Part shown: positions 1 to 64,000 of the stretch, in pieces | Layout of the letters: every line of letters begins with the position of its first letter | Position numbering within the stretch: position 1 is the first letter of the stretch | From: a virus | Taxonomy: Duplodnaviria > Caudoviricetes | Direction: 5' to 3' (one strand) | DNA: 64,000 bases | IMG/VR virus record: IMGVR_UViG_3300037418_002116 | Notes under the pieces: model-generated | What the model was told of the DNA's origin: nothing | What the model saw: the letters and a program-made list of their open reading frames with translations, nothing else | Databases searched by the model: none | Program-made: the position numbers and the translations under genes

Positions 1-273
1 TTCATCCATTCCTTCCTTTTCGGAAGAAACTGAAACGATCTTTGGATTGAACATCGGCATTATCGATCCGGAATCACGACCGTTGCCGAACACAAACACG
101 GCCCACGGGAGCCCGACTTGATTGGCCGATAGACCATAGCCCTTCATTTCCGAAAGAAGCTGTTTCAGCGTTTCGAATGTCTCTTGGGCATTTTGTGTTT
201 CGAAGTCAAAAGGGATGGTCGGGGTGTACAGGATAGGGTTGTCGGAAGCGACAAGTTCAAGCTTTTCAGTCAC
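1..273 (-). CDS. def: Peptide deformylase, N-terminal part (runs off the window start)
   Basis: Manual translation from GTG at 273: MTEKLELVASDNPILYTPT...GYGLSANQVG...MFNPKIV...EGMDE. This contains PDF motif 1 (GxGLxANQxG). Not in the ORF track. Confidence 0.8.
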   Translation of the reverse strand, partial: MTEKLELVASDNPILYTPTIPFDFETQNAQETFETLKQLLSEMKGYGLSANQVGLPWAVFVFGNGRDSGSIMPMFNPKIVSVSSEKEGMDE

Positions 274-443
274 TCTTTGTATCTTTCAATGGCCCGGATA
301 GCAGCACGGGCTTCGTCTTTGAATTCTTTCCAAAGTTCACATTTTGTAGAATCTTCGGAATCGCAAATCAGGCACAATCGCTTGTTGATAGTTTTGCCAG
401 CCGCAAGGCATATCTCACGGCTGACTGATTCCACTTTCGACAT
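270..443 (-). CDS. Small hypothetical protein (57 aa, Cys-containing)
   Basis: Manual translation MSKVESVSREICLAAG...ERYKE with GAGGA upstream; overlaps its neighbours as in a coupled operon. Confidence 0.5.
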   Translation of the reverse strand: MSKVESVSREICLAAGKTINKRLCLICDSEDSTKCELWKEFKDEARAAIRAIERYKE

Positions 444-1206
444 GACGATATTTTTCCTCGATCCGGAGCGGATTGCTGCGAACCATGCGTGTCCGGATGA
501 CCGGTTTCGTAGGATGATGTTCGAAAGGAATAGTCGCCAATTCGTTAATTGTCAACATCCTTTCTTCCGTAATCCGTGAAATTTCGGTGCCAACTCGGAA
601 ACAGGCAGCATGTTCTTCAAAGAAATCTATGCCAAATGCCTTTATCATCTCCAATTTCTCTCTTGTGTTCTTACCCATGAGTTTGGAGTGGCCAAAGAGG
701 TAATGCGCCGCCGATTGTACAGAATTTTTGAAGGCGTCTTGTTGACGCCAAAGGATCATATTGTTAGCTTCATCCATCGTCGGAACGTTGATGATTCTAC
801 AATCGAACGACGGTATCGTTTTGGGTTCCTCTCCAAAATAAGCACAATATGAAAGGGTAAATTTGGCAGCGCACATAGCGGCCAACACAGAAGCGAGTTT
901 CTGAATTTTACCATCGAACATGAATTGGCTTGGGCCTTCACACGGTTCCCAAATCAATGAAATTTCGTCCGATTGCGTGTACCCGAGTAGAGCCTTGGTT
1001 TCGTAGGCCAGATATTCGGTCGTGTCCTGCATACAAGCAGACATGTCACGGTCGAACGGACGCTTCATTCGTCTGGTAAAGCTGGAAAACGAGCGGCCAT
1101 CCAAACGGGCATAGATCGGGAGAGAGGTATCCAGTTTCTGTTCAGTGAAGACCTTTTCGTAGGTCTTCATGCGGTCACCGAAGTTGTCGTGGTGTTTTGT
1201 ACTCAT
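415..1206 (-). CDS. thg1: Thg1-like tRNA(His) guanylyltransferase / 3'-5' polymerase (TLP)
   Basis: Motifs RMKTYE, RLDGRSF, GYTQSDEISL, FDGKIQKL, FDCR and WRQQDAFKNS are typical of the Thg1 family. Confidence 0.9.
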   Translation of the reverse strand: MSTKHHDNFGDRMKTYEKVFTEQKLDTSLPIYARLDGRSFSSFTRRMKRPFDRDMSACMQDTTEYLAYETKALLGYTQSDEISLIWEPCEGPSQFMFDGKIQKLASVLAAMCAAKFTLSYCAYFGEEPKTIPSFDCRIINVPTMDEANNMILWRQQDAFKNSVQSAAHYLFGHSKLMGKNTREKLEMIKAFGIDFFEEHAACFRVGTEISRITEERMLTINELATIPFEHHPTKPVIRTRMVRSNPLRIEEKYRHVESGISQP

Positions 1207-1405
1207 TACTTACATATTTGTAGAAATTATCGATTTCAGTATTGGAATCGCTTGCTGTTAGAATTAGTTGAGAAACCATGCGGCCTTTGAAATATACATC
1301 TTTAGAAAGGTACACATGAATGAATTCAACGCCGTCGAAGTCAGTACCGATGGTTGTATTCGGAAATGAAGCGGCTTTGACTTTACATTCAACGAATGTC
1401 GGCAT
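1175..1405 (-). CDS. Hypothetical protein
   Basis: ORF track 1175..1438; more likely starts at the ATG overlapping the upstream TGA (MPTFVECK...). Confidence 0.5.
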   Translation of the reverse strand: MPTFVECKVKAASFPNTTIGTDFDGVEFIHVYLSKDVYFKGRMVSQLILTASDSNTEIDNFYKYVSNEYKTPRQLR

Positions 1406-2388
1406 CACGTATATGTTCTTTCCCGTTTTGTTGGCCAAAGAGGATAGTTTACGTGTTTGTAATGGCGGTCATAATAATCATCGCCATAATAAGAATGAGC
1501 ATTCTTCCATTCTTTATGGAACATATCATTGATTTCCTCTTGAGTCAAGCTGAAACTATTCTGTTCATCTTTCGTTTTGTGGAAGAAGTATTTTCTATCA
1601 CCATAGGGAAGTTCTGGCAGAGGTTCCGGATTTGGAGTTATAACAGCTTTATCGCTAAGCTTTCGTGCAAATGAATACACACGATAATTTGGATCGTGTG
1701 TAAACTGTGTTACAAACACCAAATATGGTTTTGCGTTTTGCTCAATAGTATAATATGTTACTCTCGTATCTTTATATCCATAAGAGTAATAGTTTTTCTT
1801 TTGTTTGCCATCCGGGTCGCTGTGATCGATTTGTTCGCAGCTTGCCGAAGAAACATAAAATGTTCCGATGTAGCGACCGCTAACCGCTGGCGACTCAACC
1901 ATATCACCGACTTCCAGTTGCTTACGCTCTACCGGATTAAGGAACTTGACGTATCTTTCATCTGATATAGAGATCAGATGATTGATAGCGCCGATACGGC
2001 CCCAAAGATATTGGCCTTGGAATTCGCCCTTCAAAACATCTTGGGTCTGTAACAATTGTGAGAGATTGTGTGCGGTGATTTCAAGTTGGAAGCCACGGGG
2101 ATCATTGATCCTGAACCATTTGTTCGACGTTTCATATCGAGTGACAGAGTGATCGAACTTGAAGCCGGTAATAGGCGTGTTCTCTATCTGGATTGCCGGA
2201 AGGCGTTTGTCCAGTTCCGGGTTTTTTGCATAATAGTAATCTTGGTTCTTGCCGGACCAATGATCGACTGTCTCTTTGCGCTTCTGTGCGGCGGCATCGG
2301 TTCCGTCCGGAACTGCAAACCCGAGAATATCACCACCATCATTCCTACGACCGACATAGAGTGTTTTAGGAAAATTTGTAATTTCCAT
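1405..2388 (-). CDS. Phage hypothetical protein (DPRGFxLEI type)
   Basis: 327-aa ORF with AAGGA SD; no function recognised. Confidence 0.75.
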   Translation of the reverse strand: MEITNFPKTLYVGRRNDGGDILGFAVPDGTDAAAQKRKETVDHWSGKNQDYYYAKNPELDKRLPAIQIENTPITGFKFDHSVTRYETSNKWFRINDPRGFQLEITAHNLSQLLQTQDVLKGEFQGQYLWGRIGAINHLISISDERYVKFLNPVERKQLEVGDMVESPAVSGRYIGTFYVSSASCEQIDHSDPDGKQKKNYYSYGYKDTRVTYYTIEQNAKPYLVFVTQFTHDPNYRVYSFARKLSDKAVITPNPEPLPELPYGDRKYFFHKTKDEQNSFSLTQEEINDMFHKEWKNAHSYYGDDYYDRHYKHVNYPLWPTKRERTYT

Positions 2389-2405
2389 TATTGTCCTTAG
2401 ACATG

Positions 2406-2430
2406 AAAAAGCAGCCCATGGAAGGGCTGC
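2406..2430 (-). terminator. Rho-independent terminator
   Basis: Minus strand GCAGCCC-TTCCAT-GGGCTGC followed by TTTTT. Confidence 0.75.
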
Positions 2431-2443
2431 ATAAAAAATAAAA

Positions 2444-2542
2444 TAGAAGGAGGATTTAAGTGGGGCGTCCTTACCAGACTAGACGACACCGTTCATAGCG
2501 TTGTGAACAGCGGCAGGATTCGAACCATACGTTTCCCCAGAC
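2444..2542 (-). ncRNA. Circularly permuted tRNA-like RNA (order T-arm, closed acceptor hairpin, D-arm)
   Basis: Minus strand TGGGG-AAAC-GTATGG TTCGAAT CCTGC-CGCTGTTCA CAACGCTA TGAACGGTG-TC-GTCT AGTCTGGTAA GGAC-G-CCCCA, with its own promoter and terminator. Confidence 0.75.
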
Positions 2543-2546
2543 TTTA

Positions 2547-2575
2547 TATATACGACATTTTCAAAGAAATGTCAA
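2547..2575 (-). promoter_or_regulatory. Sigma70-type early promoter
   Basis: TTGACA-17 nt-TATATA on the minus strand. Confidence 0.7.
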
Positions 2576-4288
2576 CTAAAATGTTTCAACGGTTGAAAAA
2601 TTTCCTTTTTTCACCACTTTCATAACCCGGTCGAAATTATCCACCATATTTTCACGATGGGAAATGACTATGATATTCGTTTCCTCGCCCATGGAGCGCA
2701 GGATTTCGAATACGTACTTGATACCATCTTCGTCCAAAGAGGAATCACCAACTTCGTCCAGAATCAGCAAATTGGTAGCCATCGAATTTTTCTTTCGGGC
2801 GATCTGCCTCCAAGCGAAAAGAATAGCCAAATCAATACGTTGCTTTTCACCTTCCGAGAAATTTTCATAAGAGAAATCGTCCCGGTAACGGGATTTGATA
2901 GACTCCTGAAAATTTTCGTCCAGATTGAAGCTCACATAAAAATCCATGGCCGAAAGATACTCATTAATAAGCTCATTCATATAAGGAATATATCGCTGCA
3001 CGATAGCGGTTTTTAGACCGTTGTCTTTCAGCATGAGCGCCGCCACGTTTTCGACTTCCCGCTCATTCATGAGTTTCTGTTTCGTGTTGAAATATTCCGT
3101 TACCAGCTTCCGGGCCTTTTTGAGGTTAGCCTTGGTGGTTTCCTCTTGGGTCGCATCCGAGTCATCAACCAAATCAGATTCGAGCTTGGTGATGAATTTG
3201 TTGTTGATGTGGACAGAGGATTGAAGCTCTGAAATCTTGCGGTTGGTCCGGTCGAGAGCATCGATGACCGCACCCTTTTTTTCAAGGTGTTCCGCAATCT
3301 GAATGAGCTTGGCCTTTTCCAGTTTGATCGTCTCTTCTAGAGGCGTATATGAAGTCGTGTGCGTATGGATTTCTTCGGCCTTAAACGTGCCGTCGATGCT
3401 CTGTTTGCATGTCGGGCAGTGATCGTTCTTTTCATAGAAGGCAACCCGGTTTTTATGCTCCCGCACCTTCTGTTCCATGGTCTGGGTGAACGACTCAATC
3501 GTCTTCTGCTTTTCGATAAGCTTGGCAAATTTGGCCTTCTTATCGTCAAGCGTTTCCTTTTCGGTCAAAAGCGTTTCAATCTGCTTTTGACTTACTTCAT
3601 TTTCTCCAAGCAGCCGGTCAATCTCTGAACGGGCACGATCCTTTCTATCCTGCTTCTGTCTATTGATCGATTCAAGAAAATCTTCATTCATCTTGACTTT
3701 CTCTTGTTCGATCTTCAAGAGCCCTTCGACTTCTTTCAGATGCTCTCGATTTTCCTCTTGCTGTTCCTTGAGCAAGGAATTCATGCGAGAGAATACAGAG
3801 ATATCAAGCAGGTCTTCAATGATTTCACGACGCTGTTGCGCCGTCAAACGCATAAACGGAACATAGTTGTTCGATCCGAGTACGACAATCTGTTTGAAAG
3901 AATTGAAGTTCAGGTTCAGCACATTTTCTTCAATGTACTTCTGATAATCCTTTGACGATGCAGACTGATTTATCAGAGTGCCGTCCATATAGATTTCAAA
4001 CACCGCTGGCTTAATACCACGACGGATCATGTAGGTTTTACCCTTCGTCTCGAATTCAATTTCGACCAAAAGGTTTTTGCCATTGATGGAGTTCACCAAT
4101 TGTGGCTTATTGATTTTGCGAAAGTCCTTTCCGAACAACGCAAACGTCAGCGCCGAAATCATGGTCGATTTACCAGCGCCGTTTTGCCCAATGATGAGTG
4201 TTCTCGGATGTGAACTTAGGTCTATTTCGACGGGATCATTACCCGTTGCTAGAAAATTCTTGTAGAGTAGACGTTTAAAAATTACCAA
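2576..4288 (-). CDS. gp46: Recombination endonuclease ATPase subunit (Rad50/SbcC-like)
   Basis: Walker A GQNGAGKST, CPTC zinc hook, FSEGEKQR signature, LLILDE Walker B. Confidence 0.95.
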   Translation of the reverse strand: MVIFKRLLYKNFLATGNDPVEIDLSSHPRTLIIGQNGAGKSTMISALTFALFGKDFRKINKPQLVNSINGKNLLVEIEFETKGKTYMIRRGIKPAVFEIYMDGTLINQSASSKDYQKYIEENVLNLNFNSFKQIVVLGSNNYVPFMRLTAQQRREIIEDLLDISVFSRMNSLLKEQQEENREHLKEVEGLLKIEQEKVKMNEDFLESINRQKQDRKDRARSEIDRLLGENEVSQKQIETLLTEKETLDDKKAKFAKLIEKQKTIESFTQTMEQKVREHKNRVAFYEKNDHCPTCKQSIDGTFKAEEIHTHTTSYTPLEETIKLEKAKLIQIAEHLEKKGAVIDALDRTNRKISELQSSVHINNKFITKLESDLVDDSDATQEETTKANLKKARKLVTEYFNTKQKLMNEREVENVAALMLKDNGLKTAIVQRYIPYMNELINEYLSAMDFYVSFNLDENFQESIKSRYRDDFSYENFSEGEKQRIDLAILFAWRQIARKKNSMATNLLILDEVGDSSLDEDGIKYVFEILRSMGEETNIIVISHRENMVDNFDRVMKVVKKGNFSTVETF

Positions 4289-4297
4289 ATACTAGTC

Positions 4298-4579
4298 CTA
4301 AGCGTGTTCTTCAATCCATGTCATGTAATAGTTTCGCAATTCGTTGTACAAACCAGCATAATGTTCTGGAAAAGGCATTTCTGGAAATATTCTATGAACG
4401 AGACACAAGACAACCCATGACGGATTATCCATCAATAGTTCATAGATATGTATTCTTGCGTTTTCATCTGTCACAAGAGATTCGAATAGAGGATGGAGTT
4501 TCCAAGTTCTTGGATTTGAGTGGTATTTTACATCCTTATGAATCTTGTCGAGGACAGATTTGTATTCTTCAAATGTCAT
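4298..4579 (-). CDS. Hypothetical protein between gp47 and gp46
   Basis: 93-aa ORF overlapping the gp47 stop. Confidence 0.65.
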   Translation of the reverse strand: MTFEEYKSVLDKIHKDVKYHSNPRTWKLHPLFESLVTDENARIHIYELLMDNPSWVVLCLVHRIFPEMPFPEHYAGLYNELRNYYMTWIEEHA

Positions 4580-5634
4580 AATTCAAGCTCATTTGCTTTT
4601 TGATACAGATTCGTGAACAGACCCAAAAGCTTATCCTTTCGGACGGTCAGCTTTTGATCCGAGTTCTGAATGTATCGGGTAATAAAGGTAAGAGTATCTT
4701 CGATTTCGAAGTTGCCTTCTTCCTGACTGGTTTCAGCCCGGAATAAAGGTTCTTCTACCACTATGACGTTGGCGGCGTTGGTCTTGTTCAGCCTGTCCAG
4801 ATACTTTTCGAAGTTAACTGGATTAGTCTTGTTCTTGACCACAACTTTGATGTAGGAATTGTCGATAACAGATGTATCGAGTTCCTGTTCGCCCATTGAG
4901 TCATCATAGCTCAATTTCTTGAACAGCTTATACGGATTTTCGATAAAGTCAATAGTCAATGTTTCTGTATCGAGAACATGGAAGCCTTTGGCCACGTCGT
5001 GATCGGCCCACGTCATTTCATATGGCGTTCCAAGGTACATGATGCCGTTGGAATACGATTTGAAATGAAAATGGCCAGAGAACACAGACAGATAGGCATC
5101 GAAAATCGAACGGTTCAAGCCATGTTCAGCCGGACGGCCACGCAACATTTCATAACCTTGAATTTCAAGGTGACCCATGATGATTTTGGCATGAGCTTGT
5201 TCGATCATTTCCATGGTGAGCGCCTGATTTTCAGGAGTAATCCATGGAATCATCAGAATTTTTAGATCACCAAACGTTTCATAAGTCGGCTCGGAATAGA
5301 TCGTGAAATTGTAGTCCTTCAAAAGCAGCATTGGCGAATTGACGGCCAACGTATTCCGGAAAAACGAAGAGTGGTTTCCGAGAATGATGCGAAGGTCGAT
5401 GTCCCGCTCTGCGATCTTGTCGAAATACATTTCCCGTGTCATTTGGAGCGTCTGGAAATTGACGTATTTCCGACGATCAAACGTGTCACCAAGATCAATC
5501 ACGGTTTTGATACCGTGATTGTCCAGATATGGAAAAAAGATATCGTCATAGAACTTTTTGTGATAATTCAGAAGCACCAAGGAATCATTGCGGACGCCGA
5601 AGTGCTGGTCTGTGATTAAAGCGATCTTACTCAT
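4576..5634 (-). CDS. gp47: Recombination endonuclease nuclease subunit (Mre11/SbcD-like)
   Basis: Metallophosphoesterase motifs DQHFG, DLGDTFD, GNH and SGHFH. Confidence 0.95.
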   Translation of the reverse strand: MSKIALITDQHFGVRNDSLVLLNYHKKFYDDIFFPYLDNHGIKTVIDLGDTFDRRKYVNFQTLQMTREMYFDKIAERDIDLRIILGNHSSFFRNTLAVNSPMLLLKDYNFTIYSEPTYETFGDLKILMIPWITPENQALTMEMIEQAHAKIIMGHLEIQGYEMLRGRPAEHGLNRSIFDAYLSVFSGHFHFKSYSNGIMYLGTPYEMTWADHDVAKGFHVLDTETLTIDFIENPYKLFKKLSYDDSMGEQELDTSVIDNSYIKVVVKNKTNPVNFEKYLDRLNKTNAANVIVVEEPLFRAETSQEEGNFEIEDTLTFITRYIQNSDQKLTVRKDKLLGLFTNLYQKANELEL

Positions 5635-5815
5635 TCGAGAATGTTTTTTCCCACATGGTAATTTCTTTTGGATATTCAGTCCTCAATTCGTTTATCAGCT
5701 TGAAATATCTCTTTTGTTCTTTACTTCCAATTTTTGTTCTAGCAGCATCATGATGTTTGAAAAGCAAATCGACATAGACCAAACCAATGGCTTGTGATAA
5801 ATTATCATTCATCAT
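5627..5815 (-). CDS. Small hypothetical protein
   Basis: 62-aa ORF coupled between gp55 and gp47. Confidence 0.55.
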   Translation of the reverse strand: MMNDNLSQAIGLVYVDLLFKHHDAARTKIGSKEQKRYFKLINELRTEYPKEITMWEKTFSNE

Positions 5816-6365
5816 CTTTTTTCTTTGTCACCTTCTTTTTCTTCTTCTCTACCGAAGCTTCGAACTTTTCAACGAACAAGTTCATGTTCTCACGGGCACC
5901 ATCAGAATATTTCACCATGCTATTGTTACCGCCTTCCGTGCCGGATTGAGTTTCCGACGTGCCAAGAAAGATTTCAGTATTTTCAATAGATTTGAATTTG
6001 GTGTACAAATACTTCTTCTCTTTCTCGATACGACGCAAAAACGCATACCAAGAAATCTGGGTGAAATAAGAGAATGGAGAGGTTGATTTTTCGGGGTCGA
6101 AGTTGTCAATATATTGGATGCAATTAATGATGGCATCCGAGACAAGTTCATCACGGAAAGGATACTTCTGAAATTGATGTAGGTGAGATAGCTTTTCTGC
6201 AATATCCCACAAGCACTTTCCAATGTAATCATTGACTGGTGGCTTTGGTTTGCCTTGTTCCTTGGCAATCTTGACCGCAGTCGCATATTTCGTCATTTCA
6301 GTGTAAAACTTTTTGTTATCTACATAATGTTCCGCTGTTTCTTTGTTGTTCTTCTTAGATTTCAA
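5805..6365 (-). CDS. gp55: Late sigma factor
   Basis: HYVDNKKF...YPFRDELVSDAI..C.QY..NFDPEKS..PFSYFTQI.WYAFLRRI.KEKK, the T4 gp55 family pattern. Confidence 0.95.
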   Translation of the reverse strand: MKSKKNNKETAEHYVDNKKFYTEMTKYATAVKIAKEQGKPKPPVNDYIGKCLWDIAEKLSHLHQFQKYPFRDELVSDAIINCIQYIDNFDPEKSTSPFSYFTQISWYAFLRRIEKEKKYLYTKFKSIENTEIFLGTSETQSGTEGGNNSMVKYSDGARENMNLFVEKFEASVEKKKKKVTKKKDDE

Positions 6366-6652
6366 TGTAAATGTTTACTCTTCTCTTTCTGTTGTTCCTT
6401 CAATCTATCATGATAATCAGCCAGCAAGTCGTATGCATCGGCGGTTTTGTTTGCGTATAGGGTTCCAAGAATGGCGTTCGGCACAACTTTGAATAAGATG
6501 TCTGTCTTTTCTATTGTCACCATTTGATCGATACCGTAGGGAATAGCCGGTTGAATCGACATTCCCATTTGCTCCCCGGTATCGACAATTATTATATCCA
6601 TAACAGAGGACAGAAGAAGATGTGTTTCATCCTCTGCATCTCTTGTTCCCAT
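6362..6652 (-). CDS. Conserved T4-like hypothetical protein (Sm-like); true start probably upstream of the ATG
   Basis: The frame stays open upstream through ILYIRLKSGETIMG with no ATG/GTG/TTG. Confidence 0.6.
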   Translation of the reverse strand: MGTRDAEDETHLLLSSVMDIIIVDTGEQMGMSIQPAIPYGIDQMVTIEKTDILFKVVPNAILGTLYANKTADAYDLLADYHDRLKEQQKEKSKHLH

Positions 6653-6693
6653 TATGGTTTCGCCACTTTTAAGACGAATATATAGGATTCGTC

Positions 6694-8172
6694 TTAGATT
6701 TTTGTCGGAAGCTTGGCTTTGTATATTTTGTATTTTAAACCTTCCTTGGCATAGATTTTAAGCCGCTTTTCAAGGTGAGTATATGTATGATTCTTACGGT
6801 CGTTATGGCGAAAGTCATCCGCCAAATCGAACAATGTCACATGATCCTTTTCCTGACCACGGCGAAGGCCACGGCCAATGGATTGGAGATTACGAACTTT
6901 TGATTTGCTTGGGAAAGCGAAAATCATATAATCGAGGTTCACAATGTTAATGCCACGACTATACGTTCCATATGAAGCGACGATAATATTGTTTCGTGAC
7001 GCTTCTGTGTCTTCTCTGATTACTTCACGGTCGGCAACCGACACATCCCCGTAAACAAAATGAATATTCTTGTTTTTATCGTTTCTTTCCAGTATTTTAT
7101 CATACAATATTTTGCCATGTTTGTCAACATAATTGTAAAATACAAGAACATTGCCCGGCAAAGATTGTGCCAAGTTTGCAATGAAATTATTGCGTTCTTC
7201 GTTTGCTATAAGGAAAGCTACTTCTGTCTTGTACTCCTTATTTGCCTTCTTTGCGAAGTGTTGACGCACTTCATCTTCATAGCTGAATACAATCACTTTT
7301 AGGGTAAGATCGGAAGAGAACTTGCGATCTATCATTTCCCGTGTGCGGATGAACTGTTTGATCGGGCCGAACAGACCGGTCAATACCAGTTCGTGTAAAT
7401 CGACTTCATCAATCGTACCGGTGAACCCGAGGCGAACGGAGGCGTCCAGAACATCCATGATTTTCCGGATCGAAGCGCCCTTGGCTTCATGGGCTTCGTC
7501 CACCAACACGGCGTCATAGCCTTGAAACCAGCGCTTGGTTTGGTTGATGGCCGATTGCCACGTCGTGATAACGATATCGTTCAGATTGGTTTTCTGGAAA
7601 CCTTCATAGACACGGGAGCATTCATCCTGAACATTCCAGCTATCGTCCAGACTTGAATAATATGCAAAATCCTTGTACATTTGTTCCACCAGAGCTTTCG
7701 ATGGAACAATGAGCATTGTTTTACATTTGAAATATCGTATCAGAGAGTAGATGGCGAGCGACTTGCCGCTGTTCACGGCAGAAAGCGCCAGCATCCGTTT
7801 TTCACGGATTGCGTGTGCGATGGTCGCAAGCTGATAGTCTCGGGCTTCGATGCCTTCCGGCAATTTCAGGGTTTTAAGAAAATCTTCGGCTTCTTTGATC
7901 GAAAACGGTGCGTTCGAATCATCGAAGTGAACATCGCATTGATATCCTCGCTCTTCACAGAATACCTTGACATGGTTCAGGAGCCCGTAATAGAGCGTCT
8001 TGTCCTGAAATTTGTATAATCGAATTTTTCCATCCCAAATCTTCGCTTTGAATTTTGGACTGTGCACCGCATTGGGTGCCATAAACGTGAAAAATTCCCA
8101 AAGTTCTTTCTCTACCGCCGTCGTACTTCTGATTTTTATGTACGTGTTATTGTGATGGTAGACATCTACTAT
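6694..8172 (-). CDS. uvsW: UvsW SF2 helicase (start extended from the track's 8082 to a likely ATA 8172 or ATT 8184)
   Basis: WDGKIRL, RDYQ, VDEAH, GFTGT and LQSIGRGLR motifs; in-frame upstream IVDVYHHNNTYIKI...ELWEFFTF resembles the T4 UvsW N-terminus. Confidence 0.92.
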   Translation of the reverse strand: MVDVYHHNNTYIKIRSTTAVEKELWEFFTFMAPNAVHSPKFKAKIWDGKIRLYKFQDKTLYYGLLNHVKVFCEERGYQCDVHFDDSNAPFSIKEAEDFLKTLKLPEGIEARDYQLATIAHAIREKRMLALSAVNSGKSLAIYSLIRYFKCKTMLIVPSKALVEQMYKDFAYYSSLDDSWNVQDECSRVYEGFQKTNLNDIVITTWQSAINQTKRWFQGYDAVLVDEAHEAKGASIRKIMDVLDASVRLGFTGTIDEVDLHELVLTGLFGPIKQFIRTREMIDRKFSSDLTLKVIVFSYEDEVRQHFAKKANKEYKTEVAFLIANEERNNFIANLAQSLPGNVLVFYNYVDKHGKILYDKILERNDKNKNIHFVYGDVSVADREVIREDTEASRNNIIVASYGTYSRGINIVNLDYMIFAFPSKSKVRNLQSIGRGLRRGQEKDHVTLFDLADDFRHNDRKNHTYTHLEKRLKIYAKEGLKYKIYKAKLPTKI

Positions 8173-8183
8173 AGTATTGATAA

Positions 8184-8627
8184 TTACATTCCTGAATAAT
8201 ATTTTTTCATTTCAATCCAGTTGGCAATATCTTTTGTTCTATTCCAACGGATATAATCAATGACTTCTTTGCAATATAAAACGATATCTTCTTCTTTTTC
8301 TAAACGGTCCATGAGAGACTGATACATGGGATCAGCTTTAGCCATCTTTTCCGCTTGATCTTTCGTTTTCGCAATTAGCGGACTTTTGGCTGTTCTCTTC
8401 AATTCTTCAAGATATATGCCTTGAAGGTAATAACCCTCTAACCAAAACTGGACAGTTTCTTTTTTACGGAGTAGAGAACGATATATGTTTTTATGGGCAT
8501 GAAGATAGTTCAAATATTTTCTGTGAATCATCTGGCCACTGGCAGAGTCTTCAAGCATCCCATTTGGGTCATCATATCTAATGATCGAATCTTTAGCGTA
8601 TTCCGTTTGTATTTCTTCTAGTGTCAA
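8184..8627 (-). CDS. uvsY: UvsY recombination mediator
   Basis: Size, position next to uvsW, and the HRKYL...IxNxIExKKxxSG pattern; TTG start with AGGA SD. Confidence 0.75.
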   Translation of the reverse strand: MTLEEIQTEYAKDSIIRYDDPNGMLEDSASGQMIHRKYLNYLHAHKNIYRSLLRKKETVQFWLEGYYLQGIYLEELKRTAKSPLIAKTKDQAEKMAKADPMYQSLMDRLEKEEDIVLYCKEVIDYIRWNRTKDIANWIEMKKYYSGM

Positions 8628-8651
8628 CAGTATTTCCTATGTTTATATCCA

Positions 8652-8680
8652 AATATACATGAAAAATGAGTACAAGTCAA
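8652..8680 (-). promoter_or_regulatory. Sigma70-type promoter for uvsY-uvsW
   Basis: TTGACT-17-TATATT on the minus strand. Confidence 0.65.
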
Positions 8681-8766
8681 ATCTTGTCAAGTCTTTTCTC
8701 GAAAAAAGATTCATTGCGGAATCAAACACTTAGTTATATTTTGGGTATATTGCAACAAATCGTGAT

Positions 8767-8795
8767 TTGACTCTGGTTTCCGGGTGTATTATCGT
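8767..8795 (+). promoter_or_regulatory. Possible sigma70-type promoter facing the gp3 3' end
   Basis: TTGACT-17-TATCGT. Confidence 0.4.
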
Positions 8796-8902
8796 CTGTC
8801 CTTATGAACATAGAGTCTTCTAATGAATCTATAATAACACAACTGGATAAGCCTTCGGCTATCGAACGTAGTTCGATTGTCTAGTGATTCATTAATGAAT
8901 CT

Positions 8903-9442
8903 TTATATAAACTCATACCAATCATATTTGAATCCGACTGTAGCTGACACAGTACCTTTCTCGGTTGTGTCCATATCGATTCCAGTCAAACTAATGGGCA
9001 TCATGTTACGGAACGTGATATTGATGTTTGGATTCGAAGAGTTCGTTAGAGAGAATAAAGTACCATCAGATGTTACATTGTAACGTTCTGTAACATTCAA
9101 TCTCTTTGCTTCAAAATCTTTGAACTGGTCTGTATTTTGTGGAGCGGTGATACCCACCATCCAATTAAATATTTCCTTGTAGTTTGTTAAATCTTCCGAT
9201 ACACGGAATGATAGAATCAAGTCCTCATAGTACAACTTAGTTGCACCAACGGAAAAATAGTTCAATGGATTGTGGATGACCTTTGGGTCAAAAGAAATTC
9301 CGGGTAGATTCGCACGGAAACAGAAAAATTCTACATTCTTGGCTTCATGAAGCACGAATTTGAATTTATCGACATAAAGCGGATTGACGTTTATGGGTAC
9401 AATCGGTGGACGTTCGATATCAGCCATTTTTTCTGTTGACAT
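8903..9442 (-). CDS. gp3: Tail completion / sheath stabiliser
   Basis: FFCFRANLPGIS, KLYYEDLILSFRVSEDLTNYKEIFNW, F.N..PISL.G. Confidence 0.9.
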   Translation of the reverse strand: MSTEKMADIERPPIVPINVNPLYVDKFKFVLHEAKNVEFFCFRANLPGISFDPKVIHNPLNYFSVGATKLYYEDLILSFRVSEDLTNYKEIFNWMVGITAPQNTDQFKDFEAKRLNVTERYNVTSDGTLFSLTNSSNPNINITFRNMMPISLTGIDMDTTEKGTVSATVGFKYDWYEFI

Positions 9443-9471
9443 TCCTAAAAAATTCGGTATGAGTGTGAATG

Positions 9472-9479
9472 TATTTATA
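9472..9479 (-). promoter_or_regulatory. T4-type late promoter
   Basis: TATAAATA 30 nt upstream of gp3. Confidence 0.8.
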
Positions 9480-9492
9480 AGGAAAGTGACCG

Positions 9493-9663
9493 ATGAAGAC
9501 CGGCGATACCGTTAAGGTTCTGACCTCCCTCACAATGCCCGACGAAAAGGGTAGAGTGAGGGAGATTACGAATCAGGGTCGTGTTGTTGTAGAATTCTCG
9601 GGAAGCCGGGTTGGTTTCTACACTTTAGGGCAGGACGAGTTCGAAATTATCGAATCAGCCTAA
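9493..9663 (+). CDS. Small KOW/SH3-like hypothetical protein (56 aa)
   Basis: Manual translation MKTGDTVKVL...KGRVREI...RVVVEF; below the ORF-track cutoff. Confidence 0.55.
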   Translation: MKTGDTVKVLTSLTMPDEKGRVREITNQGRVVVEFSGSRVGFYTLGQDEFEIIESA

Positions 9664-9670
9664 ATAGAAA

Positions 9671-9748
9671 GCCCATGTAGGCCAATCGGTTAGAGTCGGC
9701 GGACTTAAAATCCGTACAGTGTGGGTTCGAATCCCACCATGGGCACCA
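9671..9748 (+). tRNA. tRNA-Leu(UAA) with a short variable loop
   Basis: GCCCATG/CATGGGC acceptor, GCGGA-CTTAAAA-TCCGT anticodon arm, TTCGAAT T-loop, encoded CCA. Confidence 0.92.
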
Positions 9749-9762
9749 AAACAGGAATAGTT

Positions 9763-9978
9763 ATGAAAATATTCATTTCGTGCAAACATTCCGATATGCT
9801 GGATATGCAAATCGAGGATGAAGACGGGAACTTGATTTTGGAACACCAAGGTTATGGACCAAACATCGGTTCTTTATCTGGTGGAGATTATCTAAGTCTG
9901 GTGATCGATAACGACACTGGAAAAATAATCGATTGGAAACCAATTACCCAAGACGAAATTGAGAACTTCGATGAGTGA
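9763..9978 (+). CDS. Hypothetical protein
   Basis: ATG 9763 with AGGA SD (the track start at 9721 lies inside the tRNA). Confidence 0.65.
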   Translation: MKIFISCKHSDMLDMQIEDEDGNLILEHQGYGPNIGSLSGGDYLSLVIDNDTGKIIDWKPITQDEIENFDE

Positions 9979-10207
9979 TGAAGACGATTCACGTGACCAA
10001 CATCGCCGGAAAATGATGGCGTTTGTGGCCAGTGGTGACACGCCAGATGTGGACGGTCGCAATCTGGGTAACGCTCTCTACACGATGGGCGAACTTGGAT
10101 TGTTTGCAGATGACGTGGATTCGGTTTCGACCGAACAAGCCATTCGCATATATAAACTGATTTCGGCGGTCATGTTAAATGGCTTCCCGAACGATTTGAA
10201 AATGTAA
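9971..10207 (+). CDS. Hypothetical protein
   Basis: ORF overlapping the upstream stop. Confidence 0.6.
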   Translation: MSDEDDSRDQHRRKMMAFVASGDTPDVDGRNLGNALYTMGELGLFADDVDSVSTEQAIRIYKLISAVMLNGFPNDLKM

Positions 10208-10210
10208 TAA

Positions 10211-10287
10211 CGGCGGTTCGTACAGCGGCCTAGTACCCCCTGCTCATAACAGGTGCAACGCCGGTTCGAATCCGGCACCGCCAACCA
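10211..10287 (+). tRNA. tRNA with CAU anticodon (fMet-like acceptor end; Met versus Ile2 identity uncertain)
   Basis: CGGCGGT/ACCGCCA with a C1xA72 mismatch, GTAC/GTAC D-stem, CCCTG-CTCATAA-CAGGT, GCCGG-TTCGAAT-CCGGC, ACCA. Confidence 0.88.
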
Positions 10288-10289
10288 AA

Positions 10290-10385
10290 TTCCTCCGTTA
10301 CGGGCATGTACCGTCACTTGGAGTCCCCTATATTTCGCCGGTCGGATAGGGCACCGTTCAATTCGGGAAACGGAGGAGTCGACCA
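10290..10385 (+). ncRNA. tRNA-cluster structured RNA with a T-loop and CCA end
   Basis: TCCTCCGTT/AACGGAGGA closing stem, ACGG/CCGT and CCCTAT/ATAGGG arms, CCG-TTCAATT-CGG T-arm, 3' GTCGACCA. Confidence 0.65.
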
Positions 10386-10400
10386 TTCAACAAGGGAAAT

Positions 10401-10730
10401 ATGAACACATCTCCATGGGGGAATCCTGCCCCTATCGAAATTCAGGATGAAGCCGACACACCTTTTTATTTCGAAGTCGGCTCGGAAGATGATAAGTTTG
10501 ATTTTGTTTGCACTTCCGCTGATTTGAAAGATATGGTAATTGCGAGTGTGCTTCCATACATGGCGCTTTCGAAGCTTTCTGCCAGTGACATCCTCATTTT
10601 CACATATCGAGAAGAGATAGACGAAATCGCAATCAATCCGGAAATTCCGGCTGGTTATTTCCGTTTGTTTCACGTCGGTAGCAAAACAGACTTCAAAGAA
10701 TTCAAAATTCACGAAAAAAAGGTTGTATAA
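10401..10730 (+). CDS. Hypothetical protein
   Basis: 109-aa ORF with AAGGGA SD. Confidence 0.65.
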   Translation: MNTSPWGNPAPIEIQDEADTPFYFEVGSEDDKFDFVCTSADLKDMVIASVLPYMALSKLSASDILIFTYREEIDEIAINPEIPAGYFRLFHVGSKTDFKEFKIHEKKVV

Positions 10731-10921
10731 TGGAAAAAGTTGTGACATATAGAGAAATTGTGGTTGATGGGGAGACTCATTTGCCTACATATACAAGAAC
10801 CGTTTGGGAAGAGCCTTATTATGAACATGGCGATTCTTTTAACGGTCGTGCGCTACCGGTTCTGGTAGCAGCCGGTACGATTGCTGCATTGATTTCTTTG
10901 TTCCTCATTGCGGTTGTCTAA
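10730..10921 (+). CDS. Small protein with a C-terminal transmembrane segment
   Basis: 63 aa; hydrophobic C-terminus ALPVLVAAGTIAALISLFLIAVV. Confidence 0.6.
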   Translation: MEKVVTYREIVVDGETHLPTYTRTVWEEPYYEHGDSFNGRALPVLVAAGTIAALISLFLIAVV

Positions 10922-10926
10922 AATAT

Positions 10927-11003
10927 TGGAACGTAGCTTAGCCCGGTAAAGCCCTCAACTGATAATTGAGAGATCAGTGGTTCGAATCCACTCGTTCCAA
11001 CCA
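10927..11003 (+). tRNA. tRNA-Ile(GAU)
   Basis: TGGAACG/CGTTCCA acceptor (U1-A72), CTCAA-CTGATAA-TTGAG, AGTGG-TTCGAAT-CCACT, ACCA. Confidence 0.93.
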
Positions 11004-11022
11004 AACATTTAAATATCACTCA

Positions 11023-11051
11023 TTGACATTCCCATATAAGTCCAATATGTT
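11023..11051 (+). promoter_or_regulatory. Sigma70-type early promoter
   Basis: TTGACA-17-TATGTT. Confidence 0.6.
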
Positions 11052-11084
11052 TCGAAAAATTAACCGAAACCAAAGGATTCGCAT

Positions 11085-11900
11085 ATGGAAGCCGAAACGC
11101 TTATTGAGCCGGTCGATTATTTCGCAGATATAAAGAACAAGTTGATTGAAGCCAAGAAAGACGATCTGGCCAAGCAAGTCGGCGTTCTGCAATCACAAAT
11201 CCTTCTAGCGAAGGAAATCGGCCAAACTGCCTTCCTCCACAAATTGTCCTTTGCCTATAGGACAATCGAACGTGAAATTCAAGCCATCGCTGGCGGATGG
11301 AATCATTATGTCCTCGAAAAGGACATCAAAACTTTCATCGACAAGGTGACGCCAAAGCACTCCGTCAAAATCATCGAATTGGAACGGTTCCCACGGGCAA
11401 TTCCGGTCACTGTGCTGGAAAAAATTAAAGTCGCCCAAGCAGCGAAAATTTTCGATAATTTCGTTGTGGTATTCACCGATTTCACCGGCATGACGAATGA
11501 GACGGTGCAGACGGAAGCTGAAAAGGCCGTTGTCGCTCGAAACAAAGACCCGATTGTATTCGGCTATTTTACATCGCCGGAATCGGGCATCCGCTATGAC
11601 AAGTTCTATTTCATAGACGACTGGATCGATGAATATTGCGATCTTGACTATTCCAAGATGATCGAAAAAATGACCGCTCTTGGAATCCAAAATCCAGACA
11701 GAGAATTGGCCATCGATCCGATCATGGTTTCCAACATCGTGGAATCGGTCATGAACGATATGATTGAAAAGGCCAAGCCACGTTGGGACAGAGACAATGG
11801 TGGAGTGACCGTTGTGGAGCGTCCGGTTGCACAGAAGGTTTCATTCTTTCAGAAGGTGAAAAACTTCATCGTTGAGAACGGCAAAATTGGTGCTGACTGA
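11085..11900 (+). CDS. Phage hypothetical protein
   Basis: 271-aa ORF with AAGGA SD; no function recognised. Confidence 0.8.
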   Translation: MEAETLIEPVDYFADIKNKLIEAKKDDLAKQVGVLQSQILLAKEIGQTAFLHKLSFAYRTIEREIQAIAGGWNHYVLEKDIKTFIDKVTPKHSVKIIELERFPRAIPVTVLEKIKVAQAAKIFDNFVVVFTDFTGMTNETVQTEAEKAVVARNKDPIVFGYFTSPESGIRYDKFYFIDDWIDEYCDLDYSKMIEKMTALGIQNPDRELAIDPIMVSNIVESVMNDMIEKAKPRWDRDNGGVTVVERPVAQKVSFFQKVKNFIVENGKIGAD

Positions 11901-12394
11901 TGGCTGACAATCTCCCTAGCGAAATCGATCTTACATTGGGTCGGGAATTTTCAACGGATTTCCACGACAAATTTGAATCCGTGCGCCGGTATATCAATTT
12001 CGTCAAGGATGGCGGCGAATTTTGGGAATTCAACAACACCAGATTTCGTTCTTTGACACTAGAAGCCATCTATGGGGATTTTACGCCTCACCCGTGGACA
12101 GAGACAATTTTTCAGAAAGACATATGGAAAGCCGAGGAAGATCAAAACCAATGGCTTTCCACCTACAAAAAATTCTTTGGTTCTTTGCCAGCGTTAGCGC
12201 CGGGAGAGATGGCGGTCGAAGAAATCTATCATTACGAATTGTATGATGGAAACAATTGTGAATATTGCGATCGTCATATTGACTTGTTAAGAAAAAGCAA
12301 GTATCATGGAATGTGTAATTTCTGTTCAGAAGCAGAAGACTATAGACGAGTCGGCTTCTTTGCGGAAGCAGTGTCGGAATTTCCGCTGGAATAG
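11900..12394 (+). CDS. Hypothetical protein with a CxxC...CxxC zinc motif
   Basis: CEYCD...CNFC near the C-terminus. Confidence 0.7.
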   Translation: MADNLPSEIDLTLGREFSTDFHDKFESVRRYINFVKDGGEFWEFNNTRFRSLTLEAIYGDFTPHPWTETIFQKDIWKAEEDQNQWLSTYKKFFGSLPALAPGEMAVEEIYHYELYDGNNCEYCDRHIDLLRKSKYHGMCNFCSEAEDYRRVGFFAEAVSEFPLE

Positions 12395-12418
12395 CGTGAA
12401 TTAGGTAAGGACTATAGA

Positions 12419-12829
12419 ATGGTAAGAGACAAAGCAGCTTCGTTCACCAAACTGTGTGGCAAACGAACGGCCCAAATCGTTAAGGAAGTGAATACGTTTG
12501 GAAATCTTTCCAACCCCTACAATTATGCATTCACCAAAGAGGCTGTTGATAAAGCCTTCGCAGAAATCAAGGCGGCTGTTGCTGATGCGGAAGCAAGATT
12601 CGCAAAAGGTTTGAGGGACCAACCGCTTGTTGGGACCGGTCGTCGGAAACAGACGGCTGTAGCAGAAACCACACCTGTGCAAAAGCGTTCCGAGGAACCG
12701 TCCGGTTCATCTGAATTGGCTGAAACCACTGTGTCGCTGGTGGACGAAGCATCCAAACAAGCACAACGTGAAGAAATGGAACGTATCGAGAAGGAAGACG
12801 TACCCGCCTTTCTGAAAAAGAAAGCTTAA
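12419..12829 (+). CDS. Hypothetical protein
   Basis: 136-aa ORF (GNLSNPYNY motif) with AAGGA SD, followed by a terminator. Confidence 0.7.
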   Translation: MVRDKAASFTKLCGKRTAQIVKEVNTFGNLSNPYNYAFTKEAVDKAFAEIKAAVADAEARFAKGLRDQPLVGTGRRKQTAVAETTPVQKRSEEPSGSSELAETTVSLVDEASKQAQREEMERIEKEDVPAFLKKKA

Positions 12830-12868
12830 TGCACGACCACGCTATTTCTTAGATTCGCATACATTTCG

Positions 12869-12906
12869 AGGGGTTCACTGGCAAAAGCTGGTGAGCCCCT
12901 TTTTTT
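12869..12906 (+). terminator. Rho-independent terminator
   Basis: AGGGGTTCACTGGC-AAAA-GCTGGTGAGCCCCT-TTTTTT. Confidence 0.85.
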
Positions 12907-12948
12907 CATAAATAAAAGAATAATAACTCCAAATAAGGGAACCAATAT

Positions 12949-13686
12949 TTGTTCAAATTTATAAAGGTAATTGGGGTTATTGCCTCGATTGCTGTCCTCT
13001 CAACTGCTTGCATATCTTACAAATATCATCATAATTCAATTAGTATTGTGCAAAACGACACGAATACCGTGATGATTGGCAATAAAATGTCCAAAAAAAA
13101 TCCAAAGACAAATGAAATGGAAGAAGGAACCGCCGCTGGCGCTGGCGTTCTTATTGATTCCACACATGTTATAACCGTCATGCATTTGCTTGACGAAGAT
13201 GGTTCGGCACCAGATATCACCATCACTACAAAAGATGGCAGAGAAATCCATGCTACTGTTATCGATACCGATAAAATCAACGATTTGATGGTATTGAAAC
13301 TCGATTCCTCTGTATCTGTCGATGTAACCACTCGATTCTCTTGTGTCAAGCCTACAGAGCTTGGTCGTTCTATCTATACCATCGGCCAACCAAATGGTTG
13401 GGAAAGAATGGTGACATTTGGATGGCTTTCTGTAGTCCAAATTCCAGATGGAAAAGATCATCCACATATTCCACAATGGATTGCCAATTTGGCCGCATTT
13501 CACGGTAATTCTGGTGGAGGAACCTTTGACAACATCACCGGTGCTGTCATCGGCATCACAGATGCAATTGCCTACTGGCGTGATGAATTCGGAACACATC
13601 CCGGCCCACTCACGCTGATGGTCGATCCGGCTGCAATGTGCGGAATCATGGCCAAAAATAATATCGATTTTAAGAAATCGAAATAA
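12949..13686 (+). CDS. Trypsin-like serine protease with a lipoprotein signal
   Basis: Lipobox LSTAC; catalytic TVMH, D(LMVL) and GNSGGG; CATAAATA late-type promoter at 12907-12914. Confidence 0.85.
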   Translation: MFKFIKVIGVIASIAVLSTACISYKYHHNSISIVQNDTNTVMIGNKMSKKNPKTNEMEEGTAAGAGVLIDSTHVITVMHLLDEDGSAPDITITTKDGREIHATVIDTDKINDLMVLKLDSSVSVDVTTRFSCVKPTELGRSIYTIGQPNGWERMVTFGWLSVVQIPDGKDHPHIPQWIANLAAFHGNSGGGTFDNITGAVIGITDAIAYWRDEFGTHPGPLTLMVDPAAMCGIMAKNNIDFKKSK

Positions 13687-13698
13687 TTAAAATTTCTG

Positions 13699-13727
13699 TT
13701 GACTCCCTCCAAAGAGTGATCTATATA
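13699..13727 (+). promoter_or_regulatory. Sigma70-type early promoter
   Basis: TTGACT-17-TATATA (preceded by C, giving CTATAT). Confidence 0.75.
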
Positions 13728-13756
13728 TAGGTTAGGTTTTGAGAGGGAGTTAAGGA

Positions 13757-13948
13757 ATGTATCTCGCACCTGTGGTTGTTTCCAAAAACGAACACAATGT
13801 GTACAAGGTGGAATTCGAAACCGGTAATCGCCTTCGTTCTCTGGTCGATGACGGTTCGGATCGACTGAATCAGGCGGAAGCCCGCTCGCTGGTTCGCATT
13901 CTGGAAAACGCCGGTCACCAAGCTGTCTGGCTTGTGGAAGGCGAATAG
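13757..13948 (+). CDS. Hypothetical protein
   Basis: 63-aa ORF with a strong SD downstream of the promoter. Confidence 0.65.
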   Translation: MYLAPVVVSKNEHNVYKVEFETGNRLRSLVDDGSDRLNQAEARSLVRILENAGHQAVWLVEGE

Positions 13949-14027
13949 GACAAGGATTTCAACAATGACCAAGAAAGACCCACGTTTCTCCGTCGATTAA
14001 GCTGGTTTAGCTTAATGGAGAAACAAT

Positions 14028-14579
14028 ATGACCATCACTGTCAAAGCCTATAATGGACAGGCTTGGACCTTCGATTCTATTGACGACGCTGTTGTCAAGA
14101 TCAATCGTTCTTACCCTATCGAAAAGCTTTCCCGTGGCGTTCTTAGCTATTGGGTACAGTCGAACGTTTTTGGCCGTGGATTCAGCTTCGGCAATGGCGA
14201 CGATGTGGTTTTCTATGACGAATACGATCTTCGCATTCCTGTGTGGAAGGTCAAGGAAGCTTTCTATAACCTTCCCGAGGAAGTTCGGGAGACTAAATAT
14301 TATTACTGGCGCTCTCCGAAGGCTCATGCCAAGCCGGAACATTTTCGAAAATATTCTGTTCCGTACACTGGCGTCCGTCACTGGCGGCGTGGCGGTCGCC
14401 GTATTCGCACGTTGCAACAGTTGAAGGCCGAAGAAGCTTTGGCGTTGGATGAAGAGGCAATCGAACACAATGTCAAGCCCCGTAAAAAATATATCCCCAA
14501 TGATCGTGACGATCACATCGTCTATGTCCCTCGCACAAAAAACTGGAAAAAGTTTCGTAAAAGTCAATGGAAGGCTTGA
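14028..14579 (+). CDS. Hypothetical protein with a basic C-terminus (KNWKKFRKSQWK)
   Basis: 183 aa; GGAGA SD. Confidence 0.75.
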   Translation: MTITVKAYNGQAWTFDSIDDAVVKINRSYPIEKLSRGVLSYWVQSNVFGRGFSFGNGDDVVFYDEYDLRIPVWKVKEAFYNLPEEVRETKYYYWRSPKAHAKPEHFRKYSVPYTGVRHWRRGGRRIRTLQQLKAEEALALDEEAIEHNVKPRKKYIPNDRDDHIVYVPRTKNWKKFRKSQWKA

Positions 14580-14589
14580 CGGGAAAAAC

Positions 14590-14702
14590 GAATCCTTTAC
14601 AAGGGTTCTCGTCGGTGTTCCTTCCCCGCCACCCCCCGTGCCCGAGGGCACCGATGCAGTGACGTTAGTACCGTTGTTCAAACGATTGGAACACGTCACT
14701 GC
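14590..14702. other. GC-rich structured intergenic element
   Basis: Three hairpins including a perfect 10-bp GCAGTGACGT/ACGTCACTGC stem, plus a C-rich tract. Confidence 0.45.
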
Positions 14703-14721
14703 CCTGAATTCAAGGTGACTC

Positions 14722-14892
14722 ATGACGGATGTACAAATCGCTGAACTTCTGAAAACCAGAAAAGGTAGAATTTTCTTCTACATCTGGTATGCGATTGCAT
14801 TCGTGTATGAATACCGGTTGAGAATACTCTTGACTCTGGCTATGATAGTCAGTATCAGTGTGTTCTGTTATCTGTGTGAGAATTATTGGTGA
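14722..14892 (+). CDS. Small membrane peptide (56 aa)
   Basis: Manual translation MTDVQIAELL...ILLTLAMIVSISVFCYLCENYW. Confidence 0.5.
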   Translation: MTDVQIAELLKTRKGRIFFYIWYAIAFVYEYRLRILLTLAMIVSISVFCYLCENYW

Positions 14893-14993
14893 TGGGAGTA
14901 TTTAACACTATCATCAATTTTCTCAATGAACATTGGGTTTTGGCTTTCATCATTTGGGCATCGCTCTTATGGATAGCAAAACCTATCTGGTAA
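14892..14993 (+). CDS. Small membrane peptide (33 aa)
   Basis: TGATG coupling; MGVFNTIINFLNEHWVLAFIIWASLLWIAKPIW. Confidence 0.5.
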   Translation: MGVFNTIINFLNEHWVLAFIIWASLLWIAKPIW

Positions 14994-15106
14994 CCCGGCA
15001 TTTCTGAAACGATAGGAAATGCAACACGGTCGATTGGTTTTTGAGGGTACGCCCGGCCACCAAGAGATTACTAATTGATTCGTGAGGGGATAGAAAAGGT
15101 CGGGCA

Positions 15107-15310
15107 ATGAAATTTTCCATGCGCCATAAAATATTTGAGAATACGATTCGAGAATTTGACGAAAATACCGCACCAGATTGGTTGACGAGCAAGAATACGG
15201 TCAAAGGCTCGACTATGGATGATCGTTGGTTCTGGAATGAGCATGTTTTGACTTTGGAAATTGGTGAGACAGTTCACACCGACTTTCAGGAAATCACAAG
15301 AATCGAATGA
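15107..15310 (+). CDS. Hypothetical protein
   Basis: 67-aa ORF coupled to the next gene. Confidence 0.6.
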   Translation: MKFSMRHKIFENTIREFDENTAPDWLTSKNTVKGSTMDDRWFWNEHVLTLEIGETVHTDFQEITRIE

Positions 15311-15624
15311 CCTACAAGCTGTTTTTGGATGATGAACGAAATCCTGTCACACCTATTGATTGGAAAATTGCCCGGTCCTTCGAAGAAGCTTGTCGGCTTT
15401 TTGAAGAGTTCGGAGCGCCATCATTCATCAGCTTTGACCATGATCTTGGACAATCGCTTAGCGGTTTCGACTTCGCCAAATGGATTGTGGATAAGGATCA
15501 AGATCAAAACTTCCTGACAGAGGATTTCGATTATTACGTTCATTCCCAAAACCCTATTGGGAAACAGAACATCGAAGGACTCTTGAATTCTTATTTGAGG
15601 CAGAAGTTCGATGATAAATTTTGA
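15307..15624 (+). CDS. Cyclic-phosphate-processing receiver-like domain protein
   Basis: KLFLDDERNP...ISFDHDLG..SGFDFAKW...HSQNPIG pattern. Confidence 0.75.
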   Translation: MTYKLFLDDERNPVTPIDWKIARSFEEACRLFEEFGAPSFISFDHDLGQSLSGFDFAKWIVDKDQDQNFLTEDFDYYVHSQNPIGKQNIEGLLNSYLRQKFDDKF

Positions 15625-15778
15625 GAAGTGTAAGCCTGATTGCCCCGAATGCGGCGGCAATGGTTTTATTGGTGGAGATACGCAATCTCTATGGGCTTGT
15701 ACAATTGCAGTGAGGCGACATCGAAAAGCGATTGATGCCGAAATGAAAAAGGGAGCCCAAAAGCTCCCCAATTCTTAG
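15611..15778 (+). CDS. Small CxxCxGxG zinc-finger protein (55 aa)
   Basis: Manual translation MINFEKCKPDCPECGGNGF... Confidence 0.45.
   Translation: MINFEKCKPDCPECGGNGFIGGDTQSLWACTIAVRRHRKAIDAEMKKGAQKLPNS
15746..15768 (-). terminator. Terminator for the small lipoprotein gene
   Basis: Minus strand GGGAGC-TTTTGG-GCTCCC-TTTTT. Confidence 0.7.
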
Positions 15779-15906
15779 TTAGCTGGCTGTGAGCTATTGC
15801 CACCGGCATGGTCGCCAACGGCAGGAACATCAACTGGACCATTGCCACAAGCGGCAACAGATACACCAACGATTACAAGCATAATTGCTGCGATTACAGT
15901 TTTCAT
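15775..15906 (-). CDS. Small late lipoprotein (43 aa)
   Basis: MKTVIAAIMLVIVGVSVAAC-GNGPVDVPAVGDHAGGNSSQPAN; GAGGG SD; TATAAATA at 15955-15962; own terminator. Confidence 0.75.
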   Translation of the reverse strand: MKTVIAAIMLVIVGVSVAACGNGPVDVPAVGDHAGGNSSQPAN

Positions 15907-15983
15907 CTAAGTTTACCCTCTTTGGTTGTGTTGTGACGATCTATTCGTCTGTTCTATTTATAAAAAATGTTAAGCGAGAAAAT

Positions 15984-16223
15984 ATGACTTTGTATAGTGT
16001 TCTCATTCGTGCAACGAATGATCCCGATAAAGTAAAGCTTTTTGTCTTTGATTTTGAACCTTCAAAAGAAACTATAGAAAAAGCATTGGATGAATGCGAA
16101 CTGGTGTTTGGCAAAAATCTAACTGGCTATAGTTTTAGCGGTACACTAATTAAGCGTAGTGACACAGACGAACCGCCAGAGATTAAGTTCTTTGATGGTT
16201 TCAACAAGTTTAATCGATCTTGA
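15984..16223 (+). CDS. Hypothetical protein
   Basis: Likely ATG 15984 within track ORF 15885..16223. Confidence 0.5.
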   Translation: MTLYSVLIRATNDPDKVKLFVFDFEPSKETIEKALDECELVFGKNLTGYSFSGTLIKRSDTDEPPEIKFFDGFNKFNRS

Positions 16224-16929
16224 CGGCTTTGTAGCCTTTGGAATGGCCATAGGTAATTAGATTGCCGTGTCTTACGCCATTGGCTTTGCTCCATGCTGTA
16301 AGATTGGTTATTTCCTCTTGGCGTCCATCTGGATATGTGACAAGCCATTTTGAAGCCATAGATTTGGAAATTTTATTTTTCCATTCTTCCGAGTGCTTTT
16401 TGCCTCGATTGGCTTCATGCATCTTGGCGGCATTTTCTCGATTAGTATCAATGCGAGTGGCAGCGGATTCACGCAACTTTTCTTTGGTTTCATTCGACAT
16501 TGCCTTACCCTTATTCCAAGGGACGTAATCTTTCTTCGCTTCACGCATTTTCTGCTTGGCTTCCTCTGTGTGTTTCTTACCATAGAATGGATTATCTGGA
16601 CCGGAGAATGAAGGCGGGCGACAATCGATAAGATGGTTCAAAAGGATACCGTGATAATCATAATTCAGACGCCCATATGTTTGAATTAATTCAGCTTCTA
16701 TATCATATGCGGTGCTTTCTTCAAGATTATCATGAAGAATTTTTATTTCTGGGTCTTTGCCGTATAGCTTTCGAATCTTGGCTATTCTGCCGTTCAGTCG
16801 TTTGTTATGGCAATACTCTGGTTTGTCAGTCAGATGTTGTTTGTATCGGTTTCCGGTCCCTTTGCCGATGTATAATGGTCTATCGGAGTTCGGATCGATT
16901 ATAGCGTATACGTAATATTTGTTTGTCAT
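16210..16929 (-). mobile_element. Free-standing GIY-YIG homing endonuclease with NUMOD3 repeats (Seg-like)
   Basis: YYVYAI...LYIGKG, NPFYGKKHTEEAKQKM, GKKHSEEWKNKIS; sits downstream of gp23 with a CTAAATA promoter at 16955-16961. Confidence 0.88.
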
Positions 16930-16964
16930 AGGGTTCCTTGTGGATTACTATGACTATTTAGCTC

Positions 16965-16992
16965 AAAAATAAAGGGAACCGGAGTTCCCTTT
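16965..16992 (-). terminator. gp23 terminator
   Basis: AAAGGGAAC-TCCG-GTTCCCTTT-ATTTTT. Confidence 0.8.
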
Positions 16993-17017
16993 ATGATTTT
17001 CTGTGTTAAACTTAGTT

Positions 17018-18388
17018 TTACACAAGATTTTTTACGACAAAACCACGATAGTAGCTGTTTTTCTTGTTTACGTGAATTGCGCCGTCCGCAGCCGAAGTAG
17101 CGAATGGGTGAGCAACCATACCGTAACGTGTCTTGAAGCCGATCTTAGGCTGGAAAGTATCCTGACCAACTGCACGGTACATCTGTAGAGGGATGTATGG
17201 GCAGTAGAACATACCGGCGTCGAATGACGAAGTACCCTTGTAACCAACTACGGCAATCTGGTTGCCCGCAGAAGAGTTTGCATATGGATCAATGTAAACC
17301 TTGTACTGGCCGAATAGAGTACCAGCGAAGGTGTTACCTGTGTCGTCAACTTCAAGAGTTTCCTTCTGCATTGCCGACTGGTAGTCGAGATAGCCAGCCA
17401 TACGGAAGGCAGATGCTACGTCAGAAGAGCAGAGAACGAAGTTACCCTTACCACGACGGGTTGCCTTGGCAATAGCGTTAGCTTCACGTTCAATCTGGAA
17501 TAGAAGACCCTTGAACTTTTCAACCATCCAACGACCGTTCGAGTCAACGTCCAAGTCGTAATAACCAGCGGTTGCTACGTTGTCCTGTGCACCGATTGTG
17601 GCAGTTGCATAGATCGAACGAATAACTTGACGGTTGATTTCGGCAAGAATTTCTGATGACAGAATGTTTGACAATTCTGTTTCAGCGTCCAAACCGTGCA
17701 CGGCCTTCAAGTCCTGTGCAAGTTCGTGTGAGTATTCAGCCTTCAAAGCACGGGACATTGCTGTTACCGAAATCTTTTCGATGCTGAATGACATTTCTTG
17801 GAACGCATTCTTTGAACCGTCGCCAAGAGCTTCGGCAGCGTTACGTGTCATACCAGTTGCGAAGGTGTAGGCAGTGTTACCAGTTGTGATCAACAACGTT
17901 GGGTCTGTACCTGTCTGAACACCACCAACGGCGGTTACAGAGGCAGTGTTACCAGCCGCAGAAGCAGACCAGTTAGTCTGTGGTTCATTGAAGAGAGCTT
18001 CTGTACCTGTCTGATTCTGGTAGCGAGAACGCAACGCAAAGATCAAACCGGTTGGAAGTGTCATTGGCTGAACGCCGCACAGATCGTAAGCGATCAAGTT
18101 TGGCATCGAACGACGGATCAACGAAATCAACACAGGGTCATAAGTATCGATAGCACCGTCAGATGCGTTCGATGACGAATTACCCATAGAGTTTGTTGGA
18201 GCCGCTTCAAGCAAGTAAGTCAAAGACTGAGTCTTGTCACGGGCAACCGTTTCCATGTTTGCCTTCAACTGGTTTTCCAGAAGAATCGCAACAGTCGAAC
18301 GACGATGCGAATCTCTGATCTTTGGAAGGTCTTCATGGTCAAGGACCGGAGCCCACTTTTCCATCAATGTATTGATATCGTATTCCAT
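17018..18388 (-). CDS. gp23: Major capsid protein
   Basis: DPVLISLIRRSMPNLIAYDLCGVQPM, SRALKAEYSxELAQDLKAVHGLDAE, FQPKIGFKTRYG. Confidence 0.98.
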   Translation of the reverse strand: MEYDINTLMEKWAPVLDHEDLPKIRDSHRRSTVAILLENQLKANMETVARDKTQSLTYLLEAAPTNSMGNSSSNASDGAIDTYDPVLISLIRRSMPNLIAYDLCGVQPMTLPTGLIFALRSRYQNQTGTEALFNEPQTNWSASAAGNTASVTAVGGVQTGTDPTLLITTGNTAYTFATGMTRNAAEALGDGSKNAFQEMSFSIEKISVTAMSRALKAEYSHELAQDLKAVHGLDAETELSNILSSEILAEINRQVIRSIYATATIGAQDNVATAGYYDLDVDSNGRWMVEKFKGLLFQIEREANAIAKATRRGKGNFVLCSSDVASAFRMAGYLDYQSAMQKETLEVDDTGNTFAGTLFGQYKVYIDPYANSSAGNQIAVVGYKGTSSFDAGMFYCPYIPLQMYRAVGQDTFQPKIGFKTRYGMVAHPFATSAADGAIHVNKKNSYYRGFVVKNLV

Positions 18389-18433
18389 TTTTACTTTAAT
18401 CTCCTGTTAGGAATTCTTTAATATATTTAGCAA

Positions 18434-19693
18434 TTAGCGATTTTTACGAAGATTCTTGGTCATCATAGAAGCAATTGCCTGTCCAACTGGATTTACATCC
18501 TTAGCTGTCGAAGCATCTACTTCTTCTGTAATAACAACTGGTTCATCGTCGGCGTCGATAGAAGTCTTCTTTACATCCTTAGCGAAGTAAGATTCTTTCA
18601 AGTCTTTAATCTGACTTACGAAGTCTTCTTCATCTTCGAATTCGATGCCTTCTGCGAGCATAACTAGACGTTCTTTCTGATTTGCAGAAAGACCATCTAC
18701 ATGTTCCATCACCAATGCAGTTTTCTTTGATTCATTAAGTTCGTTTGCGAGAGCAACGTTCTTATTGATTTCTTCGTCAAGAGAAGCTTCAAGTGTTCCA
18801 ACACGGGAAACAAGTTCTTCAACAATGTCTACTTTGTCATCTGGGATTTCAATGTAGTGTTCTTCGAAGAGATTCTTCAAACCAACTAGGAATGATTCAG
18901 CGATTTCTGTACGAACGTTCGACTGAATTTCAACCTTATTTTCTTCAAGCCATTCAGAAACAACCTTATCAAGGTAGTCGTCCATCTTTTCTACAAGATT
19001 TTCAACGAATACTTCCTGATCCTTTTCATTCTGTTCAAGAATCTGGTCCACTACTTCCGAAATAACTTCGTTAGCAGCCGCAATAACAGCGGTTTCGAAA
19101 ATGTTCTTTGTCTTTTCCTTGAACGATTCAGTCAAATCTTCCTTGCCGAGCAAAGCAGCAAGGTGTTCAGAGATATCCAAGTCTTCCTTGGTTACCTTAC
19201 GAACTTTGATATCGACTTCCTGACCGCCCTTGTCGTCATCGCTCGAATCGTCGTCTGAATCATCTGAGTCAGAGTCGTCATCGCCACCAGCGGCATCGGC
19301 AGGCTTCTTAAGCTTGGTGATCTTACCGGCGTTGTTGTCGTCGGCCTGATTGTCGTTGTCGTCATCAACATCATCGTTCATGTCTTCATCGGCAGCTTCA
19401 CCAATGACAGAAGCCTTATCCTTCTGCTTGAACTTCTTATGGTTGATGTCTTTCTGATTGTCGTTCTTGGCCTTATCAATGCCAGCTTCGATCTTCGAAT
19501 TGTCGGCAGAGACGTTATCAACGTCGCCGGGAAGGTCTGGACCGGTCTTCTTAAGGTCTTTCTTCGTAGGAACGTTCTTACGCTTGTCGAAAACAACGTC
19601 TGGAACTTCCGAAGTTTTGTCGTCTGACTTGAACGCTTCTTCAAGAGCCTTTTCTTTTACTGACTTTTTGATTTCATTCAAAAGCTTTGACAT
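18434..19693 (-). CDS. gp22: Prohead core scaffold protein
   Basis: Acidic coiled coil with LxESFKEK...IFETAV, AESFLVGLKNLFEEHYIEIP; adjacent to gp23. Confidence 0.92.
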   Translation of the reverse strand: MSKLLNEIKKSVKEKALEEAFKSDDKTSEVPDVVFDKRKNVPTKKDLKKTGPDLPGDVDNVSADNSKIEAGIDKAKNDNQKDINHKKFKQKDKASVIGEAADEDMNDDVDDDNDNQADDNNAGKITKLKKPADAAGGDDDSDSDDSDDDSSDDDKGGQEVDIKVRKVTKEDLDISEHLAALLGKEDLTESFKEKTKNIFETAVIAAANEVISEVVDQILEQNEKDQEVFVENLVEKMDDYLDKVVSEWLEENKVEIQSNVRTEIAESFLVGLKNLFEEHYIEIPDDKVDIVEELVSRVGTLEASLDEEINKNVALANELNESKKTALVMEHVDGLSANQKERLVMLAEGIEFEDEEDFVSQIKDLKESYFAKDVKKTSIDADDEPVVITEEVDASTAKDVNPVGQAIASMMTKNLRKNR

Positions 19694-19762
19694 GTTAACT
19701 GTATTCTCCTAGAGAGTTATAATTTCTTGTTTTATTTAGCAAATGGAGTATTTTGACAGTTA

Positions 19763-20404
19763 TTATGCCAAATACTTACGGAACGCTTTTAGGAACTGCG
19801 CTTCACGCAATTCTCTATCTTTCACGCTCTTTACAATCTCGATTTCTTCTACAAGTTGTTCTTTCTTGCGCCATTCTAGACCGTCGAAAATCCATTCGAC
19901 GTTTTCAACTAGAGACTCAACGAAACAACCCGGTCCCGATGGTTCAGCCACGATATCGACTGTCATCAATTTGAAATCCGGCTGAACAACCTTCATGCCG
20001 TTCGATTCTTTGATCGAACCAAGGCCACGGCTGGACACACCAAGGCGAATACCTTCGTCCAAAAAGGTCTTTGCGATCTTGCCGCATGGGGTATCGAGAA
20101 TCTTAGCTTTACCGAAAACAACGTTTTCGTTCATGCTCAAAGCAGTGATGATGTGAGATACACGGTCGAGATTGAGCGTTGGATTGGATGGATGGCCAAG
20201 TTCGCCCATGGCACGGTTTTCAGAGATAATCTGTGAATAACGGCCCAATTCATTTTCAAGAACAGAGCGGGGATAAACACGCTTGTTTCCATTCAAAGTT
20301 TCAGCAACCATGAATGGACCTTTGATAAAGTATTGCTTGATACCGTTCTTTTCTTCTGTCAGAAATTCAATTTGTTCGTCAAGTTCTTCTGTAAGTAGAA
20401 ACAT
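19763..20404 (-). CDS. gp21: Prohead protease
   Basis: NGNKRVYP, GELGHP, LGVSSRGLGS, VDIVAEPS. Confidence 0.97.
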   Translation of the reverse strand: MFLLTEELDEQIEFLTEEKNGIKQYFIKGPFMVAETLNGNKRVYPRSVLENELGRYSQIISENRAMGELGHPSNPTLNLDRVSHIITALSMNENVVFGKAKILDTPCGKIAKTFLDEGIRLGVSSRGLGSIKESNGMKVVQPDFKLMTVDIVAEPSGPGCFVESLVENVEWIFDGLEWRKKEQLVEEIEIVKSVKDRELREAQFLKAFRKYLA

Positions 20405-20409
20405 TCTTT

Positions 20410-20703
20410 TTATTGTTTAACCTCTTTTGTAGGCTTTTTCTTTTTGAAGCGGTCAAAAAGACCTTTCTTCTTTTCTTTTGGGAGAGAGGCTACTTTCTGG
20501 CCAAGTGCGTAGTTCTGTGAACCATGCCAATTAGTCAAATCCTGCCAATCCTGTTTAAAGCCTTCATTGAATACAGACTGTGCAGCAATTGCGTTCACAT
20601 CTTCTGCAATCTGTTCCAAAGCTTTTTCTTCAAGCTTAGATTTGATGGATTCCACAAAACTTGTTGGGGAACCTTCGTAAAGCTTCAATAGTTCATTTTT
20701 CAT
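20410..20703 (-). CDS. Prohead core protein (gp67-like)
   Basis: Start at ATG 20703 (TAATG overlap), MKNELLKLYEGSPTSF; position between gp20 and gp21. Confidence 0.6.
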   Translation of the reverse strand: MKNELLKLYEGSPTSFVESIKSKLEEKALEQIAEDVNAIAAQSVFNEGFKQDWQDLTNWHGSQNYALGQKVASLPKEKKKGLFDRFKKKKPTKEVKQ

Positions 20704-21404
20704 TAGTGACCCTTTACGTGTTTGTCCCATTCGGTTTCTTTTGGGGTGGCCTTCATAATCATGCTCTTCCATGAACGTTCTTTGTCAGCCACAGTACGGC
20801 GCTTTTTATTCACAACGAAGGTCGTGAACGATTTGCCGTTCTTTCCACCACGTGTGGTCGAGATAGTATGAGCGCCCATGTCTTCTTTGACGGGCTCTAC
20901 TTCTTCCTTCGTCAACTTATCGACGGCTTTACGAATGCCTTTGTCACGCTTCGCAGCAGTCTTTTCGTATTCAGCCGCTCTTGAAGCAGTGTAATCTATA
21001 TTCTTTTTGGAATGACCTTCATCTCTCTGAATACGTTCATCACGACGAGCATTAAACCCAAGAGTATGATTCATTGTAGAATTGTCATGTGCAGACTTGA
21101 CATATCTTCCAAGTCTTTCCTTGGAAATTTCGTCAAGCTGTTCTACTTCTTCTGAAAGATCGCCTTTAAGTTTCTTGATCTTTTCAGGCTTTTTATTAGT
21201 AATTTTGTCCTGAATTTTTGCGTTATCAGTAGCAACTACGTTTTCGTCTCTGTCTGCCTGTGCACTTTCTTCAAATACTTCCGGAGCGACTTCTGTAGCT
21301 ACGGATTCACAAATACTATTAGCCTTTTCGGCCAACTTTGCTCTGATGTCATCAAAGAATTTTGTAGGTGAGCCTTCCATAAGGCTAATAAGTGATTTCT
21401 TCAT
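20703..21404 (-). CDS. Prohead core / internal head protein
   Basis: N-terminus paralogous to the 20410 gene; carries the ExLxEISK..L..Y module. Confidence 0.65.
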   Translation of the reverse strand: MKKSLISLMEGSPTKFFDDIRAKLAEKANSICESVATEVAPEVFEESAQADRDENVVATDNAKIQDKITNKKPEKIKKLKGDLSEEVEQLDEISKERLGRYVKSAHDNSTMNHTLGFNARRDERIQRDEGHSKKNIDYTASRAAEYEKTAAKRDKGIRKAVDKLTKEEVEPVKEDMGAHTISTTRGGKNGKSFTTFVVNKKRRTVADKERSWKSMIMKATPKETEWDKHVKGH

Positions 21405-21409
21405 TGTTA

Positions 21410-22228
21410 TTAATCCTTTGATAGTTTCTTTTTTCTAGCAAGAGTGTTAAGCCCTCTTACTCTATTATAAAACTTCTTATTATTGTTTTGACTTTTACCG
21501 TCATAGGCCAATATTTGACCTTCTGCATCGCCTTTATATTTTGACAATTTTTCCTGTGACAATTCTTCCAAAGGTTCGATTTCTTCTTTGGTAAGTTTGT
21601 CTACAGCTTTCGCCATGTTCTGACGACGCTTCCAAGATTTTTCAAAAAATTTGTCTGCCAGCTTGGAGTCTTTTTCGCCTTGCTGGTAGTTGGCGTAATT
21701 CTTGTTCTTGATTTCGTCTCTAACTCTATTGGCACGGTCACCATAACGTCCGGTTGCCGCAGATTTAGTTGCCAAATCATGGGAAGCTTTCTTTAAATAC
21801 GAACCAAGAGTAGCCTTTGAGAGTTCTTCCAAAGGTTCTACAGCTTCGGAACGAAGCGCACGTTCATTGGTTGTGTATGTCTTGCCGACAAAGTTTGTAT
21901 TTTTGCCAGACTTTGAAGCAGCGAAGTCGTTCAACTGATTGTAGGCGTCACGATCATCTGGACGCTTAATATTTTTGATACGAGCGTCGTTTCTCTTCTT
22001 TGGCTTCGTAGGAGCGCCAGTCAATTCGTCTGTATCGTCTTCAATATCCACATTATCGAGATGCTGTTTCATCATTGCCTTGTGACCGGGGGTCATTTCA
22101 GCAAGTAGCGCTTCCGACAAATCAACGACCAAATCGGCAACGACCGATTCCGCCTTTTCGGAGATAGACTCCGTTAGAGGGGTGAAATCACCCTTCAACA
22201 AATCAAGAATGTTTTGTTTCTTAAGCAT
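21410..22228 (-). CDS. Internal head protein with repeated EPLEELS modules
   Basis: Two EPLEELS(K/Q) modules; CATAAATA late promoter upstream. Confidence 0.65.
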   Translation of the reverse strand: MLKKQNILDLLKGDFTPLTESISEKAESVVADLVVDLSEALLAEMTPGHKAMMKQHLDNVDIEDDTDELTGAPTKPKKRNDARIKNIKRPDDRDAYNQLNDFAASKSGKNTNFVGKTYTTNERALRSEAVEPLEELSKATLGSYLKKASHDLATKSAATGRYGDRANRVRDEIKNKNYANYQQGEKDSKLADKFFEKSWKRRQNMAKAVDKLTKEEIEPLEELSQEKLSKYKGDAEGQILAYDGKSQNNNKKFYNRVRGLNTLARKKKLSKD

Positions 22229-22271
22229 TTAGGTATCCTATATTGTTCAAATATTTATGAAAAATAGGATT

Positions 22272-23966
22272 TTAGCTAAACCACTTCTGTTTTGGGTTAG
22301 CGTTATCCTCTTTGTCGTCATCATCTTGATCCTGTCCCGGCATTCCACCAGCATCTTGACCGGATGGAGCGCCAAATTGGTCACCACCGGGCATTCCGCC
22401 CATGCCACCGCCCATAGGATCACCGAAACCGCCACCATCCATACCCATGCCGCCGCCGAAGCCGGACATCTGGTACTCGGGTTCTTCATCGATTTCTTTC
22501 TTGATTTGAATCCATTCTTCTTCTGACATATGCAGAACGTTTGTACGGACCCAAGTCTGTGAATAAAATTTTCCAATGTATGGTTCGATATCACGCAAGT
22601 TTGAAATACGAGCCTGCATGATTTCGCCTTCTTTCAACTCTGTGAAGAAGTTATTTTCATTCCATACAATGAGAATGTCGTCTTTGTACTTGTCCCATTC
22701 TGTAGAAGTCAAAACCGACTTCAAAATCAATTGATCGCCAAGAATATCAAGAAATACTTCTGCGAAACGTGAACGAAGACGATTTACGAAATCCGAAAAC
22801 TTCACTTCGTCACGAGAGATTTCTGATGGACGGCCAATATTGAAACCACCTTCGGAATCGAGGCGACCGATTGGCACTTCCAAGGCTTCGTAAAGCTTCT
22901 TTTTGAAGTACTCAACGTCGGTAATCTGGCCAAGATTTTCACCGGCTGGCAATGTTTCAACCGTCGTGCCCTTACCGTCACGTTGTGGGAACCAAAAGTC
23001 TTCCAACATCGTGGCAATACGCTTGTCGTCTGAAACCTGTCCTGTTTCCGGATCGAATTTCAGTTTCTTATTGTGCTTGCGCATGATTTCAGCCACATAT
23101 TGTTCGGCTTTCATCTTAGGCAAGTTGCCAACTTCGATATTGAAAATTCTTCTTTCTGGCGCACGGGCAATACGATAGATCACCACGGCATCTTCCATCA
23201 TGCGAAGCGTGTTATACGCCTTGATCGCCTTATGGAGATTTGAGAGGATCATTGTATTGTCATTGTTACGAATACCCGAGTGAACATAGGTAATCGAGTT
23301 CGGTGAAATCGGAATACCTTGTGGGTTCTTACGATTGACACCGGAACCATTGTACACAAAGTATTCAATATATTTCTTGTTTACTTCCAAGCTGTTTGTG
23401 ATGATGTTAGCATAGCTTGGGATTCGCTTATTGTTTTTGATAAGCTCTTTTACTTTTTTGATCTTTCGAGGATCGACATTACGAAGTTCAAAGATACCGT
23501 TGGCTGGATTTTGTTCATCGATCATCTTATGATAGTAGATACGACCATCCACATACCATTGACGGAAAATATGATAGCAATCTTTCTTGAAGTTCATCAT
23601 CTTCAAGATGGCATCGAATTCTTTCTTGATTGCGTGGCGAGTGTTTTCCCCGATATCGATCTTCTGTGTGTCGATATCGACCGGGCCGGTTGGTGAGGCA
23701 TAGTCGAAGGCTTCATTGATAATGTCCTGAATCGCCTTATCGACTTCCTGTTGTTCAGAAAGTAGTCTATATTTTGTGATAAGAGCGGCTTCATCAACAG
23801 TAGAATTGTCGAGAGCAACGCCATAATTGTAGAAGCCCGATGCATTGGAACCGATTTCCAATGCACCGTCGTTATCCGATTTTTCGATAACTTGAAGGGT
23901 TGACGCCTCACGAATTTTACGTTCTTCGTCAACGCCTTTATTAAGCTTATAGCCAAAAAATCTCAT
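22272..23966 (-). CDS. gp20: Portal vertex protein
   Basis: FRQWYVDGRIYYH, MEDAVVIYRIARAPERRIF, EDFWFPQRDG. Confidence 0.98.
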   Translation of the reverse strand: MRFFGYKLNKGVDEERKIREASTLQVIEKSDNDGALEIGSNASGFYNYGVALDNSTVDEAALITKYRLLSEQQEVDKAIQDIINEAFDYASPTGPVDIDTQKIDIGENTRHAIKKEFDAILKMMNFKKDCYHIFRQWYVDGRIYYHKMIDEQNPANGIFELRNVDPRKIKKVKELIKNNKRIPSYANIITNSLEVNKKYIEYFVYNGSGVNRKNPQGIPISPNSITYVHSGIRNNDNTMILSNLHKAIKAYNTLRMMEDAVVIYRIARAPERRIFNIEVGNLPKMKAEQYVAEIMRKHNKKLKFDPETGQVSDDKRIATMLEDFWFPQRDGKGTTVETLPAGENLGQITDVEYFKKKLYEALEVPIGRLDSEGGFNIGRPSEISRDEVKFSDFVNRLRSRFAEVFLDILGDQLILKSVLTSTEWDKYKDDILIVWNENNFFTELKEGEIMQARISNLRDIEPYIGKFYSQTWVRTNVLHMSEEEWIQIKKEIDEEPEYQMSGFGGGMGMDGGGFGDPMGGGMGGMPGGDQFGAPSGQDAGGMPGQDQDDDDKEDNANPKQKWFS

Positions 23967-24008
23967 GATACCCTTTTCTATTTAACTATATTGAATATAT
24001 AGCTAATT

Positions 24009-24569
24009 TTAGATATCAGTACCGCCAGCGAAGCCAGTTGTGCTTTGATCACCAGAGGTCCAGTAGTCAACGGAGAAGGAAACTGGATAGCTGATAACGT
24101 CATCCTGTCCCCAATCCATGCCGATAGAACCGACAGAAATAGGCCAAATACCGTTGAACTTGTATTCACGAAGAACGTTGCCGTTCTGTGAGTAAAGAGT
24201 TACGTCGGCAATCGACTTGTAGAGCGACTGTTCAGAAGTTGGGAGTCTTCTAATGTTGCCAATTGGTGAGTTGATTGAGTTTACCCATTCTTCCATTGCA
24301 TTACGGATCAAGTGATCTTCATCACCAATGATAGTAACTTCCCAATCGGAATAGTTCTGGGTTACACCAGCAACTTTGATCGCACGGCCAAAATAAGAAA
24401 CCGAAATTGGGTTCGTATCTTTCTGTGGAACGTTTGTCGCACGGCAGAGGAATGGCAGAACTGAGTCAGCCTGTCCGTTTACCGGGTTGGTGATTTTCAC
24501 CTGAAAAAGGTTCGTTCTTGCGCCACCGTAACGAAGAGCCGAACGAAATGAATTGATGTTAAAAGCCAT
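24009..24569 (-). CDS. gp19: Tail tube protein
   Basis: GGARTNLFQV, YFGRAIKVAG, YKFNGIWP; TATAAATA at 24602-24609. Confidence 0.95.
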   Translation of the reverse strand: MAFNINSFRSALRYGGARTNLFQVKITNPVNGQADSVLPFLCRATNVPQKDTNPISVSYFGRAIKVAGVTQNYSDWEVTIIGDEDHLIRNAMEEWVNSINSPIGNIRRLPTSEQSLYKSIADVTLYSQNGNVLREYKFNGIWPISVGSIGMDWGQDDVISYPVSFSVDYWTSGDQSTTGFAGGTDI

Positions 24570-24621
24570 GGTTAAACTCCAAGTTTCTTATTATTTTCTT
24601 ATATTTATAAGGGTATAGACG

Positions 24622-24652
24622 AAAAAAGGCTGGCATCTTTCGACACCAGCCC
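24622..24652 (-). terminator. Terminator after gp18
   Basis: GGGCTGGTGTC-GAAA-GATGCCAGCC-TTTTTT. Confidence 0.8.
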
Positions 24653-24708
24653 AAAGTTATTAGTCTACATTCTTCTTATTGTTGTAAGTATTTATGATAA
24701 TCAAAAGA

Positions 24709-26628
24709 TTACTCACCAAACTTACCTACGATTTCTTCGAATGCAACACCGGTACGGGTAGCGATGAAGTTCAAGCGAATGAATTCAGCTACACGTGCTG
24801 GCTTGATATAAATGTCACCTACCAATTCGTTGCGGTCGATAACTTCCGGAGTGTTGTTTGTTTCGTCGCAAACAACTTTGAAGTCATAGATACCACGACG
24901 GCCCTGAATATCACGCAAGAATGGTTCAACCATGTTGCGGAACTGTGCACGTGTGAATTCATCGTTGAATTCAAACAACTGGTAACGTGATGCCTTCGCA
25001 ATCGCCTTTTCGAGAACGATGAACAGACGACGGACGTTGATGCGGTCGAAAGCCGATGGCTTCGAAAGCAAGGTCTTCTGTCCGAAGAGAACCGTTCCAT
25101 CACCGGGGAATGTTGCCACCGGATTGATGTTGTTCTTGTAGAGCGTGTCACGGTCTGCTTGACGTGGATTCCAAGCGAGCTTGATCACGTTCTTGATCTG
25201 GCCACGGTTGAAACCGGCAGCGGCCCACCAAGGATCACGGTCTGTGTCGGTCTTAACGTGCAGACCGGCAATGTCACCGTTCATTGGAACGTAGCGGTAC
25301 AAATCGTTGTAACGATCATACTGCCATTTCCAGTTGTTATCGAGAGCCGCATATGAAGTAACAGGTAGAGTATTTCTGTATGTTACGATATCTGTAGCTT
25401 CGTCGCCCTTGTTGTTAACGGCATAGGCACGTGGTGGAGACAAGAACGCAACGCAATCAAGACGAACTTCACAGATATTGTTGATGATATATGTCGCCAA
25501 AGTCTGTGTAGCATCCGAACCAATAAGGATCGAAACTTCAACATCTTCCGGAGAAGCAAACAATGAATAACCACGAATCTTTTCAGAGTTTCCGATAGTT
25601 GTTCCATCAGAACCATGATCAAGCGAGTTATCGATTGGCAAAGTACCAGTCACAAAGGTTGTGGTTGATGCTTGGCTACCAGCGTTTGTCAAAGATGAAG
25701 GATGACCGGCCCAACGGATGTAGTCAGACTGTTGATTGATCACTTCCTTGTAATATGAAGTCGCACCATTGTCATACTTGGCATCAGCCGCCTTCGATAC
25801 TTTCTGGTATACTTCAAGAACTTCGCCACGCTGATTTGTCCATAGACCATCTTCGTCAACAACAACGATATGCATTTCGTCGGCAGAACCACCAAGGTTA
25901 GCAACGTAGTCGGAAGTACCCGGAGCGTTGTCAACTACAGTGTAGAATTCCCAACGACGCACGGCTGTTTGAGCCGTGCCACCAGCAAGGTGACGTGAAT
26001 CGAGAACCAACGAAGTTGTGTTGGAAATTGTTGCAACAGAGTGTGTTTCACCATTGATAACCAAAAGATCACCAACAACAAGTTGAGTGGTGAAGCTTGT
26101 TCCTGAACCGGTAACTGTTGTTGTGTTTGCAGTAACAGAAACCGTACCAGTCAAAGTAGACTGATAAGCAGATGCAGAAGGGCAAACAGATACTTTCAAA
26201 GAGTTACCCATTGCGCCAGCGAACTTAGCAATCCATGGGCCTGTATTGAAAGATGTTTGAAGATTTCCGGTATCGTATGAAGATGAATATTCATCATCGT
26301 TACGAACAAGAAAGCCCGCCGTACCGGCAGAAGCATTGGTTGCTCTTAGAGCGGTATTGGCGTTGTTGTCGTTAACAACACGAACAACCCAAAGATTGTT
26401 TGCGTATGCCAAGAAATTAGCAGCCGAGAACCAATCGTTGGCTACGGTATTATTTGGCTTCCAGAATGTATCAACAAGTTCTTGTTCAGAATCGATACTG
26501 ACAAGCTGATCTACTGGCCCCCACTGAAACGCACCGGCCAAACCACCTTCCGTAGTCGAAACCGCAGGAATAATGTTGGTTGTGTCGAATTCTTTTACGT
26601 ACACACCGGCTGATAAATAGAATGGCAT
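24709..26628 (-). CDS. gp18: Tail sheath protein
   Basis: SAGVYVKE, WWAAAGFNRG, FDRINVRRLF, IYIKPAR. Confidence 0.98.
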   Translation of the reverse strand: MPFYLSAGVYVKEFDTTNIIPAVSTTEGGLAGAFQWGPVDQLVSIDSEQELVDTFWKPNNTVANDWFSAANFLAYANNLWVVRVVNDNNANTALRATNASAGTAGFLVRNDDEYSSSYDTGNLQTSFNTGPWIAKFAGAMGNSLKVSVCPSASAYQSTLTGTVSVTANTTTVTGSGTSFTTQLVVGDLLVINGETHSVATISNTTSLVLDSRHLAGGTAQTAVRRWEFYTVVDNAPGTSDYVANLGGSADEMHIVVVDEDGLWTNQRGEVLEVYQKVSKAADAKYDNGATSYYKEVINQQSDYIRWAGHPSSLTNAGSQASTTTFVTGTLPIDNSLDHGSDGTTIGNSEKIRGYSLFASPEDVEVSILIGSDATQTLATYIINNICEVRLDCVAFLSPPRAYAVNNKGDEATDIVTYRNTLPVTSYAALDNNWKWQYDRYNDLYRYVPMNGDIAGLHVKTDTDRDPWWAAAGFNRGQIKNVIKLAWNPRQADRDTLYKNNINPVATFPGDGTVLFGQKTLLSKPSAFDRINVRRLFIVLEKAIAKASRYQLFEFNDEFTRAQFRNMVEPFLRDIQGRRGIYDFKVVCDETNNTPEVIDRNELVGDIYIKPARVAEFIRLNFIATRTGVAFEEIVGKFGE

Positions 26629-26720
26629 TGGGTAAATACTCCCTTATTATTATTGTTTTATGCAGGAGTATTTAGGAAACGGCCCTTTTTAACTTAATTT
26701 TGACCTAAAAATGGTCAATT

Positions 26721-27032
26721 ATGACCATTGGGGACATTATGGTAGATACTTCAAATCCGTTTTTTGGAAAAAAACATACCGCCGCTTCCCGCAAAAAAAT
26801 TAAAGAAAATCATGTCGGCATGACCGGCAAAAAACATTCCCCAGAAACGAAAGAAAAAATGTCAACGGCACACACGGGCCGGAATTGGGTTTACAAAGGA
26901 ATGGTCACCAAATCTATTCCGAGTGAAGAACTGGATTCCTATCTCGAAAGCGGTTGGTTGAGAGGCAGAGCTATCGATAAAAGAGGATCGAAGAGCTACA
27001 TGCTGAAATTTTTGTTCGAAAATTCCCCTTGA
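26721..27032 (+). CDS. NUMOD3-only protein (no nuclease domain)
   Basis: NPFFGKKHTAASRKKI and GMTGKKHSPETKEKMS; likely start ATG 26739. Confidence 0.7.
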   Translation: MTIGDIMVDTSNPFFGKKHTAASRKKIKENHVGMTGKKHSPETKEKMSTAHTGRNWVYKGMVTKSIPSEELDSYLESGWLRGRAIDKRGSKSYMLKFLFENSP

Positions 27033-27057
27033 CATTCATTCATATAACCGATATATT
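27029..27057 (+). promoter_or_regulatory. Sigma70-type early promoter
   Basis: TTGACA-17-TATATT. Confidence 0.75.
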
Positions 27058-27092
27058 AACGTCATAGTCATTGGATTATGAAAGGATTGTGA

Positions 27093-27302
27093 ATGGCTGA
27101 TAAAGGCAACCGGGTTCAGATGGCGCAAATTGTTGCGTTCGCCAACTTTCCCGATTTGAAGCGCTTTCCCGATGAAAACCATATCGTGGTGCGCAAAGAG
27201 TTGAAGCGCAACTTCGGGAACCTCAAGGACCAGTACGAAATGGCAATCGCCAAGCTGGCCACTGAACAGCGCCCTATTCCCATTTCTCTCCCGATGGCTT
27301 AA
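27093..27302 (+). CDS. Hypothetical protein
   Basis: 69-aa ORF with AAGGA SD. Confidence 0.65.
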   Translation: MADKGNRVQMAQIVAFANFPDLKRFPDENHIVVRKELKRNFGNLKDQYEMAIAKLATEQRPIPISLPMA

Positions 27303-27341
27303 AACCCAAACGGGCCTGTAGGTCCATCAAAGGAGTCGAAC

Positions 27342-27710
27342 ATGGCCGAAGATGAAAAGCCGGATAACATGGACTATTATGTTGTCCGTGGTGGAATGTC
27401 GTGGGGTAAGGATGAAAGCCTTCAAACGGCTTTCTTCAATTGGTTCAAAAATGAACGACCGGCGAGGGATGTTAAGGTGGTCATCCACCAAGTTGCCCAA
27501 AGCGCCACAGTCGATGACTTCGGTCGTTTGAACTGGTTTACCAAAGATGGCGAGCCCGTCAAATTGGGTGAAGTCACCGTCACCAAGAAACTCATCGAAC
27601 GATACAATGCCGTCATGACTGATATTGACGAGCTTCTGGTGCCCGTCGAAGATAATTTCGATTGGGATTTGGCGATGCGGGTTAAGGAGGAATCTCATGA
27701 AAAAGCTTGA
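27342..27710 (+). CDS. Hypothetical protein
   Basis: 122-aa ORF with AAGGAG SD. Confidence 0.7.
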   Translation: MAEDEKPDNMDYYVVRGGMSWGKDESLQTAFFNWFKNERPARDVKVVIHQVAQSATVDDFGRLNWFTKDGEPVKLGEVTVTKKLIERYNAVMTDIDELLVPVEDNFDWDLAMRVKEESHEKA

Positions 27711-27873
27711 ACCAAAGGTTGGCGATGTGGTCGCTTTCAACATGTTGCCGGATGCCGCATGGTTCGACGTGCTGGCAATCAATGGCTTCATCATGACCGT
27801 CCGTGAACACGGCACGGATTATGCTGAACAGCGCATCGACAAGGGCGGCGTAAAGCAGATTCGTAAGCCATGA
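27697..27873 (+). CDS. Small SH3-like hypothetical protein
   Basis: ATG 27697 with AGGAGG SD; MKKLEPKVGDVVAF. Confidence 0.65.
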   Translation: MKKLEPKVGDVVAFNMLPDAAWFDVLAINGFIMTVREHGTDYAEQRIDKGGVKQIRKP

Positions 27874-28235
27874 GAACCTATTATGTTTCGGCTTTGGATT
27901 TAACGACCGACGAAGTTCAGCTATATTCCTTCCCCACGCCTCAATATGGGGATAGCCCAGACAAGATCGATGGTGTAGGATTTTACCGCACCATCGTTTC
28001 CCTAAACGCTTTCTTCCATGGTGGCAGTTCTCATTATCGAAACTGGACCGACAAGCGTTTGTTCTCCCTCAAAACAGAACGGGAAGTTGAGTTTGAAAGG
28101 GAAAGAGGACGACTCGAAGGTGGTCCTACCATTCCTTTTTCGAGTCTTTTCGCTTTCTATCGACACATTGGTTACGACTACAAAGCCAAAAAATACACGA
28201 CCGGCGAAAAGCTCCATCCATATTCTAAATTTTGA
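27870..28235 (+). CDS. Hypothetical protein
   Basis: 121-aa ORF with ATGA coupling. Confidence 0.65.
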   Translation: MRTYYVSALDLTTDEVQLYSFPTPQYGDSPDKIDGVGFYRTIVSLNAFFHGGSSHYRNWTDKRLFSLKTEREVEFERERGRLEGGPTIPFSSLFAFYRHIGYDYKAKKYTTGEKLHPYSKF

Positions 28236-28296
28236 TTGACAAAAAGATTCCAATGTGGTACATATTGGATATCTGCAATCTTAATTAAGGAAATTT

Positions 28297-28824
28297 ATGG
28301 ATTATTTGTTTTGGGGATTAATGCTAATCCCATTTGCGTTTGCTGTTGCAGCTAGTGAATATGAGTCCATCGTCGCTGGCCTTGTCTCAATCGTTCTTGC
28401 TGCCGCTTTCTTTTATATCTTCACGGACTACAATCCGCTTCCTTGGATTGTCGCCAACCCCGGAACCGCTGCGATCTACACCGGTTTATATTTTGTGACC
28501 GGTGCGATATATTCCGTCGTGAAATGGCTGTATGTCGTGAACACATCGACGAACAGAATCAAAACGGATTTCGAGAGGTTCAAACTCAATAATCGTGATG
28601 ATACCTCAATCGAAGCCTTCAAAAAATCCGAATACAATAGCCTGAAAGTCTTGAAGAACAAGGCTCGAATCATGGGCTGGCTTGTCTGGTGGGTTCCGTC
28701 TCTCTTCTGGACTGTTACCCATGATCTTTTCCGCAAAATTTGGGATCACATTTACAATATGTTCTCCGGTTTGTACGAAAAGATCGTTTCTCGCAAGATC
28801 GATTCTACGCTGAAAGATTTCTAA
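28297..28824 (+). CDS. Membrane protein
   Basis: Several hydrophobic helices; promoter TTGACA-17-TACATA at 28236-28264. Confidence 0.7.
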   Translation: MDYLFWGLMLIPFAFAVAASEYESIVAGLVSIVLAAAFFYIFTDYNPLPWIVANPGTAAIYTGLYFVTGAIYSVVKWLYVVNTSTNRIKTDFERFKLNNRDDTSIEAFKKSEYNSLKVLKNKARIMGWLVWWVPSLFWTVTHDLFRKIWDHIYNMFSGLYEKIVSRKIDSTLKDF

Positions 28825-28869
28825 TTTTTCTGCTTGACTCTTAAAAGCGAATAGATTATACATATACTC

Positions 28870-29190
28870 GTTGTGATGAAGACGACTGAAAGGTATTCAG
28901 GACTCGGGGGCGGAACCCGACTAGTCCACCACAACCAGATAGAGGGACGAAAGCCCGGCCAATAACACGGCGTCGTATGATGGCTGGCGTTCTATCTGGT
29001 TATGATGGGCTAGAAACAGGATCGACTGGTACGTAATAGGAAGTTGGAGCAACCGGCATTGTACCGCCGTTATCGGGCTAAACACAATAAGAGACAACGA
29101 TAACTTCGTTCCTCTGGCAATCGCTGCCTAATCAGCAGTAGCCAATGAGTTTTGGCGGTTGAACTTGGAAACAGAATCAACCGCCGCTTC
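28870..29190 (+). ncRNA. ssrA: Circularly permuted (two-piece) tmRNA
   Basis: Acceptor piece ends CTAGTCCACCA (28931); coding piece starts GGGCTAGAAACAGGATCGAC (29007); G3-U70 pair; tag frame DNDNFVPLAIAA* at 29093-29131; promoter TTGACT-17-TATACA at 28834. Confidence 0.9.
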
Positions 29191-29207
29191 TATTTTCAGG
29201 AAAAAAT

Positions 29208-29522
29208 TTGAGTAGAATATTAACCAACGGCGCACTTGTGCCGGAAGACAATTCCCATACAGAAATCAATCCGGTCACAGGTCAACAAAAGGCTTATGTG
29301 ATTCTCTCGGAAGACGAACGGGCCAAGGGCTTCGTTCGCCCGCTTCGCAGAAGCTACAAACACACAGTGTGTGGAACCGAAACCACGATGGGTCAAGCCA
29401 TCGCTGAAACCTACGCTCGTAATCCGAAATTTTATTCTGCCACCTTCTGTTGTCAGTGCAAAACACATAAGCCTCTAAACGAATTTCATTGGTCCGGTAC
29501 AACGGAAATTGTTGGATCATGA
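29208..29522 (+). CDS. Phage hypothetical protein with putative zinc ligands
   Basis: HTVCG...FCCQC; TTG start. Confidence 0.7.
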   Translation: MSRILTNGALVPEDNSHTEINPVTGQQKAYVILSEDERAKGFVRPLRRSYKHTVCGTETTMGQAIAETYARNPKFYSATFCCQCKTHKPLNEFHWSGTTEIVGS

Positions 29523-29743
29523 AAAAAGATTTAGACCCAGATTTTTGGGATGACTTCGTTTTCTTGGCCCAATCCTTTGCTTCGATCATGCAAGGCGATG
29601 TTTATGACCATCGCATAAATGGCGCATATGCCATCATGAAAAAATATGGATTGGACGAATACGGATGTCCACCGGAAGACGAAGAAGACGACACGCCAGT
29701 TCCTATGATTCCGGCTAAGAAGCCGAAACAGGCGTTGGATTGA
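29519..29743 (+). CDS. Hypothetical protein
   Basis: ATGA-coupled start at 29519. Confidence 0.6.
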   Translation: MKKDLDPDFWDDFVFLAQSFASIMQGDVYDHRINGAYAIMKKYGLDEYGCPPEDEEDDTPVPMIPAKKPKQALD

Positions 29744-29970
29744 GCGACTTCCTAAATGACTTCGAATCGTTATTCGGAGTCCCTGATAAGCCGAAGCGAG
29801 ACTTCACCAAAGAAGTCCAGACAACCCAAGCAAATCCAGATGCCAAAAAGCTGATAACCATTCGGCTTGATCGGGATATTATAGCTTATTTTCAACAGCA
29901 AGGCGAAGGGTATCAAACCCGTATCAATAATGCCTTGCGGGAATTTATGAATCAACGATTAAAGAAATAA
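29740..29970 (+). CDS. brnA: BrnA-like antitoxin (ribbon-helix-helix), orphan
   Basis: KLITIRLDRDIIAYFQQQGEGYQTRINNALREF. Confidence 0.8.
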   Translation: MSDFLNDFESLFGVPDKPKRDFTKEVQTTQANPDAKKLITIRLDRDIIAYFQQQGEGYQTRINNALREFMNQRLKK

Positions 29971-30359
29971 TGCGTGTAGTCAGTGAGGAAGAGTTCTCTC
30001 AAACGCTTAGGGAACAGCTTTCAGACGATTCTTTTGATGAATTTGGTGTGGTGACCGGGCCGGGACGTTCCGGCGCTGTAGCAGCCGTGTATGCCTCGCA
30101 TTTCCTGCATATTCCATTCATCCCATACGGTGCCAATGCTCCCGTCCATCTTGGCCGATTGCTGATTATCGATACCGCTGAACAGACCGGCAAAACAATC
30201 CGCAAAGCATCACGTCGATATGAAAATGTGCCTCATTCCGTGCACACGCTTTACAAAGAGCCGCCAAGAGTTTGCTTTTGGTATGAAGCTCCAAAGCCAC
30301 AACATTATAAACACGAAAGATTAAATGAACAGCCTACCGAACATTCTGACCAAGGATAG
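29970..30359 (+). CDS. Phosphoribosyltransferase-fold protein
   Basis: VVTGPGRSG and the PRPP-loop-like LLIIDTAEQTGKTI. Confidence 0.55.
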   Translation: MRVVSEEEFSQTLREQLSDDSFDEFGVVTGPGRSGAVAAVYASHFLHIPFIPYGANAPVHLGRLLIIDTAEQTGKTIRKASRRYENVPHSVHTLYKEPPRVCFWYEAPKPQHYKHERLNEQPTEHSDQG

Positions 30360-30561
30360 TTTTTCGAAGGAAGTTGAAAAATTTGTTCTGGAAACCGGTT
30401 CCGATTACATGGATGCCGTATTGCATATCTGTCAAGTGAGAGATATCGAGCCCGAGACAGCCGCCAAGCTTATAAACGCCAATGTCAAAGGTATGATCGA
30501 AAAGGAAGCCAGCGATCTAAACCTTTTGGAAGAGAAACCACAATCACTGGAATTTGAATGA
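30325..30561 (+). CDS. gp33: Late transcription coactivator
   Basis: FSKEVEKFV...YMDAVLHIC...EPETAAKLINANVKGMIEKEA..LNLL. Confidence 0.9.
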   Translation: MNSLPNILTKDSFSKEVEKFVLETGSDYMDAVLHICQVRDIEPETAAKLINANVKGMIEKEASDLNLLEEKPQSLEFE

Positions 30562-31163
30562 TTTCTCCCGAGCGAACGAAACAGATTTTTGTTGCTCTTC
30601 GTTTGCACTTCACCGGCTCATACGACTACATCAAATATCAAGGCAAGACTCGGACCGGACTAAAGCCAGCGGAAACATGGGCAGTCGAAAAGATCGCCTT
30701 CAAATTCCAGAACGAAGAAGCTATTAAAGATTTCTTTGTCGCCAATATGATCGACGGTTTTGTGAAGACCGGAAAAATAGGCTCATTCATCAATGCCTAT
30801 GCCAACAAAGATGCGACAGAAATTTATGAAAAATCGACAAATTGGTATAACGCCTCATACAATCTGACTTCGGATTTGAACAAGTTCGATGGTCTGAAAG
30901 ATTTGACCGTCTGTGTCGATGGCAATCATCCAAAAATTTTCCAAGCGGTTTTGGAAAATGAAATTTCGATTTTCACCATGGCTTGTGTGATGCTATTTTT
31001 AGGTGATCGAATTGTCGATTACTGGACTAAAAATTGTGATGATACAGTATTGTTTGGGGACTATATTCGATTTTTGAAGAAATATGTCCCGCTCATACCA
31101 AAAGATAATGAAAAGATAAAAGAAGCAATCAGTAGTTACAACTATAAACATAGGAATATATGA
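30558..31163 (+). CDS. gp59: Helicase loader
   Basis: ALRLHFT.SYDYIKYQGK; position between gp33 and gp32. Confidence 0.85.
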   Translation: MISPERTKQIFVALRLHFTGSYDYIKYQGKTRTGLKPAETWAVEKIAFKFQNEEAIKDFFVANMIDGFVKTGKIGSFINAYANKDATEIYEKSTNWYNASYNLTSDLNKFDGLKDLTVCVDGNHPKIFQAVLENEISIFTMACVMLFLGDRIVDYWTKNCDDTVLFGDYIRFLKKYVPLIPKDNEKIKEAISSYNYKHRNI

Positions 31164-31429
31164 GAAAATCAAGAATTGAACGCCGTAACGAATGGCGTCT
31201 CGAAAATCGTAAGACCAATGGTGAATCGAACAAACCATGGATTTCGACTGTAGACCCACGCTATGAGCCGGTCGTTGTCAAGAGCAAGACATATGAAGCC
31301 AATGGCAAGCGTGAAGTTGCCCGCCGTCTAAAAGCACCAAAGGTCGTGCTGGATTACGAGATTGTCGGTGTATCTCCAATGAAGGCACCAAGTGGAGAAA
31401 TTTCTGCTTTGCGGGAAAAATTCTCATGA
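31160..31429 (+). CDS. Hypothetical basic protein
   Basis: 89-aa coupled ORF. Confidence 0.6.
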   Translation: MRKSRIERRNEWRLENRKTNGESNKPWISTVDPRYEPVVVKSKTYEANGKREVARRLKAPKVVLDYEIVGVSPMKAPSGEISALREKFS

Positions 31430-31764
31430 ACCTGAACGAATACGCTGAAATGTGTCATAAGGCGAATGCCAAGTGGTGGCCAGAAGACGTTCGAACCCGC
31501 AACAAGGGTGAAGCGATTGCGCTCATGCATTCCGAGCTTTCAGAAGCCTTGGAAGGTGAACGCAAGAACCTCATGGATGACAAGCTCCCGCACCGTAAAT
31601 GTGCCGAAGTCGAGTTTGCCGACACACTCATTCGAATTTTCGATTATTGCCACGCCTTCGGCTATGATTTGGAAGGTGCTTTTCAAGAGAAGATGGCATA
31701 CAACGCCATTCGGGAAGATCACAAACTAGAACAGAGAATGAAAGAAAACGGAAAGAAATTTTAA
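31426..31764 (+). CDS. MazG-like NTP pyrophosphohydrolase
   Basis: ALMHSELSEALE...EVEFADTLIRIFD. Confidence 0.8.
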   Translation: MNLNEYAEMCHKANAKWWPEDVRTRNKGEAIALMHSELSEALEGERKNLMDDKLPHRKCAEVEFADTLIRIFDYCHAFGYDLEGAFQEKMAYNAIREDHKLEQRMKENGKKF

Positions 31765-31771
31765 AATTTCT

Positions 31772-31902
31772 TGACTTTTCACTGTTCTTCTGGTATAAAT
31801 AAAAGATATTATGTCTAGTGTGGTTAAGAAAAAGATATCAACAATACGTCAAAATTATTATGGATAACGTGGATATGACAAAATATAGGATAATAAGAAA
31901 AT
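31772..31902 (+). promoter_or_regulatory. gp32 promoter region and A/T-rich leader
   Basis: TTGACT at 31772 with TATAAATA at 31794-31801 (early/late overlap), then a 100-nt A/T-rich leader. Confidence 0.6.
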
Positions 31903-32778
31903 ATGTCACTATCCCTTTCGGACTTGAAAAAGTCCTCGAAATCCCGTCTCGATAACCTAATCACAAAATCCCAAGCAAATTCCGAACAAGGCGCTAAAGA
32001 CGCTCGCTTTTGGCAACCAACCGTTGACAAAGCTGGCAATGGCAACGCTCTTATTCGCTTCCTCCCTGCATCAAAGGAAGATGGTATTGACGCTCTCCCA
32101 TGGGTGAAGTACTTTGAACACGGCTTCAAAGGCCCATCGGGCAAGTGGTATATCGAAAAATCCCTTACTTCGCTAGGTCAGAAAGACCCCGTTTCCGAGT
32201 ATAATTCTATGCTTTGGAACAAGGGGACCGATGAAGCCAAGGAAATCGCACGTGCACAGAAGCGCAAGCTTGTGTTTGTGTCGAACATTCTGGTAATTAC
32301 CGATCCGGGTAATCCAGAAAACAACGGCAAAGTATTCCTGTTCAAGTATGGTCAAAAGATTTTTGAGAAGATCAAGAATATCATGACTCCGGATGAAGCA
32401 CTTGGTGAAGAACCAAATGATCCGTTCGATTTCTGGACAGGCCAGAACTTCAAGCTTAAGATCAAGAAAGTTGGCGATTTCCGCAACTACGATGACTCTA
32501 GCTTCGCAACTCCATCTGTTCTGTTCAAGAAAGATGAAGAAATCGAAGCCGTCTGGAATTCGCAGTACTCGCTATCGGAATTCCTTGATCCGAAGAACTA
32601 CGAAAATTATGACGATCTTCAAAAGAAGCTTCATGAAGTCCTACAGATTCAGACCGAATCTGTTTCAACGACCGCTGAACGCCTTTCTATGAAGGTTGAT
32701 GCCGAAGTAGCAAGCGCTGATGCAGAAGTCGAAAGCGGTGAAGACGCCGATTTGGACGAAATTCTGAAAAACTTGTAA
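31903..32778 (+). CDS. gp32: Single-stranded DNA-binding protein
   Basis: DARFWQPTVDKAGNG.A.IRFLP, WYIEKSLTSLGQKDPVSEYN, DPFDFW.G.NFKLKI; acidic tail. Confidence 0.97.
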   Translation: MSLSLSDLKKSSKSRLDNLITKSQANSEQGAKDARFWQPTVDKAGNGNALIRFLPASKEDGIDALPWVKYFEHGFKGPSGKWYIEKSLTSLGQKDPVSEYNSMLWNKGTDEAKEIARAQKRKLVFVSNILVITDPGNPENNGKVFLFKYGQKIFEKIKNIMTPDEALGEEPNDPFDFWTGQNFKLKIKKVGDFRNYDDSSFATPSVLFKKDEEIEAVWNSQYSLSEFLDPKNYENYDDLQKKLHEVLQIQTESVSTTAERLSMKVDAEVASADAEVESGEDADLDEILKNL

Positions 32779-32829
32779 TCTCGAAACCTGATTTACTTCG
32801 TTGAAGTAGTCAAGGTAGCCACCGAGGGC

Positions 32830-32863
32830 AAAAGAGGAAGACTTAATTGTCTTCCTCTTTTTT
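32830..32863. terminator. Bidirectional terminator between gp32 and gp16
   Basis: AAAAGAGGAAGAC-TTAATT-GTCTTCCTCTTTTTT. Confidence 0.85.
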
Positions 32864-33340
32864 ATTGTTCAATGCGTCTAGAGTTTGTTCTAGAGTTCCG
32901 GTGAAAACGGCCTTGTCGATGTAGACCTTTGCGTTTCCATTCGTATCCGGCATATAAATTTTTCTTTTTTTCTCGATATACGCCATCTTCGAAGAAAAAA
33001 TATTTACTCGCTTTTCGTTGCCATCGATGATGGTTTTGAGCAAGCCGTTGAGCGCTTGGAAGTCTTTGTCATCTTCCGTGTCAGAGGCTATCTGTGCGGC
33101 CTTTTCAGCCGCCTCTACAGCGATTTCCAAGGCATCTGCTATGTTGCGTCTCGCTTCCTCGAAATCTGCCTGTAGCTGTTGCTCTTCGGCATCCATCGGT
33201 TCCGTGACCGCACCGCCGACACTCACGGGAGCCGGAAGATTTTGTGCTTCCGTTAGGGTTTCCGGTTGAGTGTCCGTTAGGTTTTCGTGTTCCGGTTCTG
33301 GATCGATATCCAAAATTTCATGAATTAATTTTTTTGTCAT
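32843..33340 (-). CDS. gp16: Terminase small subunit
   Basis: DFEEARRNI..., helical core and AVFTG.LEQ C-terminus; follows gp15. Confidence 0.75.
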   Translation of the reverse strand: MTKKLIHEILDIDPEPEHENLTDTQPETLTEAQNLPAPVSVGGAVTEPMDAEEQQLQADFEEARRNIADALEIAVEAAEKAAQIASDTEDDKDFQALNGLLKTIIDGNEKRVNIFSSKMAYIEKKRKIYMPDTNGNAKVYIDKAVFTGTLEQTLDALNNKKEEDN

Positions 33341-34209
33341 TTGTCGGTTCCTGTCACAGGATCATATTTCTTTCCGTCCTGAAACTCTTGAATGGCAGTA
33401 ATGAAGCCATAATCGTCTTCTTTATTTATGTCCTGATATGGGATTGTAAGATTTGGGTCTGATGTGGGTTGGCCATCGCTTGTCAGACCGGGAGTCACCA
33501 TGATACGAGCAACACGCCCATGGGCCTGCATTTCGTCTTCTGTGATTTTTCCAAGGCCGGGTATCGAGTGGAAATCCACCTGAACACGTTTGATCACTCC
33601 TGATTTCTGAATCGGGCCAAAAATCCATCCATCGATTTCGAAGTTGAAGGTAGCAGTCAGCACACGGCGTTCCTTGAAATCGCCATCGTAAATGTCGTCC
33701 ATCGTCGGTGCATCCAACATGTTGACACGAGCATCATATTTGTAGGCAGAGCCCGGAATCAAATCGAGCGTCGTGTTGAAATCACCATTGAAGAATGGGA
33801 CAATCTGTTCCACAATCTGGTATACATCATCCGTGTTAACCGACATTGCATAGAGTTGAAATTTAAATTTCACGGCAACCGGCATGAATTGTGTAAGAAC
33901 TTTGTTTCCATCATCGACAATAGACACCAATTTATGTATGGCATTGTTCTTACGGCTTTCATCGATTGTGAAACCATCGCAAATGAACCCCATGCGAGGC
34001 AATTGTATCTTGACAACTGGATTGTTGGCAGGGTGATCCTTCATCAATGCGTACCATTTTTGCTTTGGAGCATAGGTGATAGGAACCTTTATTTGTTGAA
34101 GTTCCGTTTTGTCAGCCGCCAGACGGGTAATGTAGATTTCATTGAAAATGTTTCCGAACATAATCACGTATTTTCTGGTAGTCGAGTGATAAAAGCTGTG
34201 GCCTAAAAT
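33337..34209 (-). CDS. gp15: Tail terminator / sheath stabiliser (ATT start inferred)
   Basis: KVPITYAPKQKW, LPRMGF, QIVEQIVPFF; AGGAGG-5 nt-ATT TTA GGC CAC = (M)LGHSFYHSTTRKYV. Confidence 0.92.
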   Translation of the reverse strand: MLGHSFYHSTTRKYVIMFGNIFNEIYITRLAADKTELQQIKVPITYAPKQKWYALMKDHPANNPVVKIQLPRMGFICDGFTIDESRKNNAIHKLVSIVDDGNKVLTQFMPVAVKFKFQLYAMSVNTDDVYQIVEQIVPFFNGDFNTTLDLIPGSAYKYDARVNMLDAPTMDDIYDGDFKERRVLTATFNFEIDGWIFGPIQKSGVIKRVQVDFHSIPGLGKITEDEMQAHGRVARIMVTPGLTSDGQPTSDPNLTIPYQDINKEDDYGFITAIQEFQDGKKYDPVTGTDK

Positions 34210-34239
34210 TTTAACCTCCTACTAATTTAAATGGGATAC

Positions 34240-35097
34240 TTACCATTTGAAATCGGTGTTTCTTTTGACGAATGGAGAAATTTCAGAGAAATCTACAACG
34301 CCATCAGCTTCATCAGTGAGAAGCTTGTTGTCCGCTTGTTTGTCCGTATCTTCAACCTGAACGTCTTCATCAATAATCGTGGCTTGGTCTGTATCGTCTT
34401 CCAATTTGATGGAATCGTCATCTTCCGTGGTCATTGGAGAACGCATAAGATCGCCAGAGAACAAATCTTCGATTGAATCGATTTCCGTGTCACCGGTATC
34501 AAGTTTTTCGTGACTGTATTCGAACAATTCACAGAACAATTCGTATGTCTGCAATGAACCACCTTGATAAAAAATGGCGTCGTGCTGTACGAATTTGATT
34601 TCGAAAAGACGCTGGAATGTGGATACCCAGATTAGATCGCCTTCACGGGGACGGTCATAAGGGATATAGTATCCTTCGATATTGCCTTCTTCCATCAAAA
34701 TGCCATTCAATTGGCCGGGCATGTAGCGATTGGTAACCTCTTGCTCCATCGTGTCATCATTTTCCGACATCAGATGTTCCAATCGAACTTCCTCAAAACG
34801 CTTGCGAGATATAGAGAGATGCAATTCATCTTTGATTTGCACATCGAATTTCGACATGAATCGAGCGCCGTCGAATCCTTCCGTATTGTTCGGATAAGCT
34901 TCGATCATCACGGCATCATTGAAGGAATTGACGGTCGATTCCCCGAAAAGATCGTCCAAATTCACGGAAGTACGTGGCAAATAATTTACCCAGAAACCCA
35001 TATTTTTGATAGCACCTATGGTGAGGTCTTCAAACAACTTTTGGGTTGGACCAAAGATGTAGTTGTTAATATATCTATTGGGTGAAAGTGAAGCCAT
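34240..35097 (-). CDS. gp14: Neck protein
   Basis: YLPRT, DELHLSISRKRF, PREGDLI, LFEIKFVQH, CELFEYS. Confidence 0.93.
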   Translation of the reverse strand: MASLSPNRYINNYIFGPTQKLFEDLTIGAIKNMGFWVNYLPRTSVNLDDLFGESTVNSFNDAVMIEAYPNNTEGFDGARFMSKFDVQIKDELHLSISRKRFEEVRLEHLMSENDDTMEQEVTNRYMPGQLNGILMEEGNIEGYYIPYDRPREGDLIWVSTFQRLFEIKFVQHDAIFYQGGSLQTYELFCELFEYSHEKLDTGDTEIDSIEDLFSGDLMRSPMTTEDDDSIKLEDDTDQATIIDEDVQVEDTDKQADNKLLTDEADGVVDFSEISPFVKRNTDFKW

Positions 35098-35100
35098 CTA

Positions 35101-38100
35101 TCATCTCTTTATGAATTTATTCAAGTATTTATCATATGAAAAATTATTGTCATCGTTCGTGGTATTTCCTATAACACCAAGTGTTGTATTAGAATTTTTC
35201 GTATATCCGGGCACTTTGATACCTTTTGTAAATGTTCGCAAGTAATCATCGTAACTAAGTCTGTTACTCTGGACATATCTCGCAATAGCGATCACTGTAT
35301 CATTTTGTTCGATGCAAACTAGAACGCCTTCAAGTTCGGCATGTAGTCCGAATGCATCTACAAGATCGTTCTCTTCTGCTATATTTGCAAAAGCTTGAAT
35401 TCTTAGCGAGGCTGTATCTTCATCGTTATCATCATCTTCAACGATAGAAGCCGAACCACTAATGCTTAGTGTAGAAGTTCCGTCGATATTGTCATTATCT
35501 TCTACAAGATCGCCAAAAGCCCGAATAGAAATTGCGGTTGATGAAGATACGTTATCATCATTTTCAATTGCTGAAAGCGCCGCTTGAATTATCAGACGAG
35601 TAGCGGATACGAGTCCGTCATCCGCTTCGCCAATAGAAGCACTACCATGTACAGCGATGGCCGATGCAGACGATTCCGTGTCTGAACCTTCGGTGATCGA
35701 GGCCGAAGCCTTAATTGCGATAGCGCCAGTCGCAGAAACAGTATCATTGGCTTCTGCAATCGAGGCAGAAGTTTTAATCGAAATAACACTACTTGCCGAT
35801 ACTGTGTCACCAGATTCTTGAAGGTTGCTGGTGCCTTTGATAAGCAGTGTTGCGGGTGACGATACGGCATCATCAGCTTCTACAATACCCGCTACATCTT
35901 TGATAAGCAGTGTTGCGGTTGACGATACGGTATCGTCACCTTCCGTGACATTCAATATGCCTAGTACTATACCAGCCGCCGCAGCCAATGTGTCATCGGC
36001 TTCTGTAATCGATGCCGTGGCTTTAAGCGGCAATGTAGCAACAGAAGTGAACGTGTCATTGGCTTCTGTAATATTCGCAGTTGCTACCTGTGGCGGCACA
36101 AAGCCTACAGCCGAAACCGTGTCATTGGCTTCTGTAATCGAGGCAGAAGCTTTCAGAGTGATTGTCGAAGCAGAAGAAACCGTATCGTTTGCTTCTGTAA
36201 TATTTACAGTTGCAACCTGTGGCGGAACAAAACCTACAGCGGAAACCGTGTCATCCGCTTCGCTCAATGCAGCTACGGCATGAATTGGTGATGCGCCTGT
36301 AGAAGAAACAGAATCGTTTGCTTCTGTGGATGCTACAGCACCAGCAATCGCAACTTTAGTTGCAGAACCTAGACTATCGTCCGCTTCTGTTACGGATGAA
36401 GTAGCTTTGATAGGCAAAGCTGCTGTAGAAGAAACCGTATCGTTTGCTTCTGTTATAGCAGCATCCGCCGAACGACCACTAGTCAATACAGATGTTGCAC
36501 TTAGCGTATCACTATCTTCTGTGATAGAAGCATTGGCTTTGATTGCAATTGTAGCAGTAGATGAAGAAGTGTCGTTTGCTTCTGTTATGACAGGTGTAGA
36601 ACTGTCATAAGCAACAATGTTGTAGTCATTGTAGTCAAGAGCGGTAACAAACTTGCCGTCCGCAGAACAACTAACTTCCCAATACTGTCCGTTGTATGTA
36701 TTTGGTGGCGTTAGAGCAGTGAATGTTGTAAAGTGGTCTGTAGACTGATATACTGCTGCAAACGTACCATCACCACCTGACAAATACTGGATACTGCCAT
36801 CATCTGACAACGATAGGTAATGAAGTTCAGATGGGCTGGTTAACGTCTTTGACGTCCATGTCGTACCACCATTTGTCGAATAAAGGTAGGTATCGGCTAC
36901 TGGTGTTGTTGCTGAACGTGCTGTAACTGCAATTGTTTGACCATCGACAGAGCAATCGATGTCTTTGTACGCTGAATTTCCGTTAGGACCGGGTGAAGGA
37001 ATCGTTGTTACTTGAGTCCAACTGACACCAGAATTCGTGCTTTTCCATAGTCCTGTCAAAGTTAGGCCATAGATTACCGAGCCATCGCTTGAAAGTGCAA
37101 AATCAACCCATGTTCTAACACCAGCCGCAGTTAGTGACGCCCATGTTGAGCCCTGATTGTATGAGATTACAGGATGTGAACCAGTCGTTCCATTACGTTC
37201 ACCAGCAATGATGACAGAGCCATCATTCGACATTCCTACAGCTTGCCAGTTGCCTGTCAATTCTGCGAAAGTCGATGCGCCTGTGGCAGACCACGTTACG
37301 CCTCTATTGGTTGATTTATAAATGTCCCCGAAAGACAGCGGTGCAATTAGAATGCTACCATCGTAGTTGCTACCGAATAGGTAGGACTGTCCTGATAGAT
37401 TAGTCTGTTGAGTCCATGAAACACCCTTATCAGAAGATGTCCAAGGGAAATCAAACGCACCAGCGATGATCAGTGAACCGTCTGGCACAACATAAGCGCT
37501 GCCAGTCCAATTGAAACTGTTATCGCCGGAATTGGTTACAAAGAAGCCTTTTGGCTTGTTAGCAACGATAGAGATTGTAGCAGTAGAGCTTAGCGTATCG
37601 TTTGCCTCAGATACGCTTTCATTTGCCTTAATTGAAATCGTTGCAGTTGATGACAGTGTATCGTCTGCATCTGATGTGACACCATTTGCTTTAATCGGAA
37701 TCGTTGCTGTAGATGAAACAGTGTCATTGGCTTCTGTGATAGACGCCGCTGCCTTTATGGCCAGTGTCGATGGAGAGACAACAGTGTCACCGGCTTCTGT
37801 GATCGATGCAGAAGCTTTTAGAGCAATTGTGGATGTCGAAGCAACGGTATCATTGGCTTCCGTAATCGAGGCTGTACCTTTGATCGAAATTGTGGAAGTC
37901 GAAGCAACAGTGTCACCGGCTTCTGATATCGCACCAGAAGCCGTAATAGAAATTGTGGAAGCCGACGATACAGTATCGTTCGCTTCGGTGATAGAGGCAG
38001 TTCCGGCAATCGGCGTTACTTGGATAACTGCCGTCACAGTGTCATTTGCTTCTGTTATAGAAGCATTAGCCTTGATCGCAATCGTAGCAGTAGATGAAGT

Positions 38101-40353
38101 GGCGTCGTCGGCTTCTACAATGAATTGACCGGAATTTCCAACCGAGAAATACAGATCACTTGGAGTTCCAGTATAAGAAGTACCGCCAGTATAGATGCTC
38201 GCTGAACCATTAGGATAAGTGCCATTAAATTGACCGGAAGCGAAATAATAGTTTACTGTGTCAGTTGCACCACTTCTGCTAACCAACAGCATATACGTTG
38301 TACCTGCGTTGGCGGTAATCGGAGAAGGAAAGGTAAACGTGGTGTTGGTAGCAGTAATTGTTAATGTGGAGCCAGCAACAGTCGATGACGTCGCTAATAC
38401 GGTCGCACCAGTAGCATCACGCAACTCAACGTAGAGGTTGTCTGTAGGACTACCTTGCTTGGCCAATCTAACAACACAGCTATCAACAACTAATTGTTTA
38501 GATGGTGTGAAAGTCTGCGCTGCACCAATATTGCTAGCATTATAACCAACAAGCAATGTAGTATCGATCGTTGTTGGAAAATTGTATTCGCCGCTTGAAG
38601 ACGATGCTGTATTCGGGTTGCTATTGTGGCTTGCTGATGATAGTGTGTCATCAGCTTCCGTAGGAGTTGAAGTAGCTTTAATCGCAATTGTTGTTGCTGA
38701 TGCAACTGTATCACTGTCTTCTGTAATAGAAGAAGTGCCAGAAATACCAAGTGTTCGAATCGTATATTCATTGTATTTCAATGTTCCATTGTCATTCATA
38801 ATGTATGGAAATACGATTGAATTGCCAGATTGATAAACGGCTCTTGCGTCGTGAGAGATAATCGAAACACTGGTTGTTCCGGTGTAGTCGAGTGTACCAG
38901 AACCCCAAGTTGCGCCGTTATCTGTAGAAGTCTTTACAGAAAGTGTTGTCGATCCAAGACCATAGTATGCATACACATTTCCGCTATCGTTGAATAGTCT
39001 GATAGAACCGCTGTTAGTACCGCCAGTTGATGTTCCGGTAACTGTTGGCGTCAGTGCAGAGTCAAAACGCATACCTTGTGGGGTAATTACCGTCTGGTTT
39101 ACCGATGTACCATGAGCAAATACTATTCTCTGGTTTGTACTTAGGTATGATGTCGATGTACAGACAGGCCCCGGAGTAGAATATAGGAAAGTAGTTGCCG
39201 TTGATTGTGTTTGTAGGACGTTTGCACTAGACAACGCTCTTTGTGCTGCCGTTCCCGACGCCGCAGAGAAAATAAAATGAATAATGTCACTGGTGCCCAG
39301 AATAGCATCAAATACAATACCATCGAATGCGCCACCAGCATCAACCGCCGTGTTGGTCGTCCAAACGCCACCCGTCGAACGACGTGAGTACACGGTTCTT
39401 GAGTAAGAGTTGCTCATGCTGACAACACGAGCGCCTTGGTGCAAGACTACGACTGAACCATCGGAACGAACGATGATCGAATTGGTGTATGCGTTGATTA
39501 GTGCGTTAGTTTGTGTATTCAGCGCAGACGTAATTGTTTCGACAGTACCGAATGTATCTGACGATATATCGAAAGTAAGATATTTGAAGTTTACAGATGT
39601 TGTCGCACCATCTGTTATACACAAGTGGATGATGTTACCTACTTGGAATCCAGAAATCCACTGAATTCCGGTAGTGAAGCCAGTTTTTGTAGTGACACTT
39701 GACCAAGAGGAAGTTGGTGCTGTTGATTTATATGCCTGCAATGTTGTTGCAGTCGTACCATCGACTGCAAAGAAATAGAATGCAGAAGAACCGGCAGTAC
39801 TTATCTTGAATAGCGCATCCGTGGACGTTCCCTGACTGTTCCCCACACCACTGGCGGTGCTGTAAGTGTGGAGTTCACCCCCTGTGTAAACATTATCTGT
39901 ACTCCAATCAAGGAGATAATAATTGCTTGCATCCGCCGCTCCTGAACGGGTGATCACGATGTAATAGATCGTTGAAGCCGATAATGCATATGGAGTACTG
40001 AATGTGAAATTCACCCATGCATAAGAGGTTGTTAGTGATGAACCGGCAACCGTTGCAGATGTAGCCAGTACTGTGGTTCCATCAGATGCAACAATGAGTG
40101 CAGTAAGATTATCGGTAGGGCTTCCGAATTTTTTTAGAGAGAAAGAGGCAGTTGCGATAGTAACAGCGCTGCCTGTAGTGATTTTTTGGGCCATGCCTAT
40201 ACGGCTAGTGGCATCACCCCAAAGGTTGTTAGCATCGCTCAAACCCGCTGAATTAAGGGATTGGGCATATGCAGTACCCGGTGGCGTTCCTAGAAACGGA
40301 CCTACAGGATTTACAGTTGAGCTTATACCAGTAATTGTTACAGGTAGAGTCAT
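35101..40353 (-). CDS. Large Ser/Thr-rich virion fibre protein with about 30 21-aa repeats, two related beta domains and a BNR-like region
   Basis: SITEANDTVSSTATIAIKA-type repeats; duplicated GSPTDNL...VLATS.TVAGS.LT domain; S.D.G..W repeats. Confidence 0.85.
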   Translation of the reverse strand: MTLPVTITGISSTVNPVGPFLGTPPGTAYAQSLNSAGLSDANNLWGDATSRIGMAQKITTGSAVTIATASFSLKKFGSPTDNLTALIVASDGTTVLATSATVAGSSLTTSYAWVNFTFSTPYALSASTIYYIVITRSGAADASNYYLLDWSTDNVYTGGELHTYSTASGVGNSQGTSTDALFKISTAGSSAFYFFAVDGTTATTLQAYKSTAPTSSWSSVTTKTGFTTGIQWISGFQVGNIIHLCITDGATTSVNFKYLTFDISSDTFGTVETITSALNTQTNALINAYTNSIIVRSDGSVVVLHQGARVVSMSNSYSRTVYSRRSTGGVWTTNTAVDAGGAFDGIVFDAILGTSDIIHFIFSAASGTAAQRALSSANVLQTQSTATTFLYSTPGPVCTSTSYLSTNQRIVFAHGTSVNQTVITPQGMRFDSALTPTVTGTSTGGTNSGSIRLFNDSGNVYAYYGLGSTTLSVKTSTDNGATWGSGTLDYTGTTSVSIISHDARAVYQSGNSIVFPYIMNDNGTLKYNEYTIRTLGISGTSSITEDSDTVASATTIAIKATSTPTEADDTLSSASHNSNPNTASSSSGEYNFPTTIDTTLLVGYNASNIGAAQTFTPSKQLVVDSCVVRLAKQGSPTDNLYVELRDATGATVLATSSTVAGSTLTITATNTTFTFPSPITANAGTTYMLLVSRSGATDTVNYYFASGQFNGTYPNGSASIYTGGTSYTGTPSDLYFSVGNSGQFIVEADDATSSTATIAIKANASITEANDTVTAVIQVTPIAGTASITEANDTVSSASTISITASGAISEAGDTVASTSTISIKGTASITEANDTVASTSTIALKASASITEAGDTVVSPSTLAIKAAASITEANDTVSSTATIPIKANGVTSDADDTLSSTATISIKANESVSEANDTLSSTATISIVANKPKGFFVTNSGDNSFNWTGSAYVVPDGSLIIAGAFDFPWTSSDKGVSWTQQTNLSGQSYLFGSNYDGSILIAPLSFGDIYKSTNRGVTWSATGASTFAELTGNWQAVGMSNDGSVIIAGERNGTTGSHPVISYNQGSTWASLTAAGVRTWVDFALSSDGSVIYGLTLTGLWKSTNSGVSWTQVTTIPSPGPNGNSAYKDIDCSVDGQTIAVTARSATTPVADTYLYSTNGGTTWTSKTLTSPSELHYLSLSDDGSIQYLSGGDGTFAAVYQSTDHFTTFTALTPPNTYNGQYWEVSCSADGKFVTALDYNDYNIVAYDSSTPVITEANDTSSSTATIAIKANASITEDSDTLSATSVLTSGRSADAAITEANDTVSSTAALPIKATSSVTEADDSLGSATKVAIAGAVASTEANDSVSSTGASPIHAVAALSEADDTVSAVGFVPPQVATVNITEANDTVSSASTITLKASASITEANDTVSAVGFVPPQVATANITEANDTFTSVATLPLKATASITEADDTLAAAAGIVLGILNVTEGDDTVSSTATLLIKDVAGIVEADDAVSSPATLLIKGTSNLQESGDTVSASSVISIKTSASIAEANDTVSATGAIAIKASASITEGSDTESSASAIAVHGSASIGEADDGLVSATRLIIQAALSAIENDDNVSSSTAISIRAFGDLVEDNDNIDGTSTLSISGSASIVEDDDNDEDTASLRIQAFANIAEENDLVDAFGLHAELEGVLVCIEQNDTVIAIARYVQSNRLSYDDYLRTFTKGIKVPGYTKNSNTTLGVIGNTTNDDNNFSYDKYLNKFIKR
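35240..38750 (-). repeat. Tandem 63-bp (21-aa) repeat arrays inside the large fibre gene
   Basis: Recurrent plus-strand GGCTTCTGT(A/T/G)AT; about 32 units counted by eye in three blocks. Confidence 0.85.
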
Positions 40354-40931
40354 TAGATCACCACATCAGAACCACGTCTGATCACCAAATCCGGTGAAAG
40401 AAGCGCTTTCCAATCCTCTATTGACTTCATGTTTAATGGTGAACCTTCTGAACTAGGTGTAATACATGACACCCAATGAACAACTTTTGGTGCCAGAAAT
40501 CTTAAATTTTTTGCGAGTTCCAAGCATTCGTCATCCGACAAATTTGGCATCACGTCTTCCGTGATCGCTATATCGATCTTACCTCCCGCAAAATTCTCGA
40601 TATTTTCACGACTTTTCTCGGATAGAGAATCTTCATTCAGAATTTGAATTTTTGCATGGATATGTTTGTTTTCATGAATCCATGTTGAAATATCTGTGGC
40701 GGTCACATTCAAACCTTGGGCAATCCAGTCTTCCGCAGACCAGCCAAAACCAGCCCCAATCAAAGCTATTCTTTGAGTAGGTTGCAAATCCAATGCATTT
40801 TTCAATATTAAATGATCATTTCCGTAATATTGTGTTTTTGCCGAACGAACGTACCCAACGACAACACCGTCAACAAGACAACTATACAGTGAAGACCAAG
40901 TAGTTTCTAGGTTGCTATCTACCAAAGGCAC
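40353..40931 (-). CDS. Class I SAM-dependent methyltransferase-like protein
   Basis: IALIGAGFG followed by VTATDIS; CTAAATA promoter upstream. Confidence 0.65.
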   Translation of the reverse strand: MPLVDSNLETTWSSLYSCLVDGVVVGYVRSAKTQYYGNDHLILKNALDLQPTQRIALIGAGFGWSAEDWIAQGLNVTATDISTWIHENKHIHAKIQILNEDSLSEKSRENIENFAGGKIDIAITEDVMPNLSDDECLELAKNLRFLAPKVVHWVSCITPSSEGSPLNMKSIEDWKALLSPDLVIRRGSDVVI

Positions 40932-40988
40932 CGATACAAATTCCCCAAATATAACAATACTATTTAGGCTATACTGTCTTCTAAAAAC

Positions 40989-41021
40989 AAAAAGCCCCCA
41001 CCGTGAGGTAAGGGGCTTTTT
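40989..41021. terminator. Terminator (bidirectional form)
   Basis: AAAAAGCCCC...GGGGCTTTTT. Confidence 0.8.
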
Positions 41022-41044
41022 GCTTTATGAAAGGATTATGCAGT

Positions 41045-41449
41045 TTAAGCGTTACCGGCTGTCAATGTGAACGAAGTAACCGAGAATGCCTGTCCCGATG
41101 CGAACGAAGTGTTGTCAACGGTCATGTCGCCACCGCCGCCCGTAGCAGTAACGGTTCCCTGTGCATGACAAGTACCGCCAGACGAGAAGATACGGAAGTG
41201 ACCGGCTGTACCGGTCGCATCGGCAGATGTATCCTGCCATGTGCCAGACAATGCCTTTGTTCCGCCAGATGCAGCGGCCATCCAGTCAGAAGGCAAAGTA
41301 CATGTTGCAAGAACAGTACCGGAGTTAGCAGCGGCGCATGAAGCAGGAGCAGCACCAGATTTAATCAAAAGAGTTGGTGCAGTTCCAATAGTCGATTCGA
41401 CAACATCTAGACGTGCGTTACGAACTGCCACACTATATTGAAGGGTCAT
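41045..41449 (-). CDS. Small beta-rich virion protein (134 aa), probable fibre or decoration subunit
   Basis: RNARLD...LPSDWMAAAS...ATGTAGHFRI...GGGGDMTVDNT; strong SD and own terminator. Confidence 0.75.
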   Translation of the reverse strand: MTLQYSVAVRNARLDVVESTIGTAPTLLIKSGAAPASCAAANSGTVLATCTLPSDWMAAASGGTKALSGTWQDTSADATGTAGHFRIFSSGGTCHAQGTVTATGGGGDMTVDNTSFASGQAFSVTSFTLTAGNA

Positions 41450-41496
41450 AAGTTATATTTCCTCTGAAAGTTAGATTTATATGTTATTTATAATAT

Positions 41497-42249
41497 TTAC
41501 AAACCCGGTCCAAACATATCTGTCAAAGGAATTGAGAACGAACGAATCATTTCTTCTTCTAATTCTTGGATTTCCTTTTCAGCTTCATCAAAAATTTCTT
41601 GACCGGACAATTCTGCACCAGACAAAATTTTAATGGACTTGTATAGTTTTAGGTTTGCACCCCATTGCCTTTTGACAAGCGCCGTGGCATAACGGAGAAG
41701 CCACTTATCAGACCACACTTCCGGATATTCATTCGGATCAAGAACCTGATAGGCGTCAAAAATAATATATGTTCCGACCGCATATTTCGTCCAATCCGTG
41801 TCGATGAAAATCTTATTCATCTTACGATTGAAGCGAATGCCGGGGGTGGAATTAAAGAAATCGTTGAACATATTGATGTGTCTGATCGCCAAATAGTATG
41901 GAACGATAGATGTGCTGGTTAGATTGTAGAAATCATTCAGCATCACTTGGTATGTTGTCGAGAACAGAGCCGAGGCAGAACCAATCAAACCAGAACCGTC
42001 CACTACCTTTGTGATACCGGTAATGGAACTATCAATTTGAATATATTGGTTTGCAATATCGTCGGCGGTGATTTGATGTTTGTAGAAAATTTGGGTCATA
42101 CCATCGAAATGGTATTCCTGATAATACGAAAGAGCATCATCGATACGATCTTCGACTTGTTCGGCATCCACGGCGATTTCAATAACCGGAAAGCCGAGAC
42201 GGCGCATGATGTATTCCTTAAACGCCTTTCTTGTAGTTGGTAACGCCAT
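41497..42249 (-). CDS. gp13: Neck protein
   Basis: YIMRRLGFPVIEIAVDAEQVEDRIDDAL..Y.EYHFDG; ALVKRQWGANL. Confidence 0.95.
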   Translation of the reverse strand: MALPTTRKAFKEYIMRRLGFPVIEIAVDAEQVEDRIDDALSYYQEYHFDGMTQIFYKHQITADDIANQYIQIDSSITGITKVVDGSGLIGSASALFSTTYQVMLNDFYNLTSTSIVPYYLAIRHINMFNDFFNSTPGIRFNRKMNKIFIDTDWTKYAVGTYIIFDAYQVLDPNEYPEVWSDKWLLRYATALVKRQWGANLKLYKSIKILSGAELSGQEIFDEAEKEIQELEEEMIRSFSIPLTDMFGPGL

Positions 42250-42634
42250 AAATTTTCTTTTCCTTAAAAGCTCTTCCGCCGTTCAAGCGCACTACAATCC
42301 ATACGGCCCAAGCAAGCCATCGTGAGGCACCAAGAGCAATCATCGCATCAAACAATTGGTTATCAGCAAAAAGTCTATTCTTATCAAGAACATCGTATAG
42401 TTTGTCGTGCAATGCACCAGCGGCAGCATATTTCCCTGATGTATTTATAAATCCCTCAAAGATTCTGGGGATTGACATAAGATCGGTAAGGTAACCTTTC
42501 TGGACATAAATGTAATTTTCTGAACCAAGTTCACCAACTTCCCAAATAAGGTCACGGGTTAGGCGATATACTCGTCTATCCCCATTAAAATATTCTGTAG
42601 AAACAAATTGAATAGGGTCAGTGAAATTAGACAT
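42218..42634 (-). CDS. DUF1353-like protein
   Basis: KGYLTDLMSIPR...ALHDKLY...AD. Confidence 0.75.
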   Translation of the reverse strand: MSNFTDPIQFVSTEYFNGDRRVYRLTRDLIWEVGELGSENYIYVQKGYLTDLMSIPRIFEGFINTSGKYAAAGALHDKLYDVLDKNRLFADNQLFDAMIALGASRWLAWAVWIVVRLNGGRAFKEKKIYGVTNYKKGV

Positions 42635-42636
42635 TT

Positions 42637-43245
42637 TTATCCAGATACGGGCCAGAAAGAGCTATCTTTGTAATTGACCGGCACTGGTGAAGTTTCCTTG
42701 ATTGCTCGTGCCGCAAAGATACATTTTGTTTCCCATGATGCCGCCGCCTGCCCAAAGGCAAAACATGTTTGAGCATCCATGGTTGTTAGAGTGTTGTCAT
42801 CGGCAATCCAAACAAAGTCAGATGAGCCGCCATGCCAACGATAGTTACCAACGGGGGAACCGGATGCTACGGCAAAACCGGCCAATGTAGCCGCTCCGAT
42901 GATCCGAGCCTTAGATTCATTATCCATGGCGTAAGATTTGCCATTAAATACAAACCCATTAGCGATACGATTGTCTCTTTCTTCGTTCACTTCGTCAGAC
43001 GACACAACCTTTGAAATGGTCGCCCACACGTACTTAGGAACACCGGATGTGACAACGATGGAAACAGTAGTTCCAATTTTTCCGTCCGGAATAGGATCGG
43101 CAGGGAGAATTTCTTTTAGAGTGTACGTGCCATTGTCCCATCCGGCACCGGCACCTTGGATGACATCGTTGCCAATGGTGAAAGAACTACCAGCTAACAC
43201 TTCTTTAACCACGCTGGAATTAGATTTCTTTATCAATGCGAGCAT
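42637..43245 (-). CDS. DUF4376-like tail-fibre-associated protein
   Basis: NEERDNRIANGF...WIADDNT...FAARAIKE. Confidence 0.7.
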   Translation of the reverse strand: MLALIKKSNSSVVKEVLAGSSFTIGNDVIQGAGAGWDNGTYTLKEILPADPIPDGKIGTTVSIVVTSGVPKYVWATISKVVSSDEVNEERDNRIANGFVFNGKSYAMDNESKARIIGAATLAGFAVASGSPVGNYRWHGGSSDFVWIADDNTLTTMDAQTCFAFGQAAASWETKCIFAARAIKETSPVPVNYKDSSFWPVSG

Positions 43246-43886
43246 TTTAGTCCTTCGTAAATTTCAATATCTTTTTCGTAGTATTTATTCACAGCTTTAA
43301 GTGCTGCATCATCGTAAAACCAAGATAAGTAATCTTTCGTAAGACGATTTTTTGGTAGGGATTTATTCTTCCACATCAGCGGAACTTTAATTTGAATGTT
43401 ATGTGTTTCACTGAATTCATCGATGTGTTTTTGTATATCGTCAAATAACCACCATTCGCCTATATTCTGGCCCTTATAGGTAAGAAATGAAGATTGAAGC
43501 TGGTTTTGCCATTTTCTATCTGGAAAATACCCATGCTTCGTCACTATTTTTTTGAAATCCTCCGCAGTTAAAGATTTGTTAAACCCCTGCTTTTGTCGAT
43601 AGAGAAAAAGTGAAACCACTCGTTCTAAAGGATTTCTGATGATGCCGATGAATCTATCTGTTTCATGGGCGAGTCGGTGTTTTATGACATACTCGACATC
43701 CATGTGAGAATGATCGGCATGTTTCGGTGACATGTTTTGTGAATGTGGAATATTAAGTTCATCATAGTAATTCGAGAACGAATCTTCCGGCTGAACTACG
43801 TTATCGATGAAGAAACGTCTTACAGACGTTGAAGCATTCTTTGGAATGTTGATAAAATTGAAGCCGAAACGCTTAATACTAATCAT
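43233..43886 (-). CDS. Sulfotransferase-like protein
   Basis: PAPS motifs FINIPKNASTSV and IIRNPLERVVS. Confidence 0.85.
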   Translation of the reverse strand: MISIKRFGFNFINIPKNASTSVRRFFIDNVVQPEDSFSNYYDELNIPHSQNMSPKHADHSHMDVEYVIKHRLAHETDRFIGIIRNPLERVVSLFLYRQKQGFNKSLTAEDFKKIVTKHGYFPDRKWQNQLQSSFLTYKGQNIGEWWLFDDIQKHIDEFSETHNIQIKVPLMWKNKSLPKNRLTKDYLSWFYDDAALKAVNKYYEKDIEIYEGLKCSH

Positions 43887-44445
43887 TTAAAAGAAAGGAA
43901 TTTAGAGAAAGACGAATGCCACCTGTCGATTTGTAGGAGTGCCATGTTAGGCCAGTTTTGCCAGCGAACACCATCATGCGGTTTGGCTTCCATTCGATTT
44001 GCTTGACGAAATTTTTTTCTTGGTCATAGATCAAGGTTCCCTGTCCTTCCTGTGGATAGAGATAGGTAACAGCGGAAATGACTTTATTTTCAGCTTCGTC
44101 ATGAATGGGGTGTTCTGATGCATCTAGACACAGGATAGCCTCACCATAGAGAGTAAGGTTTGAATAGTTTCGTTTATCCGCAAAATATTCGAGGAAATTT
44201 TTTGTGTCTCTGCTTTCTAACAAATTTTTGGTATTCGGAAATTTTGAATTTTTGTATAGATTGCTTTTCGTAATGAAAATTTTGTCCGCTGTTTTGGTGA
44301 TGAATTCGCTTCGATCATTTCGAAGCACGGCGAAAATTTCCATAACGGCCAAAGCCATCTGCCCTTCGGTATAATAATCATCAATAACAATATGCGGCCA
44401 TGGCTTATCGAAACGATACAATTCGTTGCTCAATTTTTTCTTCAA
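43879..44445 (-). CDS. 2OG-Fe(II) oxygenase
   Basis: HxD (IHDE), distal WHS and RxS; WPHIVIDDY start pattern. Confidence 0.8.
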   Translation of the reverse strand: MKKKLSNELYRFDKPWPHIVIDDYYTEGQMALAVMEIFAVLRNDRSEFITKTADKIFITKSNLYKNSKFPNTKNLLESRDTKNFLEYFADKRNYSNLTLYGEAILCLDASEHPIHDEAENKVISAVTYLYPQEGQGTLIYDQEKNFVKQIEWKPNRMMVFAGKTGLTWHSYKSTGGIRLSLNSFLLND

Positions 44446-45235
44446 ATCCTTCCTTGGAAACGTCGATGCAGAGTTTATGTGTGAACCATGATAGGAATCG
44501 ACTTAAATCATCCTGATTGACCGGTTCGATATCCTCTAGCTGATATGCACTGTCAATTTTCGGGACAATTTCCGAAAATGCCATCGTGTCGTAGGTAGCA
44601 CATGGTTTGCCTTTCAGCATGGCATTGAGGCTCACGCTGGACCATGAACTAAACACTTTGTCGGCATTGTCCAACAAATGATCAAGGTTACAATTTGCAT
44701 CAGCAAAAATTATGTAGTCAGAATTATGTATACAAATTTCGGTCAATGGATGCTGCTTGAAAACAGTATATACTTTTTGTTCTTCCGCATATTTCATCGC
44801 ATCAAGCATATGATCATATTCAGGTCCAATATTGTCTTGCAATAAAAAGAGATTATATTTGTCTGGTAAATCTATAATGCGAGAGCCTTGACTATATTTT
44901 GTTCCAAAAATTTTTGTGACATCGTGGTCTATGTCGCATTCCTTCCATTGATGGAGGAATGGATTAACTTTATCGAGATACATTTTATTTGGTGTGAATA
45001 CATAAAGGTCTGTCTTTGGCGAACCAAAACGCCATGTCAGCGTTTGCTCAAAATTCATGTTATTGTAAAGTTCTGCAAAAATGCAGTTTCTTAAGTCATG
45101 CTTTTCGAGGATTGCGTCAACCAAATTTGCCACTTTTAGCATGTTCGGAAACATGTAATGGGTTTGTGGTAATCCCTTTACACCATTCATCCATTGCAAG
45201 CAGAGGTTACGGTTTGATCGAAAACATGAATTCAT
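44405..45235 (-). CDS. Capsule-synthesis (KpsS/KpsC-like) glycosyltransferase-like protein
   Basis: FKQHP and SSVSLNAMLKGKPC motifs; likely true start near 45190. Confidence 0.6.
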   Translation of the reverse strand: MNSCFRSNRNLCLQWMNGVKGLPQTHYMFPNMLKVANLVDAILEKHDLRNCIFAELYNNMNFEQTLTWRFGSPKTDLYVFTPNKMYLDKVNPFLHQWKECDIDHDVTKIFGTKYSQGSRIIDLPDKYNLFLLQDNIGPEYDHMLDAMKYAEEQKVYTVFKQHPLTEICIHNSDYIIFADANCNLDHLLDNADKVFSSWSSVSLNAMLKGKPCATYDTMAFSEIVPKIDSAYQLEDIEPVNQDDLSRFLSWFTHKLCIDVSKEGFEEKIEQRIVSFR

Positions 45236-45911
45236 CGTCCTCGCCTACATGTTTGGCTATTAATTTAGCATCTAAAGAAACTATGTTTTTCTTTCGAACA
45301 TAAATTACAGGACATTCGTTGGATAGAGCATTCTTTATTGTTTCTACAAACCAGTCTTCACGATCCGGTCTGCAAACCAGACACACCATGGAACTGTCGA
45401 ATGCAAATTTTGTTGCATCTTTAATCTCTACTGGAAATTCATAACTTTGATATGGCATAATATCGAGACAAGTTACGTCGAACCCGGCATCTGAAAGGGC
45501 CTTTCCTGTGGAGCCGTTACCAGCGCCGCAATCGATGACATGTTTGCCACCATGAAGTTTTTTCATTTTGTTTATGAATGTCTTATTCGGTCGAAAAAAT
45601 TGTTCGGAAGGGAGTAATTCCGGAACTGCTTTTAAAATTTCAGCGAATTGTTCATCGGTTAAAGTTCTCTCACTATAAGAAGCTACAATGTCACTTTCTC
45701 TGCTTTTCTTGTATGCGGCAATTACTTTCTCTGTCCATACAGTGTTATAAGCCTCTATAATTGCTTGTTTGACTTCTTCAATCACATAGTCATTTGGATT
45801 AGTGAGAACCCATTCATTGTTGTAAACATGGGCTGGCGGAATCTCGAATGTCAATCCGGGCAATTCAAGATGGAGAATCTTGAAGGTTCCTACGTATCTT
45901 ACGTTTCTCAC
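45207..45911 (-). CDS. Methyltransferase-domain protein
   Basis: VIDCGAGNG...VTCLDI. Confidence 0.7.
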   Translation of the reverse strand: MRNVRYVGTFKILHLELPGLTFEIPPAHVYNNEWVLTNPNDYVIEEVKQAIIEAYNTVWTEKVIAAYKKSRESDIVASYSERTLTDEQFAEILKAVPELLPSEQFFRPNKTFINKMKKLHGGKHVIDCGAGNGSTGKALSDAGFDVTCLDIMPYQSYEFPVEIKDATKFAFDSSMVCLVCRPDREDWFVETIKNALSNECPVIYVRKKNIVSLDAKLIAKHVGEDDEFMFSIKP

Positions 45912-46777
45912 GGTTCTACAAATCTCATACTCTGTACAAAATTGCTGTAGAAATAAAAGGTAGTCGTGGTGCCTCCACCACCGTGACCACCGCCACCACC
46001 CGTTGTTATAGATGTATAAGAAGTGTCAGTAGTAAAAGTTCCAGCAGCATCCATTGTATTCAATGCAATTTGTCTAGAATTGCCACCATATGTATTGTTT
46101 GTTTCTAGAATCCTAGTATTTGTTGGTCCTCCATGTGAAATTGAAGGAATACCAGAATCAGCTATACTCAATCCGCCTTTGATGAATACTAAATCATTTT
46201 GTGCTACTGATAGACTTGTTGTACTATGAGATGACGAAGTGCTTTGTCCACCAGCATAGAATGCATTAGATACACCACTCCATCTACCGGGAAGAACATA
46301 GACCATTTGTGAGTTCGTATCAGATGTGCTACTTGCTTTATTGAAGGTTGCAGCGACGGACGTTAAGTTTCCAAAGCCAATTGGCACTTGAAATTGAAGT
46401 AACTTGAAAGCAGTACCAACACCGGTCGTTTTGCTGTACAATAATGTTTCATCTGTTGCTGAATAAGCCCCACTATTAACGTTCACAACAGTAGTTCCGG
46501 GTGTGCTACCTTCATTCAAGACCAACAATGTGGTCCATCGACTCTGTAAACTGATTGCGGCTTGGGGATATGTTAAAGTGCCGGAAACAGACGTTGCGGT
46601 TGCAAAGGTAGAATCAAAAGCTTCATTAAACGGACCAACAGTTGTATTGGTTTCAAACCCCTGATTAACAGAAGTTTTAGAAATCATCGCATTTCTCGAT
46701 GAAATAGTTTTCAGTGCTGAAATTACATCAGATACACCAACTAGAACTACTGATGGAATAGACGCTGGAAAAAACAC
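45908..46777 (-). CDS. Ser/Thr/Gly-rich virion protein, probable fibre tip or adhesin
   Basis: Coupled to the tail-fibre gene; composition. Confidence 0.55.
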   Translation of the reverse strand: MFFPASIPSVVLVGVSDVISALKTISSRNAMISKTSVNQGFETNTTVGPFNEAFDSTFATATSVSGTLTYPQAAISLQSRWTTLLVLNEGSTPGTTVVNVNSGAYSATDETLLYSKTTGVGTAFKLLQFQVPIGFGNLTSVAATFNKASSTSDTNSQMVYVLPGRWSGVSNAFYAGGQSTSSSHSTTSLSVAQNDLVFIKGGLSIADSGIPSISHGGPTNTRILETNNTYGGNSRQIALNTMDAAGTFTTDTSYTSITTGGGGGHGGGGTTTTFYFYSNFVQSMRFVEP

Positions 46778-48105
46778 TATCCTAGAACTTTCTGAATGTG
46801 GCAGTGTTTAACACCACCAATAGACGTGATGAATAAGAAGAAAGCATTTCCCACTACTGTGTTAAGAGTATCGCCAGTAACTTTATTCCAACCGGAGAAA
46901 GTAATCGCTCCCGGTGCAGAGTTGTAAAAATACACAACCATGCTACCGTCATTTGATGGTGGAGCTATGGTAAATGTCCCACCATTTCTCATGAGAACAT
47001 AGTTGCCAGAAGCCATGTTTGGCGTCCAAGTGCCAGACGAAGTAGTGCCCAAATCTGGCGTTGTAGCCGTATACCCAACCGTGAAATTCTTTGTGACGTT
47101 GGATTTAACAGTAGCAGCATCATATCCTTGCACTGTAACGCCGATAGACCCTGCCAAACCCGCTGGTGTTACCGCTCTTACGGCATCTGTACCCGCCTGT
47201 GTTTCGGCAGTTGTCGCCAATTCAACGATACCGGATGCCGCAGTTGATGATGCCGCCACGGAAATTGTGGGAACACCCGAAACGCCGTCACCATTCGAAA
47301 CCGAAACCGGAGAAGTTCCTGTAATAGCTCTCTGAGTCCATGTGTCAGTACCTATACGAACCGGAAAGCCAGTGCCGCCAAGACCTTCCAAAGCAGCCAA
47401 GTCATTGGCCAATGTGATCGTTGGGTTTCCGGCAACACCGTCACCATTCGATACAGAAACACCAGCGCCGGAAACCGTCACGCTTCTTTGAGCCCACGTG
47501 TCGGCGGCTGTACGCACAGCGATACCGGTAGAAGTCAATGACTCAAGGGCATTCAAATCATTTGCGAGAGCTATTGTCGGATTGCCGGAAACACCGTTAC
47601 CATTACTGATAGACAAACCAGTAGAAGGGCCAGTGAGCGTTCTTTGAGCCCATGTGTCGGCGGCTGTACGAACGGCAATACCGGTAGAGGCCAGAGCTTC
47701 CAAAGCAGCCAAGTCATTGGCCAAGGCTATTGTCGGATTGCCAGAAACACCATCACCGTTACCGATGGTCAAACCAGCGGCGGGAGCCGTGAGTGTACGT
47801 GACGAGAAAGTTCCGTTACCGGTTCTGGCCACCAATCCGGTTCCGGAAAGTCCTGTGATACCCGTAATATTATTTGACGCCAGAGTGTTATTGATTGTAA
47901 CAATCTGTGTCTTAATGGTGTTAACATTGGAAGTTAGGGAAGCGACATTTGCAGTCAACGTTATGACGTTTGCAGTAACAGCAATTACATCAGAATTGAT
48001 CGATGTAATGTCGGTAACAATTCTATTAACATTGTTACCAAATTGTGTGAGCGTCACCGAAGATGTTGGGCGAACGTCCATAATAGTTGCTGTTATTACT
48101 GTCAT
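46777..48105 (-). CDS. Tail fibre protein with roughly 52-aa internal repeats
   Basis: N-terminal coiled coil; NGDGVSGNPTIALANDLAALE repeated; gp12/gp34-like ATTAETQAG..RAVTP. Confidence 0.8.
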   Translation of the reverse strand: MTVITATIMDVRPTSSVTLTQFGNNVNRIVTDITSINSDVIAVTANVITLTANVASLTSNVNTIKTQIVTINNTLASNNITGITGLSGTGLVARTGNGTFSSRTLTAPAAGLTIGNGDGVSGNPTIALANDLAALEALASTGIAVRTAADTWAQRTLTGPSTGLSISNGNGVSGNPTIALANDLNALESLTSTGIAVRTAADTWAQRSVTVSGAGVSVSNGDGVAGNPTITLANDLAALEGLGGTGFPVRIGTDTWTQRAITGTSPVSVSNGDGVSGVPTISVAASSTAASGIVELATTAETQAGTDAVRAVTPAGLAGSIGVTVQGYDAATVKSNVTKNFTVGYTATTPDLGTTSSGTWTPNMASGNYVLMRNGGTFTIAPPSNDGSMVVYFYNSAPGAITFSGWNKVTGDTLNTVVGNAFFLFITSIGGVKHCHIQKVLG

Positions 48106-48305
48106 TTATTTTCCAAAGCTCTTAATCTAGTTTCAAGGTCACTCACCATTTTTTCGAGTATGGCAATCCGCTTTTCCATGACAGGGAGATTTTTTGCCGT
48201 CTGTCTTCTTTTGCGGTAAGCTTCCAAAGATTTATTGTCTTTATTTATTAGAGCCCCGGTATCCTCATTTCTGAAAATACCGGGAACTTCGGTTCGTGCA
48301 TCCAT
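48102..48305 (-). CDS. Small conserved T4-like hypothetical protein
   Basis: R...TGALIN.D...EAYRKRR plus coiled coil. Confidence 0.7.
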   Translation of the reverse strand: MDARTEVPGIFRNEDTGALINKDNKSLEAYRKRRQTAKNLPVMEKRIAILEKMVSDLETRLRALENK

Positions 48306-48309
48306 ATTT

Positions 48310-51300
48310 TTACATCTGTAGAGCTATCAAACGAAGGTCTGCCACTCTTGGAACCATGGCCGAATCCGTTGATGTTAGAACAATTTTTATCGAGAATTGT
48401 TTGAAACCAGAGAATGCAACGCCGTTCGAATTTGTATACTGAACAGCACCGAATAGACCGGTCATAATTGTATCAGAGAAACCAAATTCGTATTCAATCC
48501 AATCGTTCTGATTAGAGATAGAAGAGAATACAGTGTCAGATGTTTCCAATTGAATCCATGGATGACTTTCAAAGGTATCCGAGTCTTCGTTATTCGCAAT
48601 TTTTGCATAGACCAAAACGTCTGTATTTGGTGGACGGTAAGCAGTCAGATATACTTTCAAATCTTCTGCATCTTGACCTTCGGCCAAAGTGATAGTTTTG
48701 CAAATATATTTGTTCTGTGCTGCACCACCGGATGCCGCAGTTTCATTAGCCGTATTGGCATTTACAACGTTATGAACAAAGACGCCATGTGTTCTGTTCA
48801 AATCGATCACTGGCGACACATAAGGAGTGCTTGAAACAATCGAGGCTACAGCCTGATTAGAACGGGCGCTCGAAATCAAATCAACTTCCTTCGAACGACC
48901 AAGCAAATTCTTTTCAGAAGTAAAGAAATTATTGTCGTCTGGAATTACGGCAATTGAAGTCGAATCCAACGAATTGGTATTCGATGTTCCTTTCATGGTC
49001 CAGCCAAGAGACGTGTTCTGGAAAGTCAAATAGTTTGGTTCGAAGTCCACAACAGAGTACTTGATTGGAATTTTTGAACCAATTGTGCCACGATCACCAG
49101 AGGCAGAACCAATGATGATTTCGCCGTCTTCCCAATAACCAGTAGTGTCACGCAATTCGAGATGTGTCAAAGTTGCATTCACGGCACGATAGCTGTACAA
49201 TGAGCCGCTTGGGTATGTTACGGTTGCGAGAGTGGCTGTTCCTCTTGTGGTTCCTGTGTTTGATTTGATTGTCAGTGTTTCGCCGGATGTATAGTTCATA
49301 ATGGAGTTAGCTGACAAACGATAGGTTCCGCCAGAGATAGCAACAACTTGGCTGTTTGCGTGAGAAGTAGCGCCAACAAGACGGTTTCCAACTGCGATAG
49401 CGGCAGTGTTACCCGAGATTGTGATTCTGTTCTGACCTCTAACGATTTCACCGAACTTGTCGAAATCCGAAGTAACGGAAGACATGATGAATTTTTCGAA
49501 TGGCTTGTTACCAAAGTTGGCTGTACCAGTCGAGTTTGTGGTGAAGTCGGCACGATAGAAGGTGATCTTCAAATCGGCATTTGGAACTGGAGTCCAATCC
49601 ATATTGTTGTTTGTGTCGAACAACGTTCCTGTATATTTTCTGCTTACAACATTTTGACCAGTTGTAACGTCAGCTTCACCAAGCTTCGTAATCCAGACAT
49701 AAGTATCTGGATTTGTAGCAGTTGGGTGAATAACCAAAGCGTATTCGACGTTGTTGTACAAGAAAATTGGGCATTGGAAATAAATTCTTGTCGCCACTGT
49801 AGCGTCATCAGAAATTTGAATCTGACTTGGTTCTAGAGCAACAACAGAATATGGAACTGTATTTCTAGTAATGTTACCAGAATTATCCACTTCACGAACT
49901 TCAAACCATGCACCAAAGCTTGCATTTTTAGCTTCAAAATACAAATCGAAGCTTGTGAGGAATATACCTTCTTCTGTTGTAGGAGCATTGATAAAGAATG
50001 TATATGCCATACAGTCACTACGACTTCCACCATTGCCACCACGGCCTGTCGTGGTTGTTGACGTTGTGGGGTTTCTGATTGGGTTAATGATTGTAACATT
50101 ACCCTGTACGCCACCAGTCTGTGACACATCATCCTGTGAGGTTACAACCACATTGGTTGAAAGGATTGTGTCTTGCTTTTGTTGAATCAAGCCCGAGGCA
50201 GTGAAATATGCCAATGCATATGTCGTTGAATCATCTTCATTTGTTGGGCTATCCGACACACGAATTTTCTTCGTTCCGGTACGGAATCGCTTGCCAGAAT
50301 CAGGGAAACGAAGCAATGCGTAAGCTTTGCCGTCCGTGCCTGAAATCCAGTTTGCACCTTCGACACCAGTTGTAGAATAAGAACTGTTCGCTGGCGTCGT
50401 ATAGTCCGACATCAATTCATCATCGACATAAACCCATAGACGAGTGTTTGGCTTAATGTCACGTGCCGACAAGAGAACTGTCTGTGGACGAATGTATGGA
50501 ATGATCGAAACGTCAACAACCTTGTTTCCAAGATTCTCTGTTGTCGAAACAACGCTTGACGTTGTGGTCGTTCCCGAGCGTGTCTGCGAACCAAACTGTT
50601 CAATCTTTGTTGATTGACCGGTTCTGTTGCTTGTTGTCTGTGCAGCCGATAAAGCAGCGGCTTCCGTGGTATACGTACCAATCAGAGCGCCAGTGCTGTT
50701 GTTGTAAACTTTATAGCCTGTGATCGTTGTCTGCCAAGAATCCCATGTTGTTTGCAACGGAGGAACGCTTGTCGGTGTAGAATCACCAACCATCGTGTCG
50801 GGCAACTGAACAGTATCAACCCAAACGTCGGAGTCTGGAGTCAATGTCAACAAACCAATGAAGTTGTAGACGGCGTTTGTCGAGTTTCTTGTAGTTGTGG
50901 CGTATGGTTGTTCGATGAACGAAACTTCCGTGTATGGAAGAGTGATCAAGTTGTTCGATTGCTGAACACCAGAACCCGAAACATATTGATATCCAACCGA
51001 GTCCATATCGAATTGTGGACGGATACTCTGTTCCTTCGGATCGACAACGATTGAGTAATCAGGATTTGTGATCGCACCCTGTGAGTGATCACGGAATGTA
51101 TCAACGAAAATACCGTTTTTGAAGCGATCAAGGCCATTTTCGTCAAGGATAGACAAATCCGAAGCTTGCTTTTCAAGCAAATTCAACTGATTATAGTATT
51201 CCAGATTTGAAATACGTTCATCCAAAACGCCAATATCACGTTTTGTGTAGTTTCTGTATGCCGTTTTCTTGACTGTGCAAGCCAAATCTTGGCGATTTGA

Positions 51301-54150
51301 CTCGATGGCATAGGCAGGCGACAATGACGGGTATGGAGCGATTGTCAATGTGGCCAAAGCCATGGCATTTGGAGGCGTTGTTGGCGTGATCGGAACCGTG
51401 GCTGGCTGACCTTCCACAATAGAAATATTTCCAGCGGAATCCATAATCACCAAGTCCTTACGAGACATGTAATACGAATAATCGTATGTTACCTGTCCGC
51501 TTGGCGAAGGAAGATGTAGACCACCAGATGGTGCCGTGAAGCTTGTTGTCTTGGCCGGGTTGGCTGTAGCGCCCGCAACAGTCGTTGAACTGGTAGCAGT
51601 AGCCGCCTTCACAGGACGGAAATCAAGACTGTTGCGAAGATCATAACGGATACCGGTCGTTGGCGACACATAGACCGGAATCTGTTGTGTCAAGATCGAC
51701 GTATCCGAAATTGTAGCGTCGTTGATTGGGTATGAATCTACAGAGAAATAACCCAAGCCTTGTGTAAATGACGGTTCGAAGTGGTCGAGGCAAACCAATA
51801 GGTAATCACCCGAGGCGATAGGCGTAATCGGTGTGATCGTTGCATGATCATAAAGATTATCACGCTGGCCATTGTCGAAGATGAAATTGCTTGTTACGTC
51901 TGTACCGTCTGTAGAGGCAGTGAAAGCTGAACTTTTTGTTCGAACCGAACGAATTTGATACACGTCGGCAATACCCAAATTGAATGGGCCGGTTGTGCCG
52001 GAAGTAGCTCCATCGATCTTCACATAACGAGATGGACGAAGAAGCTTCGCCGTTTCACGTGCCGTTGTCTTTGTCAAGCGCAATGTCGCCGTAGCAGCGG
52101 TTGTGGCCGACAAGGTTTCTTTCATGTCGAATGATGCGCTTGTTGACGAATTGATCGTGATCGTTCTATCTGTTCCGGCGTCCGCACCCTTCCCTGTGAA
52201 ATCAACAATATCACCGATTTTGTATTGTTTAGTGAAAGTTTGTCCGGTAACTGTCGAAGGAATTGCCACAGTGGTTTTTAGAACTGTGTCAGAGACGATT
52301 TGATCGATAAAAAATGTGCCAGTAACAGTCGAAATCGAAATTTTATCACCAACATTCAAACGGGTGAAGAATGTCGATGTTCCATTGATGGTTGTATTTG
52401 AGTGAGTGGCAACTGTACCGCCCATGGTTTTGGTAGCAGCGGCGTCAAGAGAGATGATAATCTCTTCCTTATCGTCATCTACAAGGCCACCAACACCATA
52501 TGGGAAAATTTCATCCACGGCACCAGTGTTGATGGTGAATGTACCGCCAGAGGCGATAGAAATTGGGAATGATTTAGTGAAAGAGTAAGAGGTATCAACA
52601 TTACCTCCCGAATCTCTTATGGCCTTAACCGCACCAGCGCCAATATCATAGATTGAGGCGTCAAGGGATGTTTCCAACAAAGTGGCTGTATTCGAGATAG
52701 GATCAAGAACAACGTCCGCTCCAAGGTCCGCTGTTGAAGCGTTATTCAAATACAGGCTTCGAACAGAAGAGAAGGCACCATTCGACATCTTAACGTCGAA
52801 CAAATACACATTGTACTGTGCAGAAGGAGTTCCGGCTACACCGGAATGGAGTTCAATACCACGAACTTTCGCATTACCGATAGCCGCACCAGTCTGTGCC
52901 GCTGTAGAGAAACCAAGGTTCGTCAAACGTGCCTGTGCAGTGTTGTAAAGCCAGACAACCGAAGCACTGTTCATGTCCCATGAACCACAAAGTTCCTTCA
53001 CACGCAAATAATTGCCCATGCGAGTGCGTGAAACTTGGTTGTTGATGTTCTGTGCATCGATGGCCTTACGAACGTCTGTGTACTTTGTCACCAAAGTTTC
53101 GACATCGTAACCCTTGACATATGCCAAGCCGGGCTCAACACCAGCAACCAACAACGAAGTATTACCAGTTGTTGTGTATAGACCCTGATTTGTGCCATTA
53201 TCTTTGTGTTCACGAATACGAACGTTCAAACCAGTAGCATAGAAGTCACCACAATCAGCGTCGGTTCTTCTAGCTAATTCATCACGAATAGCTGAATATT
53301 GTGTTCTTTCATATGTGACTTCCAAAATGCCGTCACGAATACGGAAAAGTTCAACAAAATTTGGTGGACCAGAAACATCGTCAAGGTCGGTCTTGGCCAA
53401 CACAGCTTCAAGTTTGAATCGATCAGCACCCGGAGCGGCATAGTTATATGCGCCTAGAGCCGGATCATTTAGAGTTGGGTCGTCTTGTGCGGTGACAATC
53501 GATTCTAGAACATTGAAACCGATACGTGCAGATGGAGTTTGTGTGTATCGATCAAGAATGATCGTCTGTTTCACAAATGTAATGAAGTGATCTTTTGAGA
53601 ATACAATACCGTCATCAATGGTAAAAGTTGCGCCTTTACCTGTGGCAGAGGTTGCAAAAACAACTGCATTACCGGCACTAGACGTTAGAATTTCACCATC
53701 GGCAAAAACCTTGGTCACATTATCTGTGCCCGATGAAGTATAACGGACAAAAAGAGTTTTCTTGTCGGTTGCCGCCTGTGATCCATCCGCAACAGAGACA
53801 ACAAAAGCCTTGACACCAGTCGTCGCACCAGTCATGGTTGCGCCAACAAGGTTATTGACCACCACGGCACCGCCACCAGATGTGGTATCGTTGATTTTTA
53901 CGTAATCAATATCGGTATCGATGTGGAATTGACCACCAGCTACCAAAGAACCTTCTTTGAAAATATGCTCTGCAAATCTATCGATCTGCTTTTGAAGCAT
54001 AGTTTGAAGCTGAGTCAATTCACGGGCTTGAACAGCAACCGATGGCTTGAAAACAATACGATAAAAACCCTTGGTCTGATCGTAGTCATCGTACCAAGGG
54101 TTTACATTGAAGTCAGTATTATAGGAAAAACTGATAGTATTAGATGCCAT
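48310..54150 (-). CDS. Large structural protein (DUF4815 / VrlC-like)
   Basis: NVNPWYDDYD..KGFYRIVFKP..AVQARELTQLQT, RFKNGIFVDTF; TATAAATA at 54181-54188. Confidence 0.88.
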   Translation of the reverse strand: MASNTISFSYNTDFNVNPWYDDYDQTKGFYRIVFKPSVAVQARELTQLQTMLQKQIDRFAEHIFKEGSLVAGGQFHIDTDIDYVKINDTTSGGGAVVVNNLVGATMTGATTGVKAFVVSVADGSQAATDKKTLFVRYTSSGTDNVTKVFADGEILTSSAGNAVVFATSATGKGATFTIDDGIVFSKDHFITFVKQTIILDRYTQTPSARIGFNVLESIVTAQDDPTLNDPALGAYNYAAPGADRFKLEAVLAKTDLDDVSGPPNFVELFRIRDGILEVTYERTQYSAIRDELARRTDADCGDFYATGLNVRIREHKDNGTNQGLYTTTGNTSLLVAGVEPGLAYVKGYDVETLVTKYTDVRKAIDAQNINNQVSRTRMGNYLRVKELCGSWDMNSASVVWLYNTAQARLTNLGFSTAAQTGAAIGNAKVRGIELHSGVAGTPSAQYNVYLFDVKMSNGAFSSVRSLYLNNASTADLGADVVLDPISNTATLLETSLDASIYDIGAGAVKAIRDSGGNVDTSYSFTKSFPISIASGGTFTINTGAVDEIFPYGVGGLVDDDKEEIIISLDAAATKTMGGTVATHSNTTINGTSTFFTRLNVGDKISISTVTGTFFIDQIVSDTVLKTTVAIPSTVTGQTFTKQYKIGDIVDFTGKGADAGTDRTITINSSTSASFDMKETLSATTAATATLRLTKTTARETAKLLRPSRYVKIDGATSGTTGPFNLGIADVYQIRSVRTKSSAFTASTDGTDVTSNFIFDNGQRDNLYDHATITPITPIASGDYLLVCLDHFEPSFTQGLGYFSVDSYPINDATISDTSILTQQIPVYVSPTTGIRYDLRNSLDFRPVKAATATSSTTVAGATANPAKTTSFTAPSGGLHLPSPSGQVTYDYSYYMSRKDLVIMDSAGNISIVEGQPATVPITPTTPPNAMALATLTIAPYPSLSPAYAIESNRQDLACTVKKTAYRNYTKRDIGVLDERISNLEYYNQLNLLEKQASDLSILDENGLDRFKNGIFVDTFRDHSQGAITNPDYSIVVDPKEQSIRPQFDMDSVGYQYVSGSGVQQSNNLITLPYTEVSFIEQPYATTTRNSTNAVYNFIGLLTLTPDSDVWVDTVQLPDTMVGDSTPTSVPPLQTTWDSWQTTITGYKVYNNSTGALIGTYTTEAAALSAAQTTSNRTGQSTKIEQFGSQTRSGTTTTSSVVSTTENLGNKVVDVSIIPYIRPQTVLLSARDIKPNTRLWVYVDDELMSDYTTPANSSYSTTGVEGANWISGTDGKAYALLRFPDSGKRFRTGTKKIRVSDSPTNEDDSTTYALAYFTASGLIQQKQDTILSTNVVVTSQDDVSQTGGVQGNVTIINPIRNPTTSTTTTGRGGNGGSRSDCMAYTFFINAPTTEEGIFLTSFDLYFEAKNASFGAWFEVREVDNSGNITRNTVPYSVVALEPSQIQISDDATVATRIYFQCPIFLYNNVEYALVIHPTATNPDTYVWITKLGEADVTTGQNVVSRKYTGTLFDTNNNMDWTPVPNADLKITFYRADFTTNSTGTANFGNKPFEKFIMSSVTSDFDKFGEIVRGQNRITISGNTAAIAVGNRLVGATSHANSQVVAISGGTYRLSANSIMNYTSGETLTIKSNTGTTRGTATLATVTYPSGSLYSYRAVNATLTHLELRDTTGYWEDGEIIIGSASGDRGTIGSKIPIKYSVVDFEPNYLTFQNTSLGWTMKGTSNTNSLDSTSIAVIPDDNNFFTSEKNLLGRSKEVDLISSARSNQAVASIVSSTPYVSPVIDLNRTHGVFVHNVVNANTANETAASGGAAQNKYICKTITLAEGQDAEDLKVYLTAYRPPNTDVLVYAKIANNEDSDTFESHPWIQLETSDTVFSSISNQNDWIEYEFGFSDTIMTGLFGAVQYTNSNGVAFSGFKQFSIKIVLTSTDSAMVPRVADLRLIALQM

Positions 54151-54195
54151 CTTTGTCTTTAATTATGAGGGAATATCAATTATTTATAAGAGATA

Positions 54196-55704
54196 TTACA
54201 GATTGATTACGAGACGGAAGTTTTCTTCCTGATTAACAGAACGAACAATCGGTGATCTATTTTCGACATATAGAAGCGAACCGGAGTACTTCTTTAGCGG
54301 TGAAGCTACGATTGAAGATACTGTTGCGGTTGCTGCCGATGTTCCACCTGTGATCGTTTCCGAAGTCGTGAATGAACCAACCACACTTGTTACAATAATT
54401 GAAGTTGTGTTGGCTTTTTCAACGAACACGCCGGTTGCGCCAGATGTTCCACCTGTGATGGTTTCATCTGGTAGGAAGGAACCCGATTGAGAAGTGAGAG
54501 TGAGCTTTGGAGCAACAAGATATGATGTGTCCGTGGCAATCGAATTGTTCGCCAGCAATGGATTTGCAAGTACCCCGATGACACGGAAATCGTTATTCGA
54601 GAAGAATTTTCCAGCTTCGTCACCCGAAAATTGCACGAACATCATGACATTGTAGCCGTTCAATTCATAGACAGCATTCGATCCGTGACCGCCGTTAGGC
54701 GACAATTGGGCAACGACGCTTGCACCAGAGCCCGTGTTGGCCGTTACAGCCAAGGTTGCTCTTCTGTAACCAGACCCTTCATTGATCACTTCGACTGTCG
54801 AAATAGTACCGTTCGAAACGGTTGAGTAAGCCGAGAATCCGGTTCCATCGCCAGATGTTACGGAGATAGTTGGGGAAACCAAATAGGCTGAACCACCGTT
54901 CGGCGCAATCGAGAATGCAGGCGATACCGTGGCAATCTTGGAAGCACCGGAATAATTGGTGATCACACGCTTCTGACCAGCACCCGTGCCGGACGTAATG
55001 TAGATCGATGAACCAACATAGATGCCACCAGTTGAGTTGGCAGACGATGCGAGAGTGACTTTTGTCGTATTGGAGGTTGTGACTGTGCCCGAATTGGTCT
55101 TGTAGTTGGAACCAACCGCAGCGACACGAACGGTTGAAATTGAACCATCAACGGCAGCGGATTGAACATCCCATTGGAAAGAGCCGTCATCCGCTGTAAG
55201 TTTTTTCAATGGCACGAATGTTGTTGTCACGTACTTAACGGCGTCCGGAGCGGACACTTCACCCATAAATTTCCACTTATAACCGTCACCGGTAGAGAAA
55301 ACGGAAGTCAAACGACCGGAAGGCTTAACTGTTGACGCCGCACCCTTATTATTGTACATGCATTTATACAGGTTATATTCATCCGTCAGGACGAAGAACT
55401 GACTATCTTGAAACTGTGTATCTGTATTATATTCTGTGTAGACTTGGCCACTTGTCCAATTGTATCTTGGGCCTGCAAACGTAACATCTCCCGCCGCAAC
55501 TTTCTTTGCAGAGATGATGTTGTCCCAAATCTGATATTCAGAGGCATTTACCGAGTCTACTGGTGTGGGAGGATTGTTATCGTCGGTCCAAGGCTTTGGA
55601 CGCCCGATAAACACATAGAGATTTTCAAAAGCGGCTTCATCGAAAAGCTCTTTGAATTGTTCCGCTGCAAAAAGACGAAATCTCTTGGTAATAGTTCCTG
55701 TCAT
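54196..55704 (-). CDS. gp8: Baseplate wedge subunit
   Basis: LYVFIGRPKPW, YNLYKC..N, DGYKWKFM, GSLLYVENR; TATAAATA at 55730-55737. Confidence 0.9.
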   Translation of the reverse strand: MTGTITKRFRLFAAEQFKELFDEAAFENLYVFIGRPKPWTDDNNPPTPVDSVNASEYQIWDNIISAKKVAAGDVTFAGPRYNWTSGQVYTEYNTDTQFQDSQFFVLTDEYNLYKCMYNNKGAASTVKPSGRLTSVFSTGDGYKWKFMGEVSAPDAVKYVTTTFVPLKKLTADDGSFQWDVQSAAVDGSISTVRVAAVGSNYKTNSGTVTTSNTTKVTLASSANSTGGIYVGSSIYITSGTGAGQKRVITNYSGASKIATVSPAFSIAPNGGSAYLVSPTISVTSGDGTGFSAYSTVSNGTISTVEVINEGSGYRRATLAVTANTGSGASVVAQLSPNGGHGSNAVYELNGYNVMMFVQFSGDEAGKFFSNNDFRVIGVLANPLLANNSIATDTSYLVAPKLTLTSQSGSFLPDETITGGTSGATGVFVEKANTTSIIVTSVVGSFTTSETITGGTSAATATVSSIVASPLKKYSGSLLYVENRSPIVRSVNQEENFRLVINL

Positions 55705-55746
55705 GGTTTATCCTGTAATGATTTAAATATATTTATAATCAAATTC

Positions 55747-57837
55747 TTAGGTTCTCGGGAAGGCAGCGGTTGGTACTGTGATAGAGCCGTCTGTGTCATA
55801 GCGACATATACCTTTGGTGATACGAATTTCATCAAGCCAACCATTGTAGATAGCAGAGCTAAGTGAACGACCGATTTCGAGAGGGCCTGTTGAGTTGAAT
55901 ATGGCACTATTCGCAGGCGTCGCACTTGCAACTAATGTGCCATCACGCCATAGTCTAATCTTGCCGCTGGAATTTTTACTGATGGCGATAAAGTGCCAGT
56001 TATCAACGCTGATGGAAGGGGCCGCTCCGGAACCAAGAGATTGGAAATTACTTCCGTCCGATGACCAAGCAAATGACGGCCTTTGAAGGTTGTAATCAAT
56101 ATACCAAGCCCATCCGCCAGTGGTCTGGCCCATTACATATGGAATGGAACTACCAGTGTCATGTGGCATCATCCAAAATTCGATAGTGTATTGATCGGAG
56201 TTTGATGTAGACAATTGCCAATCTGCACTATCTGGAATCGAAATATAGTCACCAGACCCATCAAAAGCAGCGGATGAAACACCGAATTTAAATTGTGTTG
56301 TGTCCAGTTTTGCATTGCCATTAAATGTTAATGGTGTATGGCCAGCCAAACTTTCATCTGTGGTGCTTGTCGCACCATTAGTTCCGTTAAATCCTGCAAG
56401 GAATACCACATTAGAGAAATATGGGTCTGATCCGCTGAGAGCGGCAGATGCTACAGTATCAACAGATTCTGTTATAGATGAAGTACCTTTCAGTGCCAAC
56501 TTAGCGGCTGATAAAATAGTGTCATTAGCTTCTGTAACAAATGTTGATGAATGGTGTTGAGAAGTTGACAATTGATAATGCAAGCCAGCGGTGTTGCCAT
56601 ACTGATATTCTGCCGAAAGAATTAAAACGGTATTGTTCACCACGTATTGCGGGAAATAATACGTGTTTGCAGAATGTGTTGTGTCCAATATCTTTATTGG
56701 AGTCCAACTCGACATAGTGAAAGAAGGAACGTTTGATCTAAACACAATAGTTTTAGACAAATCGGCAAGAGAAAAATTACCAAATTGTTGGAATACTGGA
56801 ATAGTATTCCAAAACCCAATTGTATTCTGCATTTCGGCTTGTTGCGTACCAGCTTGTGTTACCCAAGTGATGGCCGCACAATTACTTGTTGCATTAATCG
56901 CCGTTTCGTTTAGAATGAGTTCATAGGAAATGGTGATCTTTGAAATATCACCTACATTTTCTAGATTTGACAGCAACGAAAGATTGATTTCAGAAAAATC
57001 GGCAGATGCAAGCATATCCACCGCACCGAACAATTTCGTTCCGGCAGGGTGCACTAATTGATTCGCAATGGATTCATATTCTGATATGGCGTGTGAGGAA
57101 CGAATTTGGTATGAGTATTCCTGATAGAAAAAATTGTCTTCAAGATATTTGTTTGACGACAAAAATCCGTCTGTTCCGATCCATCCGCCCGGATATGTGA
57201 CTAAATCAGTAACAAAGCCGAGTTGTTCTCCGGTATTATCGTCTAGAATACCTTCATTGATTTCAAATGTGCCAAATATGTTGTTGATATAAAATTCATT
57301 TGTTTGAACTTCGTTAACAACATATGAAATGAACTTGTCTTTTCTTGCGGTGGCATTGGATGATGCACCACGAATAACAACAACATCTTCAATCTTGCTC
57401 AAAGGAACATTGAGATTCAATTTCAATGAACGCTCGATAACCCACTTACCGTCAGAAGCTCTTAGAATGTCTTTGCCGGGATAATAATATGAAACGTTTT
57501 CGTCGCCGTATAGGATACGAAACAGCATATTGTATGCTTTTTCCGTACCACGGGCACGATAGAAATCAACGATATTCTTCAATAGAAGACGATCATCAAC
57601 CAATGTAACTGGAATAGACTTCATGAATTCATTTCGCATGAATTGGAAGTACTTATCCGGTATTAGATCGGCATCTTTATAGTCAGCAAGTTTCCGAGAA
57701 ACCTGTATTGGATTTTCGAATTGTTGAAGCCATTCATAGTATACTTTAATGAAATTGACCAATTCTTCGCCATCCCGATTCCAGAAATCGGGCACCTGTG
57801 ACTTGACAAAAATGGAGATAGAATTGGACTGTGCCAT
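55747..57837 (-). CDS. gp7: Baseplate wedge initiator-like protein fused to fibre repeats and a LamG/ConA-like domain
   Basis: FYRARGTEKAY..LFRILY, ILRASDGKW, YQEYSYQI, VHPAGTKLFG; C-terminal T.EFW...W.F.A...GWLDEIRITKG. Confidence 0.75.
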   Translation of the reverse strand: MAQSNSISIFVKSQVPDFWNRDGEELVNFIKVYYEWLQQFENPIQVSRKLADYKDADLIPDKYFQFMRNEFMKSIPVTLVDDRLLLKNIVDFYRARGTEKAYNMLFRILYGDENVSYYYPGKDILRASDGKWVIERSLKLNLNVPLSKIEDVVVIRGASSNATARKDKFISYVVNEVQTNEFYINNIFGTFEINEGILDDNTGEQLGFVTDLVTYPGGWIGTDGFLSSNKYLEDNFFYQEYSYQIRSSHAISEYESIANQLVHPAGTKLFGAVDMLASADFSEINLSLLSNLENVGDISKITISYELILNETAINATSNCAAITWVTQAGTQQAEMQNTIGFWNTIPVFQQFGNFSLADLSKTIVFRSNVPSFTMSSWTPIKILDTTHSANTYYFPQYVVNNTVLILSAEYQYGNTAGLHYQLSTSQHHSSTFVTEANDTILSAAKLALKGTSSITESVDTVASAALSGSDPYFSNVVFLAGFNGTNGATSTTDESLAGHTPLTFNGNAKLDTTQFKFGVSSAAFDGSGDYISIPDSADWQLSTSNSDQYTIEFWMMPHDTGSSIPYVMGQTTGGWAWYIDYNLQRPSFAWSSDGSNFQSLGSGAAPSISVDNWHFIAISKNSSGKIRLWRDGTLVASATPANSAIFNSTGPLEIGRSLSSAIYNGWLDEIRITKGICRYDTDGSITVPTAAFPRT

Positions 57838-59711
57838 TAAAGAGTTACCGTATTAGAGATACCGTCCACATCGATTAATGTTTCATTACCAATCACTTGC
57901 ACGATATCAGTAAAGATCAATTTACTCTTTGACGTATCGAACATATTGAATGTAGGATTCGACAAAAGAATGATTTGATTATTTTGTGAGTATATATCTG
58001 TGGCATTCGGTTGTGCAGAAATAACAACTTCGTCATCATAATCTGTGAAAATGAACGACTTCATACTCAAAGTGCCATTCAGGTAATCAACCGTTCCAAC
58101 GTCGTTATCGTAATAGTTCTTTGTAGACCCCACCAGATAGTAGAGGCGCAAGGTGCCGTTCCCGTCGTCATCGAGATACATTGTTTGGTCAGAACCGGCT
58201 ATTTCAAAACCATTCGAAGAGATACACCCTTGATATTCAGTGAAAGGGCAGTATAGTTGATTTTGGAAATCCACGTTGTAGTTAAACTTAGAGTTTAGGA
58301 CCGGCGCAAAACGTTTCTCAATCGTGATGGAGACTTGGTTTGATTCAATTGCATTATCAGAATTATCGACCATGGTTGAGAATTTAGATTGGCGGAATCT
58401 ATTGCCAAATACACCAAGCTCCGTCGTTTCGAAATTTTGAACGTTTGTGGCGATCTTTGAAAAAAGTTCGTCAACTGAAAGAAGCGACTGACTTGAATTG
58501 TAATTTACTTGAACCACTGGCTTGACAAACAAGAATACAGGATCGATAATCGCCGGATCAATTGACATAGGATTGAACTTCTTAATGTCGTTGATGATTT
58601 CCGATTTGCGGTTCTCTGTAATAACAAAGCCAGTGACCGGCTTAACTGCAATGATCGATTTACCATAGAGTGGAGGATTATGGGTTTCGCCGCCCCATAC
58701 GTTCACTGCTTCAATATCCGAGTAATTTGAGAGAATGAAGTTTTTGTAGTCAGCCGCCGTGATCAAACGATTTTGAATCTCGAAATTGCGAGGCGCATTG
58801 AACTTGATTGAATCGATAGTTTCTTCATCCTGTCCCTCACGGGCACGAAGTGTGACACTCACGATATTGCAGATGTACTTTACCGTTGGGCTATCTTTAT
58901 TATAGCCTGTGTAACCGATTTTCGAGAAAGAATATGCATTATTTGGCGCTTCACCGTTGCAAGCACGGAATGTGATTGTCACGATGTTGTTTAAGTCGAG
59001 TGCCTTACCAAGAATGCCATCACCAAAATAGATTTCATAGAAGCCATTGGAATTTTTCTGTAGATAGTACACAGTAGAAGTCGCTGAAACCTCTGTAGCG
59101 TCCTTTACGAGCGTGTATGTGGTCTTTGTCGTGGAGGTAGACGATGCTTGTACTTCGACGGTCATTGTTGAAGTATCGACACCAGCCACCGGAATTTCAT
59201 AGAGTTTGCGAGTAGCGTTCACTGTATATTTGTTAGAAAGCACGACGCCTTCATAGATATCAATATTTTTTTGATATACACCACCGGCTGACTGAACAAC
59301 ATAGTCGGCAAGTGTTGAAAAGTAATAAACTACGCCATCAATAGTTGTCGAAAATTTGGTGTACGCTGGAATAACAATTTCCGATGGAGAATCATTCGGT
59401 GTGAACGAAATGGACAACTGCGCCCGAGCCGAACGGGCCGAACGTGGCGTATAATTTAGCATTTTTGAAATAGAATAAACGCTTTCCTTCATGATTGCCG
59501 AATCGAGGAAAGTTTCGTTTGCCACCATATTCAGATAGAACGAATTATAATATGTGTTGTATGCAAGCACGTCCAACAATGTAGACATGGTTGAACCTTC
59601 GAAGTCAAAATCGGTAAATTCTGGCTTTGCTCTCAAAAAGTTTTTGAGATTATTTTTGATTTCGAAGAAACCAAGTTCTGAAACTTGCAAATTTGTGTTA
59701 GCTAATGCCAT
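57837..59711 (-). CDS. gp6: Baseplate wedge subunit
   Basis: DFDFEGS..STLLDVLAYNTYYN, EIYFGDGILG, QNRLITAADY, VWGGE. Confidence 0.96.
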   Translation of the reverse strand: MALANTNLQVSELGFFEIKNNLKNFLRAKPEFTDFDFEGSTMSTLLDVLAYNTYYNSFYLNMVANETFLDSAIMKESVYSISKMLNYTPRSARSARAQLSISFTPNDSPSEIVIPAYTKFSTTIDGVVYYFSTLADYVVQSAGGVYQKNIDIYEGVVLSNKYTVNATRKLYEIPVAGVDTSTMTVEVQASSTSTTKTTYTLVKDATEVSATSTVYYLQKNSNGFYEIYFGDGILGKALDLNNIVTITFRACNGEAPNNAYSFSKIGYTGYNKDSPTVKYICNIVSVTLRAREGQDEETIDSIKFNAPRNFEIQNRLITAADYKNFILSNYSDIEAVNVWGGETHNPPLYGKSIIAVKPVTGFVITENRKSEIINDIKKFNPMSIDPAIIDPVFLFVKPVVQVNYNSSQSLLSVDELFSKIATNVQNFETTELGVFGNRFRQSKFSTMVDNSDNAIESNQVSITIEKRFAPVLNSKFNYNVDFQNQLYCPFTEYQGCISSNGFEIAGSDQTMYLDDDGNGTLRLYYLVGSTKNYYDNDVGTVDYLNGTLSMKSFIFTDYDDEVVISAQPNATDIYSQNNQIILLSNPTFNMFDTSKSKLIFTDIVQVIGNETLIDVDGISNTVTL

Positions 59712-59716
59712 TTAGA

Positions 59717-60118
59717 TTAACGTGTTCTCTCTAGAAATAGTGAAATTTCGACCGGATGTTGAAAACTCAATGGTTTGATGACTACGGTTATTTCGAATGA
59801 ATTGGCGTCAAGATTGTCTGTCAATGTGATAGAAAGCAATTCAGCACGTTCCGCATAATTTGCGATAACATCAGAAATCGCCGTCTTGACTGTTTGTACC
59901 GTCACGGGGTCGAAACTTTCGAAAAGGGACTCGTTCAAACCACCGAATACCTTTGGACGGAACAAGGTTTCGTAGTGATTGGTGAAAATAAGATTTTTGA
60001 CTTGCTGCTTGACCGCATTTTCATTCTTGACAATATTCACCGCTCCGGTTTCCGGATGGGGAATAAATTTCAAAGATAAATCACGATAGATATCTTTTTT
60101 CGTAAGTTTCGTAACCAT
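59717..60118 (-). CDS. gp25: Baseplate wedge subunit
   Basis: YRDLSLKF.PHP, AVKQQVKNLIFTN..E; start at ATG 60118 (TAATG overlap). Confidence 0.92.
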   Translation of the reverse strand: MVTKLTKKDIYRDLSLKFIPHPETGAVNIVKNENAVKQQVKNLIFTNHYETLFRPKVFGGLNESLFESFDPVTVQTVKTAISDVIANYAERAELLSITLTDNLDANSFEITVVIKPLSFQHPVEISLFLERTR

Positions 60119-60399
60119 TATGCCCCTATAGTAATTTGTGTTTGCGATGAAACCACCGTCGATGCACCGCAATATCGAGAGTCGCCATGTCTATGAATTG
60201 CTTTCCCGGCAACTGTCCATTTTCCGGAGCCTGTAGAAGAATTGGTAGCACCGGATGGATGAGGGGCTAAATCGCCTCCCGCCACGGTATCAACCGTTGT
60301 CACCAGCTTACCGCCGACTGTCCATGTTGTCTGTGGAGGAGTCTGCAATGCGCCCGCACCATGCGAATTTAGATCGCCAACCAAAGCTAAAAGTGGTAT
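60118..60399 (-). CDS. gp5.4: PAAR-like spike tip protein (ATA start inferred)
   Basis: (M)PLLALVGDLNSHG...HRHGDSRYCG; GGAG SD 7 nt before ATA; TATAAATA at 60425-60432. Confidence 0.85.
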   Translation of the reverse strand: MPLLALVGDLNSHGAGALQTPPQTTWTVGGKLVTTVDTVAGGDLAPHPSGATNSSTGSGKWTVAGKAIHRHGDSRYCGASTVVSSQTQITIGA

Positions 60400-60438
60400 T
60401 TTCTCTCTCCATTCTTGATATTGATATTTATAAGGAGT

Positions 60439-61035
60439 TTAAAGAAACCCTCGTATAGCCGATAGACCTTGTGTGGTGATGCCACTTACAAGGTCTGACG
60501 TGAATACTTGTGGATTCGGCAACATTGAAGGCGCAATCCCGAGCTTGTTCGGGTTGATATCGACGTGCAGCCATGAATTTTGCGCTCCATTCACCAGATT
60601 GAGCGAGTCTGCCACTCGGGTAAATGGCTGGATTTCCTTGACAATATTGTACATGTTGTCTTCGAAATTGCGAATCTGGATATCGAAGCCAAGGCCGATC
60701 AAGTGAGAGATTTCATTTGGTAGGCCGTTTTGTGGAATGTTGTTCATGAACGCTGCTTTGATGATCAAATCCGGGCCAAAATTTCCTAGCAGACCTTCCA
60801 ACATTCCTCTTGCGCCGGACTGTAGATTTGATACTATCTTCCATAGAGGCATATTGTTTCCGCCCGTGAGGTTGAGCGGCAAACGAGAATCCGGAATAAG
60901 TGTGGCAGAGAATTTAGGCATCCAAGTTGCTGTAACTGGATTGTATGCACCAGAAGTAAGGTGAGATAGGTTGAAATTTCTGGATAATTGAATTCCAACG
61001 TCTATGATTGTATTTTCGGTTATATCAAACGGCAT
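60439..61035 (-). CDS. Peptidase M15-like protein, possibly degenerate
   Basis: QLSRNFNL, SHLIGLGFDI, WLHVD; TATAAATA at 61060-61067. Confidence 0.6.
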   Translation of the reverse strand: MPFDITENTIIDVGIQLSRNFNLSHLTSGAYNPVTATWMPKFSATLIPDSRLPLNLTGGNNMPLWKIVSNLQSGARGMLEGLLGNFGPDLIIKAAFMNNIPQNGLPNEISHLIGLGFDIQIRNFEDNMYNIVKEIQPFTRVADSLNLVNGAQNSWLHVDINPNKLGIAPSMLPNPQVFTSDLVSGITTQGLSAIRGFL

Positions 61036-61145
61036 GGGTTAATTCCTGTGGGCTGAAAATATTTATATTGTCCCTCTTGACTTTCGCTCAAATAATGTGT
61101 ATATGAGCGGTGAGATTGGTACTAACCAACAGAGGGTGAACTAAA

Positions 61146-61532
61146 GTGAAGAAGTTTCTTGTAGCCGCTGCGATGCTGCTTTCGAGTGCAGTCGCCGCCA
61201 ATGCCGTAACGCCGGTCGAAGATTTCTATGTAAAAGACTACATCCACGCCGTGGCGGCTGAAAATCTGAACGATTTTTGCTATTTCGAACAGCGTCCGTT
61301 GCGTTTGGCAAAGGATGCTATCGAGCTTGGCGAACAGATTCTTGTCAAATATCCGAATATGAAGGCGAGAATTCAGAAAAAGATCGATCAGCGCATTCAG
61401 GACATGATGTCGGCTGTTCACGTTGACAAAAGAGGGGACTACTGTGCCGCTCACAAGAAAGAATTCTACAAACATCTCAATGAATTAAAGTCGTCTTCGG
61501 ATGAAGACGTTGGCGAGGCTGTGGACAACTAA
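61146..61532 (+). CDS. Secreted or periplasmic hypothetical protein
   Basis: Signal peptide MKKFLVAAAMLLSSAVAANA; promoter TTGACT-17-TATATG at 61077-61105. Confidence 0.7.
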   Translation: MKKFLVAAAMLLSSAVAANAVTPVEDFYVKDYIHAVAAENLNDFCYFEQRPLRLAKDAIELGEQILVKYPNMKARIQKKIDQRIQDMMSAVHVDKRGDYCAAHKKEFYKHLNELKSSSDEDVGEAVDN

Positions 61533-62188
61533 GAACTATACTTGTCCTTGCCCAAATCCTGTAGAAACTGCATCTTACCGGCGAAGCCACAACGCTTGTA
61601 GAAGTAGTCATATACTTCACGGTTGGTTCTCTTTTGGGTCTTTGTTCCTCTTTTTTTATTGAGGACTAAATCATCCTTTTGGGTTCCAACCGATTGAGCT
61701 TCATCCTCTGGTGAATTGATACTTTTGTCAAGGATTTCTTTCACCTTCGAAGCTCCATTCAAAGTGTAGGCCATAAACATTTCGGCTTTCATCGGATCAC
61801 GGCCAAGCGATTGGCGAAGTTGTGGAACATATCCAAGCATTTGGTTGGCGATGCCTTGTGCATCCGAGGCGTCAGAACGGGAAGTCATATCCTGTTTCCA
61901 ATCACATGCGAACATAAGAATGTCGTAAGGAACCTTGGTTTTTTTCGCTGCATCCGAGATATCCTCGAAAACTTTTAATGGAATTTCTCCGGAAAGCAAA
62001 GTTTCCTTGGTATTCGACAAGTCCCGAGCGGTATTGATGCACTGAATCATACCATTGGATGTGAAGTATGGATGTTCGTGCCCGACGACGTTCGTTTTCA
62101 ACGAAGCGTCCACCGTTTCATCATGAGCTTCTTCCCCGTCACCAAGTTTGAATTGTGGGTAATTTGGGTCGTTATAATCTAGACTCAT
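61529..62188 (-). CDS. Baseplate-region hypothetical protein
   Basis: 219 aa coupled to gp5; no confident family. Confidence 0.6.
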   Translation of the reverse strand: MSLDYNDPNYPQFKLGDGEEAHDETVDASLKTNVVGHEHPYFTSNGMIQCINTARDLSNTKETLLSGEIPLKVFEDISDAAKKTKVPYDILMFACDWKQDMTSRSDASDAQGIANQMLGYVPQLRQSLGRDPMKAEMFMAYTLNGASKVKEILDKSINSPEDEAQSVGTQKDDLVLNKKRGTKTQKRTNREVYDYFYKRCGFAGKMQFLQDLGKDKYSS

Positions 62189-64000
62189 ACAGATGTTCTC
62201 TTTGTAGGATCATTCGGTCCATAATTTGTCATAGCGTCATCGGCAGTTGCCACAATATCAGGATTTTTTCTCTGATAAGGCGATTTAAGAACAGTAGATC
62301 GCTTCTGTGGAGCGCCAAGATCGGTTGATTTGCCGGTCATTTCCGGAACTTCCTTGGCTTCACCTTCAAGCCACTTCATGGAACCGGCATCGGCATGGAA
62401 ACCGCCGCTTGAAAATACAGTCGTATCTCCACCAGTTGATGTGTTCATGTTGCCACCAGCCCGCAACTTGATATCTCCACCAGCTTCCATTGTGATGTTT
62501 GAGTGAGCGACAAAATCGATGTTATCGGCTTCAATAATCAAACGGGTGCATTTGATTTGTAGCGTTTCACCAACCAAAACGTCTTTCTTACCCGACGTGT
62601 GTTCGACGGCATCGTTGCGCACCAACATGGTAACGGTTCCATCAGCGTGCATAGTGATGTCAGAAGTCGAACGCATGTCGATATCATCTTTTACCGATAC
62701 TTTGTAAGCACCCATGGCGAGATGGTAAGCATCACCGGACGTGACGTTGTACATATTGCCTTGGCTTTTCAGAAGGGTTGTTCCTTCCGCTCCCATGGCC
62801 AGACGAGAACCTGAACGATGCTGTAGATTGACACGTTCCACACCGGGAGTGTCATCCATTTCCCACATATGTCCAGTCAAAGAGGCATAGACGAAGTTGT
62901 AAGGATACTGTGGAGCTTCCGACATTTGCGGTTCACCAACTGTTCCTTTGTCGCCCGCTGTAGGGAATGTTGTCAGACGAGCATCATTATTCTTCATGAT
63001 TTCTGGTTGAAACATATTTCCGTTGAAACCAACGGCTGTATGATGAGTCGACGGCTTGCCTTGATATCCACCATACGGCAAAGAGCCAGAGGGATCACGG
63101 AAACCAGACTGAACAGCACCGTCACCAGCGCTTGCGCCACCAAGATATTGTGATCCGAGCGCACCACGTCTAGCGGTTTCGGCATCGGAATAATATCCAC
63201 CGGGACCGGGATTAACATATCGTTCATAACTGGCCATGGCTTGGTTGGCCGAATCGAGCGATGTAGCATTTCTAAGTCTGTTACCGGCACCGCTTTCCGA
63301 ACCATTCAATTCAGAAAGGAAGAAATCAATTTGGCCCGATGCAGAACCGCCAGCGCCAGAAGCCAGCATGGCGGCTTTACGATTGTCGGTCCATTGGAAC
63401 AAACCGGTAGCACCGATAGAGTTGGTAACGGTCGGACTGAATGCCGACTCGGATTGCATATGGGCCGTCGCTGCCGCAATGGCGTATTCATTATAGCCTT
63501 GTGCCCGCATCTTTTGTGCGAGCAAATTTTGCACTTCGCCTTTGGTACTTGGTTCGTTTGTTGTCGAACCCGTCGTTGTTGGGTCGGTATTCGAAGTCGA
63601 GTTGTTGGCGGTCGTTGCATTGGTTGTGCGAACGTCTTTTAGGCCCGGCTTGCCCGGATACCAACCCGCTTGTTTGATTGCGTCAATGAACCATGCCTGT
63701 GAAGCGCCGCCCCATGTGCGGCCCGAGCCTGTGTCAATGTGGATGAAGGTAGGGTACAGACCAAATCCGACGAAACCACACTGTACGGCGGTCTGTGCGA
63801 ACTTGGCGAGGTTTCCATGCGAATTGCCACCTATCGATGAATAGGGAATGTCAAAGGCACGGCCATGAAGATGCTGCGAATGCTTTGCGGCACCAGCCAA
63901 AGTGGCATTGTAAGCGGGTGTTCTATAAGCAGAATTGATTTTTGGAGGCGTTCCCCAACGTCTCGCCAATTCTTCAAGGGCCAAAGCCGATGCATAATGA
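62185..64000 (-). CDS. gp5: Baseplate hub / spike protein (5' end beyond the window) with M15 peptidase and tail-lysozyme domains
   Basis: SAYR..YN...SQHLHGRAFD...FIHIDTG; ESAFSP...GLFQW; YPYN...SLTGHMWEMDDTPG.ER.NLQHRSG and beta-helix repeats; frame open to the window edge. Confidence 0.9.
   Translation of the reverse strand, partial: HYASALALEELARRWGTPPKINSAYRTPAYNATLAGAAKHSQHLHGRAFDIPYSSIGGNSHGNLAKFAQTAVQCGFVGFGLYPTFIHIDTGSGRTWGGASQAWFIDAIKQAGWYPGKPGLKDVRTTNATTANNSTSNTDPTTTGSTTNEPSTKGEVQNLLAQKMRAQGYNEYAIAAATAHMQSESAFSPTVTNSIGATGLFQWTDNRKAAMLASGAGGSASGQIDFFLSELNGSESGAGNRLRNATSLDSANQAMASYERYVNPGPGGYYSDAETARRGALGSQYLGGASAGDGAVQSGFRDPSGSLPYGGYQGKPSTHHTAVGFNGNMFQPEIMKNNDARLTTFPTAGDKGTVGEPQMSEAPQYPYNFVYASLTGHMWEMDDTPGVERVNLQHRSGSRLAMGAEGTTLLKSQGNMYNVTSGDAYHLAMGAYKVSVKDDIDMRSTSDITMHADGTVTMLVRNDAVEHTSGKKDVLVGETLQIKCTRLIIEADNIDFVAHSNITMEAGGDIKLRAGGNMNTSTGGDTTVFSSGGFHADAGSMKWLEGEAKEVPEMTGKSTDLGAPQKRSTVLKSPYQRKNPDIVATADDAMTNYGPNDPTKRTSV

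What the first reader, a model, noticed from the sequence alone, without database searches (positions are those of the whole stretch)
2406..2575. Stand-alone circularly permuted tRNA-shaped RNA with no anticodon loop
The minus strand reads promoter (TTGACA-17-TATATA), TGGGG, variable loop AAAC, T-arm (GTATGG-TTCGAAT-CCTGC), a 9-bp acceptor-like hairpin closed by an 8-nt loop, a D-arm (U8, A14, G15, G18G19, A21), CCCCA, then a terminator. The G15:C48 Levitt pair and G53:C61 are intact, so the tRNA elbow should fold. The 5' and 3' ends lie where the anticodon loop would be. From memory, this order resembles the tRNA-mimic domain of YrlA Y RNAs and algal permuted tRNA genes, but no Ro-binding stem or Rsr gene is visible here. 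Inference: an uncleavable decoy for anticodon nucleases or tRNA-binding defence proteins, or a precursor ligated and then cut to a tRNA. It heads the operon encoding a Thg1-like enzyme, and the helix has a G(-1):C73-type pair.
Basis: partly seen in the sequence, partly recalled or inferred. Interest (0 to 1): 0.92.

Follow-up and report, generated by a model that had tools for sequence, protein, structure and literature searches.

The report
Ro-less permuted tRNA mimic in phage
A T4-like soil phage encodes a small RNA shaped like a tRNA with its ends rewired and no anticodon. It resembles the tRNA-like part of bacterial Y RNAs (YrlA) but has neither their Ro60 handle nor a Ro60 gene, and it sits at the head of a likely tRNA-repair gene cassette.

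Summary
On the minus strand, 2539..2461 folds as a circularly permuted tRNA: anticodon-stem 3' strand, 4-nt variable loop, T-arm, closed 8-bp acceptor helix, Glu-type D-arm, anticodon-stem 5' strand. A conserved TTGACA-17-TATATA promoter lies upstream and a terminator downstream.

Six copies in four related phage genomes keep the fold: 96% of cells paired, 11 of 22 pairs with double changes, slid controls at most 3. After in-silico re-permutation ARAGORN calls every copy a tRNA.

It belongs to the YrlA-type tRNA-mimic class but fails the other YrlA criteria:
- no Ro-binding helix or motif;
- no match to Rfam RF02553;
- no TROVE or DUF2828 protein in the window or in a 100%-complete relative.

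The acceptor loop always reads A-C-C/A-A just after the helix and U-A-U just before it. This suggests RNase P cleavage and a CCA-type end, as reported for M. smegmatis YrlA.

The RNA is gained or lost together with a 327-aa protein of unknown fold, not with the Thg1-like gene. That protein family recurs beside Thg1, RtcB, kinase/phosphatase, GluRS and tRNA arrays.

Function is inferred, not shown. The scan has noted similar tRNA mimics on other DNA. Verdict: new variant of a known kind.

The parts
2547..2575 (-). Sigma-70-type promoter: -35 TTGACA (2575-2570), 17-nt spacer, -10 TATATA (2552-2547). It starts one base after the gp46 stop codon. The transcript should start about 2-5 nt before the first stem.
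   Evidence: Sequence. The same TTGAC(A/T)-17-TATATA lies before the element in L001, L003 and L161 while the L003 spacer differs. The pattern scan does not list it because the -10 ends in A.
2461..2539 (-). 79-nt circularly permuted tRNA-like module, in order: anticodon-stem 3' strand 2539-2535; variable loop AAAC 2534-2531; T-arm 2530-2513 (one bulged base, loop TTCGAAT); acceptor 3' strand 2512-2505; acceptor loop 2504-2495; acceptor 5' strand 2494-2487; U8 C9 2486-2485; D-arm 2484-2467; G26 2466; anticodon-stem 5' strand 2465-2461.
   Evidence: MFE fold. Covariation in 4 and then 6 copies. Model R1 scores 102 bits, E 4e-26. ARAGORN calls it a tRNA after re-permutation. The D-arm, variable loop and T-arm are most like tRNA-Glu/Gln.
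2495..2504 (-). Acceptor loop ACAACGCTAT. ACAA follows the helix directly (ACCA in 4 of 6 copies). UAU directly precedes the invariant G that opens the 5' strand. Predicted RNase P cut between U2495 and G2494.
   Evidence: Alignment A5 and family-wide dissection. The analogy is M. smegmatis YrlA, which is cleaved by RNase P and receives CCA (PMC4201824). The cut itself is inferred, not shown.
2404..2460 (-). 3' tail and intrinsic terminator. The tail starts CUUAAAU, followed by a pyrimidine-rich stretch. Hairpin 2430-2411, then a U run.
   Evidence: Terminator scan and fold. Only the first CU(N)A of the tail is conserved. L001, L003 and L161 have no terminator, and there the module lies 26-30 nt before the start codon. 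One metatranscriptome contig spans 2319-2469, across the terminator; this is weak evidence.
1405..2388 (-). ORF327: a 327-aa protein of unknown, beta-rich fold. It is the gene that comes and goes with the RNA and is the candidate protein partner.
   Evidence: No Pfam or NCBIfam hit; only PHROGs of unknown function. AlphaFold pLDDT 81 with no significant PDB match; the best are small beta-barrels at Z 6 or less. Present directly after the RNA in L001, L003 and L161; absent together with the RNA in G029. Neighbourhoods of distant homologs: Thg1, AAA_33 kinase, metallophosphatase, RtcB, GluRS, a tRNA array.
1175..1438 (-). ORF87: a small protein of unknown function between ORF327 and the Thg1-like gene. 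Relatives have 75-76 aa ORFs at the same place.
   Evidence: Not similar to the small ORFs at this place in G029.
415..1206 (-). Thg1-like protein (3'-5' nucleotidyl transferase family), last gene of the cassette.
   Evidence: PF04446 E 9e-28 and phrog_4717 E 6e-72. Orthologs follow ORF327 in L001 and L003. A 52%-identical ortholog sits behind gp46 in G029 without the RNA.

Best explanation
The element is a gene for a small, structured, non-decoding RNA: a tRNA-Glu-like body whose order is circularly permuted. Its 5' and 3' ends lie where the anticodon loop would be, and the acceptor stem is closed by a loop. It belongs to the class of tRNA mimics known from YrlA Y RNAs, but it works without Ro60. 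It has no Ro-binding handle, and the phage lineage has no Ro60-type gene.

Proposed mechanism, step by step:
1. Inferred from conserved sequence: transcription starts at an early-type promoter, either as a separate ~135-nt RNA ending at the terminator (this window) or as the leader of the ORF327/Thg1-like operon (relatives).
2. Supported by covariation: the RNA folds into the tRNA L-shape.
3. Inferred by analogy with M. smegmatis YrlA: host RNase P cuts the acceptor loop before the invariant G. The 3' side is trimmed or repaired to ACCA. The result is a two-piece, anticodon-less tRNA look-alike held together by the 8-bp and 5-bp helices.
4. Inferred from gene neighbourhood only: this RNA acts in a phage tRNA-repair / counter-defence cassette as a tRNA-shaped platform or substrate for ORF327, and perhaps for the Thg1-like enzyme. 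This would parallel the way YrlA serves Ro60 in the rsr-rtcBA repair operon.
For: - Fold and conservation: (96% paired, 11 of 22 pairs with double changes, slid controls 0-3).
- Re-permutation gives a tRNA call. The body is most like tRNA-Glu/Gln.
- The same module type occurs beside TROVE genes in other phages, and these score with my model at E 1e-10 to 1e-7.
- No Ro motif. No RF02553 match at E up to 10, while Rsr-adjacent controls reach E 5e-7 and 1e-3.
- No TROVE, DUF2828 or DUF7788 in the window, G001 or the complete G002.
- A-C-C/A-A and U-A-U flank the helix in all six copies, and an invariant G:C pair tops it. NCCA ... UAU|G loops recur in unrelated modules. [quoted passage not shown]
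- Promoter-RNA-ORF327-small ORF-Thg1 is kept in four genomes although the upstream gene differs in L001.
- The RNA and ORF327 are both missing where Thg1 stays.
- ORF327 homologs lie beside Thg1 in L169 and L170, RtcB in L172, AAA_33 and metallophosphatase in L169, bona fide GluRS in L162, an anticodon-domain-less GluRS in L164, and inside a tRNA array in L165.
Against: - There is no transcript-end, cleavage or binding datum. The RNA-library contigs are single, short and could be DNA.
- The window's loop reads ACAA, not ACCA.
- The helix has 8 bp, so the RNase P site is a prediction.
- No module lies within 3-4 kb of the eight distant ORF327 homologs examined. The RNA-ORF327 link therefore rests on one phage clade, which could reflect shared descent.
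- The ORF327 fold gives no sign of RNA binding beyond weak beta-barrel matches at noise level.
- The rest of this phage's own genome could not be searched.
Confidence: 0.5

Rival explanations
1. Pure decoy or sponge. The sealed, anticodon-less tRNA shape titrates a host tRNA-directed defence nuclease, toxin or tRNA-binding enzyme and needs no phage protein partner.
For: - The tRNA elbow and D/T tertiary nucleotides are intact, and expression is from an early-type promoter.
- Similar modules without any Ro-type gene lie inside tRNA arrays of complete phage genomes G024 and G026.
- Two tandem copies in L001 and L161 would raise the dose.
Against: - By established knowledge, known anticodon nucleases read the anticodon loop, which is absent here.
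- A sealed decoy does not explain the conserved ACCA/ACAA, the UAU and the invariant top G:C pair.
- It also does not explain why the RNA is gained and lost with ORF327.
Confidence: 0.2
2. Cis-acting leader of the ORF327/Thg1-like mRNA. A tRNA-mimic operator binds one of the operon's tRNA-binding proteins for feedback control, or recruits RNase P to process and stabilise the message.
For: - In L001, L003 and L161 there is no terminator, and the last module ends 26-30 nt before the start codon.
- A cis element would naturally be gained and lost with its gene.
- One RNA-library contig bridges the window's terminator.
Against: - The window has a strong terminator between the RNA and the ORF.
- Modules of the same type elsewhere are free-standing genes in tRNA arrays or beside Ro60.
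- The number of modules varies (1 or 2), and L003 adds a 190-nt 5' part.
Confidence: 0.15
3. Ordinary Y RNA that uses a Ro60 (Rsr) supplied by the host or encoded elsewhere in the unsearched part of the phage genome.
For: The tRNA-like domain is homologous in layout to Rsr-adjacent phage modules. The rest of this phage's genome was not available.
Against: - The promoter leaves at most about 6 nt before the first stem, so no 5'/3' Ro-binding helix can form.
- There is no GNCGAAN0-1G motif and no RF02553 match.
- A 100%-complete relative has no TROVE or DUF2828 gene.
Confidence: 0.04
4. A permuted tRNA gene whose transcript is circularised and recut to give a decoding tRNA, or a dead relic of tandem tRNA genes.
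For: - The 3' half precedes the 5' half, as in algal and archaeal permuted tRNA genes.
- The tail begins CU(N)A, like the start of an anticodon loop.
- The loop looks like a discriminator-CCA plus a short spacer, as expected if tandem tRNA genes gave rise to it.
Against: - There is no leader long enough to form a bulge-helix-bulge, and the flanks are not conserved.
- Bacteria are not known to have the splicing endonuclease.
- The relic idea is contradicted by compensatory changes in three helices.
Confidence: 0.04

Closest known systems
YrlA, the tRNA-mimicking bacterial and phage Y RNA bound by Ro60/Rsr (Rfam RF02553; Chen et al. 2014, PMC4201824)
   Same: - Same order of parts: variable region, T-arm, closed acceptor-like stem-loop, D-arm, with the ends at the anticodon-stem position.
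- Same conserved tRNA tertiary nucleotides.
- Often in tandem copies and linked to RNA-repair genes.
- Rsr-adjacent phage modules score with my model.
   Different: - No Ro-binding helix or GNCGAAN0-1G motif.
- No rsr/TROVE or DUF2828 gene.
- No RF02553 match even at E 10.
- The RNA is essentially the bare tRNA-like domain starting at its own promoter.
M. smegmatis YrlA (the cleavable subtype in Chen et al. 2014)
   Same: A longer acceptor loop that RNase P cuts and that receives CCA, giving a two-piece RNA. The window clade has the matching sequence marks: A-C-C/A-A after the helix and U just before it.
   Different: Cleavage is not shown here. The helix has 8 bp, not 7. The partner is not Ro60.
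Ro-independent tRNA-like RNAs beside other proteins
   Same: A tRNA mimic paired with a non-Ro protein in an RNA-repair setting. One ORF327 homolog lies next to a Band_7 gene and GluRS.
   Different: I could not read the 2016 paper, so this comparison rests on earlier scan notes and memory. ORF327 has no Pfam match, so it is not recognised as any of those partner families.
Circularly permuted tRNA genes of Cyanidioschyzon merolae and Thermofilum pendens (from memory)
   Same: The 3' half is encoded before the 5' half, with an intervening piece at the acceptor end.
   Different: Those transcripts are circularised through a bulge-helix-bulge and yield decoding tRNAs. Here no anticodon loop is encoded and no such helix can form.
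Two-piece (permuted) tmRNA, of which this same window holds one at 28830-29185
   Same: Permuted gene order around the acceptor stem, with RNase P and 3' trimming producing two base-paired pieces ending in CCA.
   Different: No tag reading frame, no pseudoknots and no G3:U70 pair. It has a full D-arm, which tmRNA lacks.

Membership tests
YrlA / bacterial Y RNA (RF02553) | tRNA-like domain in the order V, T-arm, closed acceptor-like stem-loop, D-arm, with the ends at the anticodon-stem position | tested here: met
   Fold, covariation, re-permutation.
YrlA / bacterial Y RNA (RF02553) | Ro60-binding helix formed by the 5' and 3' ends, with GNCGAAN0-1G on the 5' strand | tested here: not met
   The promoter ends 7 nt before the first stem. 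The motif is absent in the window clade but present upstream of jumbo-phage modules L036 and L134.
YrlA / bacterial Y RNA (RF02553) | Encoded next to, or in a genome with, a Ro60-type protein (TROVE or the Ro-like DUF2828/DUF7788) | tested here: not met
   None in the 64-kb window, in G001 (85% complete) or in G002 (100% complete). The rest of this phage's own genome was not searchable.
YrlA / bacterial Y RNA (RF02553) | Match to the Rfam covariance model | tested here: not met
   No RF02553 row at E up to 10 on 2350-2650. Controls: L055 38.6 bits E 5e-7 and L036 27.5 bits E 1e-3, both below the gathering score of 69.
YrlA, cleavable subtype (M. smegmatis) | RNase P cleavage in the acceptor loop and CCA addition in vivo | not testable with these tools
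   Only the sequence marks can be seen: A-C-C/A-A after the helix and U-A-U before it in 6 of 6 copies.
Canonical tRNA gene | Contiguous cloverleaf with a 7-nt anticodon loop and free acceptor ends | tested here: not met
   ARAGORN and Rfam tRNA find nothing here. It is recognised only after artificial re-permutation.
Permuted tRNA genes (algal / archaeal type) | Leader and trailer form a bulge-helix-bulge so that circularisation restores an anticodon loop | tested here: not met
   The leader is at most about 6 nt, and the flanks are not conserved beyond CU(N)A.
Two-piece tmRNA | Tag reading frame, pseudoknots, G3:U70 alanine identity pair | tested here: not met
   No tmRNA call at this place. 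The only recurrent G-U is the fifth pair from the top of the helix.
Thg1 / Thg1-like proteins (gene at 415-1206) | Match to PF04446 over the full catalytic domain | tested here: met
   97 bits, positions 2-130 of 130; phrog_4717. Activity was not tested.

The most novel reading that the evidence does not exclude
The RNA is cut by RNase P into a two-piece, anticodon-less, CCA-ended tRNA-Glu look-alike. This forms a new Ro-independent particle with ORF327, a protein family that travels with Thg1, RtcB, end-healing enzymes and GluRS, including a GluRS lacking its anticodon-binding domain. The particle would be a dedicated platform for repairing or replacing damaged tRNA, or for anticodon-independent charging, during infection of hosts that attack tRNAs.
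Probability: 0.15. Interest if true: 0.85.

Novelty: new variant of a known kind. Interest (0 to 1): 0.58.

Why it matters
Y-RNA-type tRNA mimics have been searched for, and interpreted, only as partners of Ro60. This case shows the bare tRNA-like module conserved by selection in a T4-like phage lineage that has no Ro60-type protein. It is driven by its own promoter and fused to a cassette with a Thg1-like enzyme and an uncharacterised protein family that keeps RNA-repair company.

If the module works alone or with a new partner, two things follow. The tRNA-shaped part of Y RNAs would be a functional unit in its own right. Phages would also have a wider toolkit for the tRNA-centred arms race with bacterial defences than tRNA genes and repair enzymes alone.

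The finding also gives concrete, cheap tests: RNase P cleavage at one predicted bond, the state of the CCA end, and binding by two named proteins.

Tried and rejected
- Rfam at gathering and at E up to 10, and ARAGORN: nothing at the site.
- blastn and megablast against 50,697 phage records: no relative of the RNA. The only hit was an 82-bp gp46 match to Ochrobactrum phage vB_OspM_OC, where gp46 is followed directly by peptide deformylase with no cassette.
- Folding energy: not significant.
- Public RNA runs: only three or four 151-nt contigs over ORF327, ORF87 and the terminator, and none over the module. They cannot show ends or strand.
- ORF327 function: no Pfam, NCBIfam or named PHROG hit. 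Foldseek against the PDB gave E above 0.1. VIA-align gave Z 6.1 or less, on small beta-barrels, below the tool's noise level. The Atlas score was 0.76.
- ORF327-module adjacency outside the clade: not found in eight other contexts. Phosso has modules, but 350 kb from its ORF327 homolog.
- GluRS gene in the window clade: none.
- A clade-specific pattern found only the two known viral contigs and nothing in the JGI metagenome contigs.
- The anti-Shine-Dalgarno-like tail noted by the first stage is not conserved in relatives.
- Burroughs and Aravind 2016 could not be read.
- The integration-site (attP) reading was rejected. The phage is a lytic T4-type, and both halves co-vary.

Full report
**What is there.** The window is part of a T4-like phage. 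On the minus strand lie gp47 (Mre11-like, 4576-5634), gp46 (Rad50-like, 2576-4288), UvsW and a gp55-type sigma factor. The DNA is found in rhizosphere and soil metagenomes. Its only nucleotide-level relative among cultured phages is an Ochrobactrum T4-like phage.

One base after the gp46 stop codon, the minus strand reads as follows:
- TTGACA, 17 nt, TATATA;
- 7 nt later, the 79-nt module 2539..2461;
- a 30-nt tail;
- a terminator hairpin (2430-2411) with a U run;
- a ribosome-binding site and a 327-aa ORF (1405-2388);
- an 87-aa ORF;
- a Thg1-like gene (415-1206; PF04446).

Its energy is ordinary (z -0.43), so thermodynamics proves nothing. ARAGORN and Rfam see no tRNA here.

The decisive evidence is comparative.
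- The 327-aa protein and gp46 led to related phage contigs: L001/L002 = G001, L003 = G002, and ENA contig L161.
- In each, the same promoter is followed by one or two copies of the same element, directly before the ORF327 ortholog.
- On the six copies, my structure has 96.2% of cells paired.
- 11 of 22 pairs change on both sides (20 cells), against 0-3 pairs when the 3' partners are slid by 1-3 columns. None of 500 shuffles reaches this (four copies).
- The anticodon-stem, T-stem and acceptor helices all co-vary. The D-arm is invariant.
- I cut each of four copies in the acceptor loop and joined the two ends with an artificial 7-nt loop. ARAGORN then called all four tRNAs.
- The D-arm, the 4-nt variable loop and the T-arm are most like tRNA-Glu or tRNA-Gln among 882 phage tRNAs. 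That reference set is enriched for tRNA-Glu by the way I collected it.

**What class is it?** I scanned IMG/VR for a T-loop followed 24-40 nt later by this D-arm. Besides tandem tRNAs, the scan returned more than 20 further modules with the same permuted layout. A covariance model built from the window clade scores them at E 1e-14 to 1e-6.

Some of these are textbook Y RNAs of the YrlA kind.
- In L055, L084 and L127 the module lies beside a TROVE (Ro60) gene.
- Jumbo-phage copies carry the published Ro-binding motif GNCGAAN0-1G upstream (motif from PMC4201824).
- Several phages without TROVE instead have a DUF2828/DUF7788 protein, which I take to be a Ro60-like family, twice right next to the module.
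- Many modules sit inside phage tRNA arrays, filling the gap between two canonical tRNAs.

**Is it a member of the YrlA family?** Three of the four testable criteria fail.
- The promoter leaves no room for a 5' strand of a Ro-binding helix, and the motif is absent.
- Rfam's YrlA model gives no row at E up to 10. It does give sub-threshold matches on Rsr-adjacent controls (E 5e-7 and 1e-3).
- Neither Pfam TROVE, nor a profile of phage TROVE proteins, nor DUF2828/DUF7788 finds anything in the window's six frames, in G001 (85% complete) or in G002 (100% complete).
- Two other complete phages with array-embedded modules, G024 and G026, also lack all of these.

I therefore file the element as working like the tRNA-like domain of YrlA, but not as a YrlA Y RNA.

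**Clues to mechanism.**

The first clue is the acceptor loop.
- The next bases are always A-C-C/A-A: ACCA in four copies, ACAA in the window and one other.
- The three bases before the helix's first G are always U-A-U.
- Across the wider family there are two loop types. One is a tight tetraloop (GNRA, UNCG). The other is a long loop that begins N-CCA and often ends UAU|G.
- From established knowledge of RNase P, the second type is what a substrate looks like: a discriminator plus CCA, and U at -1.
- Chen et al. showed that M. smegmatis YrlA is cut there by RNase P and receives CCA in vivo.
- I infer the same here, with a cut between U2495 and G2494. 'Uncleavable' is therefore doubtful.

The second clue is gene content in relatives.
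- A complete, more distant relative (G029; gp46 65% identical) has the orthologous Thg1-like gene (52% identity) about 540 nt behind gp46. It has neither the RNA nor ORF327.
- The Ochrobactrum phage has none of the three.
- The RNA and ORF327 are thus gained or lost as a pair. The Thg1-like gene does not need them.

The third clue is the company ORF327 keeps.
- ORF327 has no known domain and no significant structural match.
- Its distant homologs lie beside RNA- and tRNA-repair genes: Thg1 with an AAA_33 kinase (L169, L170), a metallophosphatase (L169), RtcB (L172/L173), a Band_7 protein plus a bona fide GluRS (L162), a GluRS catalytic domain without the anticodon-binding domain (L164), and a tRNA array with an RF-1-domain gene (L165).
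- None of those loci has a module within 3-4 kb. The RNA-ORF327 pairing therefore rests on one clade.

**Best reading and rivals.** I put about 0.5 on the following. This is a Ro-independent tRNA mimic, probably matured by RNase P into a two-piece CCA-ended RNA. It serves as a platform or substrate in a phage tRNA-repair or counter-defence cassette, with ORF327 as the likeliest partner.

The rivals are:
- a partner-less decoy, 0.2;
- a cis-acting leader of the operon, 0.15, favoured by the missing terminator in three of four genomes and disfavoured by the terminator here and by the free-standing relatives;
- a host-Ro60 Y RNA, 0.04;
- a true permuted tRNA gene or a relic, 0.04.

Expression evidence is almost nil. 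A few 151-nt contigs in rhizosphere RNA libraries cover ORF327, ORF87 and the terminator region, but not the module.

**Novelty.** The shape is known (YrlA, 2014). I did not find the following in the papers I could search:
- the bare module with its own promoter;
- the absence of any Ro-type protein in a complete relative;
- the 8-bp helix with ACCA/UAU marks;
- the coupling to ORF327 and a Thg1-like gene.

Earlier notes of this scan report similar Ro-less tRNA mimics with other partners on other DNA. They attribute the general idea to a 2016 paper that I could not read. I therefore class this as a new variant of a known kind.

Noticed in passing
window 28830-29185 (+): A circularly permuted (two-piece) tmRNA gene in the phage: Rfam alpha_tmRNA 126 bits, tmRNA_permuted 109 bits. 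This fits an alphaproteobacterial host and a phage that carries more than one permuted tRNA-related RNA.
   Followed up: no
window 10245-10362 (+): My module model gives a weak hit (22.8 bits) spanning the T-arm of tRNA-Met (10211-10287) and the odd RNA that follows it, noted by the first stage at 10290-10385. It is probably the known 'two neighbouring tRNAs' artefact, but the downstream RNA is itself unexplained.
   Followed up: no
L003:4748-4942: In the 100%-complete relative, about 190 nt of GC-rich, apparently structured RNA lies between the promoter and the module. It has no Rfam match and no similar sequence in any locus fetched. Its 5' end can pair with the tail behind the module.
   Followed up: partly
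window 2444-2460 (-): The anti-Shine-Dalgarno-like tail (AUCCUCCUU) flagged by the first stage is not conserved. Relatives share only the first CU(N)A after the last stem.
   Followed up: yes
L105:1493-4595: A viral contig encodes a full EF-Tu homolog (three EF-Tu domains, E 5e-65) next to a DUF2828/DUF7788 Ro-like protein, a permuted tRNA-like module and a tRNA-His.
   Followed up: no
L162:574-4035 and L164:689-4032: ORF327 homologs lie directly after a Band_7 gene plus a bona fide GluRS (TIGR00464, 473 bits), and near a 305-aa GluRS catalytic domain lacking the anticodon-binding domain. This is suggestive, given that the window's RNA has a tRNA-Glu-like body without an anticodon.
   Followed up: partly
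PV764938.1 (Sinorhizobium phage Phosso) 24219-24297 and 24452-24534: A cultured 469-kb rhizobial phage has two unannotated modules of this type in a 645-nt gap after a helicase gene, and more near 420-428 kb. It could serve as a laboratory system.
   Followed up: partly
L165:933-7854: A phage tRNA array around an ORF327 homolog includes tRNAs with anticodons UUA and CUA (read by ARAGORN as 'Stop' and 'Pyl') and an RF-1-domain gene. This hints at stop-codon recoding.
   Followed up: no
L055, L084, L127, L036: Rfam's YrlA model (gathering score 69 bits) misses phage modules that lie next to TROVE genes (best 38.6 bits). Phage Y RNAs are therefore systematically unannotated.
   Followed up: yes

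Follow-up and report, generated by a model that had tools for sequence, protein, structure and literature searches.

A T4-like soil phage tRNA(CAU) with an initiator-type acceptor end on an elongator body, and AUU/AUA start codons that occur independently of it

Can a phage tRNA be responsible for genes that start at AUU or AUA (AUH codons)? This question is raised by the window analysed here, a stretch of 64,000 nucleotides from a T4-like soil phage, in which profile searches find gp15, UvsW, UvsY, gp46-like and PAAR genes. A first-pass annotation of this DNA described a chimeric CAU tRNA which, if lysidinylated, would read AUA, and proposed that together with a neighbouring tRNA-Ile(GAU) it opens a phage-specific route of initiation at AUH codons. 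Both the hybrid tRNA, an unusual one, and the AUH starts, part of them clade-wide, prove to be real. The features involved are collected in Table 1.

Table 1. Positions of the features discussed, in the window and in related phages.
Feature	Sequence	Positions	Strand	Remarks	Basis
tRNA(CAU)	window	10211..10287	+	C1xA72, A73, encoded CCA, elongator/Ile2-like body	ARAGORN, Rfam, covariation
tRNA-Leu(UAA)	window	9671..9748	+	first of three-tRNA islet	ARAGORN, Rfam
tRNA-Ile(GAU)	window	10927..11003	+	U1-A72; third islet member	ARAGORN, Rfam
Thg1-like 3'-5' nucleotidyltransferase	window	415..1206	-	candidate 5'-end repair enzyme	Pfam PF04446, 97 bits
uvsW helicase	window	6694..8184	-	start ATT 8184-8182, overlapping uvsY stop (TAATT)	Pfam UvsW_N
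gp15 tail sheath stabiliser	window	33337..34209	-	start ATT 34209-34207 behind TAGGAGGT	Pfam, PHROG
PAAR spike tip	window	60118..60399	-	probable start ATA 60399-60397, GGAG 7 nt upstream	
GIY-YIG/NUMOD3 homing-endonuclease-like gene	window	16210-16929		near major capsid protein gene	
Permuted two-piece tmRNA	window	28830-29185		alphaproteobacterial type	Rfam alpha_tmRNA, 126 bits
DNA polymerase (gp43)	G001	93233-95767	-	start ATA/ATT behind GGAG-type site	
DNA polymerase (gp43)	G003	179414-181972	+	start ATT behind GGAG-type site	
Second CAU tRNA	G001	58902-58977 (L141 103-178)	-	UGCGGAG...CUCCGCA-A-CCA, U1-A72	
GOLLD match	G001	44880-45112 (L142)		partial, cut by locus end	Rfam, 85 bits
tRNA-Ile(UAU)-like gene	L090	8197-8292			
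tRNA-Ile(UAU)-like gene	G003	125529-125620			
tRNA-Ile(UAU)-like gene	L091	2362-2455			
tRNA-Ile(UAU)-like gene	L102	1088-1181			

The tRNA(CAU) gene scores 42 bits against the Rfam tRNA model (cut-off 29), with non-standard pairs at 1:72 and 27:43 only; it was missed when the whole window was run with the Rfam gathering-mode filters. The acceptor stem consists of C1xA72, G2-C71, G3-C70, C4-G69, G5-C68, G6-C67 and U7-A66, and is followed by A73 and the encoded CCA. The anticodon stem (C27xU43, C28-G42, C29-G41, U30-A40, G31-C39) closes a CUCAUAA loop. The molecule is therefore a hybrid, with an initiator-type acceptor end on an elongator body, and the earlier description of C1xA72, G2-C71 and A73 without three anticodon-stem G-C pairs is confirmed by the sequence and by ARAGORN and Rfam.

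Measured against known classes, tRNA(CAU) has the unpaired C1xA72 with A73 that is typical of initiators. Of the three G-C pairs of initiators (29-31:39-41) only one is present, and the full set is lacking in all 10 members of the tRNA family described below. In the D stem, U11:A24 (C11:G24 in the allele of G001) stands in place of the A11:U24 of initiators. Nor does the gene fit an elongator tRNA-Met, with a paired 1:72 and no pairs recognised by TilS, as it has C1xA72 and C4:G69. C1-A72 is the major determinant for transformylase, assisted by A73, G2-C71, C3-G70 and G4-C69, and the attached amino acid has no influence on formylation (PMC9976931). Among the minor determinants the window tRNA has G2-C71, but G3-C70 instead of C3-G70 and C4:G69 instead of G4-C69; C3-G70 is limited to the G001-type allele.

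An assembly slip is excluded, as contigs from two other public runs (soil or rhizosphere) match the tRNA at 100%. Contigs of four soil runs hold fragments identical to the window only, with zero variants. The 5' end of the tRNA lies 3 nt past the stop codon of a small ORF, and since a promoter scan found no sigma-70-like site directly upstream, the tRNA is probably cut out of a longer transcript.

Syntenic relatives were gathered by protein searches and contig look-ups and graded by UvsW identity to the window. The closest lineage (L083, L084, L177, L178) stands at 94%, followed by G001 (L086; 80%, 196 kb, rated complete), G002 (L098, listed between G001 and L087), L087 (73%), L088 (69%), G003 (L089; 63%, 242 kb with terminal repeats, complete) and L090 (60%). 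G001 and G003 were fetched whole. A further 80 IMG/VR loci found via UvsW were all at most 46% identical and were left out of the comparisons. INPHARED gave no close relatives when the tRNA region was searched with megablast and blastn, and an exact search for the tRNA pattern in IMG/VR gave no match.

The trio Leu(UAA)-CAU-Ile(GAU) is found in the same order in G001, G002, L087, L088 and L177. The syntenic locus of G003 has lost the islet tRNAs, and its CAU tRNA is sited elsewhere in the genome, while the L090 islet has a tRNA-Ile(UAU) where other relatives carry the trio. The tRNA-Ile(GAU) of the islet does have the weak U1-A72 pair to which attention had been drawn, and retains it in all relatives, but this pair is ordinary, occurring in 22 of 155 phage tRNAs. 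The tRNA-Ile(UAU)-like genes, present in several phages, are 92-96 nt long with a long insert at the position of the variable arm; the G003 copy is unreported by the Rfam tRNA model. HNH or NUMOD3 genes occur at various sites around the islet in relatives, and the window has a GIY-YIG/NUMOD3 homing-endonuclease-like gene (Table 1). The partial GOLLD match in G001 overlaps a weak tRNA-like match.

A family alignment of ten members was built (window, L177, G001, G002, L087, L088, G003, G004, Agrobacterium phage Atu_ph07 and Burkholderia phage BcepSauron). The last two were found by blastn of the tRNA alone, and the tRNA is unannotated in both. Compensation is seen at 17 of the 21 pairs and 95.2% of the cells are paired, which marks the tRNA as real and under selection. 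Unpaired cells are confined to 1:72 (four, all C-A), 27:43 (four) and 13:22 (two). The family shares the anticodon arm NNCUG-CUCAUAA-CAGNN, a pattern with 4 matches in about 185,000 bacterial species genomes, all of them in tRNA-rich or isolated contexts and phage-derived by appearance.

The C-A mismatch occurs in the window, L177, G001 and G002. Position 1:72 is C-G in L087, G-C in L088, G003, G004 and BcepSauron, and A-U in Atu_ph07. In a collection of 172 distinct phage tRNAs, the only bearers of C-A at 1:72 are five CAU tRNAs, of which three represent this subclade and two are clear initiator types. Because of this restriction, and because the mismatch has been kept in four lineages whose UvsW proteins are about 20% apart, it looks selected rather than accidental. 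About 17 positions separate the window allele from that of its closest relative, among them the 3:70 and 5:68 pairs, which are flipped, while C1 and A72 are unchanged. As the flanks of the two genes are about 97% identical, the tRNA gene has probably been exchanged as a cassette or converted. The roughly 100 nt 3' of the gene (window 10288-10390, L177 3694-3800) are likewise about 97% identical, and this element is absent in G001.

These patterns leave very little room for the idea that C1xA72 is a neutral or mildly deleterious change in a little-used tRNA heading to decay. Phage tRNAs are often mismatched, for example at 27:43 here and in the acceptor stem of T4 tRNA-Ile, and loss of the islet tRNAs has occurred at the G003 locus. 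However, compensatory change keeps all other stems, and C1 and A72 have outlasted the many differences between the two closest alleles. A single A72-to-G transition would repair the pair, yet C-A is found in four lineages.

The second half of the question concerns the start codons. That gp15, PAAR and uvsW start at AUU or AUA, as previously suggested, is borne out by profiles and homologue alignment. In uvsW the UvsW_N profile starts at residue 16 of the stop-to-stop frame, 27 codons 5' of the first ATG, and the first canonical start is codon 43. The gp15 profiles of Pfam and PHROG start 8-12 codons 5' of the first GTG/ATG, and the ATT aligns with the initial Met of 13 homologues. The gene starts with ATG in G001 and G003, and also in a 90%-identical relative which is without a 26-nt insert that carries the Shine-Dalgarno (SD) sequence in the window. 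Gain of this insert along with the change from ATG to ATT has a designed look, as if codon strength had been traded for ribosome-binding strength. The ATA of PAAR is matched in the alignment by TTG starts in G001 and G003, with the SD position kept, and an alternative TTG five codons downstream has no SD.

Comparison of about 75 window ORFs with G001 and G003 gave no other convincing AUH start. Apparent N-terminal extensions (for example at 6362-6757, 18434-19708, 45207-46025, 43879-44502 and 55747-57852) were rejected as shadows of overlapping upstream genes, conserved SD regions or low-complexity matches. TTG starts are frequent in the window and are often ATG in the G001/G003 orthologues (2576-4288, 8184-8627, 43879-44445, 12949-13686). 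In this clade the strength of a start codon seems to be tuned freely.

Do the AUH starts go together with the tRNA? Genome-wide AUH screens covered G001, which has C1xA72, and G003, in which the pair is closed; comparison of the window, the closest lineage, L087 and L088 was by individual genes. For the closest lineage gp15 was taken from L081/L082 and the tRNA from L177/L178, which come from the same samples. All seven relatives tested have an AUH start in uvsW, and none a canonical one: ATA in L083/L084, G001, L087, L088 and L090, and ATT in G003. An in-frame stop lies just 5' of this start in most relatives, which excludes fusion and frameshifting. A second gene, gp43, lacks a canonical start for 35-43 conserved codons in G001 and G003; in G003 the first ATG comes after 42 conserved codons, and alignment with homologues starts at residue 2. 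In the screen of G001 against G003 (159 orthologue pairs), AUH starts were found in uvsW and gp43 only. On this distribution the AUH starts of uvsW and gp43 are ancestral, and those of gp15 and PAAR private to the window phage.

Across the genomes compared, neither kind tracks the 1:72 state of the tRNA. The only CAU tRNA of G003 has G1-C72, and an initiator-like tRNA is missing from the genome, yet both uvsW and gp43 start at AUH there; L087 (C1-G72) and L088 (G1-C72) likewise use ATA in uvsW without a C1xA72 tRNA. Conversely, G001 and the closest lineage possess the C1xA72 tRNA and have gp15 starting at ATG, with PAAR at TTG in G001. The link between tRNA and AUH starts fails on these two sets of cases, and with it the proposed dependence of the starts on phage tRNAs. 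In addition, two of the three AUH starts in the window are AUU, a codon that lysidine cannot read.

The same evidence bears on a narrower form of the first-pass proposal, in which the tRNA is lysidinylated, charged with isoleucine and partly formylated, and initiates at AUA (perhaps AUU) in a dual use resembling that of mitochondria. Such a part-time initiator could have let gp15 and PAAR move onto AUH codons and would explain why the mismatch is kept. We rate both statements as improbable. They can draw on C1xA72 sitting on an Ile2-like body, on formylation being indifferent to the amino acid (PMC9976931), on uvsW starting with ATA in at least five of seven relatives, and on the extra AUH starts of gp15 and PAAR in the window phage. 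Set against this are the independent occurrence of starts and tRNA in both directions, the predominance of AUU among the AUH starts of the window phage, an anticodon stem without P-site determinants, and the G3:C70 of the window allele, a less favourable pair for formylation than the ancestral C3:G70. The deformylase that had been attributed to the phage is not in the window and was seen only in syntenic relatives.

An ordinary E. coli extract can translate from AUA or AUU if the initiation region is good, and nutrient state, ppGpp and context affect such starts (PMC5499595), a behaviour that fits regulatory use without a special tRNA. The AUH starts described here are probably read by the ordinary initiator tRNA.

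If the tRNA does not serve these starts, which amino acid would it carry? The choice lies between tRNA-Ile2, in which C34 of the CAU anticodon is converted to lysidine, and methionine. C4:G69 and C29:G41 had both been named as TilS determinants. This holds for C4:G69, which is a determinant for TilS and IleRS alike, but C29:G41 is documented for IleRS and not for TilS (PMC9976931, PMC12514573). TilS elements are C4:G69 and C5:G68 in E. coli (PMC12514573), and G3:C70 and C4:G69 are critical for TilS of B. cenocepacia (PMC11947777). IleRS relies on A73 and the anticodon loop, with C4-G69, U12-A23 and C29-G41 as minor determinants (PMC9976931).

The two main alleles match these rules in different ways. 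The window allele has the B. cenocepacia TilS pairs G3:C70 and C4:G69 as well as C29:G41 and A73, but A12:U23. The G001-type allele has the E. coli elements C4:G69 and C5:G68, together with U12:A23, C29:G41 and A73. Thus the CAU anticodon with A37, A38 and A73 expected of Ile2 is present, and so are acceptor-stem TilS pairs by the E. coli or B. cenocepacia rules, from which the host TilS may differ. Within the family, A73, the CUCAUAA loop and C29:G41 are found in all ten members and C4:G69 in eight; L088 and G003 have A4:U69 instead. U12:A23 is seen in G001, L177, G002 and L087, and A12:U23 in the window, L088 and G003.

Context also helps. L099 carries three CAU tRNAs: one with the family arm, which adjoins tRNA-Ile(GAU) and has Ile determinants, one elongator-Met-like and one initiator-like. 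AUA is used 7.0 times per 1000 codons in the window, 8.9 in G001 and 14 in G003. In G001, U34 tRNAs cover nearly all A-ending codons apart from AUA, and there is no UAU tRNA. The tRNA-Ile(UAU) in the L090 islet also points to a need for AUA decoding. Given the match to published TilS and IleRS rules, the L099 arrangement and the demand for AUA decoding, Ile2 is the identity that we favour, with some reserve. It is weakened by A4:U69 in L088 and G003, by the missing U12:A23 in the window, by the G004 family member, which lies in a tRNA set aimed at GC-rich codons, by the long-armed UAU tRNA that G003 may also hold, and by the near absence of the anticodon arm from bacterial genomes. Searches of G001-G003 turned up neither a TilS nor a formyltransferase domain, which would leave these steps to host enzymes.

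The opposite identity would have the tRNA keep C34, be charged with methionine and formylated by the host, giving a second, phage-made fMet initiator without the G-C pairs checked by IF3. The tRNA has the major determinant for formylation and two to three of the minor ones (PMC9976931), the C-A at 1:72 is confined to CAU tRNAs and its other bearers are clear initiator types, and the company of GC-codon tRNAs kept by the G004 member would suit such a role. The subclade already has an initiator-like tRNA, though. This second CAU tRNA of G001 has an initiator-like acceptor end and a UUCAAAU T loop, is misread by ARAGORN as tRNA-Ala, and has no counterpart in the complete G003. Its anticodon stem is likewise without three G-C pairs, which lends the idea some support. 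Against it, tRNA(CAU) lacks both the three G-C pairs and A11:U24 and carries TilS and IleRS elements, those of its orthologues whose 1:72 is C-G or G-C are plain elongators, and no phage formyltransferase was found in G001-G003. We consider an fMet initiator unlikely, if less so than the other alternatives weighed here.

It may also be that C1 is not the mature 5' nucleotide. The end would be removed and rebuilt against A72 by the Thg1-like enzyme, or edited otherwise, to give an elongator with U1-A72. We know of no nuclease that would remove C1. The enzyme is encoded in the window and conserved in L086, L088, L089 and L090, and U1-A72 is found in the clade's tRNA-Ile(GAU) as well as in its initiator-like tRNA. 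Thg1-like proteins add templated nucleotides to 5'-truncated tRNAs (PMC4820378). However, the enzyme is equally conserved in L088, L089 and L090, where the tRNAs are paired or absent from the locus, and nucleotide -1 is an A, which offers no alternative pairing. Repair of this kind seems a doubtful explanation, slightly more so than an fMet initiator.

The explanation that we prefer, and to which we give about an even chance, is that tRNA(CAU) is a tRNA-Ile2-type elongator that depends on host TilS and reads AUA, kept in a conserved islet. Host TilS would convert C34 to lysidine, host IleRS would charge the product with isoleucine, and the charged tRNA would read AUA codons in elongation. The alphaproteobacterial-type tmRNA of the phage points to an alphaproteobacterial host, which, if GC-rich, would serve AUA poorly. 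Lysidine, isoleucine charging, the decoding role and the host group are all things we infer. G001 also has a permuted tmRNA, with the tag ANDNVAHEFAVAA.

In the subclade formed by the window, its closest relative, G001 and G002, a single G72-to-A transition may have turned C-G into C-A, which would have been kept since. A tRNA with an open C1xA72 is expected to be a poor ligand of EF-Tu. The mismatch should thus weaken EF-Tu binding and invite formylation; the phage may tolerate it, mend it or use it for something other than start codons. Because C1-A72 is a formylation determinant whatever the amino acid attached, a pure elongator role is awkward. The AUU/AUA starts of uvsW, gp43, gp15 and PAAR are a separate trait, weak codons behind good SD sites that ordinary fMet-tRNA would read with a third-position mismatch and that would set low or regulated expression.

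If tRNA(CAU) is aminoacylated, then either host transformylase and EF-Tu handle it in an unexpected way or its end is repaired, and either outcome would be informative on how tRNAs are sorted between initiation and elongation. To our knowledge, no natural tRNA has been described that joins an elongator (Ile2-like) body to a bacterial formylation end. The AUA/AUU starts of DNA polymerase and UvsW, found clade-wide in the members tested, offer a natural system for weak, IF3-sensitive regulatory start codons. Standard gene callers truncate such genes (uvsW, gp43).

Among known systems, tRNA(CAU) is most readily compared with tRNA-Ile2 (E. coli ileX and phage T4 tRNA-Ile), with which it shares CAU in a CUCAUAA loop, A73, C4:G69 and C29:G41. 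T4 tRNA-Ile, annotated as an isoleucyl-tRNA, has CAU, C4:G69, C29:G41 and a 27:43 mismatch, and in T4, as here, the CAU tRNA of a T4-like phage stands beside tRNA-Leu(UAA). Unlike tRNA-Ile2, the phage tRNA has C1xA72 in place of a paired 1:72, its window allele has A12:U23 and G5:C68, and its lysidine and isoleucine charging are putative. With bacterial tRNA-fMet it has C1xA72, A73, G2-C71 and CAU in common, and C3-G70 in the G001-type allele; it differs in lacking G29-C41, G30-C40 and A11:U24, in having C4:G69, and in that the orthologues of sister lineages are paired at 1:72.

Mammalian mitochondria use one tRNA-Met for initiation and elongation, and it reads both AUG and AUA. It is a precedent for a single, partly formylated CAU tRNA that reads AUA at starts, but it has 5-formylcytidine instead of lysidine and carries methionine, and the phage tRNA shows no sign of dual use. 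Precedents for the start codons are AUU in E. coli infC and pcnB, where initiation is sensitive to IF3, and an AUU that serves as an internal start in T4 gene 26. The phage AUH starts resemble these in being weak AUU/AUA codons behind an SD, read in those systems by the normal initiator tRNA (PMC5499595). They differ in being conserved across the clade in DNA polymerase and UvsW, and in their number, about 3 of about 70 genes in one window.

What the first reader, a model, noticed from the sequence alone, without database searches (positions are those of the whole stretch)
10290..10385. Novel CCA-ended multi-arm RNA embedded in the tRNA cluster
It begins 3 nt after the CAU tRNA. It has a perfect 9-bp closing stem (10291-10299/10369-10377), a 4-bp hairpin, a TTGG linker, a 6-bp arm, a canonical T-loop (G-TTCAATT-C) on a 3-bp stem, and a GTCGACCA end. 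The 9+3 bp match the 12-bp acceptor/T ruler of tRNA-processing enzymes, yet there is no anticodon arm geometry. Its context resembles the functionally unknown T4 species 1/2 RNAs (rnaC/rnaD).
Basis: partly seen in the sequence, partly recalled or inferred. Interest (0 to 1): 0.78.

Follow-up and report, generated by a model that had tools for sequence, protein, structure and literature searches.

The report
Optional anticodon-less tRNA-like RNA gene
A small group of soil T4-like phages carries, right behind a methionine tRNA gene, a strongly conserved but dispensable 98-base module that keeps a tRNA's end stem, T-loop and ACCA tail but has no anticodon arm, so it is probably a non-decoding tRNA look-alike of unknown role.

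Summary
A T-arm plus a perfect 9-bp or longer closing stem occurs 0.005 times per shuffled window.

Three distinct copies were found, in the window, an IMG/VR phage contig and two ENA soil contigs. They are 88-94% identical, while the flanking ORF is 58-68% identical at DNA level. All changes fall in two loop or bulge patches, one compensatory A-U to G-C pair and one U-A to U.G.

Two syntenic relatives, one a 196-kb genome rated complete, lack the element exactly. In them the tRNA-Met ACCA runs straight into the next gene's ribosome-binding site. The module is therefore a discrete accessory 98-nt unit bounded by ACCA on both sides, like a tRNA gene.

It is not a decoding tRNA, not a 9/3 allo-tRNA, not in Rfam, and has no second copy. 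The fold is thermodynamically unremarkable (z about 0), covariation is statistically weak, and no RNA data exist.

My best reading (about 0.5) is a non-decoding tRNA mimic cut from the tRNA operon, analogous but not homologous to T4 species 1 and 2 RNAs. This scan has noted the same kind (anticodon-less tRNA-like phage RNAs) in many other phages. I class it as a new variant of a known kind, of moderate interest.

The parts
10211..10287 (+). tRNA-Met(CAU) with encoded ACCA; upstream neighbour and left boundary of the module
   Evidence: ARAGORN and Rfam tRNA at 42 bits.
10288..10385 (+). The 98-nt accessory module (the tRNA-like element), as delimited by the filled-site versus empty-site comparison. 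The boundary is ambiguous within the 4-nt repeat ACCA.
   Evidence: Present in L001:3188-3286, L004:224-319 and L091:508-603. Absent in L090 and in L101 (the same contig as L108)..
10289..10299 (+). 5' strand of the closing (acceptor-like) stem: 9 perfect pairs from 10291, plus U.G and A-U on top
   Evidence: Invariant in all copies.
10300..10314 (+). Hairpin P2 in the D-arm position: 4-bp stem ACGG/CCGU with a hypervariable 7-nt loop (GCAUGUA, ACUCGUG or GCAAGAA)
   Evidence: The loop has no conserved GG.
10316..10324 (+). Mini-hairpin P2b in the anticodon-arm position: 3 bp with an invariant UGG loop
   Evidence: RNAalifold. The pair 10316-10324 is A-U in the window and L004 and G-C in L001. 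This is the only compensatory change.
10326..10351 (+). Arm P3 in the variable-arm position: 6 bp CCCUAU/AUAGGG, a bulge of 4-7 nt of variable sequence, then CC/GG closing a GGUC tetraloop
   Evidence: U-A becomes U.G in L004.
10354..10366 (+). T-arm: 3-bp stem, loop UUCAAUU (fits UUCRANY), with a G-C closing pair as in tRNA G53-C61
   Evidence: Invariant.
10369..10379 (+). 3' strand of the closing stem
10380..10385 (+). Single-stranded tail CGACCA ending in ACCA, the same end as the three tRNA genes of the cluster
   Evidence: An A/U-rich spacer follows, as it does after tRNA-Met in the empty sites.
10401..10730 (+). Downstream 109-aa ORF of unknown function (ribosome-binding site AAGGGA at 10392-97). 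It keeps the same start context in relatives that lack the element.

Best explanation
The 98-nt module is an independent, accessory gene for a non-decoding tRNA-like small RNA. It is laid out like a class II or 9/3-type cloverleaf. It has a long acceptor-like stem, a 4-bp arm in the D position, a long arm in the variable-arm position, and a 3-bp T-arm with a canonical T-loop. The anticodon arm is reduced to a 3-bp, 3-nt-loop stub.

Inferred mechanism:
- It is co-transcribed with tRNA-Leu, tRNA-Met, tRNA-Ile and the small ORFs of this + strand cluster.
- It is released by the tRNA-processing machinery. RNase P would cut at the 5' side of the closing stem, 1-3 nt after the tRNA-Met CCA. The 3' end would be cut or trimmed in the A/U-rich spacer just after its ACCA.
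- It then acts through its acceptor/T-arm half as a tRNA mimic, meaning a competitor, decoy or substrate for a protein that reads the tRNA top half or CCA end. It does not act on the ribosome.

Shown: the anatomy, the strong selective constraint, the unit boundaries, the dispensability and the lack of a decoding arm. Inferred: transcription as a stable RNA, the processing sites and the mimic function.
For: **Anatomy and chance.** All listed stems and the T-loop are present. The T-arm plus closing stem of 9 bp or more is expected 0.005 times per shuffled window.

**Constraint.** Three distinct copies are 88-94% identical. Over the same lineages the adjacent ORF109 is 58-68% identical in DNA and 37-58% in protein, the 15-nt spacer 69-81%, and tRNA-Met 75-97%. 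The 3' 48 nt are identical in all copies.

**Pattern of change fits the fold.** Variable columns lie in the P2 loop and the P3 bulge, including 1- and 3-nt indels. The rest are one A-U to G-C double change and one U-A to U.G change. All 87 pair cells remain paired, against 33-52% when partners are slid.

**Not coding.** The indels break every reading frame.

**Gene-like unit.** In L090 and L101 the sequence runs ...GGGCAACCA|TTT(C/T)A-RBS. In filled sites it runs ...ACCA|AATTCC...GTCGACCA|TT.... The module therefore starts after one ACCA and ends with its own ACCA. All three tRNA genes here also end in ACCA.

**Processing context.** The A/U-rich stretch after the ACCA is shared between the element and tRNA-Met in the empty sites.

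**Dispensable.** G006, 196 kb and rated 100% complete, has no copy anywhere. The same search finds the copy in G001.

**Precedent.** T4 carries two stable RNAs of unknown role directly after tRNA-Arg (PMC3014915). The rnaC sequence contains CCGGGUUCGAAUCCCGG, a canonical T-arm.
Against: - No expression or end-mapping data exist.
- Thermodynamic stability is no better than that of shuffles. In L001 the minimum-free-energy fold does not even form P2.
- Covariation is one pair among three sequences, and 161 of 500 shuffles do as well.
- The T-stem is separated from the closing stem by 2 nt on each side, and the tail is 6-8 nt. Recognition by RNase P, the CCA-adding enzyme or synthetases is therefore not assured.
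- The D-position loop has no conserved GG to form a tRNA elbow.
- There is no Rfam hit, even at E<=10 on the 109 nt alone.
- The proposed mimic or decoy function has no direct support.
Confidence: 0.5

Rival explanations
1. It is a cis-acting element of the polycistronic transcript rather than a free RNA. A tRNA-shaped 'punctuation' or 5'-UTR structure would direct an RNase P cut just after tRNA-Met. It would then stay attached as a protective 5' stem on the ORF109 mRNA, or otherwise tune that gene.
For: It sits between a tRNA and a ribosome-binding site only 7-15 nt downstream. All genes here are tightly packed on the + strand. The only sigma-70-like promoter found in 9300-11300 lies downstream at 11023-11051. 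A closing stem at a new 5' end is a known type of mRNA stabiliser (established knowledge).
Against: Relatives without the element keep the same ORF with the same A/U-rich RBS context directly after tRNA-Met, so the ORF does not need it. The RBS is not paired with any part of the element in the predicted folds. The other tRNA-ORF junctions of the cluster have no such structure. The sequence-specific conservation of the T-loop, the UGG and GGUC loops and the tail is more than a stabilising hairpin would need.
Confidence: 0.2
2. It is a small selfish or mobile insertion (MITE-like or homing-type) that targets the site just after a tRNA gene. The 'stem' would be its terminal inverted repeat and ACCA a target-site duplication.
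For: The presence/absence is precise, with a 4-nt direct repeat ACCA. An 11-bp imperfect terminal inverted repeat is present. The distribution does not follow the flanking-gene similarity: L090, which lacks it, is the closest to the window in ORF109 at 63%. The nearby 271-aa ORF hits a PHROG labelled 'transposase'.
Against: There is a single copy in the 64-kb window and in the 153-kb G001, and no other copy of the repeat arms. A canonical T-loop, a compensatory pair and invariant internal loops point to constraint at the RNA level. The ACCA repeat is simply what two adjacent tRNA-type genes share. The 271-aa ORF has no Pfam or PDB support as a transposase and is also present where the element is absent or the context differs.
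Confidence: 0.08
3. It is a new self-cleaving ribozyme that trims the 3' trailer of tRNA-Met, functionally like the HDV-like theta ribozymes found next to phage tRNAs.
For: Theta ribozymes lie within 5 nt of phage tRNA 3' ends, and over 70% are associated with tRNA-Met, suppressor tRNAs or tRNA-Leu (PMC10879173). The element starts 1-3 nt after tRNA-Met. A helix order P1a<P2a<P3a<P3b<P1b<P2b can be drawn, with closing stem = P1, T-arm = P3 and GGUCGG 10340-45 x UCGACC 10379-84 = P2. This is read directly from the sequence.
Against: There is no P4, no J4/2 with a catalytic C, no P1.1 and no G at +1 (read directly from the sequence). No Rfam ribozyme family matches at E<=10. The P2-like complementarity reaches 6 bp in 13% of shuffles. 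Only 4.5% of tRNAs associated with theta ribozymes encode CCA, whereas this tRNA-Met does. Relatives mature the same tRNA without the element.
Confidence: 0.07
4. It is a decaying duplicate of a tRNA gene (a pseudogene) with no present function.
For: It has a tRNA-like frame with a missing anticodon arm, a weakened T-stem and a fold that is not thermodynamically special. It is dispensable.
Against: A pseudogene should decay evenly. Instead the stems and a 48-nt block are identical across lineages whose neighbouring sequences differ by 20-40%. Changes are confined to two patches or are pair-preserving.
Confidence: 0.05
5. It is a real but aberrant decoding tRNA, for example a 9/3 allo-tRNA.
For: It has a 9-bp acceptor-like stem, a 3-bp T-stem and a long arm in the variable position. 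The base after the 9-bp stem is G, as in Ser-type allo-tRNAs (PMC5389517). Allo-tRNAs come from soil metagenomes (PMC7590224).
Against: There is no 5-6-bp anticodon stem with a 7-nt loop. The only cloverleaf ARAGORN gives at relaxed settings uses a G.U-rich stem that breaks in L001 and L004. The D-stem is 4 bp with a 7-nt loop, not a long stem with a tetraloop. Unpaired bases separate the T-stem from the acceptor stem. There is no hit to the Rfam tRNA or tRNA-Sec models, although allo-tRNAs were discovered as high scorers of the tRNA-Sec model.
Confidence: 0.02

Closest known systems
Phage T4 stable RNAs species 1 and 2 (rnaC, rnaD) in the T4 tRNA cluster
   Same: Both are small non-coding units placed head-to-tail directly after a tRNA gene inside a phage tRNA cluster. 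In T4, rnaD lies 1 nt after tRNA-Arg and rnaC 6 nt after rnaD. rnaC contains a canonical T-arm sequence near its 3' end. The function is unknown (PMC3014915). Both phages are T4-like.
   Different: There is no sequence or covariance-model similarity: the best R1 hit on the T4 region has E = 0.36 and lies elsewhere. The T4 RNAs are longer (139 and 119 nt against about 95). rnaC has a 5-bp T-stem, a strongly stable fold (z = -4.6) and no encoded CCA. The T4 RNAs are experimentally proven stable RNAs, whereas this element is not.
(9/3) allo-tRNAs (Mukai et al. 2017, PMC5389517)
   Same: Both have a 9-bp acceptor-type stem with a 3-bp T-stem and a long extra arm, and both come from soil metagenomes. 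Some allo-tRNA-like genes are thought to be non-translating.
   Different: This element has no anticodon stem-loop. Its D-stem is short with a 7-nt loop. It has 2-nt spacers around the T-stem and 4 extra nt before ACCA. It has no similarity to the tRNA-Sec model.
HDV-like theta ribozymes next to phage tRNAs (Kienbeck et al. 2024, PMC10879173)
   Same: Both sit immediately downstream of a phage tRNA, often tRNA-Met. Both could have a role in defining the tRNA 3' end.
   Different: The defining catalytic core (P1.1, P4, J4/2 cytosine) is absent and no covariance-model hit is found. The neighbouring tRNA already encodes CCA.
Anticodon-less tRNA-like phage RNAs noted earlier in this scan on other genomes (unpublished AI notes)
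   Same: The design principle is the same: tRNA ends and T-arm are kept, the decoding arm is replaced, and the unit often follows a tRNA directly and ends in CCA.
   Different: Those notes describe mostly a tRNA-Leu-like frame with canonical 7/5 stems and a large insert. This element has a 9-bp stem, a 3-bp T-stem and a stub instead of an insert. Model R1 finds nothing in SPP1, a phage that one note names as a carrier of that family.

Membership tests
Canonical tRNA (Rfam RF00005 / ARAGORN) | Anticodon arm: 5-bp stem with a 7-nt loop carrying U33 and a purine at 37 | tested here: not met
   There is no such arm. The position holds a 3-bp stem with a 3-nt loop. ARAGORN's relaxed-mode alternative uses a G.U-rich stem that is not conserved in L001 or L004.
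Canonical tRNA (Rfam RF00005 / ARAGORN) | T-arm with a UUCRANY loop closed by G53-C61 | tested here: met
   CCG-UUCAAUU-CGG at 10354-66. The stem is only 3 bp.
Canonical tRNA (Rfam RF00005 / ARAGORN) | Recognised by tRNA covariance models and gene finders | tested here: not met
   ARAGORN default finds none. Rfam gives no hit at E<=10 on 3 kb or on the 109 nt alone.
Canonical tRNA (Rfam RF00005 / ARAGORN) | Acceptor stem followed by one discriminator base and CCA | tested here: not met
   The stem is followed by GUCGACCA, or by CGACCA if the stem is taken as 11 bp.
(9/3) allo-tRNA | 9-bp acceptor stem and 3-bp T-stem forming one continuous 12-bp branch | tested here: inconclusive
   9 bp and 3 bp are present, but CA and GA (2 nt each) intervene between them.
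(9/3) allo-tRNA | Long D-stem with a tetraloop, and a 6-bp anticodon stem with an anticodon loop | tested here: not met
   The arm in the D position is 4 bp with a 7-nt loop, and there is no anticodon arm. The features are as described in PMC5389517 and PMC7590224.
(9/3) allo-tRNA | [quoted passage not shown] | tested here: not met
   No Rfam match of any kind at E<=10.
T4 species 1/2 RNAs (rnaC/rnaD) | Homology in sequence or structure to T4 rnaC or rnaD | tested here: not met
   Model R1 searched against T4 68000-75000 with filters off gave no hit on rnaC or rnaD.
T4 species 1/2 RNAs (rnaC/rnaD) | Located in a T4-like phage tRNA cluster, directly after a tRNA gene on the same strand | tested here: met
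T4 species 1/2 RNAs (rnaC/rnaD) | Accumulates as a stable processed RNA during infection | not testable with these tools
   No RNA runs were listed for this DNA.
HDV-like / theta ribozyme | Nested double pseudoknot with P1, P1.1, P2, P3, P4 and a catalytic C in J4/2 | tested here: not met
   P1-, P2- and P3-like helices can be drawn, but nothing lies between the closing-stem 3' strand and the P2-like strand. There is therefore no P4, no J4/2 and no P1.1 (read directly from the sequence). Rfam HDV-type models give no hit.
HDV-like / theta ribozyme | Self-cleavage at its own 5' end | not testable with these tools
   This needs an in vitro transcription and cleavage assay.
MITE-like mobile element | Multiple dispersed copies sharing terminal inverted repeats | tested here: not met
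   There is one copy in the window and one in the 153-kb G001. No other occurrence of the paired repeat arms was found.
MITE-like mobile element | Terminal inverted repeats flanked by a target-site duplication | tested here: inconclusive
   An 11-bp imperfect inverted repeat and an ACCA direct repeat exist. ACCA is also the normal end of the tRNA genes here.

The most novel reading that the evidence does not exclude
The RNA is a purpose-built acceptor-end mimic. It would be an anticodon-less, class II-shaped molecule with a long extra arm, a G after the 9-bp stem and a CCA-type end. It could act in either of two ways. It could soak up a host anti-phage factor that attacks or modifies tRNA 3' ends or acceptor stems, for example nucleotidyltransferase or HEPN-type toxins of abortive-infection systems. 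Or it could be charged, for example by SerRS, which does not read the anticodon, and serve a non-ribosomal role. Either would give a function to the long-unexplained class of phage tRNA-cluster RNAs typified by T4 species 1 and 2.
Probability: 0.12. Interest if true: 0.8.

Novelty: new variant of a known kind. Interest (0 to 1): 0.45.

Why it matters
Phage tRNA clusters have been known for 50 years to carry small tRNA-like RNAs, such as T4 species 1 and 2, whose role is still unknown. This element is compact at 98 nt, sharply delimited, clearly under selection, and naturally present or absent among otherwise syntenic phages. That makes it a convenient handle on what such non-decoding tRNA look-alikes do, whether in processing, as decoys against tRNA-targeting defences, or in some other way. 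It also warns annotators that such genes are invisible to tRNA finders and to Rfam.

Tried and rejected
- **Rfam.** cmscan at E<=10 on 3 kb and on the 109 nt alone matched nothing at the element.
- **ARAGORN with relaxed, intron and mitochondrial modes.** It gave only weak cloverleaves whose 'anticodon stem' is not conserved. I rejected these.
- **INPHARED phages, blastn.** Only the flanking tRNAs matched.
- **Pattern scans.** IMG/VR returned only the one related contig. The JGI metagenome scan and the GTDB genome scan each returned one hit, L003 in a high-GC contig (reads like murG) and L092 in Halogranum. Model R1 does not support either.
- **Model R1 on other DNA.** It found nothing in four distant T4-like IMG/VR genomes, the T4 tRNA region, SPP1, G006-G009, L090, L101-L105 or L109-L111.
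- **Sequencing runs.** No RNA holder was listed. Contigs of four further soil runs laid on the region showed no differing letters where they covered the element, so they gave no extra variation.
- **Contigs that could not be read or used.** Contigs for P0003, P0005 and P0015 had no DNA served, and P0054 was not on record. Distant homologues of the 271-aa and 71-aa ORFs (L006, L007, L103, L105, L109-L111) are not syntenic and carry no tRNA cluster.
- **Pseudoknot GGUCGG x UCGACC.** It is possible but not significant, since 13% of shuffles reach 6 bp.
- **Coding potential.** I rejected this for both strands, because indels of 1 and 3 nt break every frame.
- **Promoter reading.** I rejected this, as no sigma-70-like site lies in the element.
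- **Gain versus loss.** Trees of the flanking ORFs were unresolved.

Full report
**1. What is there**

The window is part of a distant T4-like phage assembled from soil and rhizosphere metagenomes. Its UvsW-type helicase is at most 44% identical to any phage in the GenBank-derived set (INPHARED). Six runs hold the DNA completely.

Positions 9671-11003 form a + strand cluster of tRNA-Leu(UAA), two small ORFs, tRNA-Met(CAU), the element, two small ORFs and tRNA-Ile(GAU).

It has these parts:
- a perfect 9-bp stem, 10291-99 / 10369-77
- a 4-bp hairpin with a 7-nt loop
- a linker containing TTGG
- a 6-bp arm
- a 3-bp T-arm with loop UUCAAUU closed by G-C
- a GTCGACCA tail

The stem can be extended to 11 bp by U.G and A-U pairs. 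A script looked for 'T-arm plus perfect closing stem of 9 bp or more'. It found this site once in the window and 0.005 times per shuffled window. The architecture is therefore not a chance pick.

The fold is not thermodynamically special, with z between -0.45 and +0.12, against -1.2 to -2.2 for the three tRNAs. The T-stem is set off from the closing stem by two unpaired bases on each side. The '12-bp ruler' is thus arithmetic rather than a demonstrated continuous stack.

**2. Relatives that carry the element**

The lineage is thinly sampled. Anchoring on the neighbouring ORFs recovered three further copies:
- L001, a 153-kb IMG/VR contig, G001
- L004 and L091, two ENA soil contigs with identical elements

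Pattern scans of IMG/VR, JGI metagenomes and GTDB genomes gave nothing else beyond two hits that model R1 does not support.

The three distinct copies are 88-94% identical. Over the same lineages the downstream ORF is 58-68% identical in DNA and 37-58% in protein, the spacer to its start codon 69-81%, and tRNA-Met 75-97%. From CCGGTCGG to ACCA, 48 nt are identical in all copies.

The variable columns fall into four groups:
- five of the seven positions of the first hairpin's loop
- a patch in the second arm whose length varies by 1-3 nt
- one A-U to G-C double change, which reveals a 3-bp mini-hairpin with an invariant UGG loop inside the 'linker'
- one U-A to U.G change

The indels break every reading frame, so the conservation is not due to a peptide. 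With only three sequences the formal covariation test is weak, since 161 of 500 shuffles reach the observed score. Even so, the pattern of invariant stems and loops beside two free patches is what purifying selection on a folded RNA produces. It is not what recent lateral copying or a decaying pseudogene would produce.

**3. Relatives that lack the element**

Two further syntenic relatives lack the element precisely.

In L090...GGGCAACCA is followed directly by TTTCAGCAAGGAAAAATG, the start of the ORF109 homologue.

In L101 the same tRNA-Met is followed by TTTTATAGGATTTTTGTTG. L101 is the same contig as L108, in a 196-kb genome rated 100% complete.

A whole-record search with model R1 finds no copy elsewhere in that genome. 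The same procedure does find the copy in G001.

The element is therefore a discrete accessory 98-nt module. It begins right after the tRNA's ACCA and ends with its own ACCA, and the same A/U-rich stretch follows in filled and empty sites. All three tRNA genes of the cluster also end in ACCA. This is the best available support for reading it as a tRNA-type gene unit.

It also shows that neither tRNA-Met nor ORF109 needs the element. Its distribution does not follow the similarity of the flanking genes: L090 is the window's closest relative in ORF109. The local trees are unresolved, so I cannot decide between gain, loss and transfer.

**4. What it is not**

- **Not a decoding tRNA.** There is no anticodon arm, default ARAGORN finds nothing, and its relaxed-mode cloverleaf uses a G.U-rich stem that breaks in the relatives.
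- **Not a 9/3 allo-tRNA.** It shares the 9-bp and 3-bp stems and a long extra arm. It lacks the anticodon arm, the long D-stem with a tetraloop and any similarity to the tRNA-Sec model through which that class was found.
- **Not a known ribozyme.** HDV-like theta ribozymes sit within 5 nt of phage tRNA 3' ends, often tRNA-Met. An HDV-like helix order can be drawn using a possible pairing of loop GGUCGG with tail UCGACC. However, there is no P4, no J4/2 cytosine and no P1.1. No Rfam ribozyme model matches, and that complementarity arises in 13% of shuffles.
- **Not a proliferating MITE.** There is one copy per genome and no other copies of the repeat arms.
- **Not homologous to T4 rnaC or rnaD**.

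**5. Most likely mechanism**

The five helices map onto a class II cloverleaf:

| Helix in the element | Position in the cloverleaf |
|---|---|
| Closing stem | Acceptor stem |
| 4-bp arm | D-arm |
| 3-bp stub | Anticodon arm |
| 6+2-bp arm with GGUC tetraloop | Variable arm |
| 3-bp T-arm | T-arm |

I therefore read it as a tRNA-derived, non-decoding tRNA mimic. It would be co-transcribed with the cluster and released by RNase P at the 5' side of its stem. That cut would also leave only a 1-3-nt trailer on tRNA-Met. The 3' end would be made by the same processing that serves the neighbouring tRNAs.

Its conserved top half (stem, T-loop, tail, UGG and GGUC loops) would be the working surface for a tRNA-binding protein. 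The two free patches would be tolerated or specificity-neutral.

The anatomy, the constraint, the boundaries and the dispensability are shown. Transcription as a stable species, the cut sites and any partner are inferred. I put about 0.5 on 'free tRNA-like RNA' and about 0.2 on a purely cis-acting processing or UTR role. The mobile-element, ribozyme, pseudogene and decoding-tRNA readings get smaller shares.

**6. Comparison and novelty**

The nearest described things are the T4 tRNA-cluster RNAs species 1 and 2. These are directly downstream of a tRNA, rnaC has a canonical T-arm, and their function is still unknown. The element works like them in context but is not a member by homology.

Earlier notes of this scan are AI notes that I did not verify. 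They describe 'anticodon-less tRNA-like phage RNAs' in many other phages, and several other odd tRNA-like genes in this same genome. The kind has therefore been met before on other DNA.

This one differs in three ways: the 9-bp stem with a 3-bp T-stem, a stub in place of an insert, and a clean natural presence/absence polymorphism. I rate it a new variant of a known kind with moderate interest. It would rise sharply if a partner or a defence-related role were found.

Noticed in passing
window 9671-9748; also L001:2789-2866 and L101:2907-2984: The 'tRNA-Leu(UAA)' of this phage group is only 78 nt long with a short variable region, which is class I shape. To my knowledge, bacterial leucine tRNAs are class II with a long variable arm. 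Its amino-acid identity may therefore not be leucine.
   Followed up: no
window 10211-10287 versus L001:3110-3187, L004:146-223, L090:408-485 and L101:3468-3544: The window's tRNA-Met(CAU) is only 70-77% identical to the nearly uniform version in four relatives, and many of the changes preserve stem pairing. The adjacent element is 88-94% identical. The region is mosaic: the 82-aa ORF between the 71-aa ORF and tRNA-Met is present in the window, L004 and L101 but absent in L001 and L090.
   Followed up: partly
window 11085-11900: This 271-aa ORF has no Pfam or PDB match but hits phrog_10081, which is labelled 'transposase' (E = 5e-40). Homologues at 40-56% identity occur in many soil phage contigs in unrelated contexts, so the label looks doubtful.
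   Followed up: partly
window 11023-11051: This is the only sigma-70-like promoter match in 9300-11300 (TTGACA-17-TATGTT). It lies just after tRNA-Ile and in front of the 271-aa ORF, and the TTGACA is conserved at the same place in L001 and L004.
   Followed up: no
window, whole: All seven matches to a minimal T-arm descriptor (3 bp plus GTTCRANYC) lie on the + strand and none on the - strand, against 1.8 expected on both strands together. Four are the three tRNAs and this element. The other three (3867, 38751, 51936) were not examined.
   Followed up: no
L096:7876-8220 (G001): The related 153-kb phage contig carries a permuted tmRNA gene (tag DNDNFVPLAVAA) and only four tRNA genes (Ala, Leu, Met, Ile).
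   Followed up: no
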